Part shown: positions 1-32,000 of the stretch, in pieces
How the letters are laid out: each line of letters begins with the position of its first letter
How positions within the stretch are numbered: position 1 is the first letter of the stretch
Source of the DNA: Iodidimonas sp. SYSU 1G8
GTDB lineage: Bacteria; Pseudomonadota; Alphaproteobacteria; SMXS01
Reading direction: 5' to 3'
DNA: 32,000 bases
NCBI RefSeq assembly: GCF_039655775.1
Contig: NZ_JBBYXJ010000001.1
Location: forward strand, 1,427,208 to 1,459,207
Position numbers and translations under genes: made by a program
Notes under the pieces: model-generated
Told to the model about the DNA's origin: nothing
The model's database searches: none
Seen by the model: the letters and a program-made list of their open reading frames with translations, nothing else

Positions 1-1402
<1,402 letters not shown>

Positions 1403-1626
1403 TGCTAACTCCTTTTGATATCTCTGGTTTACCGATTCCGCACTTCGCGGAGATTGCTCCGCGAGGCGCCAGGATCACTTGCAGGCGTCGCAGAGTCGTG
1501 AACGGTCCAAGCGCTGCGGGCTGATCCTCAGCTACCGTTCGATCACGACCTCTGCTCACCGGGTGCATGGGGAAACCGCGAAACCGGTTTTGGTTCCGGC
1601 GAGACCGCCGCACCGGGCGACCGCGT

Positions 1627-2109
1627 CTATGGCGCGTCGGGCGTCCGCTTTCCCTGCAGGGCCGTGTCCGCCTGCTCAAGCCGCCGCAGGCCGGATGACA
1701 GGGCAGCGCCCCAGGCGGCATGGGCGCAGAGCATCAGAAGAGTGCGGCGGATCGGGTGCCGGGTGGGCGGCGCGAGGACTCGGGTCGCCGGCAACCACCC
1801 GAAATAACTCACCGCCCACACGGCCAGCCCGTACCCTGCACCGACGGGAAAGGAGCGCCGCCTGGTGAGCAGCGGAAACACGGCGCCCGTGAACGCGCCG
1901 TAGGCGAAGTGGGCTGCCATCGCCAGCGTGGCCGTCTTGTCGTCGCTGGTCTCGAGCTTGGTGCTCTCGAGAACCCGCTGGGTGATCTCCCTAGGCGGAA
2001 GGGGATACCGCTCACGTGACGGCAGCCATCTCCAGAGCCGTTCGGCCGTCGCCGTCATGGCCATGGTCGCGGCGAAACCGGCGAAGGCGCCGTAGAGAAC
2101 ACGTTGCAT
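1627..2109 (-). CDS. Hypothetical small integral membrane protein (~160 aa)
   Basis: C-terminal part of track ORF 1627..2553. I placed the start at ATG 2109 because GAGG lies 6 nt upstream; ATG 2148 is an alternative. It has four hydrophobic segments: VLYGAFAGFAATMAMTA, LAMAAHFAYGAFTGAVFPLL, GAGYGLAVWAVSYFGWL and LLMLCAHAAWGAALSSGL. The rest of the track ORF (2249-2553) is antisense to the ClpP-like gene and reads like non-coding Arg/Ser/Pro-rich sequence. Confidence 0.6.
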   Translation of the reverse strand: MQRVLYGAFAGFAATMAMTATAERLWRWLPSRERYPLPPREITQRVLESTKLETSDDKTATLAMAAHFAYGAFTGAVFPLLTRRRSFPVGAGYGLAVWAVSYFGWLPATRVLAPPTRHPIRRTLLMLCAHAAWGAALSSGLRRLEQADTALQGKRTPDAP

Positions 2110-2248
2110 GGCGTACCTCAACCTTTCCTGGGATACCGGCCCATCCATATCGCCCGACCCGTGATCGCTTGATGGAAACCGCCTGTAATGTCGTACGACA
2201 GGAACAAGCTGGCTCGGCAGGAGTTCCCACTCGCCACAAGGAGGACGC

Positions 2249-2848
2249 ATGAATACCCACCAGATCAGCCGGACCGATCCGGACGCCGCCGATATCGACA
2301 TCAGCAGCCTGCTCGCCCCGCGCATCAAACTGCACGGGAAGGTCGATGACGGCATGCTCCACTCGTTTCTGTCGCAACTGGACGCCGCGCTGGGCAAGGA
2401 TGGGCTCATCGGGGTCCAGGTGTTCACGGCCGGAGGCGACGCGGACGTTGGCCGGCGTATCGCCGATGAGATCCGGCTGTGCCGGGAGCATCGGGGGCGC
2501 GACCTGGCCTTCTTCGGCGTCACCAACGTGTATTCGGCGGGGGTGACGATCATGGGGGCGTTCCCGAGGGAACGACGCTATCTCGGCCGCGATGCGGTGC
2601 TGTTGATCCACGGGCGAAAGATCCAGGAGCAGAAACTGCCCGCCGGTCCTCTTCCTTCGGCGCTGCAGTTCGCCCGCCTCAAGGTTTCCGAGCTGGAAAA
2701 CGGTCTGCGTCTCGAGCGGCAGGAGTTCGAGCGGCTGATCGTCGGCAGCACTCTCACGATCGAGGCGCTGGAAGAACGGGCGGCGACCAACTGGTACGTC
2801 ACAGCGGAAGAAGCGCTGACATTGAAGCTGATCGGCGGACTTGTCTGA
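2249..2848 (+). CDS. ClpP-fold (peptidase S14-like) serine peptidase family protein, 199 aa
   Basis: A strong RBS AAGGAGG at 2238-2244 precedes ATG 2249. The layout resembles ClpP: ...VFTAGGDADVGRRIADEI... (compare ClpP SPGGxVxAGxAIYD), VYSAGVTIMGA (candidate Ser nucleophile) and LLIHGRK (candidate His). It is standalone, with no clpX nearby. Confidence 0.7.
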   Translation: MNTHQISRTDPDAADIDISSLLAPRIKLHGKVDDGMLHSFLSQLDAALGKDGLIGVQVFTAGGDADVGRRIADEIRLCREHRGRDLAFFGVTNVYSAGVTIMGAFPRERRYLGRDAVLLIHGRKIQEQKLPAGPLPSALQFARLKVSELENGLRLERQEFERLIVGSTLTIEALEERAATNWYVTAEEALTLKLIGGLV

Positions 2849-2914
2849 CGCGAGACACCGAGTGGCGGCAGGCACGTCGAAGAATGACGCGATCGGTTCC
2901 GAGGCGGGTGACGG

Positions 2915-3307
2915 TCAGTGAAAGATGGCTATCGGCTCCAGGTCGTCCAGCTTGACGTGCAGGACGCTGGCGATCTTGCGGCGCGCCTCCAGGGTTTCCT
3001 CGGTCTGCCCGGTTTCCACGCCGACGATGTAATCATGGGGCAGGCCCGCCGCTTCCGCCAGACGGGTCGTCGAGAAGCCGCGGAGCTCGCGGTAGAGCTT
3101 GTGCGGCGTTTCACCCTGCATCAGCCGCTGCGCGAGCGCGATTGGCAGCGCGTCACGATTCATGGACGAATTGACCCATTCGGCGAGACTGCCGAGACTG
3201 GTCTCCTCGGCGACCTTCATCAGCCGATCAAAAAGCTCTTCGGAGACGATGACGATCCGCTCGTCGCCCGCCAACGCCCGAATTAACGTGTATCCGCCTA
3301 TGTCCAT
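2915..3307 (-). CDS. XRE-family helix-turn-helix protein, antitoxin-like architecture (130 aa)
   Basis: Start placed at ATG 3307 (MDIGGYTLIRALAGDERIVIVSEELFDRL...). The 77 upstream codons of track ORF 2915..3538 overlap the response-regulator gene and look non-coding. The C-terminal half, LYRELRGFSTTRLAEAAGLPHDYIVGVETGQTEETLEARRKIASVLHVKLDDL, has the HTH_3/XRE pattern. Confidence 0.7.
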   Translation of the reverse strand: MDIGGYTLIRALAGDERIVIVSEELFDRLMKVAEETSLGSLAEWVNSSMNRDALPIALAQRLMQGETPHKLYRELRGFSTTRLAEAAGLPHDYIVGVETGQTEETLEARRKIASVLHVKLDDLEPIAIFH

Positions 3308-3372
3308 GCCGATATCCCGATTTACCAAAAGCGAGAGATACCACCGGTCGCAACAAATCCGCAATCGAGGCG

Positions 3373-4020
3373 TCAGGGATTGGCGGATCCCAGGTTGTTC
3401 AGGGCCCAGATCGCGGCGGCCGTGCGATTGGGCGCCCCGATCTTCCGGAGAAGCGCCTTCATGTGAACCTTCACCATATTCTCGGTGACGCTCAGATGGA
3501 CGGCAATTCGCTTGTTCGGCTCGCCCCGCGCCAGGCATTCGAGGATGCTTTCTTCCTGGGCCGACAGACTGGGCAGGGCTGGACGGCCCACCCGCGCCGG
3601 CGTGCTGATCAATGTGGGGACGAGTTCGCTCGGCAGCACCTTTTCGCCCATCAGAACCAGCGCGAGAGATTCCCTGAGCGCCGCGGGCCCGACATCCTTC
3701 ACGAGATAGCCGCTGGCGCCCGCCTTCAGGGCCGCCACCAATTGCGGGACCGACAGCTCTGGCGTGAGGGTCACGACCGGTACGTCACTCCAGCGCGCGC
3801 ACAGCGCCGTGAGCGCGCCTTCTTCAGCGCTCGGCGCCGAGAGGGATGACTGCAGGCTGACGATGATGATGTCCGGCTTCTGGCGGCAGGCCGTGATGTC
3901 CCCCAGCGCCGTCAACGAGGCGGCCTCCGCCGTCACCATGAAGTGGGAGTCCGCCAGAAGGCTCTTGAGACCCTCCCTCAGAAGCCGGCTCGGATCCACG
4001 ATCCAGAGACTGTGTTGCAT
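3373..4020 (-). CDS. NarL/FixJ (LuxR-type HTH) response regulator with a degenerate receiver domain, 215 aa
   Basis: Start placed at ATG 4020 (MQHSLWIVDPS...). The C-terminus LSAQEESILECLARGEPNKRIAVHLSVTENMVKVHMKALLRKIGAPNRTAAAIWA is a LuxR/GerE HTH. The receiver keeps the conserved Thr (VVTLT) and Lys (GYLVKD). It reads DP instead of DD at the acidic pocket, and PDIIIVSLQ where the phospho-acceptor Asp is expected. Confidence 0.85.
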   Translation of the reverse strand: MQHSLWIVDPSRLLREGLKSLLADSHFMVTAEAASLTALGDITACRQKPDIIIVSLQSSLSAPSAEEGALTALCARWSDVPVVTLTPELSVPQLVAALKAGASGYLVKDVGPAALRESLALVLMGEKVLPSELVPTLISTPARVGRPALPSLSAQEESILECLARGEPNKRIAVHLSVTENMVKVHMKALLRKIGAPNRTAAAIWALNNLGSANP

Positions 4021-4274
4021 TATGGCTTCCCCGATCCATGGCGCCCCCTTACCCCCATCGCGCAACTATGTGCTTGCTTGATTAAGAAAGCACTAACAGG
4101 GATTAAGACCCGCCAAAATTTCCTGTGAGGGCGACCAGCAAGCGTGAGACGTCCGCGGGACGGGTTACGGCGGCGCCTCAGCGAGAGATACTGACGAGCG
4201 CGCTCTTGGTTCCCGGCATCGCCCCTTTTGGTAGGCGGGTTGTACAGCCTCGCGAGAGGCCAGAACGCGCAAAT

Positions 4275-4291
4275 CCCCGCGTTATGCGGGG
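4275..4291. other. GC-rich stem-loop CCCCGC-GTTAT-GCGGGG in the intergenic region downstream of the helicase gene; possible terminator
   Basis: A perfect 6-bp stem with a 5-nt loop, read directly. On the + strand it is followed by CATTTGTTGTG...GTTTTGATTTGG, and on the - strand by ATTTGCGCGTTC. A second, imperfect hairpin lies at 4321-4343. Neither has a clean U-tract on the strand of the upstream gene. Confidence 0.3.
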
Positions 4292-4427
4292 CATTTGTTG
4301 TGCTGGGTGTGTGTTTTGATTTGGTTGCGGGGACCCGCACCAACCGAGAGTACAGGAGGCTTAAAGCGCTCGTTTAGTGGGCCATCGCCTACCGGCAGCA
4401 GGCCGAGTGAATATGTACTCGCCCTTG

Positions 4428-7400
4428 TCAACGCGGTCTTGGGCGTGGTTTGGGAAGCGCTGCACGCGGTGCACTCGACGGTGGCGGTGTGGTGTTAGCC
4501 GGCATGCGTTGGCATGTATGGGTGATCGTGGCTTCGGCGCCGTCGTCGAGGTAATAGTCCAATCCGGACGATAAATCATAGCGGTGGACCCATTCCTCAC
4601 CGTCCCTCGAAAGCAAAGCCTCGATCCACCGATCGTGGAACTCGCGGTTTGGTCCTTGGGTTCGCTCGATCACTTGGGTTTGCTGCGGCCTCTCCGTTGC
4701 GGGAAAGGCAGCGCGGATCGCCGTCTCTCTGGCAGAGCGATCGCGTCGCCCCGGTTCCTTCGCTCCATCAGGGCGCACGATGAGCTCCAGGCGCTTAGGC
4801 ACGACGCCAGCGTAGGTAATGAGCTGCATTAGGAAAGCTGTCGTGGCAGGAAGGTTGTCCCGAACCTGGCCGTAATTGGTCTGCTGCCGTGCCAGCGCAT
4901 AGGGGTCCCTGATAGTCAGACGCCTGATCTCCGAAGCACCCTTGAGCGCATCAAAGTCTGCCTCGAGACTTCTGCGATCTCCAGGCGCGTATACCGTACG
5001 CTTCGTTTCCTTAATGGAATAAGTCAGCGCCTCGTTGGCCATCGATGCGCCGTCGAGGGCTGCATTGATCGCGTCCAGCAGGTCCGGCGCATCCTTCGTC
5101 CGCCGCCGTCGCACTCTGCCAGGCAACAACTCCTCGAACAATGCCATGTCAGATTGATCGGAGTAGATCAGTAAGCCTGATGCTTGTTCGCCATCGATCA
5201 CGACCCGTGGAAGAGAGGCTGCAATGTCCTTGCGCATTCTGCGAACCTCGACTTGCCCACGCTCAACCAGCGCGGTCAATTGCCGGACGACGACCAGCGC
5301 CGCCGTCGGCAACAGGTCTAGCCGCAACGTACCGACCTCCTCGGTCAGGATGGTGACGCGCCGGTCCGCGCCCTTCTTGCAAAACTCAGAGATGAGTTCG
5401 AACGACTCCGGAACCCGCGTGACATTGCCTTCGTGATCGAGTTCGGCCAGATCCGTTGCCGCGGCCGTCCATAGACGACGTGCTGTCAGGATCAGTCGCG
5501 ATGCACCCCGAACCTCTTCACGAAGTCGCTGGGAGGAGGCATCCGCCCATAGTGGCCCAAAGCGATGATCGAGTTCTATATCGGTCCGCGCCCTTATCAG
5601 CCACGCCAGAACGGTTTCACGCCGGAAATCATCCCAGTTCGCTTGGTTGGAATAATCTCGCAGACATTTGCGGCACGACCCGGAACAGTTCGCTGGGCAA
5701 TCGAGAATGCGCAATGCTTTGTCGACCAGTTCCGACGCGTTGTAATCTTCGCCCAACTTCCGGACGAACCCGGCGCCCCCGGATACGGCGTCATAAAGGA
5801 TCACCTCCGGACGCCCCCCTCGATAGGCGAAAGTGGTGCGCATGTCTCGGCTGTCGCACTTAAGCAGGTCGGCCGCTCCCAGGCGGAGAGCCTCGGAAAG
5901 TGTCCTGATGAAACCGTCTCGCCACTTTTCCTCGTCATCCGGCAAGATATTTTCTGGAACTGGCGGAAGTGCGTCCGCGAAGAGATATCCTCTGACCTCG
6001 GTCTTGAAGACATGGCCAAGGTCGATCAATTCCAGGTTTCCCTTGCAGGGCTGGTCATCCCTGGGGCGCCGATGATCTTCTCCCGTTACATATGGCGCCG
6101 TCTCGCCCCGATGGGCCGCGCGCGCGAATTCACAACGCTGGCAACGGTAAAACCCCGCGCGATGCCGTCCTCTGTTCGCGATCAGCAGCTTGCCCTCGGT
6201 CTGTCGTGACTCCGGATCCGCGAAAGCCTTGAGGAACCATGTTTTGAGCCCTGGGACGTCGGTCGACTTGATCTCGTCCGAATGTGCGCGTGTAATCAGT
6301 TTGGCATCCGACGCCGCGCGGCTTCGTCGCCTCGATACGCCTGGCTCTCGGCCGCGACGGGCCCCGATGGTTGTGACGAAGCCCTTGGGTTCGATGAAAG
6401 GGCGTCGGTCGAAAAAACTGCGTGAACTGCCGCAATTGGAGCACTCGTCGCCGAGGGCGTCCCTGTCGTCATAGGGGATGTGGTCCACATGTGCACATTC
6501 CCGGCATGCCGCGTACCATTGCTTAGGAACAAATTCGTCCGGATACCGCGCAATCCCCCCACTCACCCAGACCCGGTGGCCTGAAACGACTTCTTCGCCT
6601 GGGGCGTACTCGACAATACCAAGAGCCGCATCCCGCGAGAGCTGAAGATCGTCTTCCAATGTCTGGGAGGCGCGTTGTCTTTTCTCGACGCTCTGCAGCA
6701 CCTCGAGAACCACTGAACTTGTCGGAAAACTATATGTCGGTATCAGGGCGTATTCGGAAAGCACATCAACCAGCCGGCGGTTCATGAAATCTTTTATCTC
6801 ATATCCCATTCGCGCTGCGAGCCCCGGATTGTCACCCTCCATTGCTTCCGATCGGCGCGAGTAGAGGGTTCCGCATCGGTCAGCGACCATCAGGGCAAAG
6901 CGCCGCAATTCGAGCAGCAGATCATCAGCAGCTTCCTCCGGGGACCCGAACCCTATCGAAGCTAGGCCCTGCTGGTCTAGATACTCGCGAAGGCTAAAGG
7001 CCTCGAGCAGCCAGCGCTCTCCGTCGTCGCCCTTCAGCCAGTTCTCAAGGGTTCTGAGGAACTCATGGACTGTCGCAAAATGGGGGCCGGGGACCCGAAC
7101 AATTTCCGCTTCGCGCAGAAAGAGGGGAAGAGCATCGGCACCTAGGGCCGGAGCGAACAGGTCGCGCAAGCGTGGTGCAGAAATCTTGTCGCTAGGCAGG
7201 GCGCTACGGAGAAACCCGGCCAGCGCGACGGATCGCTGATGACGGCGGAAGAACACGGGGTTATCGAGTTGTACCCAGGGCGTGGCAGGAGACCGTCCCA
7301 GATACTCCTGGAAGGACACAAAGGATGCCTGGTCGAACTGTCCGGATCGGGCGAGCGTCAGGGTCAGCGGGGACGCCTGCAATCGTCGACCCGCGCGGCC

Positions 7401-10400
7401 TGCCCTTTGCTGGTAGTTGGCGATGGTCGGCGGGACATTTCGACAGAAAACCGCTTCCAGGTCGCCTAGGTCGACGCCCATTTCCATCGTTGTCGAGCAG
7501 CTCAAAAGATTGATCTCGCCATTTCGAAAACGAGTTTCGATCCGGTCTCTCAGTTCCGTGCCGATTGAGGCAGTATGTTCTCTTGCGGTCGCTGTCAGCG
7601 CCTTCGCATGCGTATATCGCCGTGCATAATGGTTCTGTTCCCCTAGGAGTCTTCGGCGCTCATCGGTCATCCTTTCCAGTGCCCCATCGCAGCCAAGTGC
7701 GAGACAGGTACCGGTCAAATTCCGGACGCTGCGGGTCCCGCAGCGGTCGCAGACGAACAGCGGCCGGTCGACTCCATTGACCAGTGTTATCTTGGATAGC
7801 CCGACGCCAAAACCGTTTTTGCCATCTCGGTTTTGTTGCAACAGTCCTTGCTGACACGCCGCCTTGAAAAAGTGCGTTAACAAATTCTTTCGTGTTGGCT
7901 GATCAGTGATACCTGCCTTCTCGATTAGAAGCCTTGAGCGGAAGTGCCGATCGCTCGATGGCAGCCAGGACTCGGTCGCGCCTTCCTTACTCTTCATGAG
8001 GTCTAAGGCCACGGACCGGCCTTTCTGGTTGAACTTGTCGGTCCAGGTATCGGGATCTCCCAGGTCAACCATATTGCTCTGGGATTTTACGATCTGTCGC
8101 CGGCGGCGGACGCCATCCAAAAGCAGGCGGGTCAGTTCTTCTGACTGACTGCTGTTCCAATCCGCCGGAACGAAAGGAGTTATGGCCGTCGCGATATTCC
8201 TGAGGCCGGCGTTCTCATACTCCACCGCCACCAGACCCAGCGACTCAAGTGTCTCACGGGAGGGCCGAGGGAGACAGAACTCGAATAGGATGCGACCCAG
8301 CACTTGAACCTTCACATCCGCGTCATCCAATTCTTCCATCGCGCCGGGCACGCGCCAGTCGAACAACGGCAGACGCTGCCAGTCGTCGCCTTCATTGAGG
8401 CGTCGACATACCTCCGTGCCTGCCCTCTCGATGGCGATCGGGCCCTCCGCCACGCACTGTGTCAGCGCCCGGCGAATGGCTTGATCCATTGCTGCCCGCT
8501 CGAAGAACGGCGCGAAAAACGCAGCATCCTGACGGTTGTCAGAGAACACCAGCAGCTTGCGGCCTTCTGCCGGCAGACGGGTATGGGTGGAAGGCGGCAG
8601 GGCTTCCAGCAACGCCTGAGCGACAACCGAGGCCAGCGCGTCATCTCCGGGATGGATGGGCGTCACAGCCTCAGAACCATCGAGCGGCTTGAAGCCGCAA
8701 TTGGGGCAGACAGGAACAATGGGCGGCTCGTCGTCCGCACCTACGGCTCTCTCGACTCTCTCAAGGGAAAGGACATTTAGAGACCCTTGGTCGTTGGCTA
8801 AAGCGCCCGTTTCCGGGTCGAACCTGAGCTTGGCATTTTCCTGCGCCTCCTCATCCACCGACTCGTCGGCGGCATCCAGCGCTTCGCTTCCGGGTCGCAG
8901 CCGCAGGACTACACGGTCAGAAACCCGCGTTCTGCCGGGTTCGAAGCGAGGTTCGACGATCTGATTGTGGAGCCATCCTTCTACATGCGGTTCACCACAG
9001 TTGCGGCAACAGAGAAGGCTGTACCATTTCCCTCCCACGGAGGACCTGGAGCGACCTACCTCAACATTTGCAATGCCTTCCTGGCTGGTCGCGGAGAGTT
9101 GCACGATAAGCCCGTCCACCCCAGTCGCGGCCAAGTGATGCCGGGCGGGCAACAGGGCGAAGTCATCGGGCGCGGAGCGCGCGGTGACGCCCACGGAGAT
9201 GACCCCAGCCAGTGCCGCGTATGCTGTCTGAAACTCGGCGTTCGGAAAGATCTGTCGCGCTACTTCATCATATCGTTTCCGCCCGTCCCTCAACATCGCC
9301 TCGGTGCGCCTTACCTCGACGTTCCTCTGGAACTTTTCGAGAAGGCCGCTACCCAAGTCCGTAGCGAACTCGTCCAGAAGGAGCGAACCTGGTAGGTCCG
9401 CCTCCTCGATCTCAGTGTTCCAGTCGAACGCGGATGTCGCTCCTAACCCCCGAAGCTTTCCGATCAGGCCGGGCAACTTTGCCCAGGAGCCGGCATCGAG
9501 CGACCAGACTTCGTCTTTTCGGGACAGACCGGCATGTGGCTGACGCTTGCCCGTGATCACACCGCCATCAAACCGTGCGTCGAACAGATGGGATGCGAAT
9601 TGCTTGAGGCGGTCGGCCTCTGATTCGTCAAGGGATGCGCTGGTCCCTACGCAGAAAATCTGTCGGGTCTTGTTGCCGAAAATGCGGTTCTTCAGCTTTC
9701 GCAGCAAGAAAGCCGTCTCGACAGCCTGCGCCCCGGTATATGTATGCACCTCATCAAGAATGAGCGCTTGGAGTTGGCTGCCTTGCAAGAGAGGAGCGTT
9801 CCTGGGCAGGAGCAATACATGCTCGAGCATCGCATAGTTGGTGACAAGGATGTGGGGCGGCTGCGTCAGCATTTCGCCGCGAGACAACAACCAGTTGTCT
9901 AGTGACGCGCCATGCAAGACCTCCATCAGGGTTTCGTTGCGTTCAAGACGTGCCAGCTCCTGCTCCCGGCTGGAACCGGCACGCACTTGCCCCGTAAAAC
10001 GCCCGAACCGAATACCGGGGTCTCCCAGGTCCCTAAGGAGGAGAGGCGCGATCCGGTAGAATAGCTGATCGGTTGCAAGCGCGTTCAGCGGATAGATGAG
10101 AATTGCCCTCACGCCCGGCGCCGACCGGTTTGGCTCCCTCAGCAATCGGTCGATCAAAGGGTAGAGGAAGGCCTCGGTTTTTCCCGAACCGGTACCCGTC
10201 GCGACTAGATAGTTTTTACCCTCGGACGCACCACGGAGCGCCTGCTCCTGGTGTCTGTGCAAACGCCGGTTGAGCAGTTTTCGGCCGTGGTCATGGCTGC
10301 CCAGGCGCAGCCACTCGTCGCAAAGGACCCCTTCTCGCACCAGTTCTGCGAGCGTGGCTCCCTTTTCGTAATCCGGAAGCGCCTCCAGATAGGGGCCCTT

Positions 10401-10559
10401 GACAAGCTCCGTGGCGCTGAGCGCTCCCCTGTATTTCTCTGCCAACACAGGCGAACGGAGCTGAGACACCGGCGCCGTCGTCGCGATAAATCGCGCGATG
10501 GTCCGTTCCAGCTCCTGCTTGAAGAGCATGGGGTCCAACTCATGTCGCGCCTGTGTCAT
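4428..10559 (-). CDS. Giant DEAD/DEAH-box helicase with DUF1998-type zinc-ribbon region and long C-terminal extension (2,043 aa); DruE-like (Druantia)
   Basis: Track ORF 4428..10685. I placed the start at ATG 10559 (MTQARHELDPMLFKQ...), which overlaps the upstream stop as ATGA (10556-10559). Helicase motifs read directly: motif I VATGTGSGKTEAF (nt 10176-10202), motif II LILDEVHTY, FSDNRQDAAFFA, STTMEMGVDLGDL and motif VI YQQRAGRAGRR. Several CxxC pairs follow (CPNCGF, CDRCGT, CRECAH...CSNCGS, CQRCEF). The DUF1998-style ending is ILYDAVSGGAGF...CPANCSGSCRKCLRDYSNQ. About 480 more residues follow. Confidence 0.85.
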   Translation of the reverse strand: MTQARHELDPMLFKQELERTIARFIATTAPVSQLRSPVLAEKYRGALSATELVKGPYLEALPDYEKGATLAELVREGVLCDEWLRLGSHDHGRKLLNRRLHRHQEQALRGASEGKNYLVATGTGSGKTEAFLYPLIDRLLREPNRSAPGVRAILIYPLNALATDQLFYRIAPLLLRDLGDPGIRFGRFTGQVRAGSSREQELARLERNETLMEVLHGASLDNWLLSRGEMLTQPPHILVTNYAMLEHVLLLPRNAPLLQGSQLQALILDEVHTYTGAQAVETAFLLRKLKNRIFGNKTRQIFCVGTSASLDESEADRLKQFASHLFDARFDGGVITGKRQPHAGLSRKDEVWSLDAGSWAKLPGLIGKLRGLGATSAFDWNTEIEEADLPGSLLLDEFATDLGSGLLEKFQRNVEVRRTEAMLRDGRKRYDEVARQIFPNAEFQTAYAALAGVISVGVTARSAPDDFALLPARHHLAATGVDGLIVQLSATSQEGIANVEVGRSRSSVGGKWYSLLCCRNCGEPHVEGWLHNQIVEPRFEPGRTRVSDRVVLRLRPGSEALDAADESVDEEAQENAKLRFDPETGALANDQGSLNVLSLERVERAVGADDEPPIVPVCPNCGFKPLDGSEAVTPIHPGDDALASVVAQALLEALPPSTHTRLPAEGRKLLVFSDNRQDAAFFAPFFERAAMDQAIRRALTQCVAEGPIAIERAGTEVCRRLNEGDDWQRLPLFDWRVPGAMEELDDADVKVQVLGRILFEFCLPRPSRETLESLGLVAVEYENAGLRNIATAITPFVPADWNSSQSEELTRLLLDGVRRRRQIVKSQSNMVDLGDPDTWTDKFNQKGRSVALDLMKSKEGATESWLPSSDRHFRSRLLIEKAGITDQPTRKNLLTHFFKAACQQGLLQQNRDGKNGFGVGLSKITLVNGVDRPLFVCDRCGTRSVRNLTGTCLALGCDGALERMTDERRRLLGEQNHYARRYTHAKALTATAREHTASIGTELRDRIETRFRNGEINLLSCSTTMEMGVDLGDLEAVFCRNVPPTIANYQQRAGRAGRRLQASPLTLTLARSGQFDQASFVSFQEYLGRSPATPWVQLDNPVFFRRHQRSVALAGFLRSALPSDKISAPRLRDLFAPALGADALPLFLREAEIVRVPGPHFATVHEFLRTLENWLKGDDGERWLLEAFSLREYLDQQGLASIGFGSPEEAADDLLLELRRFALMVADRCGTLYSRRSEAMEGDNPGLAARMGYEIKDFMNRRLVDVLSEYALIPTYSFPTSSVVLEVLQSVEKRQRASQTLEDDLQLSRDAALGIVEYAPGEEVVSGHRVWVSGGIARYPDEFVPKQWYAACRECAHVDHIPYDDRDALGDECSNCGSSRSFFDRRPFIEPKGFVTTIGARRGREPGVSRRRSRAASDAKLITRAHSDEIKSTDVPGLKTWFLKAFADPESRQTEGKLLIANRGRHRAGFYRCQRCEFARAAHRGETAPYVTGEDHRRPRDDQPCKGNLELIDLGHVFKTEVRGYLFADALPPVPENILPDDEEKWRDGFIRTLSEALRLGAADLLKCDSRDMRTTFAYRGGRPEVILYDAVSGGAGFVRKLGEDYNASELVDKALRILDCPANCSGSCRKCLRDYSNQANWDDFRRETVLAWLIRARTDIELDHRFGPLWADASSQRLREEVRGASRLILTARRLWTAAATDLAELDHEGNVTRVPESFELISEFCKKGADRRVTILTEEVGTLRLDLLPTAALVVVRQLTALVERGQVEVRRMRKDIAASLPRVVIDGEQASGLLIYSDQSDMALFEELLPGRVRRRRTKDAPDLLDAINAALDGASMANEALTYSIKETKRTVYAPGDRRSLEADFDALKGASEIRRLTIRDPYALARQQTNYGQVRDNLPATTAFLMQLITYAGVVPKRLELIVRPDGAKEPGRRDRSARETAIRAAFPATERPQQTQVIERTQGPNREFHDRWIEALLSRDGEEWVHRYDLSSGLDYYLDDGAEATITHTCQRMPANTTPPPSSAPRAALPKPRPRPR

Positions 10560-13500
10560 GACCAGACCTCCATTGCCTGATTGAGGTACCAAGAGAGCAA
10601 TTCGGGACCGAGACGGCAGAGAAAGCCGACTTCGGCGATGGGGGATCGCCTTGAGTCGACGTCTTCGAAGGTCCGGGCGCACCATGCATCCACTGCGCCT
10701 GGCATGGCCCTGTTCATTCGGGATGCCTTTGCGAGTTCCGCGAAAAAGGCTGGCGCTGCTTCGACGATCGACGCGCCCCTGCTGACCGCCGGTGGGGATT
10801 CAGGAACGCGATAGTTGGGTACGTCGCCCGAGCGGCCCAGCTCCCGATAGGCCAAGGAGCAGAGAGCGGCGGCATGGCTGATGCGCTCCTGGTTCGCCTC
10901 CCCTCGGCTTGCCCGCTCGACCCTGTCAGCGAAGCGTCTGCAAGCCTCGTCGTGACTCGCGAGGCGCTCGTTTTTTGCAGGAGGGTTATCCAGCCATGAT
11001 GCCAGGTTTCTCGCCCCCTCATCGTCGGCGTCGCGCAGGTTACCTGCAAGCGCGGTGCGGTCGGCGGAAAACAGCCCCGGCCAGACTTCGAGCGGATGAC
11101 GGAGCGGAACCCATGTCGGATTGGCGTCCGGGGGCGGCGCCACGCCTGCCGACCTAATCAACACATCGCGAGCTTCCGTATCACCGAGCGCTGCGGCGTC
11201 AGAGAGCTCTCTGCCTAGGACCGACCAGAGACGTTCTAGCGCGACGAGGTGATGATGCCAGCATTCTGGCGCCCAGCAGATGGCAAGGGCACTGCTCAAT
11301 CTTGAAAAGGCCAGCGCCTTCGTATCCTCGGGTAGCTCCATAAGTTCAAGACTATCGAGCGGCACAAGCGTGCCGTTTTCCTTCGCAACCGCCAAACCGT
11401 AGTGATCGCCTCTTGCCGACCGCAACGGGCTGGGCTGGGCGCCTGGCCTGAGACGTGCTTGCGCCTCGAAAAGCCAGACTCCGTCGGCGATGCTGCGTTC
11501 GGCGCAGTAGAGGCGCCACACGCCTTGAACCTGTTCCTGCGAAACGCCATCGTTCCGCGACAGCCGCTCCACGTCCCCTGTCAACAGGTTGATGCCTTCG
11601 AATTCGAAAAGGCTGACGTCGTCGTCGAACGTGCATTCGAGTACCGAGCGGCCTCCTCTTCGCTCCACGCCAGCGCGGCGAGGCGTGCAGGGCTGCGCGA
11701 TGATCGCAAGGGTTATGGCACTGACGGGATTTCCGCCGGGATAAAGTTCGACTTTCGCATCACCTTCATCGCCATGCAGTCCGGTCAGGGACAGGCGGCG
11801 GACACCGAGAGCGCCGAAAGCGCGGGTCTCGACCCTTGTCCCGAACGCGAGCGATGCCTCTCGGTCGTCGCAATAGACGCGGAGGTAAAGCGGGCGTCCG
11901 TCATCGAGGATCGTACTGCCTCGATCCAGGCCGCGCCGGTTCGCGCCCTCTTCCAGCTCGAGAAATATCCCCGGCCTCGGCAACCGGATACGGTAATGGC
12001 TCCCCTCAGCGCGGCGAAACGCCAGTTCGACCGATCTGTCCACGCCGGCTCCTATCGTTATGCCGCGGTCCCGGACGACCAGTCCAATGGAGGCCGACTG
12101 GTCGAAATTTTCGGGCACAGAACCCACGAAACAGCCGTCCTCCAGGCAGTCGAGCCTCGGCCACAGCCAAGCGCTCGCCGCCTGAACCAGCGCTCTTTGC
12201 TCGCCTGACCTCACCAGAGCCGCCGTAAGACGGTCGAAATTGGCACCAGGTTCCAGCACCGGAAAATCGGCGCGTCCGCTGCCCGCCTCGTCGAAAACGA
12301 CCGCTGACCTGCTCAGTTCGCCCGTCGACGTTCGCAGCACGACCTCGTATGGCGTGTTGAGTAGCAGCATTTCCCTGGGCAAGGCGCTTTCGACGCCCAG
12401 TGATGCCCCGGAAAAGACCGGCACGCCGCCGATGTCGCAGACGGCTGGACTCGACCAGATAAGGCGCGGCACCGCATGAGCCATAATCGCATGTTCCGAA
12501 CCGTCTGCTAGCCGGACGACGCGGCGGTCGCCATCGAACATTTCCACGGTCAGCATCCATAGCCCCGACAGCGACTGTGATGCCGGTTCCTGGTCGCAAT
12601 TGAACGGTTCCCGCGACACCAGATAAAGCTGCCCCGCCGGTGCTTCCAGACTGACGTGCCGCCCGGAAGCCGCATCGAAGATGCTAAACCGGGATGCTGT
12701 CCAGATGGGGAATTGCCGCGATGTCACCGGCTCATCGTCTGCCTCGAAATCAAGCCGCCGGGTCTCTACCGACACGCTGTCTTCGAATGAAACCGGCAGT
12801 TCCTCGCCGGCCTTTATCACCACCTCGCCGCTCCAGGAGCCCCGAACCGTCCACGTCCAGCCTGTTGCCTGGAGAGGCGTGACGATGACGATCTCGTCGC
12901 CATTGAACAGAACTTCCGGCCTCGGCCCGAGGCGCGCATAGCTGTCTCGCACCAGACTCCTACTGGTATTGATCGCCGAGGCGAACCGCGCCTCGAAAGC
13001 AGACTGTGGAGGATTTCCGTCTGCGAGGCGGCCAAAAGCCAGCGAATGCCATCCCAGCACGTCGTGCCTGAGCACCCTTGGCAGGTTCTTCGGTCCCCGC
13101 TGCTCCAGTCGGTCGACAAGAGCCTCATGCCAGAACCGAAGGCCATCGGGATCATGCGGATCGGGTGCCCCCAACTCCCTTTCGACCTGCAGACAGGCCG
13201 AGGCCAGGTCCGGCAGTACGGTATCGACCGGGCCGGCCTGGAGCTGGTATTCGTTCCGGCGTCTCCATGTTCCGGTCTCCCGCAGTTGCAGTTCTGTAAG
13301 AACGGGTAGCCCCAGATCCACGCAGGCGCGGCGGAAAGCTTGGTAGAAGCGCTCCCTGTCGAGTGGAGATAATTTTGAGCCGAGTTCAGCCTCGAAATGA
13401 GGATAGAGTTCGCCTTGGCCGTCGAGCCCCGTCTCCCGCTGCGCCAGGGACGCGAAATAGGCAACGGCAACGGCAGGAGACAGTCGGAAGAGCGGCTCGA

Positions 13501-13687
13501 TGCGAGCTATAGGCTGCGGTCCTTGCAGAAAGTCGTGAACCCCCCGAGCAACCTCTGCCGCGAGTTCATACTGACCCAGGAATGGCGACGCATCTACCAG
13601 AGTGAGCCGCGCTCGCAACGCCGCTTCGGCCTGTTTTATGGCCGCGTTCCTCACGAGTGAAATGGTTTCCGCCAGATCAAATTTCAT
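10556..13687 (-). CDS. Large protein of unknown function (1,043 aa), translationally coupled to the downstream helicase; DruH-position partner
   Basis: Track ORF 10556..13699 (GTG). I prefer ATG 13687 (MKFDLAETISLVRN...), which has GGTGGGGG a few nt upstream. It is a long uninterrupted frame with high third-position GC, and its stop overlaps the helicase ATG. I recognise no catalytic or binding motif. Confidence 0.8.
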   Translation of the reverse strand: MKFDLAETISLVRNAAIKQAEAALRARLTLVDASPFLGQYELAAEVARGVHDFLQGPQPIARIEPLFRLSPAVAVAYFASLAQRETGLDGQGELYPHFEAELGSKLSPLDRERFYQAFRRACVDLGLPVLTELQLRETGTWRRRNEYQLQAGPVDTVLPDLASACLQVERELGAPDPHDPDGLRFWHEALVDRLEQRGPKNLPRVLRHDVLGWHSLAFGRLADGNPPQSAFEARFASAINTSRSLVRDSYARLGPRPEVLFNGDEIVIVTPLQATGWTWTVRGSWSGEVVIKAGEELPVSFEDSVSVETRRLDFEADDEPVTSRQFPIWTASRFSIFDAASGRHVSLEAPAGQLYLVSREPFNCDQEPASQSLSGLWMLTVEMFDGDRRVVRLADGSEHAIMAHAVPRLIWSSPAVCDIGGVPVFSGASLGVESALPREMLLLNTPYEVVLRTSTGELSRSAVVFDEAGSGRADFPVLEPGANFDRLTAALVRSGEQRALVQAASAWLWPRLDCLEDGCFVGSVPENFDQSASIGLVVRDRGITIGAGVDRSVELAFRRAEGSHYRIRLPRPGIFLELEEGANRRGLDRGSTILDDGRPLYLRVYCDDREASLAFGTRVETRAFGALGVRRLSLTGLHGDEGDAKVELYPGGNPVSAITLAIIAQPCTPRRAGVERRGGRSVLECTFDDDVSLFEFEGINLLTGDVERLSRNDGVSQEQVQGVWRLYCAERSIADGVWLFEAQARLRPGAQPSPLRSARGDHYGLAVAKENGTLVPLDSLELMELPEDTKALAFSRLSSALAICWAPECWHHHLVALERLWSVLGRELSDAAALGDTEARDVLIRSAGVAPPPDANPTWVPLRHPLEVWPGLFSADRTALAGNLRDADDEGARNLASWLDNPPAKNERLASHDEACRRFADRVERASRGEANQERISHAAALCSLAYRELGRSGDVPNYRVPESPPAVSRGASIVEAAPAFFAELAKASRMNRAMPGAVDAWCARTFEDVDSRRSPIAEVGFLCRLGPELLSWYLNQAMEVWS

Positions 13688-14056
13688 TACGGCCCCCACC
13701 GCCTAAATCTTCGAACTTCACTGTAGCTTATCCGGGAATCCAAAAGCCCCTTTTTGAGAACCGGGCAACAACGCGCCCTAATTTACAGGGCCTGCATGGC
13801 TTGGCCTGCCCCTGAAAAGTGGTCCGGTTTCAACGATAGTTCATGGTTGGCCTTTGCACCAATGGTAACGCGCCTGGGTTAGCTGGTGCCGGTTGCGGGG
13901 CCGGCCGCGCAGGGACGTAGGTCTCGAGAGCTGGCGGCCGGCACCTTAACACCTTGACCAGCCACCCTCTTCGTCGATCACGAAGCATTAGCTTAGGACT
14001 AAACTGACCGATCCGAGTTGTCTGCCACTACTACTGTTTTGGGCGAGGAGTGGGCG

Positions 14057-16132
14057 TCATGGCATCTCGAATATGTCGACCTTAGTTTCGAGGCAACGGC
14101 GCAAGGCAAGATCGTTGCTGCCGATCGAATACCAACCTTCCGGGCGTTGATAAAAATCGAGACCACGCCCAATCTTCACGATCCAGCCGTTATCGACACG
14201 GATTTCCCGGTCGTGGAGGTTCTCGTTCAGCTCTATCGTCAGCAGGACATCAATTTCCAGCAGACTCTGCTTCAGTTCCTCCAGCTTCTCGTTCATGGCG
14301 GCTAGGTCCGTCTTATCATCGTAGCTAGTGACCAGCTTGATGTGACGCACGGTCGGCGCCTTCACGACGGCTTCGCAGAAACGAACAAAATTCGTGATCT
14401 GGTGCGGCAATCTGATGTACGGGTCTTCTATCATCAAAGCCTTTGCGCCGCGGAGATAGGGGCCGATGATGCTGTCGTACGTATGGCCGGTATCGCCATA
14501 GACGATCGTGAAGTGCTGTTCTTGGGGCTCGCACTCACTTTGACCCACGGCCACTTCGGTGGGCGCATCTATAGGCGGCGCGTCCCTGGCCGGTTCAGCC
14601 GCCTCAGGCTGTTCGATAGGCTCGGCTTGCAACCGGCGGCGGGCGGGTTCGAGCGTTGCATAGGCGCCAACGGACTCCGGGCAGCGAACAACGACTTCAG
14701 TGCCTTTGCTATCGATATAGGAGAGCTCGATCTGGGCAAATTCGTCGTCCGGCTTGCGCTTGTTCATCTGCTCCTTGATGCGGCGTCGGCATTCGACGGC
14801 ATAGGCGACGTATTCCTCGAACTCCTCGTCGCTTGGCGGGTCCACCGGGTGCAAAATCTTCAGGAAGGCGCACAGGGTCTTCTTAATGCCCTTCTCGTCG
14901 CGCCCCTCCACGGCCTTGCCCAGCTTCACACGCTTGCTGACCTCCTCGTAGCGGTTGCTGTGCTTCAGCTGATAGTGGAAGGCCTCTGCCAGGTAATCGG
15001 TGATCAGCCCGAAGCGGCCGGTTAGGTACGCGCTGCTGTTCTTCGGCATCTCCCAGCCGGGAAGATAGCAGGCGAAACGGTCCATGATGGCGAGATCGAA
15101 CTGCGGCGGCAGCGGCAGGAAGAGGTCGTAATCCGTGGACTTTACGATCTGTTCGATGGACTGGTCGATATTGCCCACGAAGGCCATGCTCGCGTTAGCG
15201 ATCACCTCCACGCCGCGGGAGAAGCGACCGTTCGCCATGAAGTCCTTCATGATCTGGATCGTATCGGGATCCTTGATCTTGATCCCACCGACCTCGTCGA
15301 AGGCGACCGTGTCCCAGAACCCGACCAGACCGATCTTATGCCGGGCGTTGTTGTAGAACAGGATCGATTTGGTTGCCTGGCCGCCGCTGATCAGCGTGGA
15401 GTAGGGTGAAAACTCGCTGAAGAAGTAGGATTTGCCGGTTCCCCTGGGCCCCAGTTCGATGAAGTTGAAGTTCGCCTCCACCAGCGGGGCGAGACGGGCG
15501 ATGAAATGGAATTTCAGGCGTTTCGAGAGTTTGGATGGCTCCAAGCCAACGGACCGCAGCACGCAATCCAGCCACTCGTCTCGGGTCAACTTGGAGCGCG
15601 CTTCGCCGTAAGCGGAGAAGTCGAAGCGGCTGAGCTGGATCGGCCGTAGATCTTCGACATAGAACGCATGATTGTCGCCGTCGATGTCGTTGTGGGCAAT
15701 CACCACCTCGGCCCAAATGCCGCCTTCCAGCAACCGGTCGGTATCGCGATAGAAGCGCTCGCCGATGGCGATGCGCTGCGATGCGAAGTTCTCGAGCGAG
15801 GCCCAGTGCCGGCGCTCCTTCTCGACATAGCGCACATGTACCTTGTCGATGAACTTGTGCTTGCCGGTCATCGCCACACGGGACTGCGCCGCATTGGCTT
15901 CGTCGGGCCGCACATAGTTTTCATGCAACGTCGCCAGCACGGCTTCCATGCCGGCCTGGATCTCTGCTGGATCATTGCTCGCGCAATAGCGAGCCAGCAG
16001 GAACTCCAGCACGAAAGTCGGGATATTCGTGCCCTTCTTGATCCGGTGCAGCAGGTCCTTGCGAACGACCTTACCTTCGAACACGTCATTCAGCTTGCGG
16101 TCGAGGTCGTCCATTTCCGGCTCAGACTGCAT
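14057..16132 (-). CDS. brxL: BREX type 1 BrxL-like AAA+ protein, variant with a C-terminal MIT_C/PLD-fold domain instead of the Lon-protease-like domain (691 aa)
   Basis: Start ATG 16132 overlaps the pglZ stop by 11 nt. The N-terminus KLNDVFEGKVVRKDLLHRIKKGTNIPTFVLEFLLARYCASNDP is BrxL-like. Other features: Walker A ELGPRGTGKS (nt 15428-15451), Walker B-like FWDTVAFDEV and MANGRFSRG. The C-terminal 150 aa carry IEDPYIR...HDREIRVDNGWIVKIGRGLDFY... Confidence 0.85.
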   Translation of the reverse strand: MQSEPEMDDLDRKLNDVFEGKVVRKDLLHRIKKGTNIPTFVLEFLLARYCASNDPAEIQAGMEAVLATLHENYVRPDEANAAQSRVAMTGKHKFIDKVHVRYVEKERRHWASLENFASQRIAIGERFYRDTDRLLEGGIWAEVVIAHNDIDGDNHAFYVEDLRPIQLSRFDFSAYGEARSKLTRDEWLDCVLRSVGLEPSKLSKRLKFHFIARLAPLVEANFNFIELGPRGTGKSYFFSEFSPYSTLISGGQATKSILFYNNARHKIGLVGFWDTVAFDEVGGIKIKDPDTIQIMKDFMANGRFSRGVEVIANASMAFVGNIDQSIEQIVKSTDYDLFLPLPPQFDLAIMDRFACYLPGWEMPKNSSAYLTGRFGLITDYLAEAFHYQLKHSNRYEEVSKRVKLGKAVEGRDEKGIKKTLCAFLKILHPVDPPSDEEFEEYVAYAVECRRRIKEQMNKRKPDDEFAQIELSYIDSKGTEVVVRCPESVGAYATLEPARRRLQAEPIEQPEAAEPARDAPPIDAPTEVAVGQSECEPQEQHFTIVYGDTGHTYDSIIGPYLRGAKALMIEDPYIRLPHQITNFVRFCEAVVKAPTVRHIKLVTSYDDKTDLAAMNEKLEELKQSLLEIDVLLTIELNENLHDREIRVDNGWIVKIGRGLDFYQRPEGWYSIGSNDLALRRCLETKVDIFEMP

Positions 16133-18650
16133 AGTCAGTCTCCAGTTCCAGGGTGGCATAAGCAGCCATCGTCACCGGGTTGAGCGCCTTGAGCGTAAAC
16201 TTGCCATGGAATTCCATGTCCATCCTTATAGCCACCTGTTCCCGCTGGCCGGGTTTGAGCGTCAACGTGCCCGTCGCTGGATCAACCGGGTCGCTCCGTT
16301 TCGCCTCGCCGACAACATCACCCTTTCGGTTCTGGGCTTCCAGCAGGATCTCGAAATCGACCGCCTGTGAGAACATGTCAGCGCTCTCCACCAGAAGATC
16401 GACGACCGGCAGCCGCGTCGTCACCCGTGTGGCGCCATTCTTGTAAATCAGTTTAACCGAAGCGACAGGCAGCGCGGCCTGGCTTACCGGTTTCAAGCGG
16501 ACCGTGAGTACGGGCACGACTGCTTCCTGTAAGGAAAGGCCGCCGTGGAAATATTTGAGGCCGCGGCGGTAGGGCGCCATGGTGCGCGGTCCGGCGAACA
16601 TTCCGAAGTCTCCGCGAATGCCGACTCTAGCTGCAGGAAGCGCAAAATTCTGGGCATCCTCCGCGCCGTCACCAAGAAGCGCACGGTCATGAATGGTGAG
16701 CCAGCTACCCGGCGGCCTCGCGCATAGATCGCCCGCTTCGCCATGGGCATTGAGATAAAATCCGTGGTCTGTGACGATCACAGCATCGGTGAAGCCGCGC
16801 TCCTTAAGCCGGTGGATTGCCACCCGTATCGAGTTCAAGGTTTGTCCGATAACCCCGAGAGTGCTTTCCGGATTGGTCTCCAAGAGACTGTCAATCTCTG
16901 TGCTTCGCAACACGAGCAGATCGACCGTTTCAGCGACCGAGCTCTTCTTATTGCCGATAAAGTCGGAAAGCGTGGTCTCGGCAAATCGATCTCCGAAACG
17001 CGCACGCAGCACTCCCATCCTATGCGGGACAGTTGCAACCGGATTTCCATCCAACTTGGGCATGATGCCACCATTCTCACGGGCGATGCTCAGCCCTGCA
17101 CCAGCGCCTGGCAGCAAGCTGGCCATGCCCACCGGTGTGATGGTCGGCACTTGAGCATAGGCCGACACTAGGTCTGCCTGTCCCGCATCCATGAGCAACC
17201 GGTGTAGGACGACCCCAAGCTCGTAGCGCAGCGCGTCGACCAGGATGTATGCTAACCTACGCCCACGCTCGGCAAGGATCGGCGCTACGATACGATCGAA
17301 CACGTCGGCGTTCGCGAGCCGGCCTTGCGGTGGCCAACCGGCTGTCGGCAGATGCCGGGTAAACAGCGTCTGAATCTTGGTCGCAACCTTTGCGTAGTGC
17401 TGTCGAGCATGGTCGACCACGTCATCCACCACCGGATCGTGAGACACATAGTCCCCGACGGCCTGCTCGAACTCCCGTTGCAGACGGTCCACTTCGCGCA
17501 GGCGCGTCCCATAATGATCGAGCAAAGCATCCATGCTCCAACCGCGATCTGCCAAGCTAGCGTCCGCGGATTGGCACTCTTCGACGAGCTGAAGCGCTGC
17601 CGTCACCAGCTGCCACTGCGCCTGGCTCTCGCCCTTGCCGAGCCAGACGGACTGCCGATGCCGCGTCACAATGTCGCGAATGTCATCTAGACGATCGTCC
17701 TTGAGCGCATTGACGGCGGCGGCCAGAAAGGTCCGCTCCTCGAACGGAAAAGTGTCCTTGATTCCAAGGTCAAAAATTCCTGCACAGGCCTCCACGAGAC
17801 CGAGGTCGCCCTCGATCTCCTCCGCCCGTTCGATATAGGACTGCCGTCGCCTCGTATCCTGACGCAAAGTGTCGCAGAGATATTCGACGAGCGGCCGAGC
17901 GGCCTCGGATCCACGAGGTACGCTCGCCAAGTTGGCAGGGAGCGCGGCAGGCAGGTCGAAGACGAACTCGCTGAACAGCAGAAACCGCCACAGCTCATCC
18001 GCAATGGCCGACCATGTTTTGCCCCGAGTGGCCAGCTTCAGGCCGAGGGACGCAGCCAACAGCGCTCGCACCTCGCTAACCCAGGCATCCTTTTCCTTCA
18101 GCTTTGCTAGCTGCTGCTGTGACGGCGCCAACAGCGCCAGCAGAATGTCGCGGGCGGATTCGACCCCAAGGATGGTCCGAAGCACCGGATAGCCGACGCC
18201 GCCACCGATGTTATCGACGAGCTCAAACGAGGGCGAAGGATCAGAGTCGAAAAGGCGGCGAATTTCGGTGGCGTGATCAGGCTTCGCTCGGAGGCATAGG
18301 CTCAGATATTCGTCGCCAGCGCCATCGGGAAACACGGCCCCGCCTACCGCGAAAATACTGAAGGGATCGTTTGCTCGCTCTTCATCAGTCGTCGGCAACC
18401 GGGCCGGCACATAGATTAGCAGAGCCTTCGGCTCCGATGGGCGCGGTTGGCCGAGCTTCATAAACGTCTGGAGCGCAGCCTCGCGGCTTTCGATGCCGCT
18501 CGCTGAAGCATCCACAACAGCAACTGTGTCGGAGGCCATGCCTTGGCAGAGCTCTCCATACCGTTGCTCCAGGTCGTAGACCACAAGGCAGGTTGCCTTC
18601 GCCAACCGAGGACGCAAAACGTGGTCGCAAAAAAAGGAGCGCAAGCTCAT
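16122..18650 (-). CDS. pglZ: BREX PglZ, alkaline-phosphatase-superfamily protein (842 aa)
   Basis: ATG 18650 overlaps the stop of the upstream GmrSD-like gene as ATGA. PglZ-domain strings YILVDALRYELG and AVIVTDHGF are present. It sits between pglX and brxL, as in type 1 BREX. Confidence 0.9.
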   Translation of the reverse strand: MSLRSFFCDHVLRPRLAKATCLVVYDLEQRYGELCQGMASDTVAVVDASASGIESREAALQTFMKLGQPRPSEPKALLIYVPARLPTTDEERANDPFSIFAVGGAVFPDGAGDEYLSLCLRAKPDHATEIRRLFDSDPSPSFELVDNIGGGVGYPVLRTILGVESARDILLALLAPSQQQLAKLKEKDAWVSEVRALLAASLGLKLATRGKTWSAIADELWRFLLFSEFVFDLPAALPANLASVPRGSEAARPLVEYLCDTLRQDTRRRQSYIERAEEIEGDLGLVEACAGIFDLGIKDTFPFEERTFLAAAVNALKDDRLDDIRDIVTRHRQSVWLGKGESQAQWQLVTAALQLVEECQSADASLADRGWSMDALLDHYGTRLREVDRLQREFEQAVGDYVSHDPVVDDVVDHARQHYAKVATKIQTLFTRHLPTAGWPPQGRLANADVFDRIVAPILAERGRRLAYILVDALRYELGVVLHRLLMDAGQADLVSAYAQVPTITPVGMASLLPGAGAGLSIARENGGIMPKLDGNPVATVPHRMGVLRARFGDRFAETTLSDFIGNKKSSVAETVDLLVLRSTEIDSLLETNPESTLGVIGQTLNSIRVAIHRLKERGFTDAVIVTDHGFYLNAHGEAGDLCARPPGSWLTIHDRALLGDGAEDAQNFALPAARVGIRGDFGMFAGPRTMAPYRRGLKYFHGGLSLQEAVVPVLTVRLKPVSQAALPVASVKLIYKNGATRVTTRLPVVDLLVESADMFSQAVDFEILLEAQNRKGDVVGEAKRSDPVDPATGTLTLKPGQREQVAIRMDMEFHGKFTLKALNPVTMAAYATLELETDYAV

Positions 18651-20458
18651 TCCATCTCTCTCAGAACGAGAAGAGACTTCACCTCATCAAGCATTGTTCG
18701 AGTGCGCGTCCGTATCGCGCACTCGTTCCAGTCGTTACGGGTTGCGAGAGCGCGATTCAGGTACAGGCCGTTCTTGTAGCCTATATGGTCGCCCGCTTCA
18801 TTAACCCGGTCCCGCTTCTTCTCGAAGGTCATTGTGCCTAGACGGGAATTGTAACCGCTGAGAGTTAGATTGCCCAGTTGATGCGCACTGCGCCGCCTAA
18901 TGTCCTCAGCGCCTTCGCCCTTGCCGGCTGCTTCAAGCATAGAGATCCAGTCGTCGGATAGGTTCTCTGTTTTCGGCAGGATGTGCTCAACTGTGAAGAT
19001 AGGGCGGCCATGCGGATCCTGCGCCCATAGGTCGCGCCGATTTTCCAGTGTCTGATGAGCCTCTTCCAGCTTGCACAGCATGAAGCGCGTTACATCGTAG
19101 TTTTCCACATATACATCGCCAGCAAGCTTCGCATCACAGATCTCTTGTAACGGTGCTTTGCTCATAAGCCATTGACGCGACGCCTTAATAAAATCGTTCA
19201 GGTCCTCGTATCCTCCCTTACGGAGAGGACCAATAAGATGGGCGACTAACTCCATGAACATCGGATCGAGTTCGCGAGTAGGCGGCATATCGGTCAGATT
19301 GCGCCAGAAGAACCACTTGGTGAGCAAAGACGCCAAGCGGTGAACTGCATCGCCCTCACTCCATTTCTGGCTTTGTGCAACCTGGCAGGTCCAAAGCAAG
19401 AATGCGTAAGCCGGCGCGGCCCCCAGGCGTTGGAGGTCCTGCAGGGCTGCTGCAGCGGCGTCGCCCCATTGCTCTCGCGCGGCGGTAGGGTTTAGCAACG
19501 CCGAATAGGTCTTTCCTTTAGTTTGCAATGCTTCAAACAGCCAGACTGGGCGTTTGCGCAGCAAAGTGTCGTAGATGGTAATCAGATTTGAGCGTGTGGC
19601 TCGGGTGCAGCCTTTAACCTCGACCTGCTTGAGGTACTTGAACATGTTGTACAACTGGCGCAGGAAACGCTCCTGAACCGCCGGGTCGGGCAGCGCGTCG
19701 ACAAGGTCCTTCCACTCTTCAAACGCACGGTCGATGCCGTAGTCGGGGCGCTTGTCCAGCTCGGCCAATAGGTTGTTCTTGATGATGTCGATGGCCGAGA
19801 GTGGAATGCCCCGGTTGTTGATCGACTCGAACAACATGAAAGCGTCAGAGTGGCTGCGCACCTCGATCTTCACCAACATTGCGGCCTTAAGCTTTTCCAG
19901 CAGAGCCAGTGCTTGATCTTGCGAAAGACCATCGAGACGCTCAGAGAAATAATTGTAGGCGCGCGCGATGCGACGGTTACCAAAGTAGCTCAAGCCCTTC
20001 GGGGCCTTTACCTGCTTGGGAAACAAATCGCTCAGCACTTTCTGAAAGTCGGATTTGTTCTGCGCTTGCTCACTGGGTTCTAGGCGCCAGTGTCCGGTCG
20101 CGCGAACGAAAATGCGGCTTTCCAGGTTGTCTAGCTCGACCAGCAGACGGCGATCCGGGTTCGGAATGGCGTTAAGCTTGTTGTAAAACGCACAGAACAG
20201 CAGGCTGATGGTGGTAAACCGCTGTTGGCCGTCGATCAACTCGAGCCGACCACCCGCCATGCTGTCCTGCTGGGCATTCACGCAAATGATGGAACCCAAG
20301 AAGTGCCCGCTGGGTGACTCTTCCAGGTCGTTGAATAGGGAATCCCAGTTCTTGGCGCCCCACACATACTCGCGTTGGTACTTCGGAATGAAGAACGACG
20401 TTGCGCCATCGGGGCTGAAATAGAAGCTGACGGGCAGCGCTTTGACGTCCTGGATCAT
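18647..20458 (-). CDS. DUF262 + DUF1524 (GmrSD-family) type IV restriction endonuclease-like protein, BrxU-like (603 aa)
   Basis: Start placed at ATG 20458 (MIQDVKALPVSFYF...), which overlaps the pglX C-half stop as ATGA. The 78 upstream codons of the track ORF lie inside pglX. DUF262 strings: IPKYQREYVWG and LIDGQQRFTT. DUF1524 His-Me finger strings: FTVEHILPK and HQLGNLTLSGYNSRLG. Confidence 0.85.
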   Translation of the reverse strand: MIQDVKALPVSFYFSPDGATSFFIPKYQREYVWGAKNWDSLFNDLEESPSGHFLGSIICVNAQQDSMAGGRLELIDGQQRFTTISLLFCAFYNKLNAIPNPDRRLLVELDNLESRIFVRATGHWRLEPSEQAQNKSDFQKVLSDLFPKQVKAPKGLSYFGNRRIARAYNYFSERLDGLSQDQALALLEKLKAAMLVKIEVRSHSDAFMLFESINNRGIPLSAIDIIKNNLLAELDKRPDYGIDRAFEEWKDLVDALPDPAVQERFLRQLYNMFKYLKQVEVKGCTRATRSNLITIYDTLLRKRPVWLFEALQTKGKTYSALLNPTAAREQWGDAAAAALQDLQRLGAAPAYAFLLWTCQVAQSQKWSEGDAVHRLASLLTKWFFWRNLTDMPPTRELDPMFMELVAHLIGPLRKGGYEDLNDFIKASRQWLMSKAPLQEICDAKLAGDVYVENYDVTRFMLCKLEEAHQTLENRRDLWAQDPHGRPIFTVEHILPKTENLSDDWISMLEAAGKGEGAEDIRRRSAHQLGNLTLSGYNSRLGTMTFEKKRDRVNEAGDHIGYKNGLYLNRALATRNDWNECAIRTRTRTMLDEVKSLLVLREME

Positions 20459-22356
20459 TCTTCGCCCCCAGCCTTCTTTTTGCGGGCCTTCTTCGGCTGG
20501 TTTTCCGGCTCGACGTACAGGTGCTCCAGGTCGTGCGCGATGGCCAGCGACTTGTCGGTCTTGCATTTCTCGCGCACGCGGTCGGGCCAATAGGCCATGG
20601 CCAGATGCGCCCAGTCGAAGTCGCCCTTTACCAGCCTGGCCCAGGTGTCCTTCAGAACCTTCTGCCAAGGCTTGTGGCGGAACAGCTGCCATAGGGGGGC
20701 TGCAGTGATTTGGACGCCGTCGTCATGGTTCGGTCGATAGGCCGGCGCGATCTGCAGCAGGGTGTCGCGCAGCTCTATCAGCTCCAGCTCGAGGGTTTGG
20801 AGCCCCTCGAACGCCTTCTCGTCGTCGCGCGAGCGGGCGGCGCCCTTGTCGCGCAGCGTGGTGGCATCGCGGCTGACTTCGCGAAGCTTCCGATCCACGA
20901 AGTCGTTCACGGCGGAATAGAGCGTCTGGCTGGTCAGGCTGGGGTAGTAGAGCCAGAGCGTGTAGCTGCCTGAACTGGTCGAGATCGGCCAGTAGATCGG
21001 TGCCTTGCGGCGGCTCTTGCTGTATTGCCTCAGGTGCAGGGGGAAGAAGTCCCGTTGGAGCCAGCGGCGCATATCGGCGGGCACTGGGGCTTCGACGCGG
21101 GCGAGCACTTCCTCGATCAGGCGGGCGAGGTCATGCGGATGCCCCTGGTCGTCCACCAGGATGCCGGAATGGGCATGGAACGGCTCCGCACCGTCAGGCA
21201 GCATGCCGGGGCTCTTGGCGGGCAGCGGGTCAAAGGGTTCCGGTTCGGGCGGGGCAGCGCGCTCGCCAGTGGCCAGGCGCCAGTCGAAACGGCTGAAAGC
21301 GACGCCCGCAGCCCAGCTGAGCAGTCCGTCAGTTTGGTCTATCGCTTCGGCGCCATCGTCGTCTTCGCTATAGTCGGCATCCTCAGTAGTGTCGCTTGCA
21401 TCCTCGTCCGCCGTGCCAGACAACCCGAGCGCAGCGGCGCGGTCTTCGTCGCTGAACCCGTAAAGATCAAAGGCGATGTCATCGATCTCGGCCTGGATGA
21501 CAGCCAGCTCGGCTTCAATCGACGGCGGGTCGTAGTCTCCAAGACGTGCGCGCAACGCCGCGGGCAAATGAAATGCGTGTGAGGTTTCCGATACGGTGTC
21601 GAGCCCTCTTTTGAGAGACCAGGCCCGCAGTCCGTGTTCCTTCAGCTGAGTTGAAATATCCCGCCTCAACTCTGGCCAGGGCATGATTTGGAGGATTCCA
21701 ACGATAAATTCTGGATATCCAAACCGACCTAAAGCCGTCTTAAAGAGATAGTCAAATGGCGAACTGTTGAACAGTGCCAGTGTACTTAGCTCTTCCTTTG
21801 GCTCTGGAAACGCAGAATAGCCTCTAACAGAGAATACGCATTCTCTCGGAAGCGCTTGAGGCGAAAACCTCTTGGCGCGGAGAGGCCATGTCAAACCAGC
21901 CCTCCGAAAGTACTCAATATTTTGAGGGCGTGAATTAAGTTTTCCAGTGTCAGGATGAAAGAAGTTTCGAATTTCTGCTCCCTGGTTTCTCCAATTCACC
22001 GTTAGAAAGATGTCGTGATAGAATGGCGAAAATGAACCACCCTTTGCAAACCCAGGCCAGCGATCAACGTCTGCAGTTATTTCCCACCATGCCCTAACAA
22101 AGCGGAAGTCATCAGCTGTTGCCAGCCCTTGTCTAACTGCACGCCCGTTGCTTTCAAACTGAGAAAAATCTTGAAAAATTCGGCGAAGTTTTTCGCTAAC
22201 CCAATAAGCGAACGGGGCACCTGGAACCGACCGAAACGCGTAAGGCTCAACTTCGCAGATCTGCGGAGAGTTAAGATTATTTCGAAAGCCGTTACAGGCT
22301 TCGCTCAGGCTGCGGGATTTGTCTGCTTCCGACAACAATCTCAGGAAAACCGTCAT
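20455..22356 (-). CDS. pglX: PglX C-terminal half (target-recognition and C-terminal regions) as a separate 633-aa ORF
   Basis: ATG 22356 overlaps the stop of the N-half as ATGA (22353-22356). It begins with the PFAYWVSEKLRRIF-type segment that in single-chain type IIG/BREX methyltransferases follows the catalytic domain. It contains an acidic tract at nt 21328-21423. Confidence 0.8.
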   Translation of the reverse strand: MTVFLRLLSEADKSRSLSEACNGFRNNLNSPQICEVEPYAFRSVPGAPFAYWVSEKLRRIFQDFSQFESNGRAVRQGLATADDFRFVRAWWEITADVDRWPGFAKGGSFSPFYHDIFLTVNWRNQGAEIRNFFHPDTGKLNSRPQNIEYFRRAGLTWPLRAKRFSPQALPRECVFSVRGYSAFPEPKEELSTLALFNSSPFDYLFKTALGRFGYPEFIVGILQIMPWPELRRDISTQLKEHGLRAWSLKRGLDTVSETSHAFHLPAALRARLGDYDPPSIEAELAVIQAEIDDIAFDLYGFSDEDRAAALGLSGTADEDASDTTEDADYSEDDDGAEAIDQTDGLLSWAAGVAFSRFDWRLATGERAAPPEPEPFDPLPAKSPGMLPDGAEPFHAHSGILVDDQGHPHDLARLIEEVLARVEAPVPADMRRWLQRDFFPLHLRQYSKSRRKAPIYWPISTSSGSYTLWLYYPSLTSQTLYSAVNDFVDRKLREVSRDATTLRDKGAARSRDDEKAFEGLQTLELELIELRDTLLQIAPAYRPNHDDGVQITAAPLWQLFRHKPWQKVLKDTWARLVKGDFDWAHLAMAYWPDRVREKCKTDKSLAIAHDLEHLYVEPENQPKKARKKKAGGEE

Positions 22357-24254
22357 ATCCGCTTCTCCAGCACATAAGCCGCCGCTTCTACCATTGCGTC
22401 ATCCATCACACCGAGGCCGAGATCGGCCATGACCTCTGGCTTGGCGATTGCGAGCACAACCTCCTCCCGCCATTTTTGAAAGCTCGATAGAAAGAAACAG
22501 GTTCGTGAAGTAATCGCCCCAATGCGAGAACCGCTTCGCATCAAGGACAGGCCCCGCTCTACAAAAATCGCTAAAAGGTCATTCTTACTGTTTGGGTAGG
22601 CTTTCGTCATTTCTGCCTTAGTTGACGAAGCGAGCGCGCCGAATGGAGGGTTCATCACTACAACGTCGAAAACTTCGCGGCAGTGATCGATCATAAGAAG
22701 GCCCTGAAGCGCATCGTCAGCAAACAGTCGCCCCTGATAGGTGGACCGCGCAGCGCGTGCGAACTCGGTCAGGGCGTCCCGTAGACGTACCTCAGCCTTC
22801 CGCCACTGCGCCACGTCTTCTTCGCGGAAGAGGTCGCCATGCTCGCCAAACACAGCGCGCACAAGGGCAGGTAGTTCCCTCTCAACTTGCAGCAGCACCC
22901 CAAGCTCCGGCAAGCCCTTGAGCACGAACAGCGTCTTCTCGAACAGCTCTGCATCCAGGGGGTCGAGCTCTTCCATGAACCGCTTTCGCAAGTCCACCTC
23001 GGCCGGGGGCGCGACGGCCGCCACCACATGCCCACGCCCCACCTGAGGCCGGTCCTTGGCCTTCACGCCCGCCTGATGCCAGGCGCGTTGCGCACGCAAC
23101 CACAGCGCCAGCGACGCGATCTGCGCCGCGCGCGGGTCGATATCGACGCCATAGATGTTGTGCTCAATGATCAGCCGCGGCACGTCGCGCAGGAAGGCAT
23201 CCTGGTCGGCATAGGTTTCTGGCAAAGGCTTCAGATCGGGGCTGCCGCCGGTTGCCCGATCCAGCTCGTTCGGGCCATTAGACTGCTCCCAATCCCATGC
23301 CTCGCGATAGATCGCCTGGAACAGGTCGAAGGCATAGAGCCCGAAATGCATCGAACCGCAGGCCGGATCGAGCAGCTTGATCGTGCGCGGATCGCGCAGG
23401 CGGCCAAGCGGCTCGGACGCCTCATCCGGTTTCACCAGCAGGTACTGGCAGCGATCGCGCAAGCAGGTCTCCCCGCCCGTCCAGTTGAACCAGAGCCGCC
23501 CCAACGTGTTGTCGACCAGGAACTCCACCACATAGCGCGGGGTGAAGAACTGGTTGCGCACGGCCAGTTCACGGCTGTTGCGCGGCGCTTGAGACGCCTC
23601 GCGCATCGCTTTGCGCTCTTCCTTCGAATTGAAGTACTGGTAGATCCAGCCGATCGTCTCGTCCTCGGCCCAGAGCGATGCCAGATCGGGGGCAAGCAAT
23701 TCTTGTAGCACATCATTTAGCGCAGGCTCTCTCGGGAAAAGGAGGCTCTGCGGCGCGTGTCGGTCGAACAGCGAGGTGAGGTCGGCGGCGAAGTGGTCGA
23801 ACAGGCTGAACAGGTAGATCTGATAGGCCTCTCCGGTTTCTCCCAATGCACCATTGACGACCGCCTGATAGAGCCGAAAACCTTGCGACTGCGTTCCTCT
23901 GCCGATGGATTCCGTGATCAAGCCTCGAACTTCCATCATGCGCAGTGCGGCAAGGCGGTTCAGCACGGTGAAGGCCTGCTCCCGCACAATGCGCTTCAAG
24001 ACGTTTCGCCGCGCCGCGCCTCCAGTGTCGCTTTCGGCGGCGAGGTAATGGTCTAGAATTTGCCGCAGAACGCTCGCCGTTTCCAACCGCCGATCATCCA
24101 GATGGACGAGGCTCTCGAGATCCGCTGAATTGCCGGTCATCGGGTCCAGACCGTAGACCTGCTGAAGTTGACGTGTGAACTCTTCGGTGAGGATGCCCCG
24201 CACCTTTCCGACAAAGCGGTTCAGGCGCGCCCTCGTTGCATCATCAAAGGCCAT
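22353..24254 (-). CDS. pglX: PglX N-terminal half: N6-adenine DNA methyltransferase domain (633 aa)
   Basis: ATG 24254 lies 3 nt after the brxC stop. The AdoMet-binding motif is KLLDPACGSMHFG, and the catalytic motif IV is DVVVMNPPFG (NPPF = nt 22641-22652). FTPRYVVEFLV is typical of the Eco57I/MmeI-like gamma-class methyltransferases used by BREX. Confidence 0.9.
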   Translation of the reverse strand: MAFDDATRARLNRFVGKVRGILTEEFTRQLQQVYGLDPMTGNSADLESLVHLDDRRLETASVLRQILDHYLAAESDTGGAARRNVLKRIVREQAFTVLNRLAALRMMEVRGLITESIGRGTQSQGFRLYQAVVNGALGETGEAYQIYLFSLFDHFAADLTSLFDRHAPQSLLFPREPALNDVLQELLAPDLASLWAEDETIGWIYQYFNSKEERKAMREASQAPRNSRELAVRNQFFTPRYVVEFLVDNTLGRLWFNWTGGETCLRDRCQYLLVKPDEASEPLGRLRDPRTIKLLDPACGSMHFGLYAFDLFQAIYREAWDWEQSNGPNELDRATGGSPDLKPLPETYADQDAFLRDVPRLIIEHNIYGVDIDPRAAQIASLALWLRAQRAWHQAGVKAKDRPQVGRGHVVAAVAPPAEVDLRKRFMEELDPLDAELFEKTLFVLKGLPELGVLLQVERELPALVRAVFGEHGDLFREEDVAQWRKAEVRLRDALTEFARAARSTYQGRLFADDALQGLLMIDHCREVFDVVVMNPPFGALASSTKAEMTKAYPNSKNDLLAIFVERGLSLMRSGSRIGAITSRTCFFLSSFQKWREEVVLAIAKPEVMADLGLGVMDDAMVEAAAYVLEKRI

Positions 24255-24257
24255 GGC

Positions 24258-27200
24258 TCAACCCTCGCCGATGACGAAGTCAAAGTCGCAATAAGGCGCG
24301 TCGATCCGCAGCGCCCGTAACCGCTCAATCAGGATATCGAGGTCCTCGGCCGACGAGACTTTTGCCGGCACGGTGATCCTGCGGCGGGTTTTCTCCGGTG
24401 TTTCCTGTCCTCGGACGATCTGGGCGGAAGGCGGAGCTAGACGCTGCCTCCCTTCCGCCGCAACCTTTTTTTTGAGCTGGTCAATAGTGGTGGTGAGATC
24501 GTACTGGCCCGCAAGGAGCTTCTTCAGTCCGCCGATCGTAGCATCCACGGCAGGTACCATGTTGCGTAGCTGCGCCAGGGAGTCCCGCTGTTCCTCGGTG
24601 GTGAGTTGCGCCCACTCGGGCAGGCGGGCCAAGTCCGCGTCCGCGCTTACGACCAGATCCTCCTGCAACTGCCCGAGCCGGTGCACAGCGGCCGCAACCT
24701 GCGCCTCCATCGCCGTCAGCCGGCTGCTGATGTCGTCGGCGTACTCGAAAAAGGTCCGCTGTCCCAGGCGGTCAGCCACAAGGGCGAGATCATCAGCGAT
24801 CGCCGCCCGCAGCTCGCCGGGTATTCCGGTCGCAGGCAGATCACCGACGTCACGCTCGAAATCCCGCAGGTGCCGAAGGGTCGCTTCCAGGCCGTCATCG
24901 AATGCCCGCTTGAGCTTCCCTGCCCATAATAGCTCATCGTGAAGAGCTGATTGCTCCCCGCCGAAGGCCTGAGGCGCCTCTGACGCATCGGACAGCAGCA
25001 GGTCGGCAATCTGGCGGTTGACGGACTCCATCGTGTCGGTTCCGGGCAGCCGCAGTGCCGAAAGCCGTCCTCCGAGGGGGGACAAACGGTGCTGCAGCTC
25101 AGGAAGCAGCTTCTGGGCTTTCTTGCTGATCTCCTCTTCCAGAGGCAGCACGTCGTCGCCCGAAAGGTCGCGCAATCGCTCCGCAGCGCGCAGCAGCACA
25201 TCCATGGACGGGCGGTCATGCCGAAGGGAGACCCCAATCGATTTGAAGGCATTGTTGGTCTTCAGCGCCTCGATGGCCTGCTGACCGACCGCCGTGACCT
25301 CGCGGCCGCCGACCTTGAGCTTGATCTCGCTGGCAAGGAGAAGTGCCGCGACGAGGTAACGGGTCGTGTCCGGAGACCAGCCGAACGGATGATCAGAGAA
25401 GTGCTCGAGCAGCTTTTTGCCCTCGATCACTCCATTCCGCTCAACGACATCGCGAATGCTGACGAGCGCCTTGTGCTTGGTTTCGATGCTCGGTTGGCCG
25501 CGGTCAAGGCGAACGAGGCTCAGCGGATCGAGCTGGGATGTGATGGCTCGAAGGTTGGGTGCCCGCAGAAACTTCTCGGGCAGCGCCGTGTCGACGCGCT
25601 CTCCCGCTTCCGGATAGCGATCGTAAATTTGGGACGCAGCATCACCGATGTGCTTTTTCGCCGCCAGCGGAAGCTGGGGATCGAGACTTTCGACGGCGGT
25701 GGAAGTGCCGCGAAAGATGTATGCGCCTTTGGCTAGTCCACGCGACAGGGACAGCTTGAGCTCATTATGCAGCTTGGCGGCGCGGTCGCTTTGGCTGGCG
25801 CAATACTCCTTCACCTCCTGATCAGGGTCGTTACGGTGAAGTTCGACAATGCGCGCACAGCGATAGATTTCGGTTGCCTTGTCCATGGCGTCGGCCGGCA
25901 TGGACCCAAGGAGGTAGATCGTCGTCGACATTAGCCGCTGCCGGGATTCCTCGACCAGCTTTGTCCGGTCGGCATCGAACTCACCGGGCTCCGATAGAGC
26001 GATGAGGGTCTGAACGGTTTCCCGCTCTCCCGTCAGGGTGGTAGGGCGGCCGGAAACCAGACGCTTCAAGCCCGTAGTGACGGTCAGATTGCCGAAGATG
26101 CGCGCCGATGGGGGCGGGTCGAACACTTCGGCGAGTGCGGTATTGAAAATGCGCTGGACGTCGGTTGTGCGGAGCGGAATCTGCAGCCGTTCCTGCTCCA
26201 CATCGTTCAGTCGCTCGCTGAAGAAGCGGAGGCTGCCGTCCTTTTCGCCCAGCGGGACGAACTGGTTTCTGATCATGGCATCGACGGCAGATTTTACCGC
26301 GTCCAGCACGGAAGCTGTGTCGACCTGGGGATGCATCAATGCCGCAACATTCTCAACGGTTGCGGGAATGTTGGCCAATATCTGTAGCACGACGACCGTC
26401 TTTGCGACCGCCTGAACCGTTGCGTTGTCTGGGAACTGGACGATGACCTTGTCTACCGCGGTGTGGAGCGACGGAAATGCGCGGCGAATGTCGCGCTCCA
26501 GGGAATCATAAAGCGTGACCGTGGTCGCCAGCCAGCCGGTCGGACGGTCGGCAACCGGCGGCTGATAAACGCTCGGTTCGACCAGAACGTCCTGGATGAC
26601 TTTGATCGCGGAACGCAAGCCGATGCCGCCGGTCGATTTGGCGAGGGCACCAAGGAGGCGCAGCAGGATCTCGAAATGTGCCGGGAGAAACGGGTAGAGA
26701 TTGATGAAGGCCTGGCGATCAAAACCGGCATCGTAGAATTTCGCATCAGCCAGCTTGGTATTGTGACGAAGCGCCTGGCCGTGGCGATCGAACAGGCCGC
26801 CGAGCTCGGCCTCACCGGCAGCCGACTTACCTAACAGGCGGCGATAGCAGATTTCCTTGATATCGCTCGATTCCAGTTCAACCGAGATCGGGAACCGGTC
26901 CTTGAGCTTGAACAGCAGGGGCGAATTGATCGCCATGCGAGGATCGTCTTCGGTCAGCGTTTGCTGGGCCGTGCCGAACATCCATACCTTGCCATGGCCG
27001 ATATTCTTGATGTTCTCGGCGAGCCCTTGAAGGTCGTGGATCTTTCGCGTGTCGCCTCCGACATACTCGCCGATTTCGTCGATCACGAAGACGACGTGGT
27101 CTTTGCCTGTCTCCTCGCGGATAACGTCGATCATCTCCTGAACGCGGTCGTTCATGAGGTAGATCATATCGCTTGTGGCCGCGGAGAAAGCCTGATCGCT

Positions 27201-27869
27201 CTGGAACAATAAGGGATACATCTCGTAGGCGAGCGCGGGCAGCAGACTATCGACCACCAGTTCGTCATTGTGGTAATCGGTCCATATCTCACCGGTCTGA
27301 TCGGCGAACAGCTTGACGAATTCTTCGTAGCGGCCATCCCGCTTGAGCTTGCGTTCCAGGGCCGCCACCTTGAGGTTTCGCGAATACCCCAGTTGCTGCA
27401 GCACCTTGTGGTAGAGGACGGTTGAAACCTCGGCGAGCGTGGCGCCGGCTATTTGCTGACTGGCAAGGTCCAGAAGGATGACCGCTGCGGACAGGCGAGA
27501 AGCAACCGCGTTCAGCAAGGCCTTGGTCTGAGGGCGGCGCAGACGGTCGTATAGGTGGCGCAGAAACGGCTGGCCATCAACGATCACCCGCTGGTCGAGC
27601 GCGAGCCCGAGATACTTCGTGAATGAGCTCTTGCCCGAGCCGTAGAAGCCCGAAACCCAGACGCCGACTTCATGGCTGCCATCGCTGTCGAGCGCTGCCT
27701 GAATGTTCTCGAGCAGTCGCTCCAGCTGCTGATCGATACTGTCCGTGACGATGTACTCGGAAATCTCGGCCTTGAGGCGCTCCTCCTGGGAGGCCTGATA
27801 GGAAATGACTTTTTCGATGGAGCGTTCGATGCCTCGTTGCGGATCGAAAAGAGAGCGAATCTGCGTCAT
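24258..27869 (-). CDS. brxC: BREX BrxC, large P-loop ATPase (1,203 aa)
   Basis: Start placed at ATG 27869 (MTQIRSLFDPQRGIERSIEKV...). The 82 upstream codons of track ORF 24258..28115 overlap brxB and look non-coding. Walker A is VSGFYGSGKSSF (nt 27627-27650). Size and position after brxB fit BrxC. Confidence 0.9.
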   Translation of the reverse strand: MTQIRSLFDPQRGIERSIEKVISYQASQEERLKAEISEYIVTDSIDQQLERLLENIQAALDSDGSHEVGVWVSGFYGSGKSSFTKYLGLALDQRVIVDGQPFLRHLYDRLRRPQTKALLNAVASRLSAAVILLDLASQQIAGATLAEVSTVLYHKVLQQLGYSRNLKVAALERKLKRDGRYEEFVKLFADQTGEIWTDYHNDELVVDSLLPALAYEMYPLLFQSDQAFSAATSDMIYLMNDRVQEMIDVIREETGKDHVVFVIDEIGEYVGGDTRKIHDLQGLAENIKNIGHGKVWMFGTAQQTLTEDDPRMAINSPLLFKLKDRFPISVELESSDIKEICYRRLLGKSAAGEAELGGLFDRHGQALRHNTKLADAKFYDAGFDRQAFINLYPFLPAHFEILLRLLGALAKSTGGIGLRSAIKVIQDVLVEPSVYQPPVADRPTGWLATTVTLYDSLERDIRRAFPSLHTAVDKVIVQFPDNATVQAVAKTVVVLQILANIPATVENVAALMHPQVDTASVLDAVKSAVDAMIRNQFVPLGEKDGSLRFFSERLNDVEQERLQIPLRTTDVQRIFNTALAEVFDPPPSARIFGNLTVTTGLKRLVSGRPTTLTGERETVQTLIALSEPGEFDADRTKLVEESRQRLMSTTIYLLGSMPADAMDKATEIYRCARIVELHRNDPDQEVKEYCASQSDRAAKLHNELKLSLSRGLAKGAYIFRGTSTAVESLDPQLPLAAKKHIGDAASQIYDRYPEAGERVDTALPEKFLRAPNLRAITSQLDPLSLVRLDRGQPSIETKHKALVSIRDVVERNGVIEGKKLLEHFSDHPFGWSPDTTRYLVAALLLASEIKLKVGGREVTAVGQQAIEALKTNNAFKSIGVSLRHDRPSMDVLLRAAERLRDLSGDDVLPLEEEISKKAQKLLPELQHRLSPLGGRLSALRLPGTDTMESVNRQIADLLLSDASEAPQAFGGEQSALHDELLWAGKLKRAFDDGLEATLRHLRDFERDVGDLPATGIPGELRAAIADDLALVADRLGQRTFFEYADDISSRLTAMEAQVAAAVHRLGQLQEDLVVSADADLARLPEWAQLTTEEQRDSLAQLRNMVPAVDATIGGLKKLLAGQYDLTTTIDQLKKKVAAEGRQRLAPPSAQIVRGQETPEKTRRRITVPAKVSSAEDLDILIERLRALRIDAPYCDFDFVIGEG

Positions 27870-27900
27870 GAACTTGAACCCGATGCTGAAATTGCGGCCG

Positions 27901-28476
27901 TCATCCGCCGACGTGAACCGATCGATAATTGCCGTCCTCAGGATAGAAGCCGAGGAAGCGCAGGCGCGTCTTACCCGTGCGGGTGCCAGGATAGAGGAAG
28001 ACGGTCGGCACGTGAAACTTGCCCTGGAGCTGGGCCTCAATGGCGCCGATGCGCATGTAGGGGTGGAGCGCTTCCAAGTCGGTAACCAGGACAATCGCGT
28101 TGGGCTTGTTCTCAAGGCGCGTGAGCACTTCCTCCAACCGGTTTTGCAGCTGATTCTTGCTCGTTAGGGCGTTGGCCAGGCTCTTATTGGTCTTGTCCCA
28201 TGCCAGCGGCGCTTTCCGATCAGCGGCTAGCCATATGTTACGCATGGGCGCGTTGCGCAGAATATCGAGCACGTGCTGGGCGACCGAGAATATTTCCACG
28301 TCCCAACCCTGATTGCGGAGCGCCGCCGTCCAAGCCGGCAACTGCCGCTTTACCTCCAGGATGTCTCGGGGCGGAAACACCAGATAGAAAATTGGCTCGA
28401 AGCTGGCATGCGCGAACTCGCGGCCGGCGTTCACGCGCCGAATAACCTCGTCGAAATCAGCCCTGAGTGAGGCCAT
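27901..28476 (-). CDS. brxB: BREX BrxB (DUF1788 family), 191 aa
   Basis: Start placed at ATG 28476 (MASLRADFDEV...), which overlaps the brxA end by 20 nt. The C-terminal string VPTVFLYPGTRTGKTRLRFLGFYPEDGNYRSVHV matches the characteristic BrxB ending (YPG...L.LFG...NYYRAF-like). Confidence 0.85.
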   Translation of the reverse strand: MASLRADFDEVIRRVNAGREFAHASFEPIFYLVFPPRDILEVKRQLPAWTAALRNQGWDVEIFSVAQHVLDILRNAPMRNIWLAADRKAPLAWDKTNKSLANALTSKNQLQNRLEEVLTRLENKPNAIVLVTDLEALHPYMRIGAIEAQLQGKFHVPTVFLYPGTRTGKTRLRFLGFYPEDGNYRSVHVGG

Positions 28477-29242
28477 GAGCGAACTCCTCCATCGACTTGG
28501 CCTTCCACGATATCTGAACCGCATTTCCGGCGGTCTGCACGATGATGTCACCGCGTAGCGCGAGACGTTTCAACTCGGACAGTACGTCACCCGGCTCAAG
28601 GCCGAACAGTCGCCAATCATCATGTTGAAGCAGCCCGTTATCACCGACCCCACCGAAATGAAGATCATGGGCGACGAATGCGATAACCATCTGGCCGGGA
28701 CGGAACGACAGAATCGGTCGAGCTTCTCGTCTCATGGAGCCGAGGAGGCCGAAGTCTGCGCACGCGCCGAGAAGATAACTCGCTACACGGGTGATCGTGG
28801 ATTCCGACCAGTGTGTTGTCGTCACGCCGTCCGAAACAGCGCGCCGAACGAATTCCAAAGCCTCCGCCTTGCTCACCTCGGTCGCGCCCGCCGCGTAACG
28901 CGCCCAAAACACATCCTGGACGAAGTCACCGAGGATTCGGTTAGCCCGGCAGGTGTAGAAAAAGAGCAAATGCTTGAAATCAGTGGCCGACAGCGCCTGC
29001 GACAGGGCCTTCAGCGAGTGGGCTGGGGCACCCGCCTCTATCAGATAGCGAGGGGCAAAGCCCTCAGTCACGATATTTCGCAGGCGCCGTGCAGCTACGT
29101 TCGGGAAGCTTCCAGAGGAAAGCGCCGTCTTGAGGAGGGTTTGGGCATCCATTTCCGGCTGCCAGAGATCAAGTAGCCGTATGGTTTCTGGCACAAGCCC
29201 CAGCCCGGCCTGTAGCCGCGTCGTGTAAGGAGGCTTAGTCAC
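28457..29242 (-). CDS. brxA: BREX BrxA (DUF1819 family), 261 aa
   Basis: GTG 29242 overlaps the upstream stop as GTGA. The N-terminus YTTRLQAGLGLVPETIRLLDLW...ARRLRNIVTEGFAPRYL matches the DUF1819 pattern. It lies immediately upstream of brxB. Confidence 0.8.
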   Translation of the reverse strand: MTKPPYTTRLQAGLGLVPETIRLLDLWQPEMDAQTLLKTALSSGSFPNVAARRLRNIVTEGFAPRYLIEAGAPAHSLKALSQALSATDFKHLLFFYTCRANRILGDFVQDVFWARYAAGATEVSKAEALEFVRRAVSDGVTTTHWSESTITRVASYLLGACADFGLLGSMRREARPILSFRPGQMVIAFVAHDLHFGGVGDNGLLQHDDWRLFGLEPGDVLSELKRLALRGDIIVQTAGNAVQISWKAKSMEEFAHGLTQG

Positions 29243-29778
29243 TGGCGATCAGCGAAATAGGGAAATGTCTGCACGGAGGCCGAAAACGCGGCTTGGTAAT
29301 GTCCCGCGACCAGGGCGACCCAAGCTATCGATTCCAGGCTTTCCGGCGCGCCAACATTGATCGGGCCTGGGTTGACCTCAGGTGCAGCTGGAGAGAGGGA
29401 TTTCAATGCCGTACGAGCAGCGTCGCCGTCAGCCAACGCCTTTACCAAATCTCCCTCGCTTTGGAGCAGGACCGCTTCATGCAACCGACGCTCAAGCCCT
29501 TCTGGAAGGCGGAACAAATGAAACACCCGGCCGACACCGATGCGCTCGTCATGCAGCCGGCGCGCTGCCTCGACTACTCCATGGTAGCGCGCCGGTCCGG
29601 TCCGCTCGCCATAGATGGGGCTGAGAAAGCCGACAGCTTGTGCCGACATGAACTTCGACGACCACCAACCGGCGTTGTCGCTCTCGCCAAGGAGGCCAAC
29701 AGCTAGGCGTAGTGTGATGATGTCGGCGACGCCGTTGTCCAACATGAGCTCAGAACCCCGTATTCCGCCTGCGAACAA
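29239..29778 (-). CDS. Small hypothetical protein, first gene of the BREX operon (BrxE-position accessory protein), up to 179 aa
   Basis: An open frame with high third-position GC, whose stop overlaps the brxA start. The start is uncertain: TTG 29778 (track) or ATG 29745, and neither has a strong RBS. I recognise no motif. Confidence 0.6.
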   Translation of the reverse strand: MFAGGIRGSELMLDNGVADIITLRLAVGLLGESDNAGWWSSKFMSAQAVGFLSPIYGERTGPARYHGVVEAARRLHDERIGVGRVFHLFRLPEGLERRLHEAVLLQSEGDLVKALADGDAARTALKSLSPAAPEVNPGPINVGAPESLESIAWVALVAGHYQAAFSASVQTFPYFADRQ

Positions 29779-29823
29779 GGCACTCAGCCGATTTCATAGA
29801 AGGGACGCCATCCCAATAGGGCC

Positions 29824-29837
29824 AGCCTTATAAGGCT
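29824..29837. promoter_or_regulatory. Perfect 14-bp palindrome AGCCTTATAAGGCT upstream of the BREX operon; candidate operator or promoter element
   Basis: Read directly. It lies 46-59 nt upstream of the first possible start codon of the operon (29778). The core TATAAG resembles a -10 element on either strand. Confidence 0.35.
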
Positions 29838-30601
29838 TATCGTGTCCTGAGGTGACGGCCGAAAACAAACAAAACATGCAAATCCTCCCCAACCCTCTAG
29901 GCAGCTAGCGCATCGAATTCCGCTTCCGGCACGACCATAGCCGATGGCACACCCCGCCTGTAACCCCTGTCGGGTAATAGCCTGAACGGCCGCATAACGT
30001 CTGTACGATAAATTGAGTCCCTCCGATCGAAGAAAGCTCAGGAGGTGGTCTTACGGAACCTACAGCACGCTGTAGTCAGCGCGCCTCCCGGCGCCGATCC
30101 GTTGCTACTAAATCCAGCAAGCCACGATTGCTTCCGCCAACTCGATCACATCGTTTGGCAGTTCGTTACCGGCCCTGGAAGACGCATTTCGGGCCCATGG
30201 ACGGCGCGGCAGGTAAACACTGGGCACCGCCAGCGCAACGGAGTGCCTTTCAGGAGGAACCCCCATGGCGCGATGGCCAGCACTGAGATGCCGGCTGCAT
30301 CGGACGACGAAGCCGCCTGTCAGACCGCGTTGAGCTCCGCGTCCTCTTGGACTCAACAGGCAACCCAGGCCGTTCTCCAGGCGAAGATGCGGGCGGGGCT
30401 AACCCGCACGACAGCGCCCATAGCTTGACTGGCGAGACTGGGGGCGCCGCGTCCACCAGCAGGGACTCGACCTGAGAGCCGAGGCCATCGCCGGACAGCT
30501 GCCCAAGCAGTTCCCGCTGCGCCAAGGTCTATGTTGTTTCGCGCCCTAACGCATGCAGCTCAATGCTTGCAAACCTCGAACATTCGGCGAAGGCCGGAGT
30601 C

Positions 30602-30631
30602 GCACGCCCTAGCGGGCGTGCCAACTTTTTT
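30602..30631 (+). terminator. Rho-independent terminator: GCACGCCC-TAGC-GGGCGTGC followed by CAAC-TTTTTT
   Basis: A perfect 8-bp GC-rich stem (30602-30609 / 30614-30621) with a 4-nt loop, and a T6 tract at 30626-31 on the + strand only. On the - strand it lies 60 nt downstream of the stop of CDS 30681..31148, but without a U-tract. Confidence 0.6.
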
Positions 30632-30680
30632 CGATTTGGCGCCGTTGGGAACCTTGATGCCGACGGCCCGCTTCCCTGGG

Positions 30681-31148
30681 TTACGCCTCGGCAATCAGGT
30701 ACGTGCGGGCTTCGCGAACAAGCTCCCTCACGAGCGCGACCAGATCCCCGATCCGCCCCTCCTCGATGACGATCTCTCCCCGGTGGCTCCAGGGCCTGCC
30801 GTCGAAGGGCCTCTCGTAGCACTGGATGCGGACGACCGCGGAGTGACCAGCGACGCCGCGGACCGTTGCGACCCTCAGTTGCCGGAAACCGTTCAGCGCG
30901 AGGAGCTTGCCGTTCTGACCGGGTTTTCTCAAGCTCGCAAACAACGGCTGGAGCATGTTCGCCGAGCAGTAGACCACTCCCCGACCGCTCCGCCTTATCC
31001 GGACACCGAGGAACCGGTTTTCATGGTTGGCGACCACCTCGATCTCGAGGAGCGAGCCGTCGCCCATCGGCAACTCTCGCGCAAGTCCGGCCCTTCGCCG
31101 GTCCGGGCGTTTCCTGTTTCCCGCCGTCGCACGCTTGCCGAGGTCCAT
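30681..31148 (-). CDS. Hypothetical protein (155 aa)
   Basis: Start placed at ATG 31148 (MDLGKRATAGNRKRPDRRR...), preceded by GGAAAGAAGAT. The track ORF extends to 31280. It has high third-position GC and no confident family. The C-terminal part (RIQCYERPFDGRPWSHRGEIVIEEGRIGDLVALVRELVREA) only loosely resembles PC4/YdbC-like ssDNA-binding folds. Confidence 0.5.
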   Translation of the reverse strand: MDLGKRATAGNRKRPDRRRAGLARELPMGDGSLLEIEVVANHENRFLGVRIRRSGRGVVYCSANMLQPLFASLRKPGQNGKLLALNGFRQLRVATVRGVAGHSAVVRIQCYERPFDGRPWSHRGEIVIEEGRIGDLVALVRELVREARTYLIAEA

Positions 31149-31718
31149 ATCTTCTTTCCGTAAATGCCTGTTGGAGAGCTGATCCTGGGCATAGCGGGAC
31201 CACCCCCAGACAATTCCGAGGGTGATCCCGCTATGCCCAAGCGATCTTGCATGCCCGTCCGAGCCGCCGCCGCTGGGCATGTCCGTCCTTTTCCTGCTCA
31301 GGCGGACACTCGCTCACTACTTCACGGCAGCTAGCAGGGCTGCCGGCGGTCCCTGGGCTTCGAGCTTTAGCGGTGCCCTGTGGGTGAATGACCGCACCCC
31401 GATGGTACCCGGTCCCTGAATGCCCCAACGGTTTGAGCCTTTCGACATTCAGGTGTTGGCAATACGCCAAAAGCCGGCGTATCGATCAACACGGCAAAAT
31501 TATGCAGTCAGCATCAGGCGTTCAAGCGCGCTGTTGTTAAGCGAAGAACTTTTATAATGTCGGTACATCAATTTATCAGGAACAGAGCCGCCAGCTTCAT
31601 TCGTGAGATTTTTGGAACCTTGTATTACGCAAGATCATACCCCGGATCCGCCGTGCGAATATTTAGGGCCGAATCATCACGGCTGGACGACTGCCCTCTG
31701 CCATGGGGTCATCCGCGA

Positions 31719-31964
31719 TCAATGATTACCGCTGAGCAACCGGATCATCTGTGTCCGGATGCCTCCTTGAAGTGCGTCAATCTCTCCAGGTGTCAGATCG
31801 GACGCACTCAGATCCTTCAACGCCTGCCAGAGGAAGACCTCGATCCGGTCGGGGGGCCGCCCGCTGACCTGCGCCAGCGCCAGGGCCAGCTGGCGGACGA
31901 GATCGCCATCTTCCGGCTCTTCAGTGTGGATCATCGGCCCGGAAGCGGGCGGCCTCTCCCTCAT
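31719..31964 (-). CDS. Small hypothetical protein (81 aa)
   Basis: Its ATG 31964 overlaps, as ATGA, the TGA stop (31961-31963) of an upstream minus-strand frame entering from the right edge. It has high third-position GC and no recognisable motif. Confidence 0.45.
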   Translation of the reverse strand: MRERPPASGPMIHTEEPEDGDLVRQLALALAQVSGRPPDRIEVFLWQALKDLSASDLTPGEIDALQGGIRTQMIRLLSGNH

Positions 31965-32000
31965 TCATAGAGGTCCGCGAAGGTCGGGGGGCCGGCGGGC
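31961..32000 (-). CDS. 3' end (last 12 codons, ...PAGPPTFADLYE*) of a gene that starts beyond the right window edge
   Basis: The only evidence is the open frame to the window edge and the ATGA stop/start overlap with the next ORF. Confidence 0.25.
   Translation of the reverse strand, partial: PAGPPTFADLYE

What the first reader, a model, noticed from the sequence alone, without database searches (positions are those of the whole stretch)
4509..5003. The giant helicase ends in a module related to the BrxL C-terminal domain (DPY...HDR...GLDYY)
The C-terminus of the 2,043-aa helicase reads ...RRLTIRDPYALARQQTNYGQ...VVPKRLELIVRPDG...QVIERTQGPNREFHDRWIEALLSRDGEEWVHRYDLSSGLDYYLDDGAEATITHTC. Its conserved strings appear in the same order as in the BrxL variant 9 kb away. 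I-x-DPY matches IEDPYI. A beta-strand-like L-E-L-I-V matches IKLVTS. F/L-HDR-x-I matches LHDREI (H codon at 4635-4637). GLDYY matches GLDFY. A terminal hydrophobic strand, ATITH, matches KVDIF. Two adjacent, otherwise unrelated defence modules would then each end in a divergent MIT_C/PLD-like module. That suggests a shared partner, substrate or localisation signal, or an exchangeable effector/sensor domain. The match is short and judged by eye only.
Basis: inference. Interest (0 to 1): 0.7.

Follow-up and report, generated by a model that had tools for sequence, protein, structure and literature searches.

The report
Helicase tail is a MIT_C-type nuclease-like domain
The last ~170 residues of the giant Druantia-type helicase are a distant relative of the domain that ends the neighbouring BREX protein BrxL, but both fusions are already described and their adjacency looks like defence-island coincidence.

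Summary
The quoted strings are at 4509-5003 on the minus strand, with the His codon at 4635-4637. The resemblance to the BrxL C-terminus is real but remote homology. Pairwise BLASTP and Pfam on the tail alone fail. A 19-sequence profile of the tail matches a BrxL C-terminal profile at 95.7% probability, E 8.8e-9, against scores of 9-19 for reversed and shuffled controls. A second profile aligns DPY, HDR and GLDYY in register. An AlphaFold2 model (pLDDT 93) has human MITD1 as its best solved-structure match, followed by other PLD-fold proteins.

The tail is the second of two tandem PLD-like domains. The first is degenerate. This architecture, and its likeness to MITD1, were reported for Druantia III DruE in 2026 preprints. 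BrxL variants ending in MIT_C/HKD domains were reported in 2025-2026 (1030 of 2913 taxa).

Homologous helicase cassettes in seven other genomes carry the same tail. None of the four loci with a readable upstream flank has BREX beside it. The "exchangeable effector domain" reading is therefore supported; the "shared partner or localisation" reading is not.

Most likely function: a helicase-coupled PLD-type DNA phosphodiesterase or regulatory module. Activity is disputed in the literature.

The parts
4428..10559 (-). DruE-like SF2 helicase gene. It encodes 2,043 aa from the ATG at 10559; the first-ATG ORF starts at 10685 and gives 2,085 aa.
   Evidence: Pfam finds DEAD, Helicase_C and MZB/DUF1998. 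PADLOC gives DruE1 at 4.4e-164 and DruE3 at 3.4e-148. The best PDB sequence hits are two ~2,000-aa helicase chains, 9tu7_Y and 9wae_A, probably DruE. ATGA overlap and GGAGG at the start.
5013..5549 (-). PLD1: the upstream, degenerate PLD-like domain (ORF aa ~1713-1891). It has no His and no conserved Asp. P1826-R1827 is invariant in the family.
   Evidence: The AF2 model of aa 1680-2062 (pLDDT 86.5) shows a second beta-alpha-beta unit. Foldseek aligns 365-382 columns of the model to polyphosphate kinases, which by general knowledge carry tandem PLD-like domains. hhalign of PLD1 against PLD2 and against the BrxL C-terminus gives 0.3%.
4491..5012 (-). PLD2: the MIT_C-type PLD-fold domain (ORF aa 1892-2065). 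This is the finding itself.
   Evidence: AF2 pLDDT 93, pTM 0.88. Foldseek top hits are MITD1 4a5z/2ymb at E 1.2e-5 to 1.4e-4, then PPK1, PLD, SauUSI and NgoAVII. The tail HMM's best PDB sequence hit is MITD1, E 0.005. hhalign against the BrxL C-terminus gives 95.7%.
4899..4907 (-). D-P-Y motif (D1927-P-Y1929) after the second strand. D and P are invariant in 19 homologues.
   Evidence: It aligns with IEDPY of BrxL and of MITD1.
4629..4637 (-). H-D-R motif (H2017-D2018-R2019), the HxK-equivalent of the PLD superfamily with Arg in place of Lys. F-H-D-R is invariant.
4551..4568 (-). S-G-L-D-Y-Y (S2040-Y2045). S2040 lies 23 residues after the His. G2041 is invariant; D2043 is invariant and nearly invariant.
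   Evidence: It aligns with GRGLDFY of BrxL. The spacing equals H1999 to S2022 of the published PaDruE pocket (bioRxiv 10.64898/2026.05.13.724313).
4431..4499 (-). Pro-rich, basic C-terminal extension (…PANTTPPPSSAPRAALPKPRPRPR), beyond the fold.
   Evidence: Similar …P(V/Q/K)PRPR(S)R endings occur in P0002 and P0011, and looser Pro-rich basic ends in P0001, P0003 and P0004.
10556..13699 (-). 1,047-aa partner gene directly upstream and translationally coupled, in the DruH position.
   Evidence: It is homologous to the ~1,150-aa ORF that precedes the helicase in L002, L003, L006 and L007 (E 2e-22 to 4e-47). It has no Pfam, PADLOC or PDB sequence match, alone or as a profile.
14069..14488 (-). 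MIT_C domain of the BrxL variant (BrxL ORF 14057-16159, aa 558-697). This is the comparison partner.
   Evidence: Pfam gives MIT_C at 5.1e-50, BrxL_ATPase at 9.4e-118 and BrxL_N at 3e-42. PADLOC BrxL PDLC02508 matches full length at 2.7e-275.

Best explanation
The helicase is a Druantia type III-style DruE. It has an SF2 helicase core, an MZB/DUF1998 domain and two C-terminal PLD-fold domains. It is encoded after a translationally coupled ~1,050-aa partner. The flagged segment is the second PLD domain.

That domain belongs to the MIT_C ('HDR') branch of the phospholipase-D superfamily. It keeps the Asp after strand 2 (RDPY), the His-x-Arg (FHDR) and the Ser/Gly-Gly-x-Asp turn. It is therefore a distant homologue of the MIT_C domain that replaces the Lon-like domain in the neighbouring BrxL variant.

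The most economical reading is that two different DNA motors, the SF2 helicase DruE and the MCM-like AAA+ protein BrxL, each independently acquired the same kind of output module. They sit side by side only because defence systems cluster.

Likely mechanism (inferred). The motor loads on or unwinds invader DNA and feeds it to the PLD pocket. The pocket would act as a phosphodiesterase through the His nucleophile, with Arg and Asp supporting. PLD1 lacks His and Asp, so a full two-half-site PLD centre would need helper residues from PLD1 or the helicase body, or pairing of two PLD2 domains in a DruE oligomer.

What is shown and what is not. Shown here: homology, fold, motif conservation, the two-domain architecture, conservation of the tail in other cassettes, and absence of BREX in the readable flanks of those cassettes. 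Inferred: catalysis and its coupling to the helicase.
For: Homology and fold:
- hhalign of the tail profile against the BrxL C-terminal profile gives 95.7%, E 8.8e-9. Controls score <=19 against 56.8.
- A second profile aligns three motifs in register.
- 5 of 19 tail homologues hit Pfam MIT_C, best E 7.7e-4, and no other PLD family.
- The tail HMM's best PDB sequence hit is MITD1, E 0.005.
- AF2 pLDDT is 93. Foldseek top hits are MITD1 at E 1.2e-5 to 1.4e-4 with probability 1.00, then PLD-superfamily proteins.

Motifs: D, P, F-H-D-R, R and G are invariant.

Architecture: the two-domain model and its polyphosphate-kinase matches.

DruE identity.

Same tail on full-length homologues (35-38% identity over ~2,050 aa), each after a homologous partner.

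Literature:
[quoted passage not shown] The pocket comprises D1917/R1918/Y1919, R1951, H1999, R2001 and S2022, and alanine substitutions of D1740, D1917 or R1918 abolished defence (bioRxiv 10.64898/2026.05.13.724313).
- An upstream inactive PLD and a downstream active PLD are described, with DruE DNA cleavage in vitro (PMC13192584; PMC12458937).
- BrxL MIT_C/HKD variants with Lys-to-Arg occur in 1030 of 2913 taxa (PMC12839542; PMC12065111).
- The D-to-H spacing (81 without the clade-specific 9-aa insert, against 82) and the H-to-S spacing (23 against 23) match PaDruE.
Against: - The window's tail itself does not reach any Pfam threshold. It shows no sequence similarity to the solved ~2,000-aa helicase chains 9tu7_Y and 9wae_A, so equivalence with published PLD2 rests on architecture and motif spacing.
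- Two E. coli studies found the PLD domains dispensable for defence, and one of them found no reproducible nuclease activity (bioRxiv 10.64898/2026.05.12.722862 and 10.64898/2026.05.13.724758).
- PLD1 here lacks the Asp and His that PaDruE contributes to the pocket.
- The partner protein is not recognisable as DruH by sequence.
- Non-coupling with BREX rests on only four complete and three partial loci, with about 1 kb of readable upstream flank in the complete ones.
Confidence: 0.6

Rival explanations
1. The tail is a catalytically silent PLD-like module. It would serve oligomerisation, nucleotide or DNA binding, regulation, or cross-talk with other systems, as MITD1's domain does in membrane binding. 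It would not be a nuclease.
For: E. coli DruE lacking PLD2 or both PLD domains still defends, and no reproducible nuclease activity was seen (bioRxiv 10.64898/2026.05.12.722862; 10.64898/2026.05.13.724758). ATPgammaS binds in the PLD pocket, and the C-terminal domain mediates trimer contacts (PMC13192584). PLD1 in this lineage has no His or Asp, so only one half-site exists per chain. The closest solved structure is MITD1, described as an ESCRT-III-binding, membrane-binding protein in the title of the reference cited in PMC12065111.
Against: F-H-D-R, D-P and the Gly of the S/G-G-x-D turn are invariant, and its Asp nearly so, across homologues only 25-35% identical. That is unusual for a purely structural domain. 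Pocket mutants abolish defence in PaDruE (bioRxiv 10.64898/2026.05.13.724313). [quoted passage not shown]
Confidence: 0.3
2. The two MIT_C-type modules are functionally linked. They would heterodimerise into one composite PLD site, or bind a common partner, activator or phage inhibitor, so that BREX and the Druantia-like cassette act as one unit.
For: The two systems are co-directional and adjacent: BrxL stops at 14057 and the partner starts at 13699. PLD enzymes need two half-sites, and each protein supplies only one intact HDR motif. Synergy between Druantia III and neighbouring systems is documented, and one group speculates that the PLD domains mediate it (bioRxiv 10.64898/2026.05.13.724758).
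Against: Homologous cassettes have no BREX gene in the flanks that could be read. The stand-alone MIT_C proteins examined, which are close to the BrxL C-terminus, have no DruE nearby. The domains share only about 17-21% identity. Each host protein oligomerises on its own according to the literature, which provides homotypic pairing.
Confidence: 0.05
3. The resemblance is a chance run of short motifs with no common ancestry.
For: BLASTP gives E 0.034 over 26 residues only. Pfam finds nothing on the tail.
Against: Profile-profile E 8.8e-9 with clean controls, independent structural matches to MITD1, and MIT_C hits among homologues.
Confidence: 0.02

Closest known systems
C-terminal PLD2 ('PLDa') domain of Druantia type III-A DruE (P. 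aeruginosa and E. coli cryo-EM studies, 2026 preprints; Bell et al. PMC12458937)
   Same: Position after the MZB domain. Tandem arrangement of a degenerate PLD1 and a motif-bearing PLD2. MITD1-like fold. D-x-Y, H-x-R and S pocket residues with the same spacing. A two-gene cassette with a ~1,000-aa upstream partner.
   Different: No detectable sequence similarity to the solved ~2,000-aa helicase chains in this region. PADLOC DruE3 profiles stop aligning at residue ~1750. PLD1 lacks the Asp and His reported for PaDruE. The partner is not recognisable as DruH. There is an extra 9-residue hairpin after DPY and a Pro-rich basic tail.
BrxL variants ending in MIT_C / 'HKD-endoDNase' (PMC12065111; PMC12839542); in this window, 14069-14488
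   Same: The same MIT_C branch of the PLD fold. DPY, HDR and G-L-D-aromatic motifs in the same order. Fused to the C-terminus of an NTP-driven DNA motor in a defence system.
   Different: About 17-21% identity. BrxL has a single domain rather than a tandem pair. The hairpin between HDR and GLD is shorter (13 against 22 residues). The BrxL C-terminus matches Pfam MIT_C at 5e-50, whereas the tail does not match at all.
Human MITD1 C-terminal domain (PDB 4a5z, 2ymb; Pfam PF16565 MIT_C)
   Same: Best solved structural match (TM 0.52-0.65, E 1.2e-5 to 1.4e-4) and best PDB sequence match of the tail profile. Shares the IxDPY and HDR motifs.
   Different: A eukaryotic cytokinesis protein with an N-terminal MIT domain and membrane binding. 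No nuclease role has been shown.
PB-PLD1 domain of Menshen NsnC (PMC12065111)
   Same: An HDR-type PLD module proposed as a nuclease effector on a DNA-binding defence protein.
   Different: A different host protein (ParB-like). Not compared directly here.
C-terminal ~150 residues of the PADLOC ZorD1 profile PDLC00634
   Same: The only PADLOC model hit by the isolated tail (E 4.5e-7). Two homologous tails, from loci L002 and L004, hit it at 2.8e-12 and 5.3e-10. It is again a helicase (SNF2) with this module at its C-terminus.
   Different: It is annotated 'Mrr-like nuclease'. No paper in the held library describes a PLD domain in ZorD. Not examined further.

Membership tests
Pfam MIT_C (PF16565) / MIT_C branch of the PLD superfamily | Match to the curated Pfam HMM above its gathering score | tested here: not met
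   No hit on the tail even at E<=10. 5 of 19 homologues hit only weakly, best E 7.7e-4.
Pfam MIT_C (PF16565) / MIT_C branch of the PLD superfamily | Profile-level homology to a bona fide MIT_C domain | tested here: met
   hhalign against the BrxL C-terminal profile (itself MIT_C at 5e-50) gives 95.7%, E 8.8e-9. Controls are clean.
Pfam MIT_C (PF16565) / MIT_C branch of the PLD superfamily | PLD fold closest to MITD1 | tested here: met
   AF2 pLDDT 93. The Foldseek top four hits are MITD1 chains, followed by PPK1, PLD, SauUSI and NgoAVII.
Pfam MIT_C (PF16565) / MIT_C branch of the PLD superfamily | Acidic residue after strand 2 plus an HDR motif before strand 5 (definition in PMC12065111) | tested here: met
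   D1927 (RDPY) and H2017-D-R2019 are invariant in 19 homologues.
Canonical HKD nucleases/phospholipases (Pfam PLDc, PLDc_2; Nuc, BfiI, SauUSI) | HxK(x)4D(x)6G(S/T)xN motif and a match to the PLDc models | tested here: not met
   The motif is H-D-R with Arg in place of Lys. No PLDc family hit in the tail or in any of 19 homologues. Only fold-level similarity.
Druantia type III DruE | SF2 DEAD/Helicase_C core plus MZB (DUF1998), ~2,000 aa, match to DruE models | tested here: met
   Pfam. PADLOC DruE1 at 4.4e-164 and DruE3 at 3.4e-148. PDB chain 9tu7_Y at 3.8e-59.
Druantia type III DruE | Two C-terminal PLD-like domains (type III-A) | tested here: met
   Two-domain AF2 model. Foldseek aligns 365-382 columns to polyphosphate kinases. 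PLD1 is recognisable only by structure.
Druantia type III (system level) | DruH encoded next to DruE | tested here: inconclusive
   A conserved ~1,050-1,160-aa partner is present and translationally coupled. It matches no PADLOC model and no PDB chain, alone or as a 5-sequence profile. Its fold was not predicted.
PLD-type nuclease (functional class) | His-dependent phosphodiester cleavage | not testable with these tools
   Published results for DruE conflict: bioRxiv 10.64898/2026.05.13.724313 and PMC13192584 report activity; 10.64898/2026.05.12.722862 and 10.64898/2026.05.13.724758 do not.

The most novel reading that the evidence does not exclude
The HDR-type MIT_C modules of BrxL and of the adjacent DruE-like helicase are not independent. 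Each supplies one intact half-site. They could pair across systems, or be controlled by one common ligand or phage inhibitor, which would make this BREX-Druantia island a single cooperative unit. More broadly, the same module on BrxL, DruE, Menshen NsnC and apparently ZorD could define a common, swappable 'motor-coupled HDR nuclease' output shared by four defence families.
Probability: 0.06. Interest if true: 0.6.

Novelty: new member of a known kind. Interest (0 to 1): 0.25.

Why it matters
The result gives a clean, quantified link between the C-terminal modules of two defence motors that have been described separately. It also shows that a divergent DruE lineage, whose partner is not recognisable as DruH, keeps the HDR pocket strictly conserved. 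That bears on the open dispute over whether DruE's PLD domains are nucleases or dispensable appendages. It does not reveal a new kind of system. The attractive idea that the two neighbours talk to each other through the shared module has no support from comparative genomics.

Tried and rejected
- Pairwise BLASTP of the tail against the BrxL C-terminus: only E 0.034.
- Pfam on the tail alone at E<=10: nothing.
- phmmer of the tail, and of the last 386 aa, against PDB sequences: nothing relevant, and no match to the solved ~2,000-aa helicase chains.
- Word-indexed homologue searches with the tail profile and with the 386-aa tail returned only 10 and 1 proteins. The useful set came from the exhaustive HMMER search.
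- An HMM built from 121 close BrxL C-terminal sequences was too narrow to detect any DruE tail in loci L001-L007.
- The first search for related loci attempt failed because the alignment had no conserved stretch.
- Exact look-ups of the window's BrxL, DruE and GmrSD proteins found no source contig.
- No plasmid match by DNA or by protein.
- The chance-motif explanation was rejected.
- I considered that the tail might be a canonical HKD nuclease. This was rejected: the motif is HDR rather than HxK, and there are no PLDc hits.
Full report
**Layout of the window**

All large genes in 4.4-29.8 kb lie on the minus strand. From 29778 down to 14057 there is a type 1 BREX operon:
- BrxA, BrxB and BrxC.
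- PglX encoded as two 633-aa ORFs.
- An inserted GmrSD gene.
- PglZ.
- A BrxL variant whose residues 558-697 match Pfam MIT_C at E 5.1e-50 instead of a Lon-like domain. It matches PADLOC BrxL model PDLC02508 over its full length.

A 1,047-aa ORF follows (10556-13699). It has no Pfam, PADLOC or PDB sequence match.

Next comes the giant helicase (4428-10685 from the first ATG). Its real start is almost certainly the ATG at 10559. That ATG overlaps the upstream stop as ATGA and is preceded by GGAGG. The helicase has DEAD, Helicase_C and MZB/DUF1998 domains. It matches PADLOC DruE1 at 4.4e-164 and DruE3 at 3.4e-148. It also matches two solved ~2,000-aa helicase chains, 9tu7_Y and 9wae_A, which are probably DruE.

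**Check of the observation**

The quoted peptide and all coordinates are correct. In ORF numbering:
- DPY is D1927-Y1929 (4907-4899).
- HDR is H2017-R2019 (4637-4629).
- SGLDYY is S2040-Y2045 (4568-4551).

Simple tests do not show that the resemblance to BrxL exceeds chance. BLASTP gives E 0.034 over the DPY stretch only. Pfam finds nothing in the tail even at E<=10.

**Building a profile**

An exhaustive phmmer search of 1.84 billion representative proteins found only 19 relatives. They are C-termini of ~2,000-aa proteins or fragments of such proteins.

In their alignment, D-P of DPY, F-H-D-R, one Arg and one Gly are invariant. Five of the 19 hit Pfam MIT_C weakly (best E 7.7e-4), and none hits another PLD family.

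Profile comparisons gave these results:
- The profile against the single BrxL C-terminal sequence: 78.8%, E 1.6e-5.
- The profile against a 121-sequence BrxL C-terminal alignment: 95.7%, E 8.8e-9, score 56.8.
- One reversed and 20 column-shuffled versions of the BrxL C-terminal alignment: scores 9-19, probability <=1.5%.
- A second tail profile that includes genome-derived homologues: IRDPY/IEDPY, RLELIVR/HIKLVTS, FHDR/LHDR and SSGLDYY/GRGLDFY aligned in one register (91.2%, E 1e-6).

The last pair, ATITH with KVDIF, is not aligned with confidence.

**Structure**

AlphaFold2 on the 19-sequence alignment gives pLDDT 93 and pTM 0.88. Foldseek against the PDB returns human MITD1 (4a5z, 2ymb) as the top four hits, with E 1.2e-5 to 1.4e-4, probability 1.00 and TM 0.52-0.65. 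Other PLD-superfamily proteins follow: PPK1, a phospholipase D, SauUSI and NgoAVII. The tail HMM searched against all PDB sequences also ranks MITD1 first (E 0.005), aligned from DPY to HDR. No viral structure matches.

**The tail is one of two domains**

A model of residues 1680-2062 (pLDDT 86.5) shows two beta-alpha-beta units. Foldseek aligns 365-382 columns of it to polyphosphate kinases, which carry tandem PLD-like domains (general knowledge), and again finds MITD1.

The upstream unit, PLD1 (~1713-1891), has no sequence similarity to PLD2 or to the BrxL C-terminus (0.3%). It has no conserved His or Asp, only an invariant Pro-Arg.

**Relatives elsewhere**

A scan of one genome per species found seven loci. 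Four hold complete ~1,970-2,024-aa helicases that are 35-38% identical to the window's over their whole length, tail included. Each is preceded by a ~1,150-aa ORF homologous to the window's 1,047-aa ORF (E 2e-22 to 4e-47). The partner+helicase+tail cassette is therefore conserved.

The partner family matches no PADLOC model and no PDB chain, even as a profile. Its identity as DruH is open.

None of these loci has a BREX gene or a MIT_C domain in the flanks that could be read. In the four complete loci the upstream flank extends only about 1 kb beyond the partner gene. Neighbours include type I R-M genes, an SMC-like ATPase and a UvrD helicase.

Conversely, three stand-alone MIT_C proteins about 70% identical to the BrxL C-terminus were looked up. 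They lie in two other defence-island contexts, and no DruE is nearby.

**What is already known**

- Druantia III DruE has two C-terminal PLD-like domains (PMC12458937; PMC13192584; bioRxiv 10.64898/2026.05.12.722862; 10.64898/2026.05.13.724758).
- One group states that these domains closely resemble MITD1. It defines a pocket of D1740, H1830, D1917, R1918, Y1919, R1951, H1999, R2001 and S2022, several of which are needed for defence (bioRxiv 10.64898/2026.05.13.724313).
- The window's D-x-Y, H-x-R and S residues match this in spacing. D to H is 90 residues, or 81 without a clade-specific 9-residue insert, against 82. H to S is 23 against 23.
- BrxL proteins ending in MIT_C were noted in PMC12065111. 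PMC12839542 counted them as 1030 of 2913 BrxL-bearing taxa, with the Lys-to-Arg change.

Each half of the finding is thus published. The explicit statement that the two belong to the same PLD branch follows from those reports, and I have quantified it here.

**Mechanism**

I consider it most likely that the tail is the output or regulatory module of the helicase: a His-dependent PLD-type phosphodiesterase fed by the motor. I put this at about 0.55-0.6.

The evidence divides as follows:
- For activity: strict conservation of the pocket residues in a lineage only 25-35% identical overall.
- Against activity: two E. coli studies in which the PLD domains were dispensable, one of which found no reproducible nuclease activity, and the absence of a second half-site in PLD1 here.

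A non-catalytic role in oligomerisation or in nucleotide or DNA binding is the main rival (about 0.3).

Functional coupling with BrxL through the shared module is not excluded, but nothing supports it beyond adjacency (about 0.05).

**Verdict**

This is a new, divergent member of a known kind. Interest is low to moderate.

Noticed in passing
window 10556-13699 (-); L002 1058-4540, L003 1066-4545, L006 1083-4541, L007 1122-4550: The ~1,050-1,160-aa partner gene is conserved upstream of this helicase lineage and is translationally coupled (ATGA). It matches no PADLOC model and no PDB chain, alone or as a 5-sequence profile. It is either a very divergent DruH or a different partner family.
   Followed up: partly
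window 4491-5012 (-); tails of the helicases in L002 and L004: The only PADLOC model hit by the isolated tail is the last ~150 positions of ZorD1 profile PDLC00634 (E 4.5e-7). The homologous tails from L002 and L004 hit it at 2.8e-12 and 5.3e-10. The model is annotated 'Mrr-like nuclease'. This suggests that some Zorya ZorD helicases end in the same MIT_C-type module. No paper in the held library says so.
   Followed up: partly
window 4431-4499 (-): After the fold the protein ends in a Pro-rich, basic peptide (…PPPSSAPRAALPKPRPRPR). P0002 and P0011 end in …PRPRSR, and P0001, P0003 and P0004 have looser Pro-rich basic ends. It may be a short docking motif.
   Followed up: no
window 4860-4890 (-), ORF aa ~1934-1943: A 9-residue insert (QQTNYGQVRD region) follows DPY. 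It is shared only with the two closest relatives, P0001 and P0002, and is modelled as an extra beta-hairpin.
   Followed up: no
window 20455-24254 (-): PglX is encoded as two 633-aa ORFs that overlap by 4 nt. The N-half has the Eco57I/MmeI methyltransferase domains. The C-half matches a dedicated PADLOC PglX model, PDLC02532, at 5e-265.
   Followed up: no
window 18647-20692 (-): A GmrSD-type (type IV restriction) gene sits inside the BREX operon between PglX and PglZ. A GmrSD gene also lies a few genes from the stand-alone MIT_C proteins in L009, L010, L011 and L015.
   Followed up: no
L009 10001-10741, L012 10001-10513, L015 10001-10534: Stand-alone 170-246-aa MIT_C proteins about 70% identical to the BrxL C-terminal domain occur in other defence islands. 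One context has a metallophosphoesterase, a type ISP enzyme and GmrSD. The other has a KAP NTPase, a QatB homologue and a TatD DNase gene. They may be BrxL remnants or free modules.
   Followed up: partly
L008 1-10636 (Chitinimonas arctica CP041730.1): A DruE homologue is broken into three pieces by two copies of an IS3-family element. Its MIT_C-type tail is left as a separate 211-aa ORF, P0013.
   Followed up: yes
window 2915-4065 (-): Directly downstream of the helicase lie a LuxR-type response regulator (3373-4065) and an HTH_3 protein (2915-3538). Any relation to the defence genes is unknown.
   Followed up: no

What the first reader, a model, noticed from the sequence alone, without database searches (positions are those of the whole stretch)
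4428..13687. Two-gene cassette (1,043-aa unknown + 2,043-aa DEAD/DEAH-DUF1998 helicase): Druantia type III-like or a new helicase defence pair
The two ORFs are co-oriented with the BREX operon, 369 nt downstream of it, and are stop/start coupled (ATGA at 10556-10559). The second has a full SF2 helicase core. It also has the DUF1998-type Cys-rich region (FSDNRQDAAFFA; GGAGF...CSGSCRKCLRDYSNQ) in a ~2,000-aa protein. The first has no recognisable motif. Among described systems, only Druantia type III (druH + druE, as I recall from Doron et al. 2018) combines a ~2,000-aa DUF1998 helicase with a single ~1,000-aa unknown partner. How Druantia works is poorly understood. If the 1,043-aa protein is not a DruH homologue, the cassette would be an undescribed system.
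Basis: partly seen in the sequence, partly recalled or inferred. Interest (0 to 1): 0.65.

Follow-up and report, generated by a model that had tools for sequence, protein, structure and literature searches.

The report
Divergent Druantia-III-like helicase defence pair
Two coupled giant genes next to a BREX operon form a Druantia-type anti-phage helicase-nuclease pair, from a lineage whose partner protein has the predicted shape of DruH but is missed by every current DruH sequence model.

Summary
On the minus strand, a 1,043-aa ORF (13687..10556) and a 2,043-aa ORF (10559..4428) overlap by ATGA. They lie 369 nt downstream of brxL of a complete type I BREX operon.

The helicase is a DruE: PADLOC DruE models score up to E 4e-164, and it has DEAD, Helicase_C and MZB/DUF1998 domains. 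Its C-terminal region is PLD-like, with an H1975-x-R1977...S1997/S1998 motif like the P. aeruginosa DruE (PaDruE) active site.

The partner hits no PADLOC, Pfam or NCBIfam model, whereas E. coli DruH hits ten PADLOC DruH models. [quoted passage not shown] That is the architecture published for DruH.

The partner belongs to a family of about 240 clusters, annotated "hypothetical" wherever a source names them. In all 11 loci examined it sits directly upstream of a DruE from a separate clade, only 25-28% identical to E. coli-type DruE.

Sequence links to canonical DruH are weak:
- Colinear profile similarity in the N-terminal and middle regions.
- Two family members with fused canonical DruH N-terminal modules.

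Verdict: a divergent Druantia type III-like variant that PADLOC's DruH models do not recognise. It is not a categorically new system. Function is inferred, not tested.

The parts
10556..13687 (-). DruH-like partner gene (1,043 aa), founding member here of the 'A4' partner family
   Evidence: ORF and translation. No PADLOC, Pfam or NCBIfam hit. Family of 242 cluster representatives. AF2 pLDDT 91.8, pTM 0.85. Directly upstream of a DruE in all 11 loci examined.
12944..13687 (-). Partner N-terminal alpha-helical domain (aa 1-248)
   Evidence: AF2 secondary structure. Weak colinear similarity to the canonical DruH N-domain: hhalign probability 20.8%, score 30.5, against 240 column shuffles with mean 13.0, sd 2.3 and maximum 21.6.
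11363..12916 (-). Partner beta-sandwich array (aa 258-775, about six Ig/Fn3-like domains)
   Evidence: AF2 strands. Top Foldseek PDB hits are Ig/Fn3 arrays: OSMR/gp130, MAG, ICAM. Domain count is my estimate from the strand pattern.
10562..11359 (-). Partner C-terminal alpha-helical domain (aa 777-1042)
   Evidence: AF2. No detectable similarity to the DruH C-domain. In canonical DruH this domain contacts the DruE stalk (bioRxiv 10.64898/2026.05.13.724313).
4428..10559 (-). druE-like gene (2,043 aa): YprA/MrfA-type SF2 helicase with MZB and a C-terminal PLD-like region
   Evidence: PADLOC DruE1 E 4e-164 and DruE3 E 3e-148. Pfam DEAD 102-316, Helicase_C 990-1058, MZB 1554-1633. More than 3,000 homologues.
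10176..10190 (-). Helicase motif I (Walker A), GSGKT, aa 124-128
9744..9755 (-). Helicase motif II, DEVH, aa 269-272
7386..7409 (-). Helicase motif VI, QRAGRAGR, aa 1051-1058
5661..5900 (-). MZB / DUF1998 zinc-binding domain (aa 1554-1633, includes CSGSCRKC)
   Evidence: Pfam PF09369, E 1.1e-11. Motif position.
4431..5642 (-). C-terminal tandem PLD-like region (aa 1640-2043)
   Evidence: AF2 pLDDT 85.3. Top Foldseek hits are MITD1 (PLD-like), PPK1 and the PLD-family nuclease NgoAVII. Invariant F-H-D-R and D-P in an 18-sequence alignment.
4629..4637 (-). Putative PLD catalytic H1975-D-R1977 (followed by S1997/S1998)
   Evidence: Positions. Same H-x-R...S spacing as PaDruE His1999/Arg2001/Ser2022, reported in bioRxiv 10.64898/2026.05.13.724313.
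13688..14056 (-). 369-nt spacer between brxL and the partner gene; presumed location of the cassette's own promoter, or a read-through region
   Evidence: Sequence. No sigma-70-like or intrinsic-terminator-like site found, so the transcription unit is unresolved.

Best explanation
The cassette is a self-contained two-gene anti-phage module of the Druantia kind (type III-like layout). It belongs to a DruE lineage separate from the well-studied E. coli / P. aeruginosa type III-A lineage.

Shown here:
- Gene 2 encodes a DruE-family SF2 helicase with intact ATPase and helicase motifs, an MZB zinc domain and a C-terminal tandem PLD-like region that keeps an H-x-R...S putative active site.
- Gene 1 is translationally coupled to gene 2. 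Its product is predicted with high confidence to have the DruH architecture: a helical N-domain, about six Ig-like domains and a helical C-domain.
- The pair is conserved as a unit across Alpha- and Betaproteobacteria and other phyla, in defence and mobile-element contexts.

Inferred by analogy with type III-A work:
- The partner acts as the DNA-end or ssDNA sensor/processor and binds DruE through its C-terminal helical domain.
- That binding releases an auto-inhibited DruE.
- DruE then loads on ssDNA-dsDNA junctions of phage replication or recombination intermediates, translocates 3'->5' and unwinds.
- Together with its PLD-like nuclease, it destroys phage DNA without killing the cell.
For: DruE identity:
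- PADLOC DruE models score up to E 4e-164. Pfam finds DEAD, Helicase_C and MZB. Helicase motifs are intact.
- The C-terminal model has pLDDT 85, with MITD1, PPK1 and NgoAVII (all PLD fold) as top PDB matches. The same MITD1 resemblance and H/R/S site are reported for PaDruE.

Partner:
- AF2 pLDDT 91.8, pTM 0.85. Helical 1-248, beta array 258-775, helical 777-1042.
- Foldseek hits are gp130, OSMR, ICAM and MAG arrays, the same kind of hits reported for DruH.

Module conservation:
- The partner sits immediately upstream of a DruE in the window and in L001, the P0007 contig, L003, L004, L014, L016, L018, L019, the P0195 contig and L020.
- Neighbours include BREX, GmrSD, MADS, type I RM, TIR, IS elements and recombinases.
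- In L014 the pair alone is inserted inside a suf operon.

Links to DruH:
- N-domain hhalign score is 30.5, against shuffles with mean 13.0 and maximum 21.6; 0 of 240 shuffles reach it.
- The middle region gives a colinear score of 18.9, against shuffles of 13.3 +/- 1.7; 0 of 40 reach it.
- P0224 and P0250 fuse canonical DruH N-terminal modules (hhalign probability 98.4%, E 9e-15) to a complete partner-type protein. In P0224 a DruE follows.

The DruE tree splits exactly by partner family, which indicates co-evolving pairs.
Against: - No DruH model (10 or more PADLOC DruH3 models; NCBIfam STY4851/ECs_5259) detects the partner or 43 other members of its family.
- Full-length profile-profile probability is only 2.5%. 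The C-domain shows nothing.
- The DruE is about as distant from type III-A DruE as from ARMADA ArmC: roughly 300 versus 250 BLAST bits, and 26% versus 31% N-terminal identity.
- The solved E. coli DruH (9tud) did not appear among the top Foldseek hits. I cannot tell whether it is in that library.
- The PLD domains were reported dispensable in one E. coli study.
- No experiment on this lineage is known to me. The mechanism is by analogy only.
Confidence: 0.75

Rival explanations
1. A distinct helicase defence type. The partner is not a DruH homologue but an independently recruited, architecturally convergent Ig-array protein. It would sense a different trigger, such as a phage structural protein rather than DNA ends. 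The system would then merit its own Druantia type.
For: - Complete failure of all DruH HMMs, with a working positive control.
- No C-domain similarity.
- The DruE clade is separate and equidistant from the type I, type III-A and ArmC helicases.
- In P0224 and P0250 the canonical DruH N-module is added to the partner-type N-domain rather than replacing it. This suggests the two N-domains are not equivalent.
- In M. smegmatis a tail protein was reported as the activator of a type III system.
Against: - Same size, same three-part architecture and same gene order and coupling as druH-druE.
- Two independent, colinear, above-shuffle profile similarities.
- The fusion shows that the two families work in the same context.
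Confidence: 0.2
2. An accessory module of the adjacent BREX system, functionally dependent on it in the way BrxHI/BrxHII helicases are, rather than an autonomous defence system.
For: - Co-oriented and 369 nt after brxL, with no terminator-like or promoter-like site detected in the gap.
- In Microvirga (L003) the pair also directly follows BREX genes (PglZ, BrxD-like, BrxHI-like).
- DruE-type helicases carry a BrxA-like inserted domain, according to PMC12458937.
Against: - Nine of the 11 loci examined have no BREX genes next to the pair.
- In L014 the pair alone is inserted in a suf operon.
- Canonical druHE is sufficient for defence on a plasmid.
- The consensus scans are weak evidence in a 60% GC organism.
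Confidence: 0.08
3. A housekeeping DNA-repair helicase (MrfA/YprA or Lhr type) with an accessory protein.
For: The helicase core and MZB domain are shared with MrfA (PDB 6znp, E 3.7e-17). NCBIfam gives weak partial hits to Lhr-like models, far below their cut-offs.
Against: - All NCBIfam repair-helicase scores are more than tenfold below their cut-offs.
- The protein is about 2.7 times the length of MrfA. It has DruE-specific insertions and a PLD-like tail.
- Distribution is patchy, and the pair sits in islands or beside mobile-element genes.
Confidence: 0.02

Closest known systems
Druantia type III-A (druH-druE of E. coli ATCC 8739/EDL933 and P. aeruginosa; PDB 9tu7-9tuc for DruE, 9tud for DruH)
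   Same: - Two genes, partner first, with translationally coupled or adjacent starts.
- A ~2,000-aa DruE with DEAD/Helicase_C/MZB and a C-terminal tandem PLD-like region carrying H-x-R...S.
- A ~1,050-1,150-aa partner with a helical N-domain, about six Ig-like domains and a helical C-domain.
- Defence-island location.
   Different: - The DruE is only 25-28% identical in the N-terminal 405 aligned columns and forms a separate clade.
- BLAST finds no similarity in the PLD region.
- The partner is not detected by PADLOC DruH3 or by the NCBIfam STY4851/ECs_5259 model. Only marginal profile similarity exists.
Druantia type III-B / 'type III-like' branch (Bell et al. 2025, PMC12458937; M. smegmatis MSMEG_1253/1254, PMC13316683)
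   Same: - A DruE branch phylogenetically distinct from III-A.
- DruE proteins of that branch 'occasionally' carry PLD domains and most often none.
- The window's clade likewise mixes ~1,960-2,040-aa PLD-bearing forms with ~1,630-aa compact forms that share the same partner family.
   Different: - I could not retrieve the III-B representative (GIH50614.1) or MSMEG_1253/1254, so membership is untested.
- The window DruE carries the PLD-like tail that typical III-B DruE lacks.
- The named members found here are Proteobacteria, not Actinobacteria.
ARMADA type II (ArmA-D; ArmC is a YprA-family helicase)
   Same: ArmC is as similar to the window DruE as E. coli DruE is. Both have the same YprA-family core with inserted domains.
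   Different: There is no BrxHII-like helicase, no dedicated PglX-like methyltransferase and no GajB-like ArmD belonging to the pair. The neighbouring PglX is part of a complete type I BREX operon. ARMADA has no DruH-like partner.
Druantia types I, II and IV
   Same: DruE-family helicase. The PADLOC DruE1 model gives the top score.
   Different: No DruA-D, DruM/F/G or DruF/L homologues anywhere in the window. The Ralstonia SL3022 locus of this same lineage was listed as an 'incomplete' type I system in PMC7251935. This work shows it has the A4-type partner instead.

Membership tests
DruE (Druantia YprA/MrfA-like helicase) | Significant match to DruE profile HMMs | tested here: met
   PADLOC DruE1 E 4e-164, DruE3 E 3e-148, DruE2 E 1.5e-100, DruE4 E 3.6e-89.
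DruE (Druantia YprA/MrfA-like helicase) | SF2 core (DEAD + Helicase_C) split by a large insertion, plus an MZB/DUF1998 domain, with catalytic motifs intact | tested here: met
   Pfam DEAD 102-316, Helicase_C 990-1058, MZB 1554-1633. GSGKT, DEVH, QRAGRAGR, seven CxxC motifs.
DruE, type III-A architecture | C-terminal tandem PLD-like domains with a putative active site | tested here: met
   AF2 plus Foldseek: MITD1 E 2.7e-5, PPK1, NgoAVII. H1975-x-R1977...S1997/S1998 compared with PaDruE H1999/R2001/S2022. Catalytic activity was not tested.
DruE, canonical type III clade | Full-length, top-scoring match to DruE3 models and clustering with E. coli-type DruE | tested here: not met
   The DruE3 match is partial (494 bits, aa 991-1708), against 2,185 bits over aa 6-2102 for E. 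coli DruE. Separate NJ clade; 26% identity.
DruH (PADLOC DruH3; NCBIfam STY4851/ECs_5259; Pfam YjiT_N) | Match to DruH sequence models | tested here: not met
   No PADLOC hit even at E<=10. None for 44 family members. None in NCBIfam at E<=0.01. E. coli DruH hits 10 DruH3 models. My own DruH profile against the family is negative, except for two fusion proteins. Pfam YjiT_N is absent from the local Pfam copy.
DruH (PADLOC DruH3; NCBIfam STY4851/ECs_5259; Pfam YjiT_N) | Remote homology by profile-profile comparison | tested here: inconclusive
   Full length: probability 2.5%. N-domain: probability 20.8%, with 0 of 240 shuffles reaching its score. Middle region: colinear, 0 of 40 shuffles. C-domain: none.
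DruH (PADLOC DruH3; NCBIfam STY4851/ECs_5259; Pfam YjiT_N) | Architecture: globular/helical N-domain, six Ig-like domains, helical C-domain, about 1,100 aa | tested here: met
   AF2 model with pLDDT 91.8, compared with the cryo-EM descriptions. The count of about six Ig-like domains is estimated from the strand pattern, not from coordinates.
DruH (PADLOC DruH3; NCBIfam STY4851/ECs_5259; Pfam YjiT_N) | Structural superposition on solved DruH (PDB 9tud) | not testable with these tools
   9tud exists in the PDB sequence copy. It was not among the Foldseek hits listed. Whether the Foldseek library, which holds releases up to 2026-04-08, contains it is unknown.
DruH (PADLOC DruH3; NCBIfam STY4851/ECs_5259; Pfam YjiT_N) | ssDNA binding or 3'-5' exonuclease activity, and binding to DruE | not testable with these tools
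   Biochemical properties reported for type III-A only.
Druantia type III system | Two-gene operon with the partner immediately upstream of druE | tested here: met
   ATGA overlap in the window. Same layout in 10 other loci.
Druantia type III system | Confers phage resistance that needs both genes | not testable with these tools
   Needs plaque assays.
Druantia types I / II / IV | DruA-D, or DruM/F/G, or DruF/L present beside DruE | tested here: not met
   None of these PADLOC models hits any protein scanned in the window.
ARMADA | YprA helicase together with a BrxHII-like helicase and a PglX-like methyltransferase (plus a GajB-like helicase in type II) | tested here: not met
   The neighbouring genes form a complete BREX type I set: BrxA, BrxB, BrxC, PglX, PglZ, BrxL. 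No BrxHII-like or UvrD-like gene is in the window.

The most novel reading that the evidence does not exclude
The partner family is not a diverged DruH. It would be an independently evolved, or anciently split, Ig-array sensor that pairs with its own DruE clade. That would make a separate Druantia type, present in roughly 240 protein clusters, that PADLOC's DruH models miss. It might have a trigger or DNA-processing activity different from type III-A. The rare fusions with canonical DruH N-modules would then mark two distinct functional modules that can be combined.
Probability: 0.2. Interest if true: 0.55.

Novelty: new variant of a known kind. Interest (0 to 1): 0.4.

Why it matters
- Detection. 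PADLOC-DB v2.0.0 would report this locus as an orphan DruE, and NCBI annotates every named partner seen here as 'hypothetical protein'. The Ralstonia SL3022 locus of this same lineage was earlier listed as an 'incomplete type I Druantia'. Recognising the partner family would let this lineage be annotated as complete two-gene systems. It would also add a second, very divergent DruH-like family for comparison.
- Mechanism. The type III-A reports disagree on DruH. It is described as a 3'-5' exonuclease, as an ATP-gated ssDNA binder, or as a scaffold. A partner that keeps the fold but almost none of the sequence shows which features are really conserved: very few residues, for example G152, W509, P525, N527, F557 and R990. 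It could help decide which activity is essential.
- Defence-island biology. The direct BREX-Druantia juxtaposition, seen twice, is a candidate for synergy tests.

Tried and rejected
1. The word-indexed protein search for the partner found only 3 proteins. Repeating it with a 44-sequence profile found only 2, so that search was wasted. The exhaustive HMM search was what revealed the family.
With 7 close sequences it gave only two GTDB loci and nothing in viral contigs.
3. tblastn of the partner against 72,556 plasmids found only the Ralstonia megaplasmid.
4. PDB sequence searches with partner profiles gave nothing meaningful.
5. The organism could not be identified. The window's own proteins are masked in the look-up, and there are no tRNA genes.
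6. The local Pfam copy lacks YjiT_N and YjiV_N, so that membership test could not be run.
7. Promoter and terminator scans of the brxL-partner gap found nothing. The transcription unit is unresolved.
8. Considered and rejected:
   - Type I, II or IV Druantia: no accessory genes present.
   - ARMADA: the neighbouring PglX belongs to a complete BREX operon.
   - MrfA/Lhr housekeeping repair: ruled out by context and size.
   - The E. coli plasmid hit H17: this turned out to be ARMADA, not Druantia.
Full report
OBSERVATION

The window carries two very long ORFs on the minus strand. The first runs from ATG 13687 to a stop ending at 10556 and encodes 1,043 aa. A GTG four codons upstream extends the mechanical ORF, but homologues of 1,041-1,043 aa align from Met1. 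The second runs from ATG 10559 to a stop ending at 4428 and encodes 2,043 aa.

The start of the second gene overlaps the stop of the first in ATGA (10559-10556), with GGAGG 9-13 nt upstream. An alternative start at 10685 is not supported: the 62%-identical homologue P0005 (2,040 aa) aligns end to end with the 2,043-aa version.

Upstream and co-oriented lies a complete type I BREX set: BrxA, BrxB, BrxC, PglX (as two ORFs), a GmrSD-family enzyme, PglZ and BrxL. The brxL stop ends at 14057, so the gap to the pair is 369 nt.

THE HELICASE IS A DruE, BUT NOT A CANONICAL TYPE III-A DruE

- PADLOC gives DruE1 E 4e-164, DruE3 E 3e-148, DruE2 E 1.5e-100 and DruE4 E 3.6e-89.
- Pfam gives DEAD (102-316), Helicase_C (990-1058) and MZB/DUF1998 (1554-1633).
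- NCBIfam repair-helicase models score far below their cut-offs.

As a control I fetched the E. coli O157:H7 druHE locus (L006). E. coli DruE matches the DruE3 model over its full length with 2,185 bits and matches DruE1 with 575 bits. The window protein matches every DruE model only partially, at about 500 bits. By BLAST it shares about 300 bits in three fragments with E. coli DruE and about 250 bits with ARMADA ArmC. In contrast it is 36-62% identical over nearly its whole length to a graded series of homologues.

THE C-TERMINAL 400 RESIDUES ARE PLD-LIKE

BLAST finds no similarity between this region and E. coli DruE. An 18-sequence alignment shows invariant F-H-D-R and D-P. AlphaFold2 gives pLDDT 85.3. 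The best PDB matches are MITD1 (PLD-like, E 2.7e-5), polyphosphate kinase PLD-fold domains and the PLD-family nuclease NgoAVII.

Loeff et al. describe the two PLD-like domains of P. aeruginosa DruE as MITD1-like, with a site that includes His1999, Arg2001 and Ser2022. The window has H1975, R1977 and S1997/S1998 at the same spacing. So the domain architecture is that of type III-A, even though the sequence lineage is different.

THE PARTNER

No PADLOC, Pfam or NCBIfam model hits it, even at E<=10 for PADLOC. The positive control works: E. coli DruH (annotated 'STY4851/ECs_5259 family protein') hits ten PADLOC DruH3 models with E from 0 to 2e-20.

The word-indexed search found only three relatives. 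An exhaustive HMM search of 1.84 billion representatives found 242 clusters at E<=1e-3 and 60 at E<=1e-30, mostly proteins of 1,040-1,170 aa. None of 44 diverse members hits any PADLOC model. Every member that carries a source name is called 'hypothetical protein'; the two with an organism name are from Alsobacter and Azospirillum.

With a 91-sequence alignment, AlphaFold2 predicts the window protein at pLDDT 91.8 and pTM 0.85. It has an alpha-helical domain (1-248), a run of beta-sandwich domains (258-775, about six by the strand pattern) and a second alpha-helical domain (777-1042). Foldseek against the PDB returns Ig/Fn3 arrays: OSMR/gp130, MAG, ICAM, contactins.

Three independent cryo-EM studies describe DruH in just this way. 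[quoted passage not shown]

IS THE PARTNER HOMOLOGOUS TO DruH AT THE SEQUENCE LEVEL?

I assembled seven divergent canonical DruH sequences, from E. coli and from Sinorhizobium, Pseudomonas, Methylocystis, Rhizobium, Marinobacter and Azotobacter plasmids. Each is encoded next to a DruE.

- Full-length profile-profile comparison is not significant: probability 2.5%.
- N-domains alone give probability 20.8%, E 1e-3 and score 30.5. Column shuffles of the DruH alignment give mean 13.0, sd 2.3 and maximum 21.6, and 0 of 240 reach the real score. The alignment is colinear (16-112 against 37-127).
- The middle region gives a colinear match scoring 18.9, against shuffles of 13.3 +/- 1.7; 0 of 40 reach it.
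- The C-domains show nothing.

A further link comes from two members of the partner family, P0224 (1,464 aa) and P0250 (1,290 aa). They carry N-terminal extensions made of one or two copies of the canonical DruH N-terminal module (hhalign probability 98.4%, E 9e-15). P0224 is pre-annotated with Pfam YjiT_N. A complete partner-type protein follows the extension, and in P0224 a DruE gene follows that.

Taken together, I regard remote homology as likely but not demonstrated.

THE PAIR IS A CONSERVED, MOBILE, TWO-GENE MODULE

In every locus I examined, the partner-family gene lies immediately upstream of a DruE:
- the window;
- L001, a JGI metagenome;
- the P0007 contig;
- L003, Microvirga;
- L004, the Ralstonia solanacearum SL3022 megaplasmid;
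- L014/L015 and L016, where the DruE is a compact ~1,635-aa form without the PLD tail;
- L018, Allosphingosinicella;
- L019, Azospirillum;
- the P0195 contig;
- L020.

Neighbours include BREX (twice), GmrSD, a MADS component, type I RM, TIR and AAA_13 proteins, IS elements, recombinases and AlpA/primase-type mobile-element genes. In L014 the pair alone is inserted between sufD and sufC.

A neighbour-joining tree of the DruE N-terminal 405 aligned columns separates two clades that coincide exactly with the two partner families. Identity between the clades is 25-28%. This indicates long co-evolution of each helicase with its partner.

RELATION TO THE LITERATURE

Bell et al. (PMC12458937) and Himpich et al. 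distinguish type III-A from a phylogenetically distinct 'type III-like / III-B' branch. DruE proteins of that branch most often lack a nuclease domain but occasionally carry PLD domains. The window's clade mixes PLD-bearing and compact DruE forms, so it fits that description. I could not obtain the III-B representative (GIH50614.1) or M. smegmatis MSMEG_1253/1254 to test membership.

The Ralstonia SL3022 locus of this lineage was earlier listed as an incomplete type I Druantia system.

MECHANISM (INFERRED)

For type III-A the following are reported:
- DruE is an auto-inhibited dimeric 3'->5' helicase. It engages ssDNA or ss-ds junctions, and in one study it degrades DNA through its PLD site.
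- DruH binds ssDNA in a way that ATP competes with, and/or trims 3' ends. It binds the DruE stalk through its C-terminal helical domain.
- Defence is direct and not abortive.
- The M. smegmatis system is described differently: it blocks phage DNA circularisation, is activated by a tail protein and shows abortive features.

I infer the same division of labour for the window pair. Only the domain content, motif integrity, gene coupling and context are shown here.

RIVALS

- A truly separate type with a non-homologous partner: about 0.2.
- A BREX accessory: about 0.08. This rests on adjacency in 2 of 11 loci and on the lack of a detected terminator.
- Housekeeping repair: about 0.02.

VERDICT

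This is a real and correctly described feature. It is best filed as a divergent, Druantia type III-like variant whose partner family PADLOC's and NCBI's DruH models do not recognise. It is interesting for annotation and for comparative mechanism. It is not categorically new.

Noticed in passing
window 20455-24254 (-): PglX of the BREX operon is encoded as two 633-aa ORFs (24254..22353 and 22356..20455) that overlap by ATGA. Each half matches its own PADLOC PglX model (PDLC02526 / PDLC02532) as well as the two halves of the full-length model PDLC02527. This may be a natural split or a frameshifted (possibly phase-variable) methyltransferase.
   Followed up: partly
window 18647-20692 (-): A GmrSD-family (DUF262/DUF1524) type IV restriction enzyme lies between pglX and pglZ inside the BREX operon (Pfam GmrSD_N E 8.8e-38, GmrSD_C E 4.9e-16). 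It recalls BrxU-type BREX add-ons. The longest ORF overlaps the pglX C-half by about 238 nt, and the matches start at about residue 96, so the true start is probably downstream.
   Followed up: partly
P0224 (L020 8001-12395) and P0250: Two partner-family proteins carry one or two extra N-terminal copies of the canonical DruH N-terminal module (Pfam YjiT_N), fused to a complete partner-type protein. This fusion links the two DruE-partner families.
   Followed up: yes
L014 3467-10902 (and L015): A compact version of the pair (835-aa partner + 1,633-aa DruE without the PLD tail) is inserted between sufD and sufC of a suf operon. The 835-aa partner is pre-annotated with Pfam Ribosomal_S5 / Ribosomal_S5_C hits, which is unexpected for this family.
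   Followed up: no
L001 19284-23099 and the P0007 contig (locus coordinates 411-4590): In the two closest relatives of the window pair, a ~700-aa UvrD-like helicase, a ~255-aa protein and a ~300-356-aa protein (with an HNH_2 hit in L001) flank the pair in two different arrangements. This may be another defence module. It is absent from the window.
   Followed up: no
L003 1-4475: In Microvirga pakistanensis the homologous pair also directly follows BREX-type genes (PglZ, a BrxC/BrxD-family ATPase, a BrxHI-like helicase). This is a second BREX-Druantia-like juxtaposition.
   Followed up: partly
window 29239-29778 (-) and 4020-4343 (-): Two small co-oriented ORFs have no family hits. One (179 aa) overlaps the brxA start by 4 nt. 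The other (107 aa) lies just downstream of druE. Neither was investigated further.
   Followed up: no
window 24258-28115 (-): The mechanical BrxC ORF starts at TTG 28115, inside brxB. The PADLOC BrxC match begins at residue 84, so the real start is probably about 250 nt downstream.
   Followed up: no
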